Shown: one piece after another, positions 1 to 36,619 of the stretch | Layout of the letters: each line of letters begins with the position of its first letter | Numbering within the stretch: the first letter of the stretch is position 1 | Sequence record: SRR20825006_3046 | DNA length: 36,619 bases | Direction: 5' to 3' (one strand) | The notes under the pieces: generated by a model | Database searches by the model: none | What the model saw: the letters and a program-made list of their open reading frames with translations, nothing else | Told to the model about the DNA's origin: nothing | Made by a program: the position numbers and the translations under genes

Positions 1-33
1 CATCATAGCAAATGTTCGTGCCTCTCAATGCAT

Positions 34-61
34 AAGGTTGCCGTTTTGGCGGCCTTTTTTT
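34..61 (+). terminator. Rho-independent terminator of an upstream unit outside the window
   Basis: AAGGTTGCC-GTTTT-GGCGGCCTT hairpin followed by a T run. Confidence 0.6.
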
Positions 62-160
62 CATGATAGGCACAAAATTTAAATCTGCTGCGAAATCCGG
101 AAAAACAGCCATTTATCGTGTGGCATTGGCAGTTCTCGAAAAAAAAAACAACAGAAGCGT

Positions 161-186
161 CGCCAGTTTTATCGCCTGCACGCGTG
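161..186 (+). promoter_or_regulatory. Putative ECF sigma promoter of the fliC operon
   Basis: CGCCAGTTTT-N11-GCGTG, same boxes and spacing as 5268-5293; CGT in the downstream box is typical of ECF -10 elements; A-tract upstream. Confidence 0.65.
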
Positions 187-262
187 GATATGGATACCGG
201 CCCGATTTTGGGTCGGTTGGCAGGTATGTCAGTTCCATTCTTCCATATAGGAGATCGCGAAA

Positions 263-1081
263 ATGGCGAGCATTAACACGAATATGTCGGCGACCCTTGC
301 GGTGTCGAACCTCAACAAGACCACAGATGAAATGACTTCCGTTTTGACGGCGATGTCGAGCGGCAAGTCCATCAACTCTGCATCGGACGATGCGGCGGGT
401 CTTGCGGTTTATACTGCGATGTCTGTTGATTATGCGGCATGGGAACAGGCTGGCGATAACGCTGAAGTCGCAACGGCTATTCTTGAAACGGCCGATGGCG
501 GTCTTTCGGAAATCGGTGATATTCTTGAACGTATGTACGAACTGGCATCCGAAGCTTCTTCGGGTTCGGTGACCGATACGGAACGTGCCTATCTTGACAG
601 CGAGTATCAGGAACTGGTTGCGCAGGTTGATTCCATCGTCAACTCGACGACCTATTTCGATACGTCGCTGTTAGACGGCACCTATAACCAGAACTTCACC
701 GTTTCTGCGGACTCGAGCGTTGCAGCAATCGCTGTTGACTTGTCCGCACAGGCCTATGACGCCGCAAGCCTTGGTCTTGCCGGTGATCTGACATCGGCGA
801 CCAACGCGGCAACCGAGCTGACGGCAATCGAAGCGGCGGTTACCACCGTTTCGTCCGGGCGTGCAACGGTCGGTGCACTGATGTCGCGGTTTGATTATGC
901 GTCCGGTAACATCGAAACCGCCCAGACCAACCTTGAAGCCGCAATGAGCGTCTATATGGATGCCGATATCGCGGAACTGAGTGCGGAGCAGACCGAACTT
1001 GGCGTGAAGATGGACTCTGCCATCCAAGCCCTGTCGGTTTCCAACGAAAATCTCGAGAAGCTCTCGCGGTTGCTGAGCTAA
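263..1081 (+). CDS. fliC: Minimal, highly acidic flagellin (272 aa)
   Basis: N-terminal SINTN and SSGKSINSASDDAAGLA, ERMYELA, C-terminal RATVGALMSRF and DADIAE; AGGAG RBS; about 40 D/E vs 9 K/R. Confidence 0.93.
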   Translation: MASINTNMSATLAVSNLNKTTDEMTSVLTAMSSGKSINSASDDAAGLAVYTAMSVDYAAWEQAGDNAEVATAILETADGGLSEIGDILERMYELASEASSGSVTDTERAYLDSEYQELVAQVDSIVNSTTYFDTSLLDGTYNQNFTVSADSSVAAIAVDLSAQAYDAASLGLAGDLTSATNAATELTAIEAAVTTVSSGRATVGALMSRFDYASGNIETAQTNLEAAMSVYMDADIAELSAEQTELGVKMDSAIQALSVSNENLEKLSRLLS

Positions 1082-1087
1082 CTCGTT

Positions 1088-1126
1088 GCGGGACCGCCCG
1101 GTGTTAGAGCCGCCGGGTGGTCCTGT
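1088..1126 (+). promoter_or_regulatory. Strong intercistronic hairpin after fliC (mRNA stabiliser or partial terminator)
   Basis: GCGGGACCGCCCGGTG-7 nt loop-CGCCGGGTGGTCCTGT with no clear U tract. Confidence 0.55.
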
Positions 1127-1159
1127 TGCTTCTGGTATCGCGTGACAAGGGAGGGCTGA

Positions 1160-2848
1160 ATGTCGACAGTGAACTCATCTACATCGTCGAGCTATGTATC
1201 GTCGTCCTACGTTTCAGGTCTGACAGACCTTGATACCGCAGAGCTGGTTGAAGACGCCTATAACGCCAAGATGGAAGTTGCCGACACCATCGAGGCAGAG
1301 GTTGATGAGCTTGAACTTGAAATTGCGGCGTTTGAAGATTTACAGGACCTGCTTGAGGCGCTGGAAGATGCGGCAGAGGCCCTGACCGCCTCGGCCGAGC
1401 TTGACAGTTTGCGCGATGATGTCTGGGTTGGAAAATCGGCCTATCTGTCATCGTCGGATGCCAATACGACCGCATCGGATGTGCTGGGTGTGCTCGTCGA
1501 TGATGAGGCCACTGTTGGCAGTTATACGATTGAAATCAAACAGATGGCGACTGCCCACAGACTGGGCGGAGATACTTATGCCGATGCGTCGTCAGCGGCA
1601 GGCCTCTCAGGTACTCTCAGTCTTGTGGCCGGGGATGATTATACTGCGACGGATATCGAGATATCCGATGACATGTCGCTTGACGATATTGCCGATGCCA
1701 TTAATGACCAGAGTAGTGCAACCGGGGTACGTGCCAGTGTGCTTCAGGTTTCCGATGATGAATATATGCTGGTGCTATCGGCTATTGATACCGGGCAGGA
1801 GATCACCTTTGATACCGATGGAGCAGACACAACGCTGGCTGCGTCTTTGGGGTTTATCAATGACGATGGCGGTTATGCGAACGAGCTGGTGGCAGCTGAT
1901 CAGGCGATTTTCTCTGTCGACGGGGTAGAGGTAACCCGAAGCAGCAATACGGTTGATGACGTGATTGATGGTGTGACGCTTTATCTGTATGCGGAGGAAG
2001 AAGGTACTGAGATTACGCTTGAAATCGATGAGGACGCGAGTTCGGTCTATGACGCGATTGAGGCTTTTGTCGACGCCTATAACGAGTTGCGCAGCTTTGT
2101 TATTACCAATCAATCCTATGAAGCCGGTCAGGGCGCGGATGAGGATGCGGTTTTGTTTGGTGATTCACTTTTAAGCTCGGCTGTTTCATCGGTTTATGAC
2201 GCACTGTCCTTCACCGAAAACAGCGAAACTTATGCGTCCCTATCGTCAATCGGCATTACCTTTGATGAAAGCAACTATCTGGTGATCGATTCCGAGACAC
2301 TTGAAGATGCTCTGGTGTCGAATTTTGACGAGGTTGCCGATCTGTTTTCACTGTCGACCGATACCGGTTCGGACACCCTGCTGGTTTCCGAAGCCGATGG
2401 TACCTATACCGGGACCTTTACCATCGACATTGAGGTTGATGCCGAAGGCAATATCACGTCGGGCAGTGTCGGCGGTGATTCCAGTCTGTTCACCATCAGC
2501 GGCAACAATATCATCGGGGCTGAAGGGTCGGTCTATGAAGGTGTCGAGCTGTATTTTGGCGGGGACAGTTCCGAAAGTGTCGATGTCACGATTTCTAGCG
2601 GCCTTGGCAATGAGATGGTCAAGGCGCTCGACAAATATACCAACAGTTCGGATGGCCTGATTTCCGCCCGTATCGAGCGGTTGGAAGAACAAACCACCAA
2701 TCTTGAGGATGAAATCGAAGATGTGACGACCGCCGCCGAGGCTTATGCCGAAGATCTGACGGAACGCTACTCGGCGCTGGAAACCAAGATGTATCAGCTT
2801 CAGCTGCTGCGCGAACAACTTGAAGCCTTGTGGGGTGATGATGAATAA
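1160..2848 (+). CDS. fliD: Flagellar filament cap protein, highly acidic
   Basis: SGLTDLDTAELV N-terminal motif, TRSSNTVDDVIDGVTL, FVDAYNEL, C-terminal RYSALETKMYQL; directly after fliC. Confidence 0.9.
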   Translation: MSTVNSSTSSSYVSSSYVSGLTDLDTAELVEDAYNAKMEVADTIEAEVDELELEIAAFEDLQDLLEALEDAAEALTASAELDSLRDDVWVGKSAYLSSSDANTTASDVLGVLVDDEATVGSYTIEIKQMATAHRLGGDTYADASSAAGLSGTLSLVAGDDYTATDIEISDDMSLDDIADAINDQSSATGVRASVLQVSDDEYMLVLSAIDTGQEITFDTDGADTTLAASLGFINDDGGYANELVAADQAIFSVDGVEVTRSSNTVDDVIDGVTLYLYAEEEGTEITLEIDEDASSVYDAIEAFVDAYNELRSFVITNQSYEAGQGADEDAVLFGDSLLSSAVSSVYDALSFTENSETYASLSSIGITFDESNYLVIDSETLEDALVSNFDEVADLFSLSTDTGSDTLLVSEADGTYTGTFTIDIEVDAEGNITSGSVGGDSSLFTISGNNIIGAEGSVYEGVELYFGGDSSESVDVTISSGLGNEMVKALDKYTNSSDGLISARIERLEEQTTNLEDEIEDVTTAAEAYAEDLTERYSALETKMYQLQLLREQLEALWGDDE

Positions 2849-3311
2849 GCATTCGCAGACGACTGCACAGCAGGCCTATCGTTTTGCCGGTGCAAGCGCA
2901 CAATACAACAATGCATTGCGCACGACGTCACCGGTTGCGATGATGGTGATCGCCATCACCCGTACGCGCCAGCATCTGCGGGCGGCCAAACAATACCGTG
3001 AAGAAAAGCATTTCGATCTTGAACGTCAGGAAAAGGCAATTGCGGTCAATCGATTGCGAGCATTGCAGGCAGTTGTCTCGCCGAAGTCGGCCCCTGAACT
3101 GTCTCGTGATCTGTATGCGTTCTATGCGCGCATGATCAAACTTCTGGCTCGAAACGGGCGGAAAACACCGCTTGAGGAACGTTACGAAATCGTGGACCGG
3201 AACCTCGAAACACTGGCAAAACAGTGGGAGAGTTTCAAATCGGTAAATTCGCAGGCCGCTGGACCGCAACAGGTTCGTGGAACACGTCATATCGTGGAAC
3301 AGGTGTTGTGA
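2838..3311 (+). CDS. fliS: FliS-like flagellin chaperone, divergent and basic
   Basis: TSPVAMM, ELSRDLYAFY and LETLAKQW match the FliS helix pattern; overlaps the fliD stop; start at ATG 2838 or 2841. Confidence 0.7.
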   Translation: MMNKHSQTTAQQAYRFAGASAQYNNALRTTSPVAMMVIAITRTRQHLRAAKQYREEKHFDLERQEKAIAVNRLRALQAVVSPKSAPELSRDLYAFYARMIKLLARNGRKTPLEERYEIVDRNLETLAKQWESFKSVNSQAAGPQQVRGTRHIVEQVL

Positions 3312-3342
3312 GGGGCAGTTGAGTGTAGGCATCCGTCGCGAA

Positions 3343-3930
3343 ATGACAACGGGATCGCAAGCCTCCGAGGCGGCAAGACAGAATGCCGCCCTGTCGGAAC
3401 TTGCTGATCAGGATCTTGTGGCCCTGATGGTTCGGGGTGACAAGCACGCCTATCGCGTGCTTGTCGAGCGATACTATCGCGGGATTATCGGGATTGCGCG
3501 ACGTATGGGTCTTACAGGCAGTGACGCGGAAGATGCGACGCAGGATGTTTTCGTCCGGGTATGGTTGCATCGGGAAAAATGGCGTCCGGAAGGAGCCAGC
3601 TTCAAAACCTGGCTGTATCGGGTTGCGGTAAACCGGGTGATTGATCTGAAACGCAAACCGCAATTCGTCGATGGCAGTGATCTTGAAAACATGCCTGATG
3701 AGGCGATTTCACCAGTTGAACAGCTGGCACAACATCAGGAATTCAGGCGGCTTCGAACTGCGATCAAGCTGCTGTCGGAGCAACAACAAATTGCCATCAA
3801 TCTGTTTTATGATCGTGAACTGTCCAATCAAGAAGCGGCTGCTATTATGGGGGTTTCCGTCAATGCGATGGAATCATTGTTAAAAAGGGCACGAAAGCGA
3901 CTGCGTGAAGAGTTGAAAGCAATGGGATAG
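3343..3930 (+). CDS. ECF sigma-70 family sigma factor
   Basis: Region 2 DAEDATQDVF and FKTWLYRVAVN; region 4 LSNQEAAAIMGVSVNAMESLLKRAR; start uncertain (ATG 3343 or TTG 3319). Confidence 0.92.
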   Translation: MTTGSQASEAARQNAALSELADQDLVALMVRGDKHAYRVLVERYYRGIIGIARRMGLTGSDAEDATQDVFVRVWLHREKWRPEGASFKTWLYRVAVNRVIDLKRKPQFVDGSDLENMPDEAISPVEQLAQHQEFRRLRTAIKLLSEQQQIAINLFYDRELSNQEAAAIMGVSVNAMESLLKRARKRLREELKAMG

Positions 3931-3989
3931 ATCGTTAACTTCAGTTGCGTTCGAACAGGTAGGTTCGTCCTAGGAAAAAGCGGTGTGCT

Positions 3990-4673
3990 GTGAAGATCGA
4001 GAAATTTGAAGAATTGCTGGATCAGTACGGGTGGGACATTACATCCTGGCCGGAGCCGCTTCGCCATGAGGCCAACATTCTTGTTGCCCGGAATGATGAA
4101 GCAGCTGAATTGCTGAAATCCCTGAAATCTGTTGAAGATTTGCTGGCCGATGATCCCTTGCCGTTGGGCAAACATCGCGCAATTGACGATATTTTTGCGG
4201 TGATTGAGGCAGAAGAAAATGCGGCAGAGCCGCGACGTCATGACGCGAAAAGCGATGCCTTTTCCTTTAACGACGCGCGCCGCGGACGTGGTGCAGAGCT
4301 GCGGGCGGCCGAACATCAGGGTGATTCTGTTCCACAGCGTCAGACTTATCCGTCCGAAAGGACCGCCAATCCGGTTGGTAGCGTCACAGGACCAACTGAC
4401 CCGGCTCTTGCAATATCAGGTATCCGGGTGAAGTCATCGCAGGCATTGTTGCGGTATTCAGCGACCTTTGCTTCTGCCTTCGGGATGGTGCTTTGTGTGA
4501 TGTTCGGTTTTGTGGTTGGCGTTGTATTTACGTCCGAACAGGAAATCCAAACCAACGCCCAAGCAATCGAAATGCCGATGATGCAGGCTCTGGAAAATCA
4601 TGTTTTTGATGAGGCCTCGCAAGGCATGGGAATCGGTTCGAATGGTGCAAACACGCAAACAGGGCGGGAATGA
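3990..4673 (+). CDS. Putative single-pass anti-sigma factor
   Basis: N-terminal FEELLDQYGWDITSWP pattern seen in small genes following alphaproteobacterial ECFs; one TM helix (AFGMVLCVMFGFVVGVVF); directly after the ECF gene. Confidence 0.7.
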   Translation: MKIEKFEELLDQYGWDITSWPEPLRHEANILVARNDEAAELLKSLKSVEDLLADDPLPLGKHRAIDDIFAVIEAEENAAEPRRHDAKSDAFSFNDARRGRGAELRAAEHQGDSVPQRQTYPSERTANPVGSVTGPTDPALAISGIRVKSSQALLRYSATFASAFGMVLCVMFGFVVGVVFTSEQEIQTNAQAIEMPMMQALENHVFDEASQGMGIGSNGANTQTGRE

Positions 4674-5176
4674 TGATTTTAGATGATCGTCGCAAGCCTG
4701 ATGCCACCCGAAGGTTCTTGTGGGCATCGCTTGCTTTGAATCTGTTCCTGATTGGGACAATTGCGGGAAGTATTGCCGCGGGTAGTACGATCCTCCACAG
4801 CTTTTTGGGGGGCTCGCCGCCGATGATTGGTCCGGACAATGGCCCGCCGCCGCCGGTTCGCATGCTTTCAGAAGTACGCGAGAAGCTGAGCCCGGAAGGA
4901 AAGGCCATTTTTGACGCCGAGTTTGCGCCGGTGATGGAAGATTTGATGAAACGTCGTGATGACCTGAAAAAGTTCAGAGAACTGCGCGAGGTTTTGCTGC
5001 GCGACGATGCAACGGATGCCGAAATCCGTGGCGTCTTTGAAAAAATGAAGAACGGTATCGGGGATGATTTTGGTCGTATACTTACGCACATGGCCAATGT
5101 CGCGGTCCAGCTGTCACCCGAAGATCGCGCAGAACTGGCATTGCATCGTCCTGGGCCGCCACCGCCGCCGCAGTAA
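4670..5176 (+). CDS. Membrane-anchored periplasmic heavy-metal-sensor-like protein (Metal_resist / CnrX-ZraP-CpxP-like)
   Basis: WASLALNLFLIG anchor, Pro-rich linker, helical domain with LSPEGK and LSPEDR; ATGA overlap with the anti-sigma gene. Confidence 0.75.
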   Translation: MMILDDRRKPDATRRFLWASLALNLFLIGTIAGSIAAGSTILHSFLGGSPPMIGPDNGPPPPVRMLSEVREKLSPEGKAIFDAEFAPVMEDLMKRRDDLKKFRELREVLLRDDATDAEIRGVFEKMKNGIGDDFGRILTHMANVAVQLSPEDRAELALHRPGPPPPPQ

Positions 5177-5203
5177 CTTTTGCCGGAAACGAGCCTAAGA
5201 CGG

Positions 5204-5230
5204 AAAGGAGTGCAAATGCGCTCCTTTTTT
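5204..5230 (+). terminator. Rho-independent terminator of the fliC-ECF operon
   Basis: AAAGGAGTGCA-AA-TGCGCTCCTTT plus T run. Confidence 0.8.
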
Positions 5231-5267
5231 GTTTTTGGATTTATTTTCTAAAAAAGTGAATTTGCTG

Positions 5268-5293
5268 CGCCAGTTTTTCCGTCCGTCAGCGTG
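5268..5293 (+). promoter_or_regulatory. Putative ECF sigma promoter of the flgD operon
   Basis: CGCCAGTTTT-N11-GCGTG as at 161-186; AT-rich tract upstream. Confidence 0.65.
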
Positions 5294-5338
5294 AAACGAA
5301 CATAAGACCCGTTCAATGTTCGCTTCATGGAGGCGGTG

Positions 5339-6034
5339 ATGAGTTACCTCAGCGGCCTGACATACGATAGCCTGACGGCTTCGACGACCTCGTCGTCAAG
5401 CACATCAACTTCGTCTAGTACGAGCGAGAGCTCTACCTACGAAACCTATATGACGCTGATGCTGACGACGCTTCAGAATCAGGACCCGACCGATCCCGAA
5501 GATGTGTCAGAGATGACCACGCAGCTGGCGACCTTCGAGCAGCTTGAACTGGCTGAAAATAACAATGCATTGCTGTCGGATCTTTCGGAATCGCTTCTGA
5601 CCCTACAGGGGGTGATCGATAACAGCGCCGCGCAGTCCTATCTTGGTACCGATGTTGTCGCAGTCGGGGATACCGCCCCGCTCGAAGATGGCGAGGCCGA
5701 ATGGTATTTTGTCCTTGATGATGATGCCTCGAATGTCAGCATCGAAATCACCGATGAAGATGGAAATGTTGTCTACGAGACGACGGTGACCGGTGCCGAG
5801 GGTGCGAATAATTTCACATGGGACGGGGTGACGGACGGCGGAAGCACGCTGAGCTCGGGGACCTATACCCTTTCGGTCGAAGCGACCGATTCTGACGGAA
5901 ATTCCGTTGATTCTGAAATTCTCATGACCGGTGTGGTGTCGGCAATCGACCTGACCGGCGACGAAGCCGTGCTGTATGTCAACGGGGTCGATATCGCGAT
6001 CTCGGACGTTCAGGGCACGCAAACAGTTTCCTGA
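5339..6034 (+). CDS. flgD: Hook capping protein with no basic residues
   Basis: LQNQDPTDP, QLATFEQLE, FTWDG, SGTYT; GGAGG RBS favours ATG 5339. Confidence 0.92.
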   Translation: MSYLSGLTYDSLTASTTSSSSTSTSSSTSESSTYETYMTLMLTTLQNQDPTDPEDVSEMTTQLATFEQLELAENNNALLSDLSESLLTLQGVIDNSAAQSYLGTDVVAVGDTAPLEDGEAEWYFVLDDDASNVSIEITDEDGNVVYETTVTGAEGANNFTWDGVTDGGSTLSSGTYTLSVEATDSDGNSVDSEILMTGVVSAIDLTGDEAVLYVNGVDIAISDVQGTQTVS

Positions 6035-6051
6035 AGCGAAGGATCAAAGCC

Positions 6052-7347
6052 ATGAGCTTAAGCAGTGCACTGAATTCCGCCGTTTTGGGGCTGAATGCGC
6101 AATCGACGTCGCTTGGTGTGATTTCGGGCAATATCAGTAACAGCGAGACTGTCGGTTACAAGGATAGTTCGACATCCTTCTCGTCGCTGGTGACCACGCC
6201 CGGCTCGACGACGACTGGCTATTCCAATGGTGTGACGACATCGACCCAAACCAATATCAGCTCGCAAGGCCTGATTCAGGCAGATGATACTGCGACCAGT
6301 CTGGCGATATCGGGTGATGGTTTCTTTGTCGTGACCGATGGCAATGGTGACGTTTATTACACGCGTGCCGGTGATTTTGACACTGATGCCGAAGGCAATC
6401 TGGTTAACAGTTCTGGCTATTATCTTATGGGATACGCGCTTGACGATGACGGTAATCCGGCAAGCGGCACCGTTCCGACCAGCACATCGGCCCTGACGAC
6501 GATCAATCTTGAAGATCTGACCGGAACGGCAGAAGCTTCGACCGAAGTTTCGATGGTAGCAAACCTTCCGGCAGATGCGGCAGTTGGCGATACATTTTCC
6601 GTTGATGTCGAAGTGTTTGACAGTCTCGGTACCAGTCATACGGTAACCTATAACTACGAGAAAACGGCCGAGAATGAGTGGGAGCTGACTTATTCTGATC
6701 CGGTTCTGACCTCGGACGGAACGACGGTTACGGGTACGTCCTCGGGTGGTCCATTGACGATTACCTTTGACGGGGACGGCAATCTTTCGGCGATTACGGA
6801 TACCAGCGGCACTGATGTGACCGACAATGCAACTCTGACCATCACCGGCTGGACCACCGGGGCTAATGATAGCTCTATCGTTTCCGATCTTGGAACGGCC
6901 GGCGATGACGACGGCTTGCAGCAATTTGCGTCCGACGAAGAAGATGGCGACATGACGCTGTATTCGGTTGACCAGAACGGTTCGAATTACAGCGAGATCG
7001 CCGAGATATCGATCTCGGACGATGGGGTTGTTTCGGTGACCTATGAAAACGGCGAGAGCGAACCGGTCTATCAGATCGTACTGGCCGATTTTGCCAACGC
7101 GGATGGCCTGACCGCTTATAGCGATACTGTCTACAAGGAAAGCAACACATCGGGCAGCTATGTGCTGAAAACCCCGGGTGATGGCGGAACCGGGACGCTG
7201 GCGGATTATTCGCTGGAAAGTTCCACCGTCGATACTACCAGCCAGTTTTCCAAAATGATCATCGCACAGCAGGCCTATTCGGCGGCGGCACAGGTCGTTT
7301 CAACGACCAGCGATATGTATGACACGCTCATTTCGGCAGTGAACTAA
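6052..7347 (+). CDS. flgE: Flagellar hook protein, highly acidic
   Basis: GNISNSETVGYK, LAISGDGFF, YTRAGDF, FDSLG, LESSTVD and MIIAQQAY. Confidence 0.93.
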   Translation: MSLSSALNSAVLGLNAQSTSLGVISGNISNSETVGYKDSSTSFSSLVTTPGSTTTGYSNGVTTSTQTNISSQGLIQADDTATSLAISGDGFFVVTDGNGDVYYTRAGDFDTDAEGNLVNSSGYYLMGYALDDDGNPASGTVPTSTSALTTINLEDLTGTAEASTEVSMVANLPADAAVGDTFSVDVEVFDSLGTSHTVTYNYEKTAENEWELTYSDPVLTSDGTTVTGTSSGGPLTITFDGDGNLSAITDTSGTDVTDNATLTITGWTTGANDSSIVSDLGTAGDDDGLQQFASDEEDGDMTLYSVDQNGSNYSEIAEISISDDGVVSVTYENGESEPVYQIVLADFANADGLTAYSDTVYKESNTSGSYVLKTPGDGGTGTLADYSLESSTVDTTSQFSKMIIAQQAYSAAAQVVSTTSDMYDTLISAVN

Positions 7348-7373
7348 GTCGTGAAGCAAGGGGATTTCAGGTT

Positions 7374-7796
7374 ATGACAGCAATGGCTTTGGCACTTCCA
7401 AACGATAGCGACGCCGTCACGCAGATCATTGCGCGTCTCGAAGAACTTCTCGATGTCGAATGGCGGATCCTTGAACAGGGTCAGTATGACCTTTTGCCCG
7501 ATATCACGGCGGAAAAGACTCTGCTGGAAGATGCGCTGAAGTCCGAACTGCGTGCTCAGAAACAGGCCGATCCGGAAAATCCGCTTGCTGGCCAGATCAT
7601 CAATTTTGATTTGGTGCGCAGTCTTCGCAATAAGCTTGATCGCAATAATATCCGCCTTATGGCCAAGCGCGATGCCTGCCTGAAACGTATTCGTGCCGGT
7701 TGGGCCGCAACGGCAGGTGATCAGGCAACGTCATATGACCGCGATGGTGATCTGCATGGCAAATCAACGCGCGCCATTCTGAATTTGAAGATGTAA
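7374..7796 (+). CDS. FlgN-like chaperone
   Basis: 140 aa helical protein with LEELLDVE, EKTLL, RNNIRL and SYDRDG; immediately before flgK-flgL. Confidence 0.55.
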   Translation: MTAMALALPNDSDAVTQIIARLEELLDVEWRILEQGQYDLLPDITAEKTLLEDALKSELRAQKQADPENPLAGQIINFDLVRSLRNKLDRNNIRLMAKRDACLKRIRAGWAATAGDQATSYDRDGDLHGKSTRAILNLKM

Positions 7797-7827
7797 CTGC
7801 ACTTTTGACAACTGACAGGTCAGAAAA

Positions 7828-9549
7828 ATGTCGATCCGTGCTGCCCAATCTGCTGCGTTCAGCGCATTGCAATCAAGCCAGACCGGGATTGCTGTATCTT
7901 CGAACAACATCGCGAATGCGTCGGTCGAAGGATACACAACCAAGTCGACCAGTCTGGCCAGCAATATCAGCGGTGGTTCGGCTGTGGGCGTTTCGGTCAC
8001 TTCGGTGGGATCAAGCGTTGACAGTTATCTGATCAAAGCGATTAACGAAGCCGCGTCGGAAAGTGGGTATGCATCCGTGTTTGCCGACCCGCTTGAGATT
8101 GTTTCAAGCAATTTCGGATCGGTTGGAGATGATGACGCAATTTCTACCCTGATCACCGACCTTGAAACATCAATCGCATCCCTTGCTGTCAGTGCAGACA
8201 GCCAGTCGGCCAAGTCGCTTGTTCTGACCGATGCAGAGCAGATTGCAAGCGAGCTTAACAGCCTTTCGGCAAGTGTTCAGGATCAGCGTGCGTCTGCCGA
8301 TCAGTCGATCGAAGATACCGTTGATCAGATCAATTCTTTGTTGAATGAGATTCAGTCCTACAACGAGCAGCTTACCGGAACGGATGGTACAACGCTGGCT
8401 TCCAGCGAGATTGAAGATGCGCGTGCGGTCGCCATCCAGGAACTGTCTGAACTGGTTGATGTGTCCTATTACACCAATTCATCCAACCAGACGCAGATCT
8501 ATATCGGCGGGACGCTTGTGGTTGGTAGTCAGGTGCAGGAACTTGAATATAACGCGGTTGGTACGGTAAATGCCGACACGGTGTTTGGCGAAATCACCGT
8601 GAATGGTAATTCGATCACGGATGATGTCAGCGGTGGCGCGCTGGGAGGACTGATTGAACTTCGTGATGAAACCCTACCTGCCATTCAGGATGAACTTGAT
8701 GCCCTTGCCGTGGCTCTGATGGACAGCGTCAATGCCGTGACCAATCTTGGCACGTCCTATCCCGGCCCGAACGAGCTAACATCAAGCGAGACAACGGCGC
8801 TGACAGATTCCTTTTCCGGAACCGGCACCGTTCGGTTGGTGGCGACGGATGAGGATGGCAATGCGGTTGAAATTCTTGATATCGATCTGACTACGGTGAC
8901 GACGGTTCAAGATCTGGTTGATCAGATCAATGGATCAACAAACATGAGTGCTACGGTAAATGCGGATGGCACTTTAACCATCGCCAGCACGGATGATGAT
9001 TACGGTGTATCGATCATCAATATGGATGCCGAGATTGGTGCGGATGCGCAGGGATTGTCGGATTATTTCGGTCTGAACGACATGTTCACTGGAACCGGTG
9101 CCGATGATATTTCGGTTAATAGCGCGTGGCTGGCCGATTCCAGTCTGGTGCCAACCGGATCGGGATCGGACGACGCGACTCTTGCCGTTGGCGATAGCGT
9201 GATTTCGTCGGGAAGCTCGGATGTGGCCGAGGCATTGGCCAATGTTTTTGATACCAATGTCAGTTTCGATGCGGCCGGGAACCTTGGCAGTACCAAAACG
9301 ACGCTTTCGGATTATGCATCAGAAATACTGTCTGATGTTGCCCAGCAGGCTTCGACTGCCGAAACCAAGGCCAGTGTTGCGAGCACCGCGTTTAGCGATC
9401 TGGTTGAGAGTTTTTCCAATCAATACGGGGTTAATACTGACGAAGAGGCTCTGACATTGGCCAATCTTGAAAGTGCCTACGAAGCGGCCGCAGCGGTCCT
9501 GGAGATCACGCAGTCTCTGATGGACACGTTGCTTGAAGCTGTCCGGTAA
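7828..9549 (+). CDS. flgK: Hook-associated protein 1, highly acidic
   Basis: SNNIANASVEGY, GGALGGLIELRD, GVNTDEE, AYEAAA. Confidence 0.92.
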   Translation: MSIRAAQSAAFSALQSSQTGIAVSSNNIANASVEGYTTKSTSLASNISGGSAVGVSVTSVGSSVDSYLIKAINEAASESGYASVFADPLEIVSSNFGSVGDDDAISTLITDLETSIASLAVSADSQSAKSLVLTDAEQIASELNSLSASVQDQRASADQSIEDTVDQINSLLNEIQSYNEQLTGTDGTTLASSEIEDARAVAIQELSELVDVSYYTNSSNQTQIYIGGTLVVGSQVQELEYNAVGTVNADTVFGEITVNGNSITDDVSGGALGGLIELRDETLPAIQDELDALAVALMDSVNAVTNLGTSYPGPNELTSSETTALTDSFSGTGTVRLVATDEDGNAVEILDIDLTTVTTVQDLVDQINGSTNMSATVNADGTLTIASTDDDYGVSIINMDAEIGADAQGLSDYFGLNDMFTGTGADDISVNSAWLADSSLVPTGSGSDDATLAVGDSVISSGSSDVAEALANVFDTNVSFDAAGNLGSTKTTLSDYASEILSDVAQQASTAETKASVASTAFSDLVESFSNQYGVNTDEEALTLANLESAYEAAAAVLEITQSLMDTLLEAVR

Positions 9550-9561
9550 AGGGTAAAGAAC

Positions 9562-10473
9562 ATGAGAGTTTCGACAGCCGCCATGCAGCAAAATCTGCTG
9601 AATCAGATGCGAAGTGTTCAATCACAACTTACAGATGCAACCAACCAGTCAAGTTCGGGAATGAAAGCGGACTCCTATTCCGGTGTTTCGGATAATTCCT
9701 ATGTCATCAGCACACTAAGCGCGGAAATATCGGAATCGTCTGCCTATGCCGATTTAGCAGAGCAAATTCAAAGCCGGGTCGAAATGTATTATTCGACGCT
9801 GAATGATATGGTCGATCTGATGAGCGATATGCTGGCCGATATTTCGGGCGCACTTAGCACTGGAAGTCCCGATGTTGCCGGGATTAATGAGTCCGCGACG
9901 GCAGCACTTTCCACCATGGAATCTTTGCTTAATACCCAATATGAAGACCGGTATCTGTTTGCCGGGTCGGCCACAAATACGGCACCGGTTTCTGTCGATG
10001 TGGCGGATTATCCGGCCATGACAACGCCCAGTGCAGCCGATACCAGCTATTATTCCGGCAATAGTGATATTGCATCGGCCAAGGTCGCGGATGGCACCAC
10101 CATCGAATATGGCCTTACCGCCGATCAGGAGCCGTTCGAACAGGCATTGCGGGCGTTGAACCTGACGGCATACGCATCAGCCGATCCGATTGATGAAGCC
10201 GCCCTGACCGAGGCCATGACCCTGATCGAGGGCGCGGTCGAGGGAATTGCAGATCTTCAGACCCAGGTCTCTTTGACCCAAGATGAGCTTGAGGCGATTG
10301 TTGACATGCATACCGACTTCCAACTGACCGCCGAGGGTATCGTGACCGACCTTTCCGAAGTCGACCTGGCCGAGGCCATGGTGAATCTTGAAACCCTGTC
10401 AGTACAGCTTGAGGCATCCTATTCGGTCGCCGGTCAAATCGTTGATATGTCGCTGTTTGAATATTTGCGCTGA
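9562..10473 (+). CDS. flgL: Hook-associated protein 3, highly acidic
   Basis: MRVST, SSGMK, LNTQYEDRYLFAG, VDLAEA, LEASY, SLFEYL. Confidence 0.9.
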   Translation: MRVSTAAMQQNLLNQMRSVQSQLTDATNQSSSGMKADSYSGVSDNSYVISTLSAEISESSAYADLAEQIQSRVEMYYSTLNDMVDLMSDMLADISGALSTGSPDVAGINESATAALSTMESLLNTQYEDRYLFAGSATNTAPVSVDVADYPAMTTPSAADTSYYSGNSDIASAKVADGTTIEYGLTADQEPFEQALRALNLTAYASADPIDEAALTEAMTLIEGAVEGIADLQTQVSLTQDELEAIVDMHTDFQLTAEGIVTDLSEVDLAEAMVNLETLSVQLEASYSVAGQIVDMSLFEYLR

Positions 10474-10676
10474 ATTTACCATATCGGATCTTAGTTTGGT
10501 TGCTGGTTGTGACGGTCGATAAAGGCCTCATACCTGCATGACGCTTGCGAAACGCTTGCAGTTATAGCCGAGCGCCATGAGCTGCCACTCAGCCTTGACA
10601 TTTCTGATGCCGCGCACGTGGAAACGGGTGAAGCCGAGGGGGCGGATCTGATAATGTCGAGTACGGGTTCGGTGGT

Positions 10677-10880
10677 CTATTTTCGTTTCCTGTATTCGGT
10701 TTTTGCTGGGGGCGGCTCGATCTTGCGCGTTTCAAGGAGACGATCTGATCCAGTGTCATCCTTGCAATCCTGTGCCGCCCGGCTTGCGCCAAGCAGGATC
10801 GCGGTTGCGCATAGTCCTGTACCCAAAAGGATCAGGACATGACCGATATGGTGCGAAAGGTTTTGAAAACGCATCATCAT
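10677..10880 (-). CDS. Possible small membrane-anchored protein (67 aa)
   Basis: Co-oriented just downstream of the outer-membrane channel gene; hydrophobic segment VLILLGTGLCATAILLGA; no good RBS. Confidence 0.25.
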   Translation of the reverse strand: MMMRFQNLSHHIGHVLILLGTGLCATAILLGASRAAQDCKDDTGSDRLLETRKIEPPPAKTEYRKRK

Positions 10881-10903
10881 GTTTTTGTGTGTGACAGTTG
10901 CTG

Positions 10904-12340
10904 TCAGGCGGCTGTGGTGTCCGGTGCCGGGTTGGTTTGGGCATTGGCAGGTGTCGCATCGCCGCCCAATGCCTGATAGAGCGTGATCAGGTTGGTAATG
11001 CGATCAAGCTGATTTGAAAGAACAGCTTCTTCGGCGGTGCGTCTGGTTTCCTGCGCGTCCAGCCAATCCTGCATGGCGACTGCACCGGACCGGAACCGGG
11101 TTTCGTAAATCCGTTCGGCATTGCGTGCGGCGTCAAGTGCGGCTTCAAGCCGGGCGGCACGGCGATCATATTGTGTGCGGGCTGAAAGCGCGTTTTCAAC
11201 GTCGCTCATGGCTTCGTAAGCCGTTTGGCGGAATTCGGCGATGGCCTGTTCATATTCGGCTTCGGATACCTTGATATTAAGCTGTCCCTCGTTCCAGTTC
11301 AGGAAAGGCAGGGCAAGGCTGGCGCCCAATGTGCCAATCGGGTTTTGCAACAGATTGCGCAACTGGTCGCTGCTGGTGCCCAATTCCCCCGTCAGGGTCA
11401 GGGTCGGTAGCAAACTGGTTTTGACCGAATTCAAATCCGAAACGCTTTCCTTAAGGCGCAATTCAGCCGCCCGTACGTCCGGGCGACGCGACAGCAATTC
11501 CGATGGCAGACCCGCCGCCACATCGGGCAGGGCACCGGACGGTAATGTCATGCGCGGAATTTCAATATCACCCGGTGCGCGGTCAAACAGGATCGATAGC
11601 GCGTTTTTGGTTTCCGTTAGACTTTGTTCGATCTGGGTATAATCGGCCAACTGGCTTTCAAGGTTCTGGCGGGCTTCGAACAGTTCCAGTGACGATGTCG
11701 AACCGGACGCATATTGAACATCGACCAGATCAAGGGTCTGCTGGGCGTAATCGATACTGGCCTGGGCGATATCCAGGCGTTGCTGATAGTAAACCGCCTG
11801 CCAGTAAAGGGTGGCGGTGGTCCCGATCAGCGATAATGCCGTGCTTTCACGATCTTCAAGGGTCGCCAGTGCTTCCCAGCGGGCGGCATCGTAATCATGG
11901 CCAAGCTTGCCCCAAAGGTCGAGCTCGTAACTGATTCCGGCATTGGTGCCAAAGCTTCGCGTACTGCCATTATCCTCGTCCAGATCGCGCGAAACCGATG
12001 CATCTGCTCCACCGGAGAAATCGGGGTAAAGGTCATCTTCGGCAAGGCCCGCGGTCAATTGTGCCTTGCGGACTTTGATGGTGGCCGCCGCCAGGTCGTT
12101 ATTGCGTTCAAGCGCACGGGCGACAAGTTCATCAAGCTGGTCATCGCCGAAATTCTGCCACCAGTTTTGCGAGGCGGTGATGGTTGCTGCGTTGCTGTTG
12201 TCCGATGCGGTGGCGGCTCCGTTCCAGCCGTTTTCCGACGTAATATCCGGACGGGAATAGCGGGTTTCGTTCAGGCTGCTGCACCCTGCAAGTGCCATCA
12301 TCGAAAGGATGGTTCCGGTCTTTAAAATCCGTGTGATCAT
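10904..12340 (-). CDS. Outer-membrane efflux lipoprotein (NodT/OprM/TolC family)
   Basis: Lipobox ALAGC, WWQNFGD, SYELDLWG, PSELLSRRPDV, LYQALGG. Confidence 0.93.
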   Translation of the reverse strand: MITRILKTGTILSMMALAGCSSLNETRYSRPDITSENGWNGAATASDNSNAATITASQNWWQNFGDDQLDELVARALERNNDLAAATIKVRKAQLTAGLAEDDLYPDFSGGADASVSRDLDEDNGSTRSFGTNAGISYELDLWGKLGHDYDAARWEALATLEDRESTALSLIGTTATLYWQAVYYQQRLDIAQASIDYAQQTLDLVDVQYASGSTSSLELFEARQNLESQLADYTQIEQSLTETKNALSILFDRAPGDIEIPRMTLPSGALPDVAAGLPSELLSRRPDVRAAELRLKESVSDLNSVKTSLLPTLTLTGELGTSSDQLRNLLQNPIGTLGASLALPFLNWNEGQLNIKVSEAEYEQAIAEFRQTAYEAMSDVENALSARTQYDRRAARLEAALDAARNAERIYETRFRSGAVAMQDWLDAQETRRTAEEAVLSNQLDRITNLITLYQALGGDATPANAQTNPAPDTTAA

Positions 12341-12354
12341 TTTTGTATTCTCCG

Positions 12355-14337
12355 TCAGTCGCGCGACAGGGCGTCGACCGGATCAAGCCGGGCGGCATTT
12401 CGGGCAGGCAGGAAGCCGAAAGCAATCCCGATCAATGTGGCGCAGGCAAAGGCTGCGACAATCGAGGTCGTCGAATAGACCATCGAAAACGAGCTTCCCA
12501 TCGCGTCAAACAGAACGCCGATGCCAAGGGCAGTCAGAACGCCAAGTGCCCCGCCAAGGATGCAGACCAGAACCGCCTCGATCAGGAATTGGCGCAGAAT
12601 GTCGCTTTGACGTGCGCCGACCGCCATCCGAACCCCGATTTCACCGGTGCGTTCTGTAACCGACACCAGCATGATATTCATAACGCCAATACCGCCAACG
12701 ATCAGGGAAATCACCGCAATTGATGAAATCAGAAGTGTCATGGTGCTGGTGGTTTTTTCGATGGTTTCACGGATGGTGTCGGTATTGATCGTGAAAAAGT
12801 CCTTTACCCCGTGCCGCTGGGTCAGAAGGGTTTCGATGTTCTGTTGGGCCAACGCGGTTTGGACTGCGTCATCAATACGGACGGTGATGCTGCTTAGGTA
12901 ATTCTGGCCGAGAATTCGGGTCAGTGCGGTGGTGTAGGGAACCCAGATATTCAGGCTGTCATTATTGCCAAAAGTGCTGTCCTTTGGCGCGGTGACACCA
13001 ATGATGCGCACCGGCACGGTGCCAAGGAAAATCACCTGCCCCAGCGGGTCTTCGCCGTTCGGGAACAGTTTTTCTCGTGTATTGTCGTCAATGACCGCGT
13101 CCTGACTGCGTTTATCGACGGCTAGGCTGTTAAACCAGATGCCGTCGGCCATTTCATAGCCGCGTACCCGGTAATAATCGGTGCCGACACCGGCAACCGC
13201 GGCATCGACTTCGATATTGCCATATCGCAGGGTGACGGTGCTTGAAACCTTGGGTGTGACGCTGTCGACATAATACTGGGTCGCCAGAATATCGGCATCG
13301 GCGGCGGTTAATGTCCTGATCTGGCTGGCATCGCGATCACCGAAATCCTTGCCGCGATTGACATCAATCGTGTTGGTCGCAATCGAACTGATATCGGCAA
13401 GGATGCGATCCTGCGACCCTTGCCCAAGGGCAACGACCGAAACCACCGATGCGATACCGATAATAATGCCGAGCATGGTTAAAAAGGTCCGCAACCGATG
13501 CGCATTCATGGCCACCAGTGCCATTTTGAATGCTTCGGTAAAGCGATCTATTTCGGCCCGGATACGCGATGCGCGGTGGGTATAGTTTTCAGCTTTTTTG
13601 CTGGCGGCGCGTTCGACAAAGGCTTGCGTCTGGCGTTCATCGCGGATGATTTCGCCGTCGCGGATTTCAATGATGCGTTCGGCATGGGCGGCAACATCAT
13701 GATCATGGGTGACCAGAATGACGGTATGGCCGTCGCGATGCAGGTTCCGCAACAGTTCAAGCGTTTGTGCGCCGCTTTGGCTATCAAGTGCGCCGGTCGG
13801 CTCATCGGCCAAAATGACATCGCCGCCATTCATCAATGCGCGTGCGATACTGACGCGTTGCTGCTGCCCGCCGGAAAGCTGGCTGGGGCGATGATGAATG
13901 CGATCCCCAAGTCCGACACGGGTCAGGATATCCATTGCACGGTCGCGCCGGGTTTCGGCGTCAAAACCGGCATAAATTGACGGCACTTCGACATTGCCAA
14001 GTGCGCTTAGATCCGACAGCAAATGATAGCGTTGAAAGATAAATCCGAAATATTCGCGCCGAAGGGCGGCCAGTTCATCTGGTTCCAGATCGCCGGTCAG
14101 GCGGCCATTAACCCGGTATTCCCCGCCAGTTGGTCGGTCAAGACAACCCAGAATATTCATCAGCGTCGATTTGCCCGATCCGGACGCGCCAATGATCGCA
14201 ACCATTTCGCCGCGTTCAATCGTCAGGTTGACACCCTTTAACACGGCAATGCGATCCTCGCCCGCCGGGTAGTGCCGCCACAGATCGCGGATTTCGATCA
14301 GCGGGGTGTTAACCGTGTTTCTCGCTATCTGGTTCAT
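12355..14337 (-). CDS. macB: MacB-type ABC efflux ATPase/permease
   Basis: [49 protein letters not shown]. Confidence 0.95.
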
Positions 14338-14339
14338 GA

Positions 14340-15524
14340 TCAGAACATCCCCCCCGGGCCGCGACGTATGGACTGGCTGGTTGCGACTGCGCCACTGGTC
14401 GCGCCAATGACAATGTCGTCATTTTCGGAAATGCCACTGATGATCTGGGCGTTGATATTGGTGTTCATGCCAACTGTGACCGGTTTTTCAACCGGGGCGC
14501 CTTCGTCATCAAGAACCCGAACGGTATATTGCCCGTCCTTGTTCGGGCCACTCAGCGCGGCGGACGGTACGATCAGGGCATTTTCCACTTCGTTTAACGT
14601 GATGGTGACTTCGGCCGTCATCCAGACACGCAGGCGGTGGTCCGGATTGGCGATGTCAAACAGGCCATTATAATAAACCGCCTCGTCGTCGGTGTTGTCG
14701 TCGTCATCCTCGATCCCGGTCGGGGCCGGTTCGATGGCGCGAAGCGTGCTTTCATATTGCGTGTCGGGATCGCCCAGAATGGTGAAGCTGACCGGTTGGC
14801 CTTCGCGGACGCGGATGACATCGGCCTCGGATATTTCAGCCTCGACCGTCATGGTATCAAGCTGTGCGAGTTTTATGATGGTCGGGGTGGATTGGGCGGC
14901 GTTGACGGTCTGGCCTTCCTTGACTGGCAGGGCAACAACTGTACCGTCCATGGGGGCCAGGATTTTGGTATATCCAAGATCGATTTCGGCGGTATCAACG
15001 GCGATTTTTGCCTGATCAATTTGCGCATTGAGCGCTGCGATTTCAGACTTGGTCACATTTAGGGTTGCCTCGGCGCTTTCGAAATCTTCCTGAGGCGAGG
15101 CATCAAGCGCACGCATATTTTTCTGCCGCGCATAATCAAGTTCCGCCTGTTTCAGTTCGGCCTGTTTGGCGGCAAGTTGTGCCTTGATGTTGGCAAGGGC
15201 GGCCTCGGCATCGCGCAAATCGTTCTGCTGGGTCGATGGATCGATTTCTGCAATCAGATCTCCTTCCTTGATTTCATCACCGAGATCGACATGCAGTGCC
15301 TTGATCTGCCCTGATACCTGTGCGCCAACACTGACCAGTTTGGAGGCGGTGATGGTGCCACTTGCCAGTACCGTATCGGCAAGATTGCCGATACGGGGTT
15401 TGGCGGTCACATAACTGGTTTTGGCTTCGGACGGGAACAGATAGGCCTGTGCCATCCATCCTGCCGCCAATATGACGATCAGGGCGATGACAAGGTTGCG
15501 TGCGGTCCTGGATGATTTCTTCAT
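14340..15524 (-). CDS. macA: MacA-type periplasmic adaptor
   Basis: [34 protein letters not shown]; start trimmed to MKKSS (15524) ahead of the TM helix. Confidence 0.93.
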
Positions 15525-15640
15525 CGTGCTTTCATGTCCTTGGATGAGACGCGCCCGACGTTGAAAGGCAATTGAGCCGTCGGGCATACCAGACATAGCA
15601 ACCCCTTTGTCAGAACGGGGTGAGGGGGATGAAAATGATC

Positions 15641-15657
15641 TGTAAGGAATGTGTAAA
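15641..15657. promoter_or_regulatory. Tandem direct repeat, likely OmpR/CpxR-family binding site
   Basis: TGTAAG and TGTAAA spaced 11 bp apart in the divergent macA / regulator intergenic region. Confidence 0.55.
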
Positions 15658-15747
15658 GTCTGGCATCCACGCCTTTCGTTAGGCGGTTTAAGCGCTAGAA
15701 TGTCATCATGAACAGGAATTAACCCGCATTTGAAAGACCCGTTGCCC

Positions 15748-16458
15748 GTGACCAGAATTCTGCTTGTTGATGATGATGTCGAACTCGGCGCGATGCTGGG
15801 CGAATATCTTGAAGGCGAGGGGTTCGAAATAGCCAACGCCTATAACGGCGAGGATGGCCTGCGCATGGCGCTGGGTGGCGGGTTTTCCGTTGTGTTGCTT
15901 GATATCATGATGCCGGGCATAGGCGGAATTGAAGTACTGCGCGAATTGCGCACCAAAAGCCGGGTGCCGGTGATCATGCTGACCGCCAAGGGTGACGATG
16001 TCGACCGGGTTGTCGGGTTGGAACTTGGTGCCGATGATTACATCCCCAAGCCATACTATCCACGCGAACTGGTGGCTCGCATTCGTGCCGTCCTGCGCCG
16101 CGTTGAACCGATTGCCGAGGTGCGCCGCGATACGAGTGACTCTAATATGGACGATGAAGTCGTTCTGGGAAAATTGCGACTGAATACTGCGCGCCGGGTG
16201 GCACAGTTTGATGGTCGCGACTTGGACCTGACGGTATCGGAATTCAATCTTCTGGAAGTTCTGATGCGTGCGCGGGAACGTGCCTTATCGAAGAACGAGC
16301 TTTCAATGAAGGTATTGGGACGCACACGCGAGGTTTATGATCGTTCGATTGATGTGCATATGAGCAACCTTCGACAGAAATTGCAATCCGTCAGCAATGA
16401 TGCCGGTTTGATTGAAACCGTGCGCGGTTTTGGCTATCGCCTGAGGCAGGACATATGA
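15748..16458 (+). CDS. OmpR-family response regulator (CpxR-like)
   Basis: LLVDDD, LLDIMMP, GLELGADDYIPKP, DRSIDVH, TVRGFGY; start GTG 15748 or TTG 15730. Confidence 0.93.
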   Translation: MTRILLVDDDVELGAMLGEYLEGEGFEIANAYNGEDGLRMALGGGFSVVLLDIMMPGIGGIEVLRELRTKSRVPVIMLTAKGDDVDRVVGLELGADDYIPKPYYPRELVARIRAVLRRVEPIAEVRRDTSDSNMDDEVVLGKLRLNTARRVAQFDGRDLDLTVSEFNLLEVLMRARERALSKNELSMKVLGRTREVYDRSIDVHMSNLRQKLQSVSNDAGLIETVRGFGYRLRQDI

Positions 16459-17834
16459 GAGGCCGGTTATTCTGGAAAATCCTGATCGGTTTTGCGTTGA
16501 CCTTTATGGCAATCTGGCAGGGCGTGTGGCTTTTATTCACACTGTATGGCGATCCGCCCAAGCCCTATCATGTCGGATATCTTCAGGAAATCGCACGCGG
16601 TTATGTCGAAACCGCGGCCCGCATCGTCGAGGCAGAAGGCATTGGTGCACTAGAAAAAGCGATTGCCCATTGGCCCGAAGATGAACGCATACGTCTTAGC
16701 ATCGAGCCTGATGCAAATCGCACCGCACGGCCGGTGCCTGATTTTATTCCCGAAGAGCGGTTCGAGGAAATCCGCGAAAACGGATTTCTGTCGCGTGATG
16801 CGGTCAGCCCGGTCGGATTGCTGGTACATCTGAAATTTGATGTGTCCGATATCGTTGCCTCTATCCCGGAACGGAGGCGGTTCAATGTTCCGACACCGTT
16901 GGTGATTGCGGGTGTTCTGGGAGGGCTGGTGTTTAGCGGTGTTTTGGCCTGGTACCTGACACGCCCGATCCGGCAGCTTCAGGAGGGGTTCGAACGACTT
17001 TCGAATGGTGATCTGACATGGCGGCTAGGCGAAAAGATTGGACGCAGGCGTGACGAGATTGCCGATCTGGCGCGTGACTTCGATGTGATGGCCGTGCGGT
17101 TGCAGCAGTTGATCGAGGCCCGCGACCGCCTACTAAACGACGTATCACATGAACTGCGATCCCCGCTGGCGCGGATGCAATTGGCCGTCGGGCTGGCGCG
17201 TCAGAAACCGGAACGGATCGAAGGATCACTTGACCGGATTGAAAAAGAAACCATTCGGCTGGATGAATTGGTCGGAGAACTTCTGACCCTGTCACGGGCC
17301 GAAAGCGGTGCCAGCCAGAACCAGACATGGCTTGATATCGACCATCTTCTGGGCCGGGTTGTTAGTGATGCCCGGTTTGAGGCCGAGGCAACCGGGATCA
17401 AGGTCCAGACCAATCTTGCCATCAAACGCAACTGGCATGGTGAAGTGCCGGTGGTGGCGGGCAATGCTGAACTTTTGCGGCGGGCCTTTGAAAATGTAGT
17501 GCGCAATGCCTTGCGCCATTCACGCGAAGGCCAGCTGGTGCGGATTTCTTCCGAAGCAGATGCCGATCGCAATGTGTTCTGCATCACCATATCCGATCAG
17601 GGGCCGGGTATTCCGGCTGAGCAGCTTGAAAATATGTTCGAACCGTTTATCCGCGGGGAGCCCGGGATAAACGGTGCCGGCTTTGGCTTGGGGCTCTCGA
17701 TTGCGCGGCGTGCAATCAAGGCACATGGCGGTGAAATCGCCATTCGAAACCGTGATGGCGGTGGCCTGGATGTTTTGATTACCCTGCCATTTTCCAATTT
17801 TGTAGACCCTAATGTGTTTGGCTCTGCAATTTGA
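16455..17834 (+). CDS. Sensor histidine kinase (CpxA-like)
   Basis: Two TM helices, HAMP (RRRDEI), SHELRSPL, ENVVRNA, DQGPG, GFGLGL. Confidence 0.93.
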   Translation: MRGRLFWKILIGFALTFMAIWQGVWLLFTLYGDPPKPYHVGYLQEIARGYVETAARIVEAEGIGALEKAIAHWPEDERIRLSIEPDANRTARPVPDFIPEERFEEIRENGFLSRDAVSPVGLLVHLKFDVSDIVASIPERRRFNVPTPLVIAGVLGGLVFSGVLAWYLTRPIRQLQEGFERLSNGDLTWRLGEKIGRRRDEIADLARDFDVMAVRLQQLIEARDRLLNDVSHELRSPLARMQLAVGLARQKPERIEGSLDRIEKETIRLDELVGELLTLSRAESGASQNQTWLDIDHLLGRVVSDARFEAEATGIKVQTNLAIKRNWHGEVPVVAGNAELLRRAFENVVRNALRHSREGQLVRISSEADADRNVFCITISDQGPGIPAEQLENMFEPFIRGEPGINGAGFGLGLSIARRAIKAHGGEIAIRNRDGGGLDVLITLPFSNFVDPNVFGSAI

Positions 17835-17938
17835 AGGCTGTCTTATGTTGGTTGGGTATCATACGGAGGAAAGGGCTTGGCAGTAAATAAGTTAGGCTCT
17901 AATGGTGATTGGCGTAGATGAGTATACTTCGGTGCGCG

Positions 17939-17950
17939 TCCCCGCAACCA
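17939..17950 (+). repeat. Initiator tRNA-Met 3'-end fragment, copy 1 (att-like)
   Basis: TCCCCGCAACCA followed by a terminator hairpin; no tRNA body upstream. Confidence 0.55.
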
Positions 17951-17955
17951 ACTTT

Positions 17956-17986
17956 AAGAAAGCCTGCCCTCGTGGCGGGCTTTTTT
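17956..17986. terminator. Intrinsic terminator, possibly bidirectional
   Basis: AAGAAAGCCTGCC-CTCGT-GGCGGGCTTTTTT. Confidence 0.75.
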
Positions 17987-18083
17987 AATGTCTGGTAGGT
18001 GGGAGCGGTCATTTTTAGCCTCTTGTTCAAACCAAGCAAAGCATCGCTTTGCGCCGGTTCAGCGTAGCGCAATGCGCGTAGCT

Positions 18084-18103
18084 AAATCCTCTCCCCGCAA
18101 CCA
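18084..18103 (+). repeat. Initiator tRNA-Met 3'-end fragment, copy 2 (att-like)
   Basis: AAATCCTCTCCCCGCAACCA corresponds to half the T-loop, the acceptor strand and CCA. Confidence 0.7.
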
Positions 18104-18108
18104 AACGA

Positions 18109-18137
18109 GCAAACCCCGCTATCCGGCGGGGTTTTGT
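18109..18137. terminator. Intrinsic terminator hairpin
   Basis: AAACCCCGCT-ATCC-GGCGGGGTTTT. Confidence 0.7.
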
Positions 18138-18268
18138 CGTTTTGGCTTCGGGGATGACGGATGTTGAACCCGCAAATAGGCCAAGCCTGTTTGCCAGGTT
18201 CTTTGCGGAGCCCGTCGGGCGGAGCTGAGCGAACAAAGTGAGCGCTAATCCTGCCAAAATCCAGGATG

Positions 18269-19720
18269 TTACTGGCAAGATTTTATGGCGAGATACGCAG
18301 AGCTGTACTTTTGATAAGCATCATCAAATGTGCTCGTCAGGCCTTTGTCCGGATCAATTGTTTCCCGGACTTCCGGGAGGCTCATGACACTATTCGCGGC
18401 CAAACCGGTGGCAGCCGTGATGCCAAGTCGTGCAGCACCGAGTGCTGCTCCAAATTCGCCGCTTTTGGGAAGTGACAATGGGACGCCAAGAGTAGTTGCG
18501 ATCAGCTGTATCCAGTATCGGGAGGCCGACCCACCGCCAATAGCGATCAAACGATCCAGTTTAGCGTTGGTTGCGGCCAATGCCTCAAAGCTGTCTCGCA
18601 AACCAAACGCAACACCTTCAAGCACGGCACGCGTAAGATCTTCGCGGCTCGTTTCGGTCGCCAGTCCTGTGAAGCTGCCACGGATCTCTGCATCATTATG
18701 TGGCGTTCTTTCCCCCGCCAGATAAGGGAGATAGCGGACAGTGCCGGGTTTTTTCAGGTTGCCATCAAGCTTTGAAGTTAGCTCTGTCGGGTTTTGACCG
18801 GTGATGCGCGCAAGCCAGTTCAGACTATCTGTTGCCGAGAGCATAACGCCCATCTGGTACCATCTTCCCGGGATGGCATGACAGAATGTATGCAACGCGG
18901 TTTCTGGTGCCGGATGATAGCCGTCGCGTGCTGATAGCAACACACCAGATGTGCCAAGCGAGACAAATCCCTGTCCTTCATTCTGCGCGCCAATGCCACA
19001 GGCCGCTGCTGCATTATCACCCGCACCACCGGCAACCGAAACCGGCCCACCAAGACCCCATTTGTCCAAAAGAGCGCGACGCAGGCGACCGGCTTCGTCC
19101 GTACCTTCGACAAGGCGGGGCATCTGATCTTGGCGCATGTTTCCGGCAGAAAGCAACGTGTTCGACCATGTCCGATTACCCACATCAAGCCATGATGTGC
19201 CCGCGCTATCCGACATGTCCGCAACATATTCCCCGGTCAGGTAATAGTTAAGATAAGCGGCGGGCAGAAGAACCTTTGCGGTTTTTGCAAAAATATCGGG
19301 TTCGTTTTCCCGCACCCATTCAAGTTTCGGGGCGGTAAATCCCGGAAAGACGATATTGCCTGAAATGGCACGAAACGGTTTTTTCGCATCAAGGTGCGCG
19401 GCCTGCGTATGAGAGCGCGTGTCATTCCACAGAATACAGGGGCGCAAGACCCGTCCGCTGTTATCCAGAAGTGTCGCTCCATGCATATGGCCGGCTACGC
19501 CAATACCCCGCAGCGCGGCAAACTGCGGATAATTATCACGCAGCTCGGCAATGGAATCTTCCAGTGCCGCAATCCAGTCCGAAGGATTTTGCTCAGACCA
19601 GCCCGGATGCGGATGGCTGGCGTGATAGCTGCGTTCCGCTGAGCCTATCGGCACACCACCGTCGTCAATCAGCAGTAGGCGGATACCGGAGGTTCCCAGA
19701 TCAATTCCAAGAAAAGTCAT
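18269..19720 (-). CDS. xylB: Xylulokinase
   Basis: GIDLGTS, GHMHG, ILWNDTR, GFTAPKL, GDNAA, PYLAGERTPH. Confidence 0.92.
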   Translation of the reverse strand: MTFLGIDLGTSGIRLLLIDDGGVPIGSAERSYHASHPHPGWSEQNPSDWIAALEDSIAELRDNYPQFAALRGIGVAGHMHGATLLDNSGRVLRPCILWNDTRSHTQAAHLDAKKPFRAISGNIVFPGFTAPKLEWVRENEPDIFAKTAKVLLPAAYLNYYLTGEYVADMSDSAGTSWLDVGNRTWSNTLLSAGNMRQDQMPRLVEGTDEAGRLRRALLDKWGLGGPVSVAGGAGDNAAAACGIGAQNEGQGFVSLGTSGVLLSARDGYHPAPETALHTFCHAIPGRWYQMGVMLSATDSLNWLARITGQNPTELTSKLDGNLKKPGTVRYLPYLAGERTPHNDAEIRGSFTGLATETSREDLTRAVLEGVAFGLRDSFEALAATNAKLDRLIAIGGGSASRYWIQLIATTLGVPLSLPKSGEFGAALGAARLGITAATGLAANSVMSLPEVRETIDPDKGLTSTFDDAYQKYSSAYLAIKSCQ

Positions 19721-19785
19721 CCCAAAGCCTTCTGTGGAAATTCAAGCTGCCATATCTTGAGCGATGGCATGCAAATGTGTTGATG

Positions 19786-20475
19786 TTACGCAGGCTTGTG
19801 CAGAATTGCATCTCCAACGTCCAGAAGGCATTCAAAGATTTCTGACGCACCGGCGGATTTAAGCAGTTGGGTTTGATGTGAGCGAATATCATGTAAATGC
19901 GTTCCACCTACAAAACCTATAGCTCTCATCCCGGCTGAGATAGCTCCTTTTACGCCATGCGGAGAGTCTTCAATAACAACACAATCTTTGGGATCGGTTG
20001 CAATGCCCTCTGCGGCAAGCAGGAATAAGTCAGGCGCGGGTTTGCCATTGGCGACCTGCTCGGCACTGTATGCGGTGCCCGGGAAATGCGCGGCAAGACC
20101 CGATATTTCAAGAGTTGCCGCCATTCGTCGCAGGGAGCTGCCGGTTGCAAGTGCCGTTTTCATCCCTGCATTGGAAAGCCGATCCAACAACATTTCCGCA
20201 TTCTCAATCTGTTGGAGGCGCGTTTGATATTCCCTGAGAAGGCGCGTTTCGACCCGGTCGATAAAATCGTCCGGGCAGGCCTGACCGAGACGTTCGGAGA
20301 CATGTCTGCAAATGTCTTGGATCGAAACCCCGAGAAACCGGTCACGGATATCATTAACCGTAATGCCATCAATTCCGAGGCGGTGCATTTCGGTTGCCAA
20401 GACCTCAAGCGACAAGGGTTCGCTGTCGACCAGACAACCGTCGAGGTCGAAAATTACTGCGGCAGGTGAATTCAT
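19786..20475 (-). CDS. HAD-family sugar/polyol phosphatase
   Basis: FDLDGCLVDSE, KPAPDLF, IEDSPHG. Confidence 0.88.
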   Translation of the reverse strand: MNSPAAVIFDLDGCLVDSEPLSLEVLATEMHRLGIDGITVNDIRDRFLGVSIQDICRHVSERLGQACPDDFIDRVETRLLREYQTRLQQIENAEMLLDRLSNAGMKTALATGSSLRRMAATLEISGLAAHFPGTAYSAEQVANGKPAPDLFLLAAEGIATDPKDCVVIEDSPHGVKGAISAGMRAIGFVGGTHLHDIRSHQTQLLKSAGASEIFECLLDVGDAILHKPA

Positions 20476-20484
20476 CGGGCTCCC

Positions 20485-21546
20485 CTATATCCGCAGTTCG
20501 GTATCGCGGTCGAACAGATGCACGTTGACCGGATCAATCACATAATGAAGTTCGGAACCGGGGCGGGCAGAGATACGCTGTTTGACCAGCGCGTCAATGA
20601 GGTCACCGTTTGATTTCGCAACGATCTGGGTTTCAGAACCTGTTGGTTCAACGACCACGACATTCATTGAAATCCCCTCATCGCCAATGTCGATATGTTC
20701 AGGACGAATGCCGTAGGTCACTGATTTTCCCGTTGGTGTTGTGGTCGGTGGTATTGGCAGGATCAGGCCGTTATCGGACTCAAAGTGCTTCGTGCCATTG
20801 TGTTCGGTTATCTTGCCATGAACGAAATTCATCGAAGGTGAGCCGATGAAGCCAGCAACAAAAACGTTTATCGGATTGTCATACAGATCCAACGGAGAAC
20901 CAATCTGCTCGACCCGGCCATCACGCATGACGACGATTTTGTCCGCCATGGTCATTGCTTCGATCTGATCATGGGTGACGTAGACAATCGTTGTGCCAAG
21001 ACGCTGATGCAGTTCCTTGATCTCAACGCGCATGGTCACGCGCAGTTTGGCATCAAGGTTTGAAAGCGGCTCGTCAAACAAGAAGACTTGCGGATCTCGC
21101 ACGATGGCGCGGCCCATGGCGACACGTTGACGCTGGCCGCCGGAAAGCTGCTTGGGATAGCGGTCAAGAAGATGGGCAAGATCGAGAATTTCGGCGGCGT
21201 CGGTAACCTTCTGCTTTATCTCGCTTTCCGGTCGTTTTGCCATCTTGAGCGGGAAGCCGATATTTTCATACACCGTTTTGTGGGGATAAAGTGCATAGCT
21301 TTGGAACACCATTGCAATATCGCGTTCTTTCGGCAGAACATCATTCACGATCCGTCCGCCAATCGAGATGGTGCCTTCGCTGATTTCCTCTAGCCCGGCA
21401 AGCATGCGCAACAGTGTTGATTTGCCACAACCAGACGGCCCCACCAGGACGACAAACTCGCCATCCTTGATGTCGACATTCACCCCGTGCATGACCTGAA
21501 TATTGGCGTAGCGCTTGATTACGTTTTCTATTTTTACGTCGGCCAT
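20485..21546 (-). CDS. Carbohydrate ABC transporter ATPase (MalK/UgpC type)
   Basis: [34 protein letters not shown]; start trimmed to MADVK with GGGAG RBS. Confidence 0.95.
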
Positions 21547-21557
21547 AAGGCTTCTCC

Positions 21558-22610
21558 CTATTGCGGCAATTCGATCTGCAATTTGACGTCCGCCGGTGGG
21601 GCGGATGCTGCGATCTCGAATGCGCGCACGCTGTCTTCGAATGCGAATGTTCTGGTGATCAGGGGTTTTACGTCGATTGCGCCGGAACTCAGCATGGCAA
21701 CACAACGCGGAAAGACATGGGCATAACGGAAAATATTCTCGATCCGGGCTTCCCGGATCATCGCTGCCCCTGCGTCATAGCTGATCGGATCAGGCTGACC
21801 GCCAATCATGACGACACACCCACCCGGGCAAAGGGGTTCAAAAACCCCGGCGGCAGCCTTGGGCGAGCCGGTGGCTTCAAACACGATATCGGCCCCCCAG
21901 CCATCGGTGTCGCGTTTGATCACCTCGGGGATGTTTTGGGATTTGACATCAATTGGGATGATCGCCGCACTTAGGGATGCTGCTATTTCAAGCTTTTTTT
22001 CGGCAAGGTCGGCGACATACACCCGGGCACAGCCACCGGCCAATGCCGACAATGCGGTGACCAGTCCGATGGGGCCAGCGCCGATGACCACCGCGATATC
22101 GCCCGGTTTGATCCGGGCTTTGGTGGCGGCGTGGACACCCACTGCAAGCGGTTCGACCATGGCGGCCTCGGCAAAGGATACATTGTCGGGAAGCTTGAAG
22201 GTAAAGGCTTCGGGGTGCACACAGGTCGGGCGCAAAATCCCGTGTACCGGCGGGGTTGCCCAAAAGCGTACGGCCGGATCAACATTATACATGCCAAGGC
22301 GGGTTGCCTTGCTGTTGGGGTCGGGGATGCCCGGCTCCATACAGACCCGGTCACCAACGGACAGCGTTGTGACATCGCATCCGGTTTCGATCACGGTGCC
22401 GGATGCTTCGTGCCCCAGGATCATTGGCGCAGTGACCACAAATGGACCAATCCGGCCATGGGTGTAGTAATGTACATCCGATCCGCAAATGCCGACGGTA
22501 TGCATCTTGATGCGCACGTCGCGTGGGCCAAGGACTTCTTCCTCGCGGTCAATGGCAGGAAAATCGCGCAGGGTGATGTCGTCTTTTTTTTCCAGAACCA
22601 ACGATTTCAT
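21558..22610 (-). CDS. Zn-dependent polyol dehydrogenase (xylitol dehydrogenase-like)
   Basis: [30 protein letters not shown]; start trimmed to MKSLV. Confidence 0.88.
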
Positions 22611-22614
22611 GGCG

Positions 22615-22872
22615 TTATCCTTTCCTGACGATAAAGACAGCAAGAGCAAGGGCAATGGCATTCGAAATCCAGATGGACAGACCCATTGGCTCCACGAAGC
22701 GGAACCAGAACAGGGACAATGCCACCCAGATCACGACCGAGATAAAGCACCGGTCAAAGGCATTGGTTTCGATTGGCAGAAAGCCGTGCCGTTCTTCCGG
22801 GGCCTTGGTTTTTTCGGTGTCGTCTTCGGTCAGCGAGGCTGTATCAAGCTGTGTCGTATTGTGTCTGGTCAT
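22615..22872 (-). CDS. Small membrane protein associated with the ABC transporter (DUF2160-like)
   Basis: [16 protein letters not shown] plus two TM helices; tightly packed in the operon with an RBS. Confidence 0.65.
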
Positions 22873-22876
22873 GGTG

Positions 22877-23713
22877 TTATCCTTTCACCGCGCCAAAGGT
22901 CAGACCGGCAACAATATGTTTTTGAACCAGTCCGAACACGATCAGGGCAGGGATCAGGGTGAAGACTGAAATCGTGGCCATGATTCCCCACTCGGTCCCG
23001 GTGGTCGTGACATATTCCGAAAGGCCGGTGGTCAGGGTACGGGCATCGAAATTGGTAAGTGTTGCTGCCAGCAGATACTCGTTCCAGGCAAACACCCAGG
23101 TCAGGATCAGGGTCACGGCAAGCCCGGGCCGACAAAGCGGAAAAACGATTTCGGTAATAACTTTCCATGGGCTTGCACCATCGACATAGGCGGCTTCATC
23201 CAGTTCACGCGGGATGGCGTCAATCGTCGGGCGCAGGGTCCAGATCGCAAACGGCAGGTTAAAGGTGCAATAGACCAGAATCATGCCAATCCGGGTATCA
23301 AGCAGCGTGAAATCGCCAACCCGGTAAACCTGCGTCATCAACAGGAAAAGCGGCAACAGGAACACCGCGGGCGGTGCCATACGGTTGGTGATCGTCCAGA
23401 AAAAGATGGATTCCTTGCCGCGGAAATTGAAACGCGATAGCGCATAGCAGGTAAAGAAACCAAGCACTGTGCACAGCACGGCATTCCCGGTCGAAATCAC
23501 CAGTGAATTGACCATGTAGCTTCGGATCAACCGATTGCCGAGAACCTCGACATAGTTCCCCCAATAGGGATTGCTAACCAGAATGTCCGGTGTGCTGAAA
23601 AGCTGAACCGCGGGTTTGACCGAAATGACAAACAGCCAATAGATCGGAAACAGGGTCAGAAGGCTGATCAATATCCAGAAAAGCGTTGTCAGTAGCGGAT
23701 TGCGCTTTTTCAT
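22877..23713 (-). CDS. Carbohydrate ABC permease (MalG-like)
   Basis: IPRELDEAAYVDGA, AWNEY, GLTFGAVKG. Confidence 0.93.
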   Translation of the reverse strand: MKKRNPLLTTLFWILISLLTLFPIYWLFVISVKPAVQLFSTPDILVSNPYWGNYVEVLGNRLIRSYMVNSLVISTGNAVLCTVLGFFTCYALSRFNFRGKESIFFWTITNRMAPPAVFLLPLFLLMTQVYRVGDFTLLDTRIGMILVYCTFNLPFAIWTLRPTIDAIPRELDEAAYVDGASPWKVITEIVFPLCRPGLAVTLILTWVFAWNEYLLAATLTNFDARTLTTGLSEYVTTTGTEWGIMATISVFTLIPALIVFGLVQKHIVAGLTFGAVKG

Positions 23714-23717
23714 CGTC

Positions 23718-24596
23718 TTATCCCTTCCGGTTCTTGCGCGGTGCGAGCATGCTGACATAGAGCAGCCAGCAAACCACGATGGTCAGATACAGCACGATCA
23801 CCGAAATGGTAGAGCCATAGCCGTAATTGGTCTTGGGGAAGACTTCCTTGAAGATATGCACGCCAAGGAAACGGGTGGACGATCCCGGACCACCCCCGGT
23901 TAGCATCCAGACTTCATCGACCGTGCGCAGGGCATCCATCAGGCGAATGAAAACGGTTGCGACCAGAGCTGGTGTGATCATCGGAAGGGTGATGTGCCAG
24001 AATGTCTGAGCTTTGTTCGCCCCGTCGATCTGGGCCTGTTCAAACGGATCGCGTGGCAGCGACACCAGTGCCGCGATCAGGGTCAGGGTGACAAGCGGCG
24101 TCCAGTGCCAGATATCCATGATGACGATGGTCAGGAAGGCAGCCGGGGCGGATGTCCCGATATTCATCGTGATCCCGAACCATTCATCCAGATAATGAGG
24201 GATGATCCCGATGGATGGTGTGGTCATCAGCTTCCAGACCGACCCGACAATGATCGGTGCCATAATCAGTGGCAGTGTATGGATCGTGCGAAAGACCGAT
24301 TTCCCGGGAAATTCCCGCATAAAGGCCTGAGCCAGCAGATAACCGATCACCAGTTCGGAGAGAACGGCAAAGATGACAAAGGCAACTGTCACGCCCAGCG
24401 AATTCAGGAATGCGCTGTCAAAGACGATGCGCCGGAAATTCTCCGCGCCGTTGAAAATCATTTCGGGGGATGCCGCAAATGGATTCCATTGATGGAACGA
24501 GACGAAAACGACATACAGGAACGGCAAAACGCCAAAGAAAAACAGGATCACCAGCGTAGGGGCCAGGAGGATCCAACCAAGCTTGTTGGATTGCAT
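23718..24596 (-). CDS. Carbohydrate ABC permease (MalF-like)
   Basis: DIWHWTP, EQAQIDGA, LTGGGPG. Confidence 0.93.
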   Translation of the reverse strand: MQSNKLGWILLAPTLVILFFFGVLPFLYVVFVSFHQWNPFAASPEMIFNGAENFRRIVFDSAFLNSLGVTVAFVIFAVLSELVIGYLLAQAFMREFPGKSVFRTIHTLPLIMAPIIVGSVWKLMTTPSIGIIPHYLDEWFGITMNIGTSAPAAFLTIVIMDIWHWTPLVTLTLIAALVSLPRDPFEQAQIDGANKAQTFWHITLPMITPALVATVFIRLMDALRTVDEVWMLTGGGPGSSTRFLGVHIFKEVFPKTNYGYGSTISVIVLYLTIVVCWLLYVSMLAPRKNRKG

Positions 24597-24663
24597 CGTC
24601 AACTCCCTGGAAAAAGATGCAGTGTGGCGGTCACGCCGCCAAAGCGGGGATCATGCCGGGATC

Positions 24664-24690
24664 TGGTCGCTGCCCATGGGGCAGCGACCA
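24664..24690 (-). promoter_or_regulatory. Intercistronic hairpin after the binding-protein gene
   Basis: 12-bp perfect stem TGGTCGCTGCCC / GGGCAGCGACCA. Confidence 0.5.
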
Positions 24691-24714
24691 TGAAAGGTAA
24701 GTTGGGAAAAGGCC

Positions 24715-26148
24715 TTACTTGCGATAGCCAAGATCGGTCAGCTCGGCCTCGGCCTTTGCTGCCATCTGATCAAGTCCCTCGTCCGGGCCAAGGTCGCCCG
24801 TCAGGATTTGATACAGGATCGGTGCAGTAGCTTCGCGAACCTGTGCATGGAACGGATATGCCGGGGCGCCGGCAAACAGATATCCCTTGTCACGCAGAAG
24901 ATCATAATAACCGCCAAGTTCTTTGTTCATGGCCTGGACTTTGGGATCGTCATAGGTCGATTTGTTGGTCACACGTGGTGCGGCAACAGCCCAGTCCGGC
25001 TGAACTTCGTCCTGACCGATATATTGCAGGAACAGCATCGCGGCTTTCTGGTTTTTTGACGTTGCTGGAATGCCAAAGGCACCTCCATCGTAATAACCGA
25101 TATAACCTTTGCCGCCTTCGACTTCCTCAAGGATGCCGTCTTCCATCGGGGGCAGGGCGACCCCCACTTTTCCAACTACAAGCGATTTGGATTCATCGGC
25201 TGCGATCCAGCCGGCGTTTTCACCATAGACCAGACCTTGGGCAACACGACCCGCACCAAATGTGGTGCCGACTTCCGTCCAGGTCGAAGCATTGCTTTCA
25301 GGCGGGGCAATGTCGCGCATGCTCAGCCACCACTTCATGGCTTCCTTGGCTTCGGGGCTATTCATCGAACCCCCATTGGCAACGGATGCGGCATAGTTGT
25401 TGTCCGCATCAATGCCCCAGTTATAGACGCCATAAGTCGGGGCAATGGTTTCAAAGAACTCGTACCAGGATGCCGGATGGCCGGTATGGGCCTGTGCGGT
25501 GGTGCCCCACAGATCCAGATCGTGATCTTCGCCCCACTTGGTGAAGAAGCGGGCGATCTCGCCATATTCTTCATGCGTGGTGGCCGGTTTCAGTTCGTGG
25601 CCGGTTTCTGCCTTGAAGGCTTCCTTGATTTCCGGATCGTTGAACAGGTCGGTACGATAGAGATAGATCTTGATGAAAGCTTCCATAGGGACGCCATACA
25701 GGTGACCGTTTTCACCACGGAAGTAATCGGCAAAGGTGGTGAAGTTGTTCTCGCTGTAAGTCGGTGCCTTAAGGGACGGATTGTCGGCCAGAAGTTTGGT
25801 CGTGTCTGTCAGGAAGTCGCGCGCCAGATAGGAATAGACAATGTCCTGTTCGATAAAGACCATGTCATAGATGCCGGTTCCAGCTTCCATGTCCTTGATG
25901 GCCTTGTCATACATCTGATCCCAGGACGTGGTCTCGATATCAACGCGGATACCGGTCAGTTCCTCGAATTGTGGCGCGAGGACTTCGCGAATGTAATTGG
26001 ATGGCGGTGTGGATTCCGTCACGCCATGCAGTGTGACATCCTGATAGGGGGCGGCTGCTTCTTTCCAGAATGCATCATCAGCATAAGCAGTGCTTGAGGC
26101 GACAGCCATGGCGAAGGCTGAGACGCCCACTTTGAGTGCAAAATTCAT
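24715..26148 (-). CDS. Carbohydrate ABC solute-binding protein
   Basis: Signal peptide ending [26 protein letters not shown] before MNFAL. Confidence 0.92.
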
Positions 26149-26235
26149 TGGATATTCCTCCCGTTGATTGATGGGGGATCGCATTTGGCAGTCTTGCGCT
26201 GCATTGGATTTGCGATTCCGGTCGCCGGAAGAATG

Positions 26236-26299
26236 CATATGTAATATATTTGATGCAAGTGAAAATTTTCATTTGTAATTTTTGAATTACATTTGTTAG
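26236..26299. promoter_or_regulatory. Divergent promoter region with candidate SorC-family operators
   Basis: Near-perfect palindrome TGCAAGTGAAAATTTTCATTTGTA (26254-26277) and three CATWTGT repeats (26236, 26270, 26290). Confidence 0.5.
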
Positions 26300-26358
26300 T
26301 TTGCGTGACATGACAATTGCACAGGGCCAATGTGCAGGGCGACAAGAGGAAATAATTC

Positions 26359-27315
26359 ATGCCAAGAGAACCACTTGAGGATAGCGAAGGTTTCGTGACC
26401 GAGGTCTGTTGGCGCTATTACGTGAACGGCCAGACACAGGCGGAAGTCGCGCGTGATATGGGGGTAACCCGCCTGCGTGTTAATCAGGCCATTCAGAAAG
26501 CAAAGTCGCTGGGGTTGGTGAAAATCCAGATCGAGTCGCCTTTTGTAACCCGGCTTGAAGCACAAAAACGTTTGGAACAGGCAGGTGTTGGCAAAGCGCT
26601 GGTCGTGCCGGTAGATCATAACAATTATGACTATCACGCCCCTGTTGGCGCGGCACTTGCCCACTATCTGACGGCGACCCTTAAGACAGAGCCGTGGAAA
26701 AGGATCGGAGTTTCCTGGGGGGTAACATTGCAGCGCGCGATGGAGCGTTTGCCGCTTCATTCCCTGCCGGATCTGGAAATTCTTGCCCTGATGGGCGGGA
26801 CGGCGGCCGGATCATCCTTTAATGCCTTTAGCATTGCTTCGGGCTTTGCCGAGCGGTTTGACGCCAACTATTCACATCTGGTTGCACCGATTTATCTGCC
26901 CGATGATGTCGATAAAGACGTCTTCTTAAGCCAGGAAATCTATGCATCCCATATCGAGCGGTGCCTGTCTGCTGATGCAGCCCTGCTGGTCGTGGGGGAT
27001 GTGTCCGATCTTTCATTTATGGTGAAATATGGTTTGCCAGGGGATCTGACCATGCAGGAATTGCGTGACGCGGGTGCGGTCGGGGATGTTCTGGGCCGTT
27101 TTCTTGATGCTGATGGGAACGAGATTGACCATCCGCTAAACGAGCGAACGGTCGGGGTCGACCTGAACGCGCTAGCAGATATTCCCAACAAGATCCTGAC
27201 GGCGGCCGGCAAACACAAGGTTCCAATCATTCATGCAGCGATCAAGCGCGGGTTGGTGGACACACTTGTTACAGATGATCTGACCGCAGATATTCTGCTG
27301 GAACGCATGACTTAA
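26359..27315 (+). CDS. SorC-family sugar-binding transcriptional regulator
   Basis: YYVNGQTQAEVA HTH, GVSWGVTL, GAVGDVLGRF, LVTD. Confidence 0.92.
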   Translation: MPREPLEDSEGFVTEVCWRYYVNGQTQAEVARDMGVTRLRVNQAIQKAKSLGLVKIQIESPFVTRLEAQKRLEQAGVGKALVVPVDHNNYDYHAPVGAALAHYLTATLKTEPWKRIGVSWGVTLQRAMERLPLHSLPDLEILALMGGTAAGSSFNAFSIASGFAERFDANYSHLVAPIYLPDDVDKDVFLSQEIYASHIERCLSADAALLVVGDVSDLSFMVKYGLPGDLTMQELRDAGAVGDVLGRFLDADGNEIDHPLNERTVGVDLNALADIPNKILTAAGKHKVPIIHAAIKRGLVDTLVTDDLTADILLERMT

Positions 27316-27412
27316 TCAGTAACGAGTGCATCGCAAAACGAGAAAAGCAGCGGCAAACAATAAGCCGGCCATGGTGCAAATTGCGTAATCATTATCAGGG
27401 AAACGTCGCTTC

Positions 27413-28144
27413 ATGACCGATACATTCAATGGAAAAACAGTCGTGATCACAGGGGCTGGCAAAGGCATCGGTCGTGCCTGCGCCCATCTTCTGGCTGAAC
27501 GCGGTGCCTCCGTCATCGCCATGGCCAGAACACAAGGTGATCTTGATGCGCTGAGCGCCCAGATCGGGGCGCGCGCGATTCAGGTGGATTTGTCCGACAG
27601 TAGGGCGGCACGCAATGCCATGCAGACAGCAGGGACGGCAGATTTTCTGATCAATTGTGCCGGGACCAATGTCCTTGAAAGTGTGCTTGAGATGACCGAT
27701 GCGGGGTATGAAACCGTGATGGGCATCAACCTGCGGGCGGCTTTGATTTGTGCGCAGGAATTTGCACGTGCCCGGGTGAGAGCAGGTGGTGGTGGGGCGA
27801 TTGTTAATGTTACATCCATCGCCGGGCATCGCGGGTTTGAGGAGCATATGTGCTATGCCGCCTCCAAGGCCGGACTGGAAGGCGCGACCCGCGTTATGGC
27901 GAAGGAGCTTGGACCGTACGGTATTCGGGTCAATGCCATTGCCCCCACTATTACCATGACCGAACTTGCCGCGACGACCTGGTCGGAGCCGGCCAAAGCC
28001 GATCCGATGATGGTTCGTCACCCCCAAGGGCGCTTTGCCGAGGTGGATGACGTTGCCCGTTCGATCATCATGTTGTTGAGCGACGATGCGTCCTTCGTCA
28101 GTGGGGCTGTCTTGCCTGTGGATGGCGGTTTTCTGGCTGTCTGA
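27413..28144 (+). CDS. SDR resembling L-xylulose reductase (DCXR-like)
   Basis: TGAGKGIG, ART cofactor motif (NADP-type), YAASK, ELGPYGIRVNAIAPT, LPVDGGF. Confidence 0.7.
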   Translation: MTDTFNGKTVVITGAGKGIGRACAHLLAERGASVIAMARTQGDLDALSAQIGARAIQVDLSDSRAARNAMQTAGTADFLINCAGTNVLESVLEMTDAGYETVMGINLRAALICAQEFARARVRAGGGGAIVNVTSIAGHRGFEEHMCYAASKAGLEGATRVMAKELGPYGIRVNAIAPTITMTELAATTWSEPAKADPMMVRHPQGRFAEVDDVARSIIMLLSDDASFVSGAVLPVDGGFLAV

Positions 28145-28172
28145 TCTCAATCATTTTTATCGGAGACGAATT

Positions 28173-28901
28173 ATGGCTCAATCCCTTCAGGGCAAAGTTG
28201 CTGTTGTCACTGGCGCTGCCTCGGGCATCGGTCTTGCTACTACGCGCGCGCTTCTTGAAGCTGGCGTACAGGTTGTGATGGTTGACTACAATCAGGATGC
28301 CCTTTCTCAGTTGACGACTGAATTGGGGGCGAATGCTATTGCGCAACATACCAATCTGCTTGATGCAGATAGCTGTGCTACGATGGTTCCAGAAATCCTG
28401 CAAAAGGTCGACCATATCGACATTCTGCATTGCAATGCAGGTTCCTATATCGGTGGTGACTTGACCGAAACAGACACCGCAACGATTGACCGGATGCTGA
28501 ACCTGAACGTCAATGCCGTGATGAAGAATGTTCGTGATGTGATCCCGCACATGCAGGAACGCAAAACCGGAGACATCATTGTGACGGCTTCCGTTGCAGG
28601 TCATATGCCGATCCAGTGGGAGCCGGTTTACTCCGGATCAAAATGGGCAATCACTTGCTTTGTGCAAACCATGCGTCGCCAGCTAAACAAACACGGCATT
28701 CGTGTCGCACAAGTTTCGCCGGGGCCGGTCGTTTCGGCCCTTTTGGCAGACTGGCCTGAAGAGAACCTGCGTAAAGCCAAGGAAAATGGCGCGCTGCTTG
28801 ATCCGGAGGAAGTATCAGACGCGGTGATTTACATGCTGTCGCGCCCGCGTACGGTGACGATCCGTGACATGATCGTTTTGCCCACCAACTTTGATATCTA
28901 A
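28173..28901 (+). CDS. rbtD: Ribitol 2-dehydrogenase-like SDR
   Basis: TGAASGIG, NAGSYIGG, WEPVYSGSK, PGPVVSALLADWP, TIRDMIVLP resemble RbtD. Confidence 0.72.
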   Translation: MAQSLQGKVAVVTGAASGIGLATTRALLEAGVQVVMVDYNQDALSQLTTELGANAIAQHTNLLDADSCATMVPEILQKVDHIDILHCNAGSYIGGDLTETDTATIDRMLNLNVNAVMKNVRDVIPHMQERKTGDIIVTASVAGHMPIQWEPVYSGSKWAITCFVQTMRRQLNKHGIRVAQVSPGPVVSALLADWPEENLRKAKENGALLDPEEVSDAVIYMLSRPRTVTIRDMIVLPTNFDI

Positions 28902-29021
28902 CTTTACGGTTTAGGCACAGGCATCTTGAAATTTCTTGATGTGCCTGTGCCAAAGATCAACATTTGCGTTGCGGCTAGGTTGTTAAACTTACCGCCAATT
29001 GAAAGACGCTATAGCAGGTTG

Positions 29022-29126
29022 CTATTTGGCCGCAGATACCACGACTTCGATCAGGGTATTTGCGCCAAGTTCATTGACGCCGATTGTTGCACGAGTTGGC
29101 AGAATTTCGCCGGGGAGCCATAGCCA
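29022..29126 (-). pseudogene. 3' remnant of a RidA/YjgF (YoaB-like) gene
   Basis: Minus-strand frame WLWLPGEILPTRATIGVNELGANTLIEVVVSAAK-stop; in-frame stop shortly upstream and N-terminal part missing. Confidence 0.65.
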
Positions 29127-29161
29127 GCCAGCGGTTGCCAAGCTTTTTATTGATTGCAGTC

Positions 29162-29192
29162 AAAAAAGAAGGCCCCCGCTTTCGCGGGAGCC
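29162..29192 (-). terminator. Terminator of the GntR-family gene
   Basis: Minus strand GGCTCCCGC-GAAA-GCGGGGGCC-TTCTTTTTT. Confidence 0.8.
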
Positions 29193-29225
29193 AGTTCCAG
29201 CAGTGCCGGTTCGTGTGTTTCTGGA

Positions 29226-29984
29226 TTAATCGTTATCGTGATGATCCGCGGTGCCGACTTGACCGTCTTCGCTGACTTTGATCCATGTGCTGCCGAGGTG
29301 GTTGCGCATCAGGTCATTCAGTTTGGCGGCATCACGACTTTCAATGGCTTTCAGAATTTCCTCATGCTCGCTAATCGCGGTTGGCCATTTTGTATTGCGC
29401 ATGTTGGATCGATAACGGATGCGATAAAGTCGCGCATTCATGCGTTCATGGGTTTCAATCAGCAATGGATTTCCCGATGCCATTACAAGGGCGCGGTGAA
29501 TCCGCTGGTTGAGTTTGAAATAGGCGAGGCGGTCCTTGCGGGCAAAGGCGGCAAGCATTTCGTAATGCAGGGCACGGATTTCGTCGATTTCTTCGTCGGT
29601 CGCGCGTTTGCAGGCCAGTTCCCCGGCAAGACCTTCGATCCCGCCAAGAAATTCAAGCATGTGCTTGACGTCTTCGGGGCTTGGATTTGCCGCAATCGCA
29701 CCGCGTGAAGGCAGAAGTTCGACAAGGCCGTCAACGGCCAGAATCCGCAAGGCTTCGCGCAGGGGGGTGCGTGATATATTAAGCTGTTGAGCCAATGTGC
29801 GTTCGCGGATCGGTTTGCCCGGCGGAATGATGTCTTGCACGATCATGTCGCGCAGGACATTTGCTGCCTGTTGGGCCAGCGGCAGGTCGCTGTTCTCCGA
29901 GATGGTTGCGAGTGGTGCATCGACAGTCGGCTCGTAGGTGTCGAGGTCGGATTCTGATCCGGCGTTTAGCGTGATGTTACTCAA
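29226..29984 (-). CDS. GntR/FadR-family regulator with FCD domain
   Basis: ERTLAQQLNISRTPLREAL, NQRIH, SGN, EHEEI. Confidence 0.92.
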   Translation of the reverse strand: MSNITLNAGSESDLDTYEPTVDAPLATISENSDLPLAQQAANVLRDMIVQDIIPPGKPIRERTLAQQLNISRTPLREALRILAVDGLVELLPSRGAIAANPSPEDVKHMLEFLGGIEGLAGELACKRATDEEIDEIRALHYEMLAAFARKDRLAYFKLNQRIHRALVMASGNPLLIETHERMNARLYRIRYRSNMRNTKWPTAISEHEEILKAIESRDAAKLNDLMRNHLGSTWIKVSEDGQVGTADHHDND

Positions 29985-30053
29985 ACCATTCTTCCCTGCG
30001 TATCGTCATTGCGCAAACTATAGGATGCGTAATGAATAAGAGCAAGGCAAAAA

Positions 30054-30080
30054 TGGTATACCAAAAAATATGGTATACCA
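30054..30080. promoter_or_regulatory. Two tandem GntR operators
   Basis: Perfect palindrome TGGTATACCA at 30054 and 30071. Confidence 0.8.
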
Positions 30081-30192
30081 TTTGGGGTTGGAGGAGGGTG
30101 GATCTTGTCAGTGATGATTAATCCTAAGTTTTTGTTTTTTATCAAATTTTATGATTTTCTGTCAATGAAGGCGGACCTAAGGTGATTTTTTG

Positions 30193-30224
30193 TTGACTCT
30201 CGGTATCTTCAATATGGTATACCA
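30193..30224 (+). promoter_or_regulatory. TRAP operon promoter with a third GntR operator
   Basis: TTGACT at 30193 and TGGTATACCA at 30215-30224 over the likely -10 region. Confidence 0.7.
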
Positions 30225-30299
30225 AAATCAAGCACGGCAAAGATCGTGCGTTCCCAGCTACCGGTGAACAGCGAAATAGATATAAATCGGGAGGAATAC

Positions 30300-31298
30300 A
30301 TGACCCACACAGGTCGTATCCGTAAATTTGTCGCTGCCGTAACATTTGGCAGCATCACGTCCATGTCCGCACTCGCAACTGCAAATGCTGCAGACGAGAT
30401 CGTATTTGCCATCAGTGCCGAGCATGGTTCGCTTCAGGCGAATACTGCGGCTGAGTTTACCCGTCTTGCCAATGAGCGACTTGGTGACAAGGCAACGGTG
30501 AAGCTTTTTGACTCTGCCCAGCTGGGCAAGGACAAAGAGCTGATGCAGCGCCTGAAGCTTGGGACGGTGCAGATTACTTTGCCGTCATCGACCATGCCGA
30601 CCATTGCAGACAAATTTGCCCTTTTTGATTTGCCGTTCCTTGTGAAGGATCGTGATCAATTGGCAAAAATCGAAGAGTCTGTTTTCTGGCCGACCGTCGC
30701 CCCGCAGGCTGAAGAGGCCGGTTACAAAATCCTTGCTCTTTGGGAGAACGGTTTCCGTCAGATCACCAACAATGCGCGTCCGATCAATGTTCCGGCCGAT
30801 CTTGATGGTATCAAGTTACGCACGCCGCAATCTGAATGGCGGGTTGCCATGTTCTCGAATTATGGTGCGAACCCGACGCCGATGGCCTTTTCCGAAGTCT
30901 TTGTCGGTCTTCAGACCGGTGTCATTGATGGTCAGGAAAATCCGCTGACCAACATCGAGGCTGCCAAGCTTAACGAAGTGCAGAAATACCTGACGCTTTC
31001 GGGGCATATCTATTCGCCGTCTTATCCGACCATGTCGGTTACGGTCTATAATGACCTTGATCCGGAAGTTCGCGACATTCTGGTCAATACCGCGCGCGAA
31101 GTGGCCCTTTGGTCGCGTGATGCCGGTGCGAAGGCTGACAAGGCGCTGCTTGATGAGCTGACGGCAGGCGGTATGGAAGTCAATACGGCTGATCGTGCCG
31201 CCTTTGTTGAAGCTTCCAAGCCGATCTATGACAAGTTCGCATCCGAAATTGATGGCGGCAAGGCACTGGTTGATGCCGCCCTTGCGACTGCAGACTAA
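30300..31298 (+). CDS. dctP: TRAP substrate-binding protein
   Basis: Signal peptide, ENGFRQ, KLRTP, DGQENP; GAGGA RBS before ATG 30300. Confidence 0.93.
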   Translation: MTHTGRIRKFVAAVTFGSITSMSALATANAADEIVFAISAEHGSLQANTAAEFTRLANERLGDKATVKLFDSAQLGKDKELMQRLKLGTVQITLPSSTMPTIADKFALFDLPFLVKDRDQLAKIEESVFWPTVAPQAEEAGYKILALWENGFRQITNNARPINVPADLDGIKLRTPQSEWRVAMFSNYGANPTPMAFSEVFVGLQTGVIDGQENPLTNIEAAKLNEVQKYLTLSGHIYSPSYPTMSVTVYNDLDPEVRDILVNTAREVALWSRDAGAKADKALLDELTAGGMEVNTADRAAFVEASKPIYDKFASEIDGGKALVDAALATAD

Positions 31299-31369
31299 AT
31301 CGGGCGGGGGCAACCATCCGTCCGGTTGCCCCGCATTTTCTTCCTTCGTTTTCCTTAGGAGAGAACGCG

Positions 31370-31924
31370 ATGCAGTTCGCAGCAGTTCTGTTCCGGCGTA
31401 CACTGGAAGTCTTTACCATGACATTGATCACGTTTCTGGCGTTGATCGTGATCCTGGCAGTGATCTTCCGCTATAGCGGTTATTCCCTGGTCTGGTATGA
31501 CGAAGTGGCTTCGGTGATGCTGGCCTGGATTACCTATTACGGTGCCGCTCTTGCCGCTGTGCGCCGATCCCACCTCAGTTTCTCGGGTGTTCTTCTTGCC
31601 CTGCCTCTGACCCTGCGCAAGATCGTCTTTCTGATGGGCGAGGCCATCGTCATTGCGATGTTTGCTGCAATGGCGTGGGCTGGCTGGTTTGTTCTTCAGA
31701 TCATGGGGGGCGAAACCCTGATTTCGTTGCCCTGGGTTGGCTTGCAATTCACTCAATCGGTCATTCCGGTCGGCTGTGCGCTGTTCGTGATTGGTCAATT
31801 ACTGAGTTTGCCGGAAGCATGGCAGCGCATGGTGACGGCACTTGATGTCGAAACCGAAGAAATGAACCACGAAATTGCCAAGGCGCAGAAAAGCGATGCG
31901 CCGTTCAATGAAAGGGCAGCATGA
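31370..31924 (+). CDS. dctQ: TRAP small permease
   Basis: VIFRY, WYDE, RSHL, four TM helices. Confidence 0.9.
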   Translation: MQFAAVLFRRTLEVFTMTLITFLALIVILAVIFRYSGYSLVWYDEVASVMLAWITYYGAALAAVRRSHLSFSGVLLALPLTLRKIVFLMGEAIVIAMFAAMAWAGWFVLQIMGGETLISLPWVGLQFTQSVIPVGCALFVIGQLLSLPEAWQRMVTALDVETEEMNHEIAKAQKSDAPFNERAA

Positions 31925-33207
31925 TGGCCGTTTCAGTCATTCTTCCTTTGATGTTTTTCCTGGTCTTTATGGGGGTTCCGATTGCGGTATCCATCGGTGC
32001 GGCTGCACTGGTGGGGGTTTATTCCCTGCATGGAGTTCCGGGTTTTTACAATGCCGCACTTGCCCTGTTTGACGGTGCGACCAGCTTTCCCCTGATTGCG
32101 ATCCCGCTATTCATTCTGGCGGGCGCATTGATGAACACCTCATCGATTTCGCGTCGGCTGATCGACTTCGTTTCGGCCCTGATCGGGTTCATGCGCGGCG
32201 GTCTGGCGATGGTCAATATCGGGGTGTCGTTATTCTTTGCCGAAATTTCGGGTTCTGCGGTGGCGGATGTTGCCGCGACCGGTTCGGTCCTGATCCCTGG
32301 CATGAAGCGCAAGGGATATAAAGGCACCTTTGCGGCTGCGATAACGTCGTCTTCGGCATCCCTTGCGATCATTATCCCGCCGTCAATTCCCATGATCCTT
32401 TATGGGGCGCTTTCGGATACCTCGATTGTGCAACTGTTTGTTGCCGGTGTCGTGCCGGGCCTTCTGGGGGCATTCGGGTTGATGTGTGTCAGCTATTACT
32501 TTGCAGTAAAATATGACATTCCGCGTGATGAACGTTTTGATCTGGCGCGCGTTCGCAAAACCTTCCGTGAAGCGGCCTGGGCACTGACCCTGCCATTCAT
32601 CATTCTGGGCGGTATTTTCGGCGGGTTGGTAACAGCGACCGAAGGAGCTGGCCTGGCGGTGGTTGCCGCGGTTGTTATCGGGGCCTTCATCTATCGGGAA
32701 CTTGATTTTTCGATGTTCCTTGATGCCCTGCGCGAAGGGATCAACCAGACAGCAACCGTGATGCTGCTGGTCGCGACCTCGGCTGTGCTGGGTCTTTATC
32801 TGACCGAGGAAGGTCTGCCGCAGATGCTGGCTGCGGCGATCACCGGATTTACCAATGATCCGTTCGTCGTGCTGATGCTGCTTAATGTGCTTTTGCTTGT
32901 TCTTGGCTGCATATTGCACGGTGCTGCTGCGATCATTCTGGTGGTGCCGATTGTCTTGCCGCTGATCCAGCAGGTCGGGATTGATCCCGTGCATTTTGGC
33001 ATCATTCTTACCCTTAATCTTGCCATTGGTCAGCAGACCCCGCCTGTCGCCAGTGTGCTGGTGACATCCTGTTCGATTGCCAAAACCGATATCTGGGAAA
33101 CGACCAAGGTTAATGTGCCTTTCATCGGCGTGCTGTTCGCTGTGCTGATGGCGGTCACCTACCTGCCCTTCATTCCCATGACGCTTGTGGAGTTCTTTTA
33201 TAGATGA
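31921..33207 (+). CDS. dctM: TRAP large permease
   Basis: AIPLFILAG, ISGSAVAD, IIPPSIP, TATE, DPVHFG, TPPV. Confidence 0.95.
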   Translation: MMAVSVILPLMFFLVFMGVPIAVSIGAAALVGVYSLHGVPGFYNAALALFDGATSFPLIAIPLFILAGALMNTSSISRRLIDFVSALIGFMRGGLAMVNIGVSLFFAEISGSAVADVAATGSVLIPGMKRKGYKGTFAAAITSSSASLAIIIPPSIPMILYGALSDTSIVQLFVAGVVPGLLGAFGLMCVSYYFAVKYDIPRDERFDLARVRKTFREAAWALTLPFIILGGIFGGLVTATEGAGLAVVAAVVIGAFIYRELDFSMFLDALREGINQTATVMLLVATSAVLGLYLTEEGLPQMLAAAITGFTNDPFVVLMLLNVLLLVLGCILHGAAAIILVVPIVLPLIQQVGIDPVHFGIILTLNLAIGQQTPPVASVLVTSCSIAKTDIWETTKVNVPFIGVLFAVLMAVTYLPFIPMTLVEFFYR

Positions 33208-34226
33208 CTGTTAATGTGAAACCGCGTTTGGCGGTAATCCCCGGCGACGCCAACGGTATTGGTCCGGAATTGCTTCTGCGTCTTCTGTCGCGCAGTGATA
33301 TTCGCGAGAAGGCGGATGTGGTGGTGATTGGCGACAAATGCCTGATTGAACGCGGCCGCAAGGATTCCGGTCTTGATATTAATCTGGCAGCAGTCAAGGA
33401 TCTCCCGGCAAGCTGGCCAAAAGATGCCTATCCCTATATCGAAACATCATTTTTCGATCCGGATCAGATCAAACCCGGTGTGGTCGATGCCAAATCCGGT
33501 GCAGCAAGTCTGCGCACGCTTGACGTCGCCCTTGACCTTGCACGTGACGAAAAAGTTGATGGCATTTTGTTCATGCCGTTCAACAAGGAAGCCATGATCC
33601 GTGGTGGCATGGGCCATGAGGACGAGCTGCATTATATGGCCGAGCATATTGGTCATGATGGTCCGATCTGTGAATTCAACACCATGGAAGGCATGTGGAC
33701 TAGCCGCGTGACCAGCCATATTGCACTGGCACGTGTCGTGGAAAACATTTCGGTCGACCGGATTGTTGATGCGGTTCGACTGATTACCGATGCTCTTGTC
33801 GCCAACGGGATCGATAAGCCACGGGTTGGTGTTGCTGCTCTTAACCCGCATGCGGGCGATGGCGGGAATTTTGGTCGCGAGGAAATCGACATTATCGCGC
33901 CAGCGGTAGAGAAGGCCAAAAACCTTGGACTTCCGGCGGATGGGCCATGGCCGGCCGACACCATTTTCCTAAAGGCGCAAGCCGGGGAACTTGATGCGAT
34001 TGTCACCATGTATCACGACCAGGGGCAGATCGCGATAAAGCTTCTGGGCTTTGATCGTGGTGTGACCGTGCAGGGGGGGCTTCCGATCCCGGTTGCAACG
34101 CCTGCGCATGGTACGGCTTACGACATCTCCGGCCTTGGCAAAGCCAATGTCGGGGCGACCTTGGCGGCATTTGAAATTGTCGCAAGAATGGCGGGAAGCC
34201 GACGTCAGGCCCGATTGGCCGCCTGA
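33204..34226 (+). CDS. PdxA-family dehydrogenase (PdxA2-like)
   Basis: GDANGIGPE, PFNK, TSH, LNPHAGD, MYHDQGQI, PAHGTAYDI. Confidence 0.88.
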   Translation: MTVNVKPRLAVIPGDANGIGPELLLRLLSRSDIREKADVVVIGDKCLIERGRKDSGLDINLAAVKDLPASWPKDAYPYIETSFFDPDQIKPGVVDAKSGAASLRTLDVALDLARDEKVDGILFMPFNKEAMIRGGMGHEDELHYMAEHIGHDGPICEFNTMEGMWTSRVTSHIALARVVENISVDRIVDAVRLITDALVANGIDKPRVGVAALNPHAGDGGNFGREEIDIIAPAVEKAKNLGLPADGPWPADTIFLKAQAGELDAIVTMYHDQGQIAIKLLGFDRGVTVQGGLPIPVATPAHGTAYDISGLGKANVGATLAAFEIVARMAGSRRQARLAA

Positions 34227-34405
34227 CGATCAGTACCTGATTGTTTTTGCCGTCGGACGGGTTGCGTTCTCCCTGCGCACCCGGCCCGAGGCAAGGTTCT
34301 AATCATAAATTCTGGTTCGATCCGGAGACCGCCCAGGACATGTGTCTTGTGTGAACGTCACCGCTTTGTTCGAAAGCCCGATTTGCGGGCACTCCATCTG
34401 AAAGG

Positions 34406-35587
34406 ATGATTGCGATGAAAATCAAAAGTATCCGCACACGTGTGTTGCGCTGGAGCGGTAAAACCGTCGCCCCGCAGGCCAATTTCTGTACCAATGCATC
34501 CGATGCACTTTTTGAGCGCGGCGACAGCATGGGATCCTTCCGGTTCCATGAATGGCTGATCTGTGAAGTTGAAACCGATAACGGTATTGTCGGTATTGGT
34601 AACGCGGCACTCGCACCGACGATCACCAAGCAAATCATTGATACCTATCTTGCGCCGCTGGTGATTGGCGAAGACCCGTTCGACAATGAATATCTGTGGC
34701 AGAAAATGTATCGCCGTACCCATGCGTGGGGCCGTAAAGGCGTTGGTATGGTGGCAATTTCGGCGATTGATATCGCGATCTGGGACATCATGGGCAAGGC
34801 AACCGGCAAACCGGTATTCAAGTTGCTTGGTGGTAGAACCAAGGAGCAGATTCCTGTCTATGCGTCCAAGCTTTATGGTCAGTCGATTGATGCGCTTGCC
34901 AAAGAGGCCCAGAGTTATGTCGATCAGGGTTTTGATATGGTCAAGATGCGCTTTGGCTGGGGACCGAAAGATGGTCCCGCAGGGATGCGCAAGAACCTTG
35001 ATCTGGTCAAAACCGTACGCGAAGTCATCGGTCCGGATCGTGATCTGATGCTGGAGTGTTACATGGGCTGGAACCTTGAATATACCAAGCGCATGTTGCC
35101 CAAACTGGCAGAATTCGAGCCGCGTTGGCTTGAAGAACCGGTGATTGCCGATGATCTTGCGGGCTATGCCGAACTGAACAACATGAACATCGTGCCGATT
35201 TCCGGCGGTGAGCATGAGTTCACGAATTTCGGATTCAAGACGCTGTTGGATATGAATGCACTTAGTGTCATTCAATATGACACCAACCGTGTTGGCGGTA
35301 TTACCGCCGCCCAAAAAATCAATGCACTGGCGGAAGCCTATCAGGTGCCGGTCATTCCGCATGCCGGTCAGATGCATAACTATCACCTGACGATGGCGAA
35401 CCTGAACTGCCCGATATCGGAATTCTTCCCGGTCTTTGATGTCGAGGTCGGAAACGAACTGTTCTACTACGTCTTCAAAGGCGACCCGGTGCCAAAGAAC
35501 GGTTTCATTGATCTTGATGATGATCTGCCCGGTCTGGGGCTTGAAATCGCCGAGGATGCGCTTGGTGAATTCGAGATCATCGAATAG
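34406..35587 (+). CDS. Enolase-superfamily acid-sugar dehydratase, L-lyxonate dehydratase-like
   Basis: NFCTNASD and FRFHEWL N-terminus, KMR, ECYMG, EEP, GEHE, PHAG; resembles LyxD from memory; start 34406 or 34415. Confidence 0.75.
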
Positions 35588-35592
35588 GGGTC

Positions 35593-36585
35593 ATGATCAT
35601 GCGTTTGGTTCAATTCATTGCCGAAAACGGCAAGCGCCGGGTTGGCGTTGTTGATGGTGACAAAGTCGCCCCGTTGGCCGGGGTAGACACGGTTCGCGAT
35701 CTGGCAGCAATTGCCATCGACCGGGGCATGACCATGATCGAAGCGGCGGAATGCCGCTTCGACGAGGCCCGCGAAAGCTATGATGTGATTGCATCTGCAG
35801 GGCGGTTGCTGTCGCCGATTGATCATCCCGATCCTGCGCATCTTCTGGTGACGGGAACCGGTTTGACCCATTTGGGATCGGCATCGGCACGGGCAAATAT
35901 GCATCAGGCCGCCAGTAAGGCCGCAGATGAAACAGACTCAATGAAGATGTTCCGAATGGGGCTTGAGGGTGGAAAGCCGCCTTCGGGGGAAAAGGGAATT
36001 CAGCCCGAATGGTTTTACAAAGGCGATGGTTCGATCATTGCGGCACCTGGCGATGATATCCCAAGTCCGTCTTTTGCCCTTGATGGCAGCGAGGAGCCGG
36101 AAATTGCCGGGGTCTATATCAATGATCCTGATGGCTTTCCGGTGCGCATCGGTTTTGTGATCGGGAATGAATTTTCCGATCATGTGATGGAGCGGCAGAA
36201 CTATCTGTATCTTGCTCATTCCAAGCTTCGTGCCTGTGCCATTGGGCCTGAATTATTGCTTGGTGACCTGCCGGGGCATGTCGAAGGGGTTTCACGTGTA
36301 TATCGTGACGGTGGCATTCTGTGGGAGAAGCCGTTTGTCAGTGGGGAAGAGAACATGTCTCATTCCATCGACAATCTGGAATATCACCATTTCAAATATG
36401 ATATTTTCCGACGCCCTGGGGACATCCATTTGCATTTCTTTGGAACGGCGACGCTCAGTTTTGCCGATGGCATTCAAACCCGCGACGGGGATGAATTCGA
36501 AATCGAGGCAAAGCCTTTCGGGCGCCCGTTGCGCAACCGCCTTGCGGTCCAGCCAGAAGAGCCGGTTAAAGTCCGCGTGATCTGA
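35593..36585 (+). CDS. FAH-superfamily AraD1/GguC-like protein (probable 2-keto-3-deoxy-pentonate dehydratase)
   Basis: GTGLTHLGSA, TDSMKMF, QPEWFYKG, EEPE, NYLYLAHSKLR, FFGTATLSF. Confidence 0.8.
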   Translation: MIMRLVQFIAENGKRRVGVVDGDKVAPLAGVDTVRDLAAIAIDRGMTMIEAAECRFDEARESYDVIASAGRLLSPIDHPDPAHLLVTGTGLTHLGSASARANMHQAASKAADETDSMKMFRMGLEGGKPPSGEKGIQPEWFYKGDGSIIAAPGDDIPSPSFALDGSEEPEIAGVYINDPDGFPVRIGFVIGNEFSDHVMERQNYLYLAHSKLRACAIGPELLLGDLPGHVEGVSRVYRDGGILWEKPFVSGEENMSHSIDNLEYHHFKYDIFRRPGDIHLHFFGTATLSFADGIQTRDGDEFEIEAKPFGRPLRNRLAVQPEEPVKVRVI

Positions 36586-36606
36586 TCAAGCAAACAGGGG
36601 AAACTC

Positions 36607-36619
36607 ATGTCCTATAACC
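36607..36619 (+). CDS. Start of the next gene, truncated by the window edge
   Basis: AGGGG RBS then ATG TCC TAT AAC; product cannot be determined. Confidence 0.4.

What the first reader, a model, noticed from the sequence alone, without database searches (positions are those of the whole stretch)
161..10473. Candidate new system: ECF-controlled, hyperacidic accessory flagellar filament kit with no basal body
Seen: two operons (fliC-fliD-fliS-ECF-antisigma-sensor and flgD-flgE-flgN-like-flgK-flgL), bounded by a terminator on the left and a convergent efflux operon on the right. They encode every part outside the outer membrane plus the chaperones, but no rod, rings, export gate, motor, FliK, FliA/FlgM or FlaF/FlbT. 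Every exported subunit is polyanionic. Known: these subunits need a flagellar type III export apparatus and rod. Inference: the cell swaps the whole external structure (hook to cap) onto the basal body of its main flagellum when a periplasmic signal arrives. The product may be a cation-binding or decoy appendage (metals, cationic peptides, mineral surfaces) or a flagellotropic-phage escape variant rather than an ordinary propeller. I know of no described system with this architecture.
Basis: partly seen in the sequence, partly recalled or inferred. Interest (0 to 1): 0.92.

Follow-up and report, generated by a model that had tools for sequence, protein, structure and literature searches.

The report
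ECF-controlled accessory flagellar hook-filament cluster
This marine Thalassospira bacterium carries a second, sigma-factor-controlled set of genes for every outer part of a flagellum but no second motor; the same kind of cluster was described in Azospirillum in 2025, so it is a real but already known kind of system.

Summary
Window 161-10473 carries two co-directional operons: fliC-fliD-fliS-ECF sigma-anti-sigma-Spy/CnrX-like protein, and flgD-flgE-orf140-flgK-flgL. No basal-body gene lies anywhere in the window.

The organism is a Thalassospira. The 11-gene block keeps the same order in 16 of 37 species genomes of the genus. All 16 have one FlhA. Three checked carriers have one FliF and exactly two extra axial proteins.

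It is not an undescribed architecture. It is a homologue of the Azospirillum brasilense RpoE6/Asf6 cluster (J Bacteriol 2025, PMC12826043). There the ECF drives a small flagellin, FliC2, that enters the polar flagellum. The mapped RpoE6 promoter (CGCCAG-N16-CGTG) occurs exactly twice in the window, in front of fliC and flgD, and is conserved in all 17 Thalassospira loci.

ECF-linked modules of this type occur across Alphaproteobacteria, often beside a single FlhA.

The "hyperacidic" composition is real but is the extreme end of a family-wide trait, so a special polyanionic function is not supported.

Differences from Azospirillum are a membrane-spanning anti-sigma and a periplasmic Spy/CnrX-like partner.

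Still open is whether the alternative hook, junction and cap, and not only the flagellin, are built on the single basal body.

The parts
34..56 (+). Terminator-like hairpin with T run: end of the upstream unit and left boundary of the cluster
   Evidence: 10-bp stem, 5 GC pairs, T-rich tail. Terminator-like hairpins stand at the same position in most of the 17 Thalassospira loci aligned.
161..186 (+). RpoE6-type ECF promoter of the fliC operon: -35 CGCCAG, 16-nt spacer, -10 CGTGGA
   Evidence: The motif occurs twice in the 36.6-kb window against 0.09 expected, and 0 of 100 shuffles gave 2 or more matches. It is conserved upstream of fliC in 17 of 17 Thalassospira loci. It matches the -35/-10 elements mapped by 5'RACE and deletion in A. 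brasilense (PMC12826043).
193..262 (+). Conserved fliC 5' leader with two predicted hairpins and the ribosome-binding site AGGAG
   Evidence: MFE -27.2 kcal/mol, z = -2.06. The blocks TGGCAGGTA.G.CA and TCCA.ATAGGAG are conserved in 17 of 17 loci. No Rfam family matched. Function unknown.
263..1081 (+). fliC: small accessory flagellin (272 aa, D0/D1 only), counterpart of FliC2
   Evidence: Flagellin_N 114.7 bits, Flagellin_C 48.6 bits. Identity is 73-98% in 16 relatives. dN/dS is 0.014-0.09.
1160..2848 (+). fliD: filament cap (562 aa; 22.1% D+E, 2.7% K+R)
2820..3311 (+). fliS: flagellin export chaperone (basic, pI 10.3). The true start is probably a few codons downstream.
   Evidence: PF02561, 32.6 bits against a cut-off of 26.7
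3277..3930 (+). ECF sigma factor, orthologue of RpoE6. The start is uncertain: orthologues begin near 3319-3343.
   Evidence: It is 45% identical over 186 aa (E 5e-50) to the in-cluster ECF of A. brasilense. It is present in 16 of 16 carriers and 0 of 21 non-carriers.
3990..4673 (+). Single-pass membrane anti-sigma factor. The N-terminal ~50 aa are Asf6-like, a TM-like segment lies at residues 163-181, and a short periplasmic tail follows.
   Evidence: 39% identity over 49 aa, E 5e-9, to the Asf6-position ORF. In one search a TM-like segment is present in 17 of 17 orthologues and absent from the Azospirillum ORF. Alignment.
4670..5176 (+). Periplasmic protein of the Spy/CpxP/CnrX type, with an N-terminal TM-like segment in 4 of 5 orthologues checked; candidate signal-input partner of the anti-sigma
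   Evidence: PF13801, 29.9 bits against a cut-off of 29.2. AF2 model, pLDDT 69. The Foldseek top hits are almost all Spy, CpxP, CnrX, NccX or ZraP, with probability up to 0.97 but E-values of 0.16-0.8. N-terminal hydrophobic segment.
5202..5229 (+). Intrinsic terminator (12-bp stem plus T run) ending the fliC-to-sensor operon
   Evidence: A hairpin is conserved at this position in all 17 loci.
5268..5293 (+). RpoE6-type ECF promoter of the flgD operon: CGCCAG-N16-CGTGAA
   Evidence: Conserved upstream of flgD in 17 of 17 Thalassospira loci. Also found upstream of flgD in the Azospirillum and Terasakiella loci.
5327..6034 (+). flgD: hook cap / hook assembly protein (235 aa, no K or R)
6052..7347 (+). 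flgE: accessory hook protein of the alphaproteobacterial 420-430 aa type
   Evidence: NF004242, 453 bits against a cut-off of 365; 45-54% identity to FlgE of Tistlia, Terasakiella, Kiloniella, Roseibium, Azospirillum, Bradyrhizobium and Caulobacter
7374..7796 (+). orf140: conserved three-helix protein in the position of hp2/FlgN; possible junction-protein chaperone, not shown
   Evidence: model pLDDT 71, helices 13-35, 38-65, 78-113. No significant fold or profile match was found. One orthologue hits PF05130 weakly (E 0.01).
7828..9549 (+). flgK: hook-filament junction protein 1 (573 aa, against about 811 aa for the primary FlgK)
9562..10473 (+). flgL: hook-filament junction protein 2

Best explanation
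This is the Thalassospira member of the RpoE6/Asf6-type ECF-controlled accessory flagellar late-gene cluster first characterised in Azospirillum brasilense.

How it is organised. Two operons each start with the RpoE6-type promoter (CGCCAG-N16-CGTG).
- The first operon encodes a small D0/D1-only flagellin, the filament cap, FliS, the ECF itself (positive feedback), a single-pass membrane anti-sigma and a periplasmic Spy/CnrX-like protein.
- The second operon encodes the hook cap, the hook, a small helical protein and the two junction proteins.

How it most likely works. The cluster has no export gate, rod, rings or motor. Its products therefore have to be exported by the cell's only flagellar type III apparatus and built onto the primary (polar) basal body.
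- Shown here: the anatomy, the promoters, the dependence on a single FlhA/FliF in relatives, purifying selection, and orthology to RpoE6/Asf6.
- Shown in Azospirillum by others: the ECF drives fliC2-fliD-fliS, the anti-sigma binds the ECF and opposes it, FliC2 enters the polar filament, and it dominates the filament when the anti-sigma is deleted.
- Inferred: an envelope or periplasmic cue releases the ECF from the membrane anti-sigma. Flagella assembled afterwards then carry the alternative filament. Because flgD-flgE-flgK-flgL sit behind the same promoter type, those flagella probably also carry an alternative hook and junction.
For: - Gene content.
- Conservation: same 11 genes in the same order in 16 of 16 carrier genomes. 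All 11 genes have dN/dS of 0.014-0.27 and no stops against four relatives (one gene in one of the four comparisons gave a script error).
- ECF: 45% identity over 186 aa (E 5e-50) to the A. brasilense in-cluster ECF.
- Anti-sigma: the N-terminal domain is 39% identical over 49 aa (E 5e-9) to the Asf6-position ORF.
- Promoter: the motif occurs exactly twice in the window, at 161 and 5268, against 0.09 expected, and 0 of 100 shuffles gave 2 or more. It is conserved in 17 of 17 loci before both fliC and flgD. It is identical in its -35 element, spacing and the first four bases of its -10 element to the promoter mapped in A. brasilense (PMC12826043, Results). It is also present before flgD and fliC in Azospirillum and Terasakiella loci.
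- Single basal body: one FlhA in 16 of 16 carriers. One FliF, and only two extra axial proteins, in three carriers.
- Distance from the primary flagellar genes: the cluster lies about 0.7-0.8 Mb from FlhA in five complete genomes.
- ECF orthologue: present in 16 of 16 carriers and 0 of 21 non-carriers.
- Same pattern elsewhere: module plus a single FlhA and a second FlgK in Terasakiella, Roseibium suaedae, Magnetospirillum sulfuroxidans, Roseospirillum parvum and Dongia. In Kiloniella and Blastochloris the module's FlgK is the only FlgK found, which suggests the module can supply the junction for a basal body encoded elsewhere.
Against: - The window's own genome is not held, so the single basal body is shown only in relatives. 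The closest carriers have proteins 81-98% identical.
- No experiment exists for Thalassospira. Two literature searches found nothing on it.
- In Azospirillum only the flagellin was traced to the polar filament. The accessory hook, hook cap and junction were not studied. Delta-fliC2 had no swimming defect (abstract).
- The accessory set is of the alphaproteobacterial 420-430-aa FlgE type, while the primary set differs strongly (FlgE 569 aa, FlgK about 811 aa, 30-34% identity). Compatibility of the accessory hook with the primary rod is therefore unproven.
- The strict motif was found before fliC in only 12 of 67 non-Thalassospira loci and before flgD in only 15 of 67.
- The signal is unknown. 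The model of the periplasmic protein gives only non-significant Foldseek E-values.
- RNA-library contigs cover parts of the cluster but also cover its flanks.
Confidence: 0.8

Rival explanations
1. First reader's functional reading. The kit builds a specialised polyanionic appendage on the main basal body, such as a cation- or mineral-binding structure, a decoy for cationic peptides, or a phage-escape variant, rather than an ordinary propeller.
For: - The six exported proteins have K+R of 0-3.3% and a net charge of -11 to -19 per 100 aa. That is about twice the charge of the primary set of the closest carrier, which is -6 to -8.
- The window's FliC is more acidic than all 50 outgroup homologues.
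- A candidate extra regulon member in relatives is an equally K/R-poor EF-hand (Ca-binding) protein. It carries the same promoter motif and is present in 16 of 16 carriers against 3 of 21 non-carriers.
Against: - The bias is a family trait. Eighty-seven FlgE homologues from other genera average 2.6% K+R and a net charge of -9.3, ranging down to -14.1.
- For five of the six proteins, 1-9 outgroup homologues are as acidic or more so.
- All subunits keep the standard terminal polymerisation domains.
- In Azospirillum the homologous flagellin is a component of a working polar flagellum (PMC12826043, abstract and Discussion).
Confidence: 0.1
2. The cluster belongs to an ordinary second (lateral-type) flagellar system whose basal-body genes lie elsewhere in the window's own genome.
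For: - The flagellin gives sub-threshold hits to NCBIfam lateral-flagellin models.
- FlgE relatives occur in Azospirillum and Bradyrhizobium, which have two flagellar systems.
- The window's own genome could not be inspected.
- One non-carrier Thalassospira genome (G010) does have two FlhA.
Against: - Sixteen of 16 carrier species have a single FlhA.
- Three carriers have a single FliF and no extra rod proteins.
- Azospirillum sp. A26 has 2 FlhA but 3 FlgK, so the module is a supernumerary partial set there too.
Confidence: 0.04
3. The cluster is a decaying or silent remnant of a lost alpha-type flagellum and has no present function.
For: - It is patchy in the genus (16 of 37 species).
- It is absent from the nearest held genome.
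- No basal body of its own type is present.
Against: - All 11 ORFs are intact in 17 loci, with dN/dS of 0.014-0.27.
- Promoters, terminators and the leader are conserved.
- Twelve of 16 loci sit at the same chromosomal site.
- The Azospirillum homologue is expressed and its product is assembled (PMC12826043).
- Contigs from RNA libraries of three studies cover parts of the cluster (weak).
Confidence: 0.03
4. The products are exported through the flagellar apparatus but act mainly as secreted proteins, for example in signalling, adhesion or matrix, without forming a hook and filament.
For: - Flagellar type III systems can secrete non-structural substrates.
- The co-occurring EF-hand protein has no Sec-type signal by eye and has a disordered S/T-rich N-terminus.
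Against: - A complete and stoichiometrically coherent assembly set (hook cap, hook, two junction proteins, flagellin, filament cap, FliS) is conserved together.
- Assembly of the flagellin was shown in Azospirillum (PMC12826043).
Confidence: 0.03

Closest known systems
[quoted passage not shown]
   Same: - Same flagellar gene set plus an ECF sigma and an anti-sigma.
- ECF 45% identical.
- Anti-sigma N-terminal domain 39% identical.
- Small D0/D1-only flagellin.
- Same promoter elements, CGCCAG-N16-CGTG.
- The ECF lies in the flagellin operon, so it feeds back on itself.
- No basal-body genes in the cluster.
   Different: - Gene order: here the fliC operon comes first and the ECF triad sits between the two operons.
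- The anti-sigma here has a TM-like segment and a periplasmic tail in 17 of 17 orthologues. The Azospirillum ORF is about 99 aa and has none.
- A Spy/CnrX-like periplasmic protein follows the anti-sigma here. In Azospirillum such a protein is encoded in the separate RpoE8 operon.
- Thalassospira carriers have one flagellar system (one FlhA). Azospirillum has two.
Complete secondary (lateral) flagellar systems, e.g. Laf of Vibrio parahaemolyticus/Aeromonas, the lateral system of Bradyrhizobium, Fla2 of Rhodobacter sphaeroides (recalled, not from a call)
   Same: A second, differently regulated set of hook, junction, filament and cap genes in one genome. The FlgE type is shared with alphaproteobacterial systems.
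   Different: Those systems encode their own export gate, rod, rings and motor. Here no second FlhA, FliF or rod protein exists in carriers.
CnrYXH / NccYXH ECF signalling of Cupriavidus metallidurans
   Same: A three-part layout of ECF sigma, single-pass anti-sigma and a membrane-anchored periplasmic protein of the CnrX/Spy/CpxP fold. NccX and CnrXs are among the best structural matches, with TM-scores of 0.45-0.62 normalised to the target.
   Different: - No significant sequence match to any solved CnrX, Spy or CpxP.
- No invariant histidine among 15 orthologues, so the His-rich Ni/Co site of CnrX (recalled) is not kept.
- The regulon is flagellar rather than metal efflux.
FliA (sigma-28)/FlgM control of late flagellar genes
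   Same: A dedicated sigma and anti-sigma pair controls flagellin, cap and junction genes.
   Different: - The sigma is an ECF (regions 2 and 4 only).
- The anti-sigma is membrane-anchored rather than a secreted FlgM.
- The hook genes are also behind this promoter type, which sigma-28 regulons do not do (recalled).

Membership tests
RpoE6/Asf6-type ECF-controlled accessory flagellar cluster | An ECF sigma factor orthologous to RpoE6 is encoded inside the flagellar cluster | tested here: met
   45% identity over 186 aa, E 5e-50, to the in-cluster ECF of A. brasilense HAMBI_3172. An ECF homologue stands beside the module in 63 of the 73 non-Thalassospira loci.
RpoE6/Asf6-type ECF-controlled accessory flagellar cluster | An Asf6-like anti-sigma is encoded directly downstream of the ECF | tested here: met
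   The N-terminal 49 aa are 39% identical, E 5e-9. The rest of the protein (linker, TM-like segment, periplasmic tail) has no counterpart in Asf6.
RpoE6/Asf6-type ECF-controlled accessory flagellar cluster | Gene set flgD, flgE, a small hypothetical protein, flgK, flgL, small fliC, fliD, fliS, with no basal-body genes | tested here: met
RpoE6/Asf6-type ECF-controlled accessory flagellar cluster | RpoE6 promoter (-35 CGCCAG, 16 nt, -10 CGTGAG) upstream of the flagellin gene | tested here: met
   CGCCAG-N16-CGTGGA at 161-186, 77 nt before the fliC ATG, and CGCCAG-N16-CGTGAA at 5268-5293 before flgD. Conserved in 17 of 17 loci. The chance expectation is 0.09 per window. The reference motif is from PMC12826043.
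RpoE6/Asf6-type ECF-controlled accessory flagellar cluster | ECF-dependent expression, and incorporation of the small flagellin into the primary flagellum | not testable with these tools
   Only weak indirect data exist: contigs from RNA libraries of three studies cover parts of the cluster and also its flanks.
Complete secondary/lateral flagellar system | Its own export gate (second FlhA), MS ring (second FliF) and rod proteins | tested here: not met
   One FlhA in 16 of 16 carriers. One FliF in 3 of 3 carriers. Seven Flg_bbr_C proteins in carriers against 5 in non-carriers, the two extra being the accessory FlgE and FlgK. The window's own genome is not held.
CnrYXH-type metal-sensing ECF module | A periplasmic CnrX-fold sensor with a conserved metal-binding site | tested here: inconclusive
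   PF13801 scores 29.9 bits against a cut-off of 29.2. Foldseek gives CnrXs, NccX, Spy and CpxP at probability 0.77-0.97 but E-values of 0.16-0.8, from a model of pLDDT 69. There is no invariant His in 15 orthologues. The CnrX ligand set is recalled and comes from no call.
FlgN family (PF05130) for orf140 | Sequence or fold similarity to FlgN | tested here: inconclusive
   The window protein has no Pfam hit to FlgN. One of two further orthologues scanned gives E 0.01. hhalign against the primary FlgN-like protein gives probability 1.65%. The three-helix model has no significant fold hit, and FliT and FliS chaperones appear only among weak matches.
FliS (PF02561) for ORF 2820-3311 | Match above the Pfam gathering score | tested here: met
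   32.6 bits against a cut-off of 26.7. This is much weaker than the primary FliS of a relative, which scores 118.7 bits.

The most novel reading that the evidence does not exclude
On a periplasmic or envelope cue sensed through the Spy/CnrX-like protein and the membrane anti-sigma, Thalassospira rebuilds the entire extracellular flagellum on its single basal body. That means an alternative hook, junction, filament and cap, and not only a minor flagellin. Many other alphaproteobacteria with the module and one FlhA would do the same. The regulon would extend to unlinked genes, namely an acidic EF-hand protein and in some species a TPR-sulfotransferase, that decorate or accompany the alternative structure. 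This would be the first case of a signal-controlled exchange of the hook itself.
Probability: 0.3. Interest if true: 0.75.

Novelty: new variant of a known kind. Interest (0 to 1): 0.5.

Why it matters
The published work on this kind of cluster followed only the flagellin. It did not comment on the cluster being a complete hook-to-cap kit without a basal body.

This analysis adds four points:
- In Thalassospira both operons, the hook operon included, carry the experimentally defined RpoE6-type promoter.
- Carriers have one export gate, one MS ring and no extra rod.
- The module beside a single FlhA recurs in at least five other genera.
- One lineage has wired the module to a membrane anti-sigma with a periplasmic partner.

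This makes a concrete question testable in culturable, non-pathogenic marine bacteria: can one basal body carry two alternative hooks and filaments under sigma-factor control, and what signal chooses between them?

It also corrects the idea that the extreme acidity marks a special function. The acidity is a family-wide compositional trait.

Tried and rejected
- Own genome: not held, so all genome-wide counts come from relatives.
- Nearest genome G001 lacks the cluster. Only a 30-nt flgE match was found.
- Spy/CnrX-like protein against the PDB by sequence, as a single sequence and as a profile: nothing meaningful, best E 0.17-0.47 to unrelated proteins.
- orf140: profile against the PDB gave nothing meaningful. 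hhalign against the primary FlgN-like protein gave probability 1.65%. Foldseek gave no match with E <= 0.001.
- Complex prediction of the periplasmic protein (residues 56-168) with the anti-sigma C-terminal part (residues 160-227): verdict 'no answer', score 0.01. This is not evidence either way.
- Rfam scan of 1-11000 at E <= 1: no match.
- Sigma-70 promoter scan: 8 sites against 8.8 expected, so uninformative.
- The conserved TGGCAGG block in the fliC leader was considered as a sigma-54 site and rejected by eye. The GG-N10-GC spacing does not fit, and the block lies downstream of the ECF -10 element.
- RNA evidence: contigs of four RNA-library runs from three studies cover parts of the cluster at 95-99% identity, but they also cover MacAB-TolC, the two-component genes and the FGGY kinase. 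Contigs cannot show starts or strand, so this is not counted as proof of transcription. Uncovered bins, such as fliC in X1 and X3, mean nothing.
- The strict promoter pattern was absent upstream of fliC and flgD in most Roseibium, Bradyrhizobium, Caulobacter and Magnetospirillum loci. Whether these use a diverged motif was not pursued.
- An early impression that the flanks of the block differ between species was wrong. Twelve of 16 loci share both flanks.
- Supplementary files of PMC12826043 (Fig. S1, S2, S4) were not seen. They may hold the ECF alignment and the Azospirillum promoter alignment.

Full report
**1. What is there**

ORF calling and Pfam/NCBIfam scans confirm eleven co-directional genes between 263 and 10473:
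- fliC, 272 aa, with only the N- and C-terminal flagellin domains
- fliD
- a weak but above-threshold fliS
- an ECF sigma factor
- a 227-aa ORF with no family
- a 168-aa protein that just passes PF13801 (29.9 bits against a cut-off of 29.2)
- flgD
- flgE (NF004242, 453 bits against a cut-off of 365)
- a 140-aa ORF with no family
- flgK
- flgL

Terminator-like hairpins lie at 34-56 and at 5202-5229. The second splits the block into two operons.

To the right, a TolC-MacB-membrane fusion protein operon converges on flgL. An OmpR-type regulator and a histidine kinase follow it.

The scanned ORFs in the rest of the window encode sugar/polyol metabolism and transport. No basal-body, motor, FliK, FliA or FlgM gene was found among the window ORFs scanned.

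**2. Organism and distribution**

The window's own genome is not held. Source names for identical or near-identical FlgE proteins, and named loci, place it in Thalassospira.

The nearest held genome, G001, lacks the cluster. It matches window 18268-29121 at 95% identity.

All 37 species genomes of the family, which is a single genus, have a primary FlgK of about 811 aa that is 30-34% identical to the accessory one. Sixteen of the 37 also have an orthologue of the accessory FlgK at 66-94% identity.

In all 16 carriers the same eleven genes stand in the same order. Twelve of the 16 loci share both flanks, so they sit at one chromosomal site. The window's right flank, MacAB-TolC, is shared with none of them. 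It reappears only in G027, on the other side of the block.

All eleven genes are under purifying selection, with dN/dS of 0.014-0.27 against four relatives and no internal stops.

**3. Is there a second basal body?**

No, at least not in relatives.
- Every one of the 16 carriers has exactly one FHIPEP/FlhA match. The only genome with two full copies, G010, is a non-carrier.
- Three carriers (G009, G005, G033) have one FliF and seven proteins with the Flg_bbr_C domain.
- Two non-carriers (G001, G006) have one FliF and five such proteins.
- The two extra proteins in carriers are the accessory FlgE and FlgK, inside the cluster.
- In five complete genomes the cluster lies about 0.7-0.8 Mb from flhA.

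The ECF orthologue is present in 16 of 16 carriers, each time inside the cluster. It is found in 0 of 21 non-carriers at E <= 1e-25.

**4. It is a known kind**

A full-text search found Gupta et al., J Bacteriol 2025 (PMC12826043). I read the abstract, Results parts 1-2 and the Discussion.

[quoted passage not shown] The paper reports the following:
- RpoE6 is an ECF sigma factor.
- A promoter upstream of fliC2 was mapped by 5'RACE and deletions: -35 CGCCAG, 16 nt, -10 CGTGAG. It drives fliC2-fliD-fliS-rpoE6-asf6.
- Asf6 binds RpoE6 and opposes it.
- FliC2 is a small D0/D1-only flagellin that enters the polar flagellum.
- In the asf6 deletion mutant the filament is likely almost only FliC2, and it is thinner.
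- Synteny is noted in Rhodopseudomonas, Bradyrhizobium and Magnetospirillum.
- The role of the homologues elsewhere is stated to be undescribed.
- The paper does not discuss the accessory hook or the lack of a basal-body set.

Two further searches found nothing on Thalassospira and no other paper on this RpoE6.

**5. Membership tests**

ECF. The window's ECF is 45% identical over 186 aa (E 5e-50) to the in-cluster ECF of an A. brasilense locus.

Anti-sigma. The first 49 residues of orf227 are 39% identical (E 5e-9) to the ORF in the Asf6 position.

Promoter. Aligning the regions upstream of fliC and flgD from the window and the 16 relatives shows one shared conserved motif, GCGCCAGTTT...N...CGTG(G/A)A.
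- The pattern CGCCAG-N16-CGTG occurs exactly twice in the 36.6-kb window, at 161-186 and at 5268-5293.
- The chance expectation is 0.09, and 0 of 100 shuffles gave two matches.
- The first site is 77 nt before the fliC ATG. It coincides with the start coordinate of the finding.
- The same pattern precedes flgD and fliC in Azospirillum loci. A third copy lies between flgE and flgK there.
- With a 17-nt spacer it precedes flgD and fliC in Terasakiella.
- The strict pattern was found before fliC in only 12 of 67 non-Thalassospira loci and before flgD in only 15 of 67. The motif is either lineage-restricted or diverged elsewhere.

**6. The module is widespread**

A scan with a FlgE alignment returned 80 named loci. 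In most of them, tblastn with the window proteins finds an ECF homologue plus fliC, fliD, flgD, flgE, flgK and flgL together. The genera include Terasakiella, Kiloniella, Roseibium/Labrenzia, Magnetospirillum, Azospirillum, Bradyrhizobium, Rhodopseudomonas, Blastochloris, Caulobacter, Dongia and Micavibrio.

Counts in ten of these genomes:

| Genome | FlhA (FHIPEP) | FlgK |
|---|---|---|
| Terasakiella | 1 | 2 |
| Roseibium suaedae | 1 | 2 |
| Magnetospirillum sulfuroxidans | 1 | 2 |
| Roseospirillum parvum | 1 | 2 |
| Dongia | 1 | 2 |
| Kiloniella | 1 | 1 |
| Blastochloris sulfoviridis | 1 | 1 |
| Caulobacter hibisci | 2 | 2 |
| Azospirillum sp. A26 | 2 | 3 |
| Bradyrhizobium guangxiense | 3 loci | 4 loci |

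A supernumerary external kit on a single export gate is therefore common. In two genomes the module's FlgK is the only FlgK found.

**7. The acidity**

Net charge and basic-residue content compare as follows.
- The window's six exported proteins have a net charge of -11 to -19 per 100 aa and K+R of 0-3.3%.
- The primary set of the closest carrier has -6 to -8 per 100 aa and K+R of 4.4-7.5%.
- The 87 FlgE homologues from other genera average K+R 2.6% (range 1.4-5.0) and net charge -9.3 (down to -14.1).
- Over 50-73 homologous modules, the window lies inside the range for five of six proteins.
- FliC is the most acidic of 50. FliD is matched or exceeded by 5 of 64, FlgD by 9 of 58, FlgE by 5 of 73, FlgK by 1 of 54 and FlgL by 2 of 67.

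The bias is real. It is the extreme end of a family-wide trait, so it does not argue by itself for a cation-binding or decoy function.

**8. What differs from Azospirillum**

Anti-sigma. All 17 Thalassospira anti-sigmas have one TM-like hydrophobic segment and a short conserved periplasmic stretch. The Azospirillum ORF has none.

Periplasmic partner. The next gene overlaps the anti-sigma stop. It encodes a protein with an N-terminal hydrophobic segment in 4 of 5 orthologues checked.
- The AlphaFold model has pLDDT 69.
- Its best PDB matches are almost all Spy, CpxP, CnrX, NccX or ZraP. Foldseek probability reaches 0.97 and target-normalised TM-scores reach 0.62. E-values are only 0.16-0.8.
- Sequence searches of the PDB found nothing.
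- No histidine is invariant among 15 orthologues, so a CnrX-like metal site is not supported.

The layout resembles CnrH-CnrY-CnrX. It suggests a periplasmic input, but the signal is unknown. A complex prediction gave no answer.

orf140 is a conserved three-helix protein. Its assignment as FlgN remains unproven.

**9. Mechanism**

Shown:
- anatomy
- promoters
- orthology
- selection
- dependence on a single export gate in relatives

Taken from the Azospirillum paper:
- ECF-driven expression
- antagonism by the anti-sigma
- assembly of the small flagellin into the polar filament

Inferred:
- Release of the ECF from the membrane anti-sigma switches on both operons, with positive feedback because the ECF sits in the first operon.
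- The products leave through the primary type III apparatus.
- Flagella assembled afterwards carry the alternative filament and, probably, the alternative hook and junction.
- An existing hook cannot be exchanged, so any hook swap needs new assembly.

**10. Verdict**

The finding is real and well observed, and its testable predictions hold in relatives. It is a new variant, with membrane and periplasmic input, of a kind of system published in December 2025. The polyanionic-function idea is not supported.

The remaining open point is of moderate to high interest for flagellar biology: whether one basal body carries two alternative hooks under sigma-factor control.

Noticed in passing
L149:612-1373 (G009:C1:609311-610069); L154:487-1215 (G033); not in the window: An unlinked gene for an EF-hand protein of about 250 aa has the same composition as the kit (D+E 17-19%, K+R 1.2-1.6%) and no obvious Sec signal. 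It is preceded by the same CGCCAG-N16-CGTG motif in 4 of 5 complete Thalassospira genomes. It is present in 16 of 16 cluster carriers and 3 of 21 non-carriers (G021, G036, G037). A homologue lies within 4 kb of the module in one other locus (L089). It is a candidate extra member of the ECF regulon.
   Followed up: partly
L152:533-2428 (G011:C1:1970032-1971924); L153:2086-3984(-); L151:401-2287: A TPR-plus-sulfotransferase protein of about 631 aa is preceded by the same promoter motif in three genomes, with differing spacer sequences. Orthologues above 50% identity occur in 8 of 16 carriers and 1 of 21 non-carriers (G029). Paralogues stand in tandem arrays. It might modify flagellar proteins; this was not tested.
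   Followed up: partly
window 10904-17834: A MacB-type ABC efflux set (TolC, MacB, membrane fusion protein) plus an OmpR/histidine-kinase pair adjoins the kit. MacB/MFP/TolC homologues at about 42-68% identity also adjoin the module in five loci of other lineages (L082, L084, L095, L135, L143) and in Thalassospira G027 (L060). This recurrent neighbourhood is unexplained.
   Followed up: partly
window 193-262: The fliC leader is highly conserved, with two predicted hairpins. One exposes AGGUA in its loop, and its stem varies between G-U and G-C. The ribosome-binding site follows. No Rfam family matched. It may be a site of post-transcriptional control of the flagellin.
   Followed up: partly
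window 1-18267 versus 18268-29121: The left 18 kb (kit, efflux genes, two-component system) has no counterpart in the nearest held genome G001. The next 10.9 kb is 95% identical to G001:C4. A 164-nt piece (window about 17941-18104) matches G001:C4 about 10 kb away from that block. The region is therefore a variable segment in this strain.
   Followed up: partly
G039 (Kiloniella, L078) and G045 (Blastochloris sulfoviridis, L113): In these two genomes the FlgK of the ECF-linked module is the only FlgK found, beside one FlhA. There the module appears to be the primary late-gene set. One is a MAG, so it may be incomplete.
   Followed up: no
L119, L123, L125, L131, L133, L137, L142, L146 (Azospirillum loci), about 11.6 kb: A third copy of the RpoE6-type motif lies between flgE and flgK in eight Azospirillum loci. 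It suggests a separate ECF promoter for hp2-flgK-flgL there. Thalassospira has none at that place.
   Followed up: no
G010:C12:24683-26680: One Thalassospira genome that lacks the accessory kit has a second full-length FlhA (758 bits). This may be a true second flagellar or type III system in that species.
   Followed up: no
window 3541-5186: One contig from an RNA library (run X3) covers the ECF, anti-sigma and Spy-like genes. It ends at 5186 with adapter sequence, 10 nt after the stop codon and just before the terminator hairpin at 5202. This is a weak hint of the operon's 3' end.
   Followed up: no

Follow-up and report, generated by a model that had tools for sequence, protein, structure and literature searches.

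The closest described relative of the locus analysed here is the RpoE6/Asf6 cluster of Azospirillum brasilense Sp7, described along with its syntenic counterparts in other alphaproteobacteria by Gupta et al. (J Bacteriol 2025, PMC12826043). According to the parts of that report on the cluster, the fliC2 promoter, which was defined with 5′ RACE and a set of deletions, comprises a −35 element CGCCAG, a spacer of 16 nt and a −10 element CGTGAG. The flagellin of the cluster joins the polar flagellum, and an anti-sigma mutant carries thinner filaments which are likely composed almost exclusively of FliC2. The main text of the paper has zero occurrences of ‘lysine’, ‘arginine’, ‘acidic’, ‘isoelectric’ or ‘charge’. 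A second body of work concerns residue economy. In the passages of Smith and Chapman (mBio 2010, PMC2932507) on this subject, costly residues, Arg and His among them, are used more sparingly in exported flagellar proteins than in those of the cytoplasm, and the cost of flagellar proteins drops with distance from the cytoplasm. Extracellular E. coli proteins likewise contain fewer Arg and His, and Lys is not listed in the passage on depleted E. coli residues.

Judged by gene content and promoters, positions 161–10473 of the window (the whole stretch of DNA analysed, 36.6 kb) are the Thalassospira version of the RpoE6/Asf6-type accessory flagellar cluster of alphaproteobacteria. The host is a marine Thalassospira, in which this hook and filament gene set is an extra, separately regulated one. 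The eleven genes form two operons, fliC-fliD-fliS-ECF sigma-anti-sigma-Metal_resist and flgD-flgE-hp-flgK-flgL, and cassette families were assigned above Pfam or NCBIfam cut-offs.

34..56, + strand: terminator-like hairpin followed by a T-run (consensus scan, 10 pairs), 5′ of the cassette
161..186, + strand: promoter P1, RpoE6-type, CGCCAG-16 nt-CGTG(GA), 77 nt 5′ of the fliC start
263..1081, + strand: fliC, flagellin, 272 aa, D0/D1 only (Pfam Flagellin_N 4.5e-33, Flagellin_C 1e-12)
1160..2848, + strand: fliD, filament cap, 562 aa (Pfam FliD_C 1.6e-48, FliD_N)
2820..3311, + strand: fliS-like chaperone, 163 aa (Pfam FliS 1.1e-07, 32.6 bits, cut-off 26.7)
3277..3930, + strand: ECF sigma factor, RpoE6-like (Sigma70_r2, r4_2; TIGR02937, 112 bits)
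3990..4673, + strand: putative membrane-anchored anti-sigma factor in the Asf6 position, 227 aa, directly 3′ of the sigma gene
4670..5176, + strand: Metal_resist periplasmic protein (CpxP/Spy/ZraP-like), 168 aa, N-terminal membrane helix (PF13801, 29.9 bits, cut-off 29.2, hence marginal)
5202..5229, + strand: terminator-like hairpin followed by a T-run (consensus scan, 12 pairs), end of operon 1
5268..5293, + strand: promoter P2, RpoE6-type, CGCCAG-16 nt-CGTG(AA), 34 nt 5′ of the flgD start
5327..6034, + strand: flgD, hook cap, 235 aa (Pfam FlgD, FlgD_ig)
6052..7347, + strand: flgE, hook, 431 aa (NCBIfam NF004242, 453 bits, cut-off 365; Pfam matches)
7374..7796, + strand: hypothetical protein, cytoplasmic, 140 aa, 14.3% K+R, in the slot of ‘hp2’ or FlgN by position alone
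7828..9549, + strand: flgK, hook-filament junction 1, 573 aa (TIGR02492, 250 bits, cut-off 171; FlgK_D1 5.8e-42)
9562..10473, + strand: flgL, hook-filament junction 2, 303 aa (NF006489, 231 bits, cut-off 217; Flagellin_C, Flagellin_N)

The best solved relatives of the cassette FliC are flagellins of 270–272 aa. The hypothetical protein at 7374..7796 matched no Pfam or NCBIfam family, and the Azospirillum cluster has an hp at the same place (PMC12826043). The hairpin at 34..56 probably ends the upstream transcription unit.

Cassette architecture and proposed regulation and assembly

The cassette shares with the Azospirillum cluster flgD, flgE, an hp, flgK, flgL, a small D0/D1-only fliC, fliD, fliS, an ECF sigma gene and a downstream anti-sigma gene, as well as the promoter architecture CGCCAG-16 nt-CGTG. 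Its order resembles the variant outlined in PMC12826043 for R. palustris, Bradyrhizobium and M. gryphiswaldense, where fliC-fliD-fliS is followed by further genes and then by flgD-flgE-hp-flgK-flgL. The sigma gene lies after fliS in the cassette; in the same account it is penultimate in Azospirillum and first in the latter three. Unlike the Azospirillum cluster, the cassette has an anti-sigma candidate of 227 aa that carries a membrane helix, a further gene of the Metal_resist family 3′ of this candidate and a second promoter copy 5′ of flgD. Moreover, its exported proteins hold 0–3.3% lysine plus arginine (K+R) versus 4.9–8.9% in two Azospirillum loci (L073, L081). Bradyrhizobium, Brevundimonas and one marine Rhodospirillales MAG also possess this gene set together with an ECF sigma gene, between non-flagellar neighbours.

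In the 36.6 kb, the motif CGCCAG-N16-CGTG has two matches, just P1 and P2, where 0.09 are expected. The P1 blocks are kept in the related genome G009 and in cassette L054. Those of P2 stand 5′ of flgD in the window and in 14 of the 14 other Thalassospira cassettes scanned (L030–L041, L043 and L054), with variable spacers for both promoters. The L041 version of P2 reads CGCCAGTTTC, and a P2-type motif is also present in Azospirillum L073.

The sigma gene starts at 3277 or at about 3319, most orthologs having 203 aa. Its product is 40% identical over 212 aa (E 6e-43) to the cluster sigma of Azospirillum sp. A26; this is lower than the >50% given for RpoE6 orthologs in PMC12826043, and the comparison was with the A26 homolog and not with RpoE6 of Sp7. 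The 227-aa protein is a probable membrane-anchored anti-sigma factor: it contains a single hydrophobic helix near residue 170 and, in phmmer searches, matches post-sigma ORFs in L056 (1.1e-10) and Azospirillum canadense L081 (2.7e-6), while no Pfam or NCBIfam family was matched. The fliS ORF overlaps the 3′ end of fliD, and its start codon is uncertain for this reason. In the regulation that we propose, the ECF sigma factor would be held by the membrane anti-sigma factor, with the Metal_resist-family periplasmic protein alongside. The sigma factor would target the two CGCCAG-N16-CGTG promoters and drive operons 1 and 2.

Two complete carrier genomes (G009 and G005) encode one FlhA and one FliF each, and their FlgE/F/G family consists of the cassette FlgE and the primary FlgE, FlgF and FlgG, with no others. 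Given the single FlhA and FliF, the cassette of these genomes must use the resident basal body. From these relatives we infer a primary flagellar system and a single export gate in the window organism as well. The six exported proteins would leave the cell by the type III apparatus of the resident flagellum, whose rod could then carry an alternative set of hook cap, hook, junction, filament and filament cap made from them.

Within the genus, the cassette was found in 16 of 37 genomes. The nearest genome (G001) lacks the cassette, though the flanking DNA there is 95–98% identical to the window, and the context of the cassette in the window differs from that in G009. Contigs from RNA libraries span parts of the cassette, with DNA carry-over as a possible source.

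Basic residues of the exported proteins

An exact recount agrees with each of the hand counts of the initial annotation for the exported subunits. FliC has 4 K and 5 R in 272 residues (9 in all, with 40 D/E and a net charge of −31), FliD 6 K and 9 R (15/562; 124 D/E; net charge −109), FlgE 5 K and 1 R (6/431), FlgK 5 K and 6 R (11/573) and FlgL 2 K and 6 R (8/303), and the 235 residues of FlgD include 42 D/E and zero K+R. Pooled, this amounts to 49/2376, or 2.06%. Under a binomial model, a total this low (49 or fewer) has a probability of 3e-59 if the proteome rate (10.6%) applies, of 2e-20 with that of the G009 primary paralogs (6.0%) and of 1e-15 with the pooled rate of alphaproteobacterial axial proteins (5.3%). 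For the zero of FlgD, P is 3e-6 even at 5.3%. The depletion is equal across the N-terminal, middle and C-terminal parts.

Neighbouring cytoplasmic proteins had been described as ordinary in composition, and the depletion is indeed limited to the exported subunits. Values of 8–17% K+R stand beside the exported six, with 9.3–16.6% for the five non-exported cassette proteins. Other ORFs of the window range from 4.4 to 14.5%, the lowest being membrane proteins, and its periplasmic and outer-membrane proteins hold 8–10%. Furthermore, a sample of 607 ORFs (at least 150 aa) from 800 kb of G009 has a minimum of 3.0%, and five of the six exported proteins lie below it. The primary paralogs of the genus are not equally acidic: they contain 4.4–7.5% K+R in G009 and 5.5–9.1% in G001, and their net negative charge, per residue, is about half that of the cassette axial proteins, which reach −0.11 to −0.19.

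Low K+R is a general property of flagellar axial proteins, of which the cassette forms the extreme tail. These proteins generally hold roughly one quarter to three quarters of the proteome K+R; in E. coli K-12 the range is 3.0–8.2%. Alphaproteobacterial medians, drawn from the 73 of 80 loci which yielded classified ORFs, are 7.3% for FliC, 4.0% for FliD, 4.8% for FlgD, 4.2% for FlgE and 5.6% for both FlgK and FlgL, with 11.9% for 806 other ORFs of these loci. A Pseudomonadota sample gave medians of 4.9% for FlgE (n=23, minimum 2.0) and 5.9% for FlgD (n=22, minimum 2.4), and all 120 FlgE homologs among the matches listed lie between 1.3 and 5.0%. The window values equal or undercut the minima of 11 other ECF-linked cassettes.

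Low K+R and high D+E are two separate signals. The former is common to nearly all ECF-linked cassettes and marine FlgE relatives. D+E varies separately, from 5–10% in Bradyrhizobium, Tardiphaga and Caulobacterales to 12–16% in Thalassospira, Roseibium, Kiloniella, Tistlia and a coral-associated MAG. Some soil lineages are as poor in K/R with no acidic excess; a design free of K/R is thus, on its own, no evidence for a polyanion which depends on shielding. The high D+E (16.9%) and very low Lys (0.9%) of the cassette axial proteins resemble halophile-type proteins, as do the rise of Ser and Val and the fall of Phe and Ile relative to primary paralogs and homologs, Thr being unchanged. However, the classical halophile signature lowers Lys and keeps Arg. 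In the cassette Arg falls equally with Lys, and the other exported proteins of the host in the window keep the 8–10% K+R noted above.

All 16 Thalassospira cassettes retain the depletion; their FlgE proteins are 79–97% identical to that of the window. FlgD orthologs have 0–1 K/R in 14 of 15 cassettes, and the remaining one has 4 in an over-extended ORF of 270 aa. Among 2300 variants of the axial proteins, gains of K/R numbered 80 where 228.8 were expected (0.35), whereas the five non-axial cassette proteins showed 165 against 195.4 (0.84; 1621 variants). The test is a crude one: its expectation is built from one-nucleotide neighbours and ignores transition bias and codon usage; the orthologs are non-independent and some ORF starts over-extended. 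dN/dS is 0.07–0.22, rough values since dS is saturated (>1). Selection is indicated by the presence of the depletion in all 16 species and by the ratios of 0.35 versus 0.84. These data point to purifying selection against basic-residue gain in the Thalassospira lineage. The initial annotation had attributed the composition to selection on the appendage. The coordination across six proteins and the deficit of gains support this, but low K+R is not peculiar to the cassette, since flagellar axial proteins are K/R-poor wherever examined.

At the level of single sites, FlgE keeps K/R at positions 37, 105 and 204, which are basic in 93–100% of 57 homologs, and the cassette FliC has lost positions 30, 36 and 92, invariantly basic in 24 FliC homologs. 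The motifs cited earlier as replacements of conserved basic positions are present (SSGKSINSASDDAAG in FliC, AQQAY in FlgE, GYTTK in FlgK). However, AQQAY is invariant in 12 aligned clade members and is thus a clade trait, not a loss in the window organism.

Possible causes of the depletion

We think that general pressures on exported, non-recyclable axial subunits were intensified in the cassette lineage. Such subunits would be favoured to have a cheap composition and to travel as unfolded chains, and in the acid-rich proteome of a marine host these pressures may have yielded the negative charge density given above. At seawater ionic strength, ordinary counter-ions screen charge without specific ions, a physical-chemistry argument by which no specific metal requirement need be assumed. 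Economy alone does not predict the fall from about 5% to 2%, or the zero of FlgD. Against this reading, the composition also agrees with some of what nitrogen sparing predicts. The mean cost in ~P per residue, from a table which is reportedly that of Akashi and Gojobori, is 19.7 for cassette axial proteins, 20.4 for primary paralogs and 21.7–22.5 for cytoplasmic proteins; the saving over the paralogs is small, and Tyr rises. As a whole, the reading of an RpoE6/Asf6-type module on the resident basal body, with K+R at the extreme low tail of the family, kept there by selection and due to intensified general pressures, appears to us somewhat probable.

It is unlikely that, as in a sharpened form of the cation inference of the initial annotation, assembly is gated by cations, with self-repelling polyanionic subunits unfolded in the cytoplasm and dependent on external Ca2+, Mg2+ or another multivalent cation for folding and polymerisation. 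The net charges, −31 (FliC) to −109 (FliD) and about twice those of the primary paralogs per residue, would suit such a process, as would the counter-charged cassette FliS, unusually basic at +13 (+9 to +15 in all 13 orthologs from Thalassospira; −5 in E. coli). A Metal_resist-family gene shares the operon of the sigma and anti-sigma genes, although its match is marginal (the L056 counterpart scores 55.5 bits), and a gene for an EF-hand protein adjoins the L056 cassette. RTX exoproteins, which depend on calcium, offer an analogy only: they are very acidic, poor in basic residues, exported unfolded and folded outside the cell, and a G009 RTX-like exoprotein is similar in composition (4.0% K+R, 19.9% D/E, 7 GGxGxD motifs). 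However, the six cassette proteins lack the GGxGxD nonapeptide repeats and any DxDxDG motif, and their export route and fold differ. Axial proteins of L105, L109, L122 and the Bradyrhizobium cassettes are as K/R-poor with just 5–7% D/E; a polyanion is therefore not needed for K/R to be lost. In addition, the cassette D+E is only moderately above the G009 median of 11.9% (95th percentile 15.7%), and seawater ionic strength would screen the charge.

Nitrogen sparing, by which exported and unrecovered subunits would shed nitrogen-rich side chains in a nitrogen-poor ocean habitat, also seems improbable to us. That extracellular proteins are economical in composition is well documented (PMC2932507, in the passages named above). 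Side-chain nitrogen per residue is indeed about halved, at 0.129 in cassette axial proteins; the primary paralogs have 0.261, alphaproteobacterial homologs 0.232 and cytoplasmic proteins about 0.45. K, R, H, N and Q each lie below the primary paralogs. This part of an earlier suggestion stands. However, K and R fall equally (65% and 68%) with no shift from R to K, though the R side chain holds three nitrogens and that of K one, and the conserved basic sites that are kept are mostly R. Where K/R was lost, the replacement with the strongest enrichment is Q (2.9 times its background share; 1.4 times for N), and the costly Tyr increases from 2.2 to 3.8%. The drop in N and Q is equally expected from acidification (N to D, Q to E). 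The cassettes of Bradyrhizobium, a nitrogen-fixing genus, are also K/R-poor.

Evasion of proteases with trypsin-like or dibasic specificity, whether they come from grazers, from competitors or from the cell's own secretome, is very unlikely. K/R loss is specific to parts which end outside the cell, and it leaves FlgD with no tryptic site and the other five proteins with 6–15, in fragments of up to 177 residues. Against this, the terminal D0-type segments, buried in the polymer, are depleted as strongly as the middle domains; FlgD is a transient cap and not a long-lived exposed structure, and no protease gene is linked to the cassette.

Similarly unlikely is a horizontally transferred, drifting quirk of a donor lineage without adaptive meaning: the patchy spread, the absence from G001, the differing contexts and the 1.4–2.8% K+R of the closest FlgE relatives outside the genus, among the matches listed, would fit it, but the deficit of K/R gains is confined to the axial proteins, counts stay stable across the range of FlgE identities with dS >1, and the FliC positions 30, 36 and 92 were lost beyond the clade baseline.

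The exported proteins had been expected to be nearly invisible to tryptic proteomics; this holds for FlgD, which gives no usable peptide, but the other five would each yield 3–8 peptides of 7–35 residues, for a coverage of 16–29%.

Basic residues in the axial proteins

The accessory cassette (window 263-10473) interleaves the genes of six axial, exported flagellar proteins (FliC, FliD, FlgD, FlgE, FlgK, FlgL) with those of five non-exported ones, in the following order:

fliC, fliD, fliS, ECF sigma factor, 227-aa protein with one membrane helix, Metal_resist (PF13801), flgD, flgE, 140-aa hypothetical protein, flgK, flgL

The depletion of lysine and arginine in the axial proteins is real and statistically extreme. 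Translation of the open reading frames (ORFs) reproduced the counts of the initial annotation: 9 K+R among 272 residues in FliC (with 40 D/E), 15/562 in FliD, 0/235 in FlgD, 6/431 in FlgE, 11/573 in FlgK and 8/303 in FlgL, together 49/2376 or 2.06%. The five interleaved proteins contain 9.3-16.6% K+R and the remaining ORFs of the window 4.4-14.5%, the lowest values being those of membrane proteins. Binomial tails for the axial K+R content are 3e-59 at the proteome rate, 1e-15 at the rate of pooled alphaproteobacterial axial proteins and 2e-20 at that of the primary paralogs, the counterparts of the resident flagellum. An artefact of nucleotide composition was dropped, as the GC content of the cassette (51-53%) is like that of the remaining window and an ORF overlapping it contains 25.6% K+R. 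This 90-aa ORF (window 63-335, + strand), which overlaps the predicted promoter P1 and, in a different frame, the start of fliC, is most likely spurious. A computed tryptic digest yields no usable peptide from FlgD and 16-29% coverage of the other five proteins (peptides of 7-35 residues); trypsin-based proteomics would under-report the whole axial set. With 0-3% basic residues, and none in FlgD, this complete exported and self-assembling set marks a natural lower limit, which bears on the true needs of export through the flagellar channel and of axial polymerisation.

Selection on the exported subunits, as proposed in the initial annotation, is supported. All 16 Thalassospira cassettes keep the K/R counts (FlgD 0-1, bar one over-extended ORF; FlgE 6-8; FlgK 10-14; FlgL 8-12), and their FliS, sigma, anti-sigma and hypothetical proteins have ordinary K/R levels. 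Ortholog variants were counted at sites without K/R in the window, with the expectation taken from one-nucleotide neighbours. In the axial proteins, 80 variants to K/R were observed versus 228.8 expected (ratio 0.35; 2300 variants), whereas the five non-axial proteins gave 165 versus 195.4 (ratio 0.84; 1621 variants). Values of dN/dS are 0.07-0.22, with dS saturated. Given related lineages, over-extended starts in some ORFs and a simple mutation model, these tests are crude. Their results consistently indicate purifying selection that disfavours basic residues in the axial proteins.

The basic residues which are retained lie mostly at sites that are basic in most homologs (FlgE K37, R105 and K204; FlgK R154, R199 and R279; FliD K37, K92, R134, R260 and R311). 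FliC, however, has lost three residues that are basic in 24 of 24 homologs and carries A at position 30, S at 36 and Y at 92. Aligned with solved flagellins, FliC carries SSGKSINSASDD in place of SSGLRINSAKDD and ERMYEL in place of QRMRDL. The first 45 residues, the middle and the last 45 are depleted alike, so that the effect extends beyond the surfaces which are exposed once the polymer has assembled.

Family-wide baseline and charge

A depletion peculiar to this appendage is not supported, since low K+R is general in flagellar axial proteins. Among the matches listed, 120 of 120 FlgE homologs contain 1.3-5.0% K+R. Scanning genome contigs with an FlgE alignment provided 80 alphaproteobacterial loci; in the 73 with classified axial ORFs, median K+R is 7.3% for FliC, 4.0% for FliD, 4.8% for FlgD, 4.2% for FlgE (a class that includes a few rod-like ORFs), 5.6% for FlgK and 5.6% for FlgL, and the 806 other ORFs of the alphaproteobacterial loci have a median of 11.9%. 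A Pseudomonadota sample (151 genomes drawn, 114 with a match, 30 loci taken) gave medians of 4.9% for FlgE (n=23, minimum 2.0%) and 5.9% for FlgD (n=22, minimum 2.4%). The axial proteins of E. coli K-12 range over 3.0-8.2%, and the primary paralogs of Thalassospira over 4.4-7.5% in G009, a complete genome with the cassette, and 5.5-9.1% in G001, the nearest genome, which is devoid of it. The length-filtered FlgE median is 3.2% in eight ECF-linked cassettes versus 4.3% in 52 other loci, and the window values lie at or under the minima of the other ECF-linked cassettes. The depletion is therefore the tail of a family-wide bias.

Within this bias the window is the extreme. For 607 ORFs of 150 aa or more, sampled from 800 kb of G009, K+R has a median of 10.6% and a 5th percentile of 5.7% and never drops below 3.0%, a minimum which five of the six axial proteins undercut. 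Comparably low ORFs in the sample are only membrane proteins, two signal-peptide proteins and one RTX-like exoprotein. The signal-peptide proteins (136693-137577 and 139091-140077, + strand) are rich in Gly, Ala and Ser, with 3.0-3.1% K+R and low D/E. The RTX-like ORF (C1:3093341-3094627, - strand, 428 aa) has seven GGxGxD motifs, 4.0% K+R and 19.9% D/E, and is the sole non-flagellar soluble ORF of the sample which approaches the cassette composition.

The cassette proteins are more acidic than their primary paralogs, with a net charge per residue of -0.11 to -0.19 versus -0.06 to -0.08. The two sets differ in K+R (2.1 versus 6.0%), D+E (16.9 versus 12.9%), N+Q (8.0 versus 12.0%), S+T (24.0 versus 18.5%) and side-chain nitrogen per residue (0.129 versus 0.261). 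Lysine makes up 0.9% and arginine 1.1% of the cassette axial proteins, the fall in arginine relative to the primary paralogs (68%) being like that in lysine. At lost K/R positions Q is enriched 2.9-fold over its background share, E 1.7-fold, N 1.4-fold and S 1.3-fold; neutral residues (S, A, T, Q, N) account for about 58% of the replacements, and D or E for 21%.

Low K+R is common to the ECF-linked cassettes and their nearest FlgE relatives regardless of organism. In contrast, D+E amounts to 5-10% in Bradyrhizobium, Tardiphaga and Caulobacterales and to 12-16% in Thalassospira, Roseibium, Kiloniella, Tistlia and a coral-associated MAG. Three MAG loci from soil or groundwater (L105, L109 and L122) combine 0.6-2.5% K+R in FlgD, FlgE, FlgK and FlgL with only 5-7% D/E. 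Their records are labelled uncultured proteobacterium, Proteobacteria bacterium and Beijerinckiaceae; FlgE lies at 10001-11250 in each, within the Rhizobiales-type order flgE-flgK-flgL-flgD, and they form an independent case of nearly K/R-free axial proteins without acidification. Since such lineages exist, K/R loss is distinct from becoming a polyanion. The family-wide paucity, with extremes reached independently in marine lineages rich in acidic residues and in soil lineages poor in them, makes an isolated odd case into one for comparison across genomes.

The signatures of two known acidic protein classes do not fit the cassette. In halophile proteins Asp+Glu is high and Lys low while Arg is maintained; the cassette proteins share the first two traits but have arginine at only 1.1%. 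RTX calcium-binding exoproteins carry tandem GGxGxD nonapeptides, whereas a motif search found neither GGxGxD nor DxDxDG in any of the six axial proteins.

Our literature searches retrieved no report of K/R depletion or of a charge effect in flagellar export substrates; the depletion in this cluster is likewise not mentioned in the literature searched or in the main text of the paper describing the cluster type (PMC12826043).

An accessory hook and filament module

All six axial proteins have Pfam matches over the cut-offs, and NCBIfam thresholds are passed by FlgE (NF004242, 453 versus 365), FlgK (TIGR02492, 250 versus 171) and FlgL (NF006489, 231 versus 217). By Pfam, FliC contains only Flagellin_N (4-140) and Flagellin_C (186-270), which corresponds to the small D0/D1-only type. 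In the Pfam and NCBIfam assignments the gene set of the RpoE6/Asf6 cluster is complete and basal-body genes are absent. Judged by this content, the cassette is an accessory flagellar cluster of the RpoE6/Asf6 type described in 2025. According to that study (Gupta et al. 2025, PMC12826043), the FliC2-type flagellin of such clusters is about 28 kDa with D0/D1 only, Azospirillum FliC2 contributes to the polar flagellum, and an asf6 mutant forms thinner filaments, likely almost exclusively of FliC2. The fliC2 promoter was defined there by 5' RACE and deletions as -35 CGCCAG, 16 nt, -10 CGTGAG. The corresponding elements of the window are:

161-186, + strand: predicted promoter P1, CGCCAG-N16-CGTGGA, directly upstream of fliC
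5202-5229: strong terminator-like hairpin from a sequence scan, dividing two predicted transcription units
5268-5293, + strand: predicted promoter P2, CGCCAG-N16-CGTGAA, directly upstream of flgD

CGCCAG-N16-CGTG has only these two matches in the 36.6-kb window versus 0.09 expected, and the motif common to both upstream regions was noticed before the published promoter was matched. In all Thalassospira cassettes scanned and one Azospirillum locus the motif blocks are kept while the spacer varies. A sigma-70 promoter scan of the cassette + strand gave no match.

The cassette sigma is 40% identical over 212 aa (E 6e-43) to that of the syntenic cluster of Azospirillum sp. A26, and by this alignment qualifies as homologous to RpoE6. 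RpoE6 orthologs reported in PMC12826043 are more than 50% identical, whereas the 40% refers to the A26 homolog rather than to Sp7 RpoE6; the window sigma is thus more distant than those orthologs. Its position, together with weak phmmer similarity to post-sigma ORFs of a marine Rhodospirillales MAG (L056) and Azospirillum canadense, makes the 227-aa protein a candidate sigma-binding antagonist. The Metal_resist-family protein is periplasmic. Contigs of marine RNA libraries from three studies cover parts of fliD, the regulatory genes, flgD, flgE, flgK and flgL at 95% identity or more, some stretches being without cover in runs X1, X3, X5 and X7; they are compatible with transcription at sea, and DNA carry-over is possible.

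The organism names of its FlgE matches assign the window to Thalassospira. The cassette FlgE occurs in 16 of 37 Thalassospira species genomes (79-97% identity), and all 16 carriers also possess the long primary FlgE (open frame 575-597 aa). The two complete carriers, G009 and G005, each encode one FlhA and one FliF and have no rod/hook paralogs besides the cassette FlgE and the primary FlgE, FlgF and FlgG. In G009 the ORF list gives non-flagellar flanks. In Thalassospira the cassette is thus an orphan module for hook and filament, which must depend on the export apparatus and rod of the resident flagellum. Entry of its flagellin into the resident polar flagellum is compatible with these gene counts, which support it indirectly. 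Beyond adding a minor flagellin, such a module could replace the whole external structure by one of very different surface charge, a physical property newly assigned to the recently described RpoE6 cassette.

A dispersed second flagellar system, of which the cassette would be a piece, was rejected for Thalassospira on the same counts. It is also unlikely in Bradyrhizobium sp. ma5 and Caulobacter sp. D5, which have one rod set each; both genomes contain a second FHIPEP match. The same gene set with an ECF sigma was found in Bradyrhizobium, Tardiphaga, Brevundimonas, other Caulobacterales, Pleomorphomonas, Azospirillum and the marine Rhodospirillales MAG; a text search of the Bradyrhizobium dual-flagella paper (PMC6406911) found no mention of an ECF-linked third cluster. 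Brevundimonas intermedia has three FlgE paralogs: one of the long primary type with an open frame of 631 aa, another with an open frame of 491 aa that adjoins a second FlhA and a second rod set, and the ECF-linked cassette FlgE. Two full systems and an orphan cassette can thus share one genome. Other variations include two adjacent long FlgE genes in the genome G011 and five tandem flagellin genes (278-309 aa, 7.2-9.1% K+R) in the primary cluster of G001 (C1:427000-435000).

Over window 18268-36619 the identity to G001 is 95-98%; window 1 to about 17,940 is missing from that genome, as is any close cassette FlgE. Window 1-17940, with cassette, efflux and two-component genes, is a strain-variable block, and the G001 junction instead holds about 10 kb of other DNA (C4, about 27424-37715). 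Window 1-37 is 92-95% identical to short stretches on two further G001 contigs, maybe a small dispersed repeat at the island edge. Directly after flgL, window 10904-17834 encodes an outer-membrane factor resembling TolC, an ABC transporter of the MacB type and an HlyD-type adaptor on the - strand, followed on the + strand by a response regulator and a histidine kinase. The L056 cassette likewise has MacB and HlyD genes within a few kb (16804-20065). The G009 neighbours differ, with upstream ORFs unlike the window's flanks and no MacAB downstream.

Possible causes of the depletion

The best reading is that general pressures on subunits which are exported, travel unfolded and cannot be recycled have been intensified in the cassette lineage. 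The acid-rich proteome of a marine host would be superimposed on these pressures, and the resulting charge would be screened at seawater ionic strength with no need for a special ion. Smith and Chapman (2010, PMC2932507) reported that extracellular E. coli proteins have fewer Arg and His, and that the cost of flagellar proteins drops outward.

Nitrogen sparing fits in part: side-chain nitrogen is halved, but K and R drop equally with no R-to-K shift, R is kept at conserved sites, and among the residues that replace lost K/R none is more enriched than Q.

A specific need of the subunits for multivalent cations, as inferred in the initial annotation, is a less likely alternative. RTX and DxDxDG motifs are absent from the six proteins; some hints remain. 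One is the counter-charged FliS. Its net charge is +9 to +15 in 13 of 13 Thalassospira orthologs, versus -5 in E. coli FliS and an excess of D/E over K+R in the primary FliS of G009; it looks complementary to the very acidic FliC C-terminus. The cassette FliS itself (window 2820-3311) has 27 K+R versus 14 D/E (net +13, pI 10.3). Further hints are the Metal_resist-family gene of the operon and, next to the L056 cassette, a gene for an EF-hand protein of 191 aa (L056:3332-3907, - strand). Found at this one locus, the EF-hand gene adjoins the Metal_resist, anti-sigma and ECF sigma genes and is a possible calcium link.

Carried further, these hints lead to a 'seawater' outer flagellum, which as a whole we regard as improbable. 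A single motor would be re-tooled by swapping its hook and filament for nearly cation-free polyanionic subunits, with the anti-sigma and Metal_resist module sensing a periplasmic signal. In the cell, charge repulsion and the basic FliS would keep the subunits unfolded and export-competent; at the tip, the Ca2+ and Mg2+ of seawater would trigger folding and polymerisation. If true, this would be RTX-like cation-gated assembly applied to a flagellum, and the filament might serve as a cation-binding fibre.

Evasion of proteases, finally, does not explain why buried terminal segments are depleted as well.
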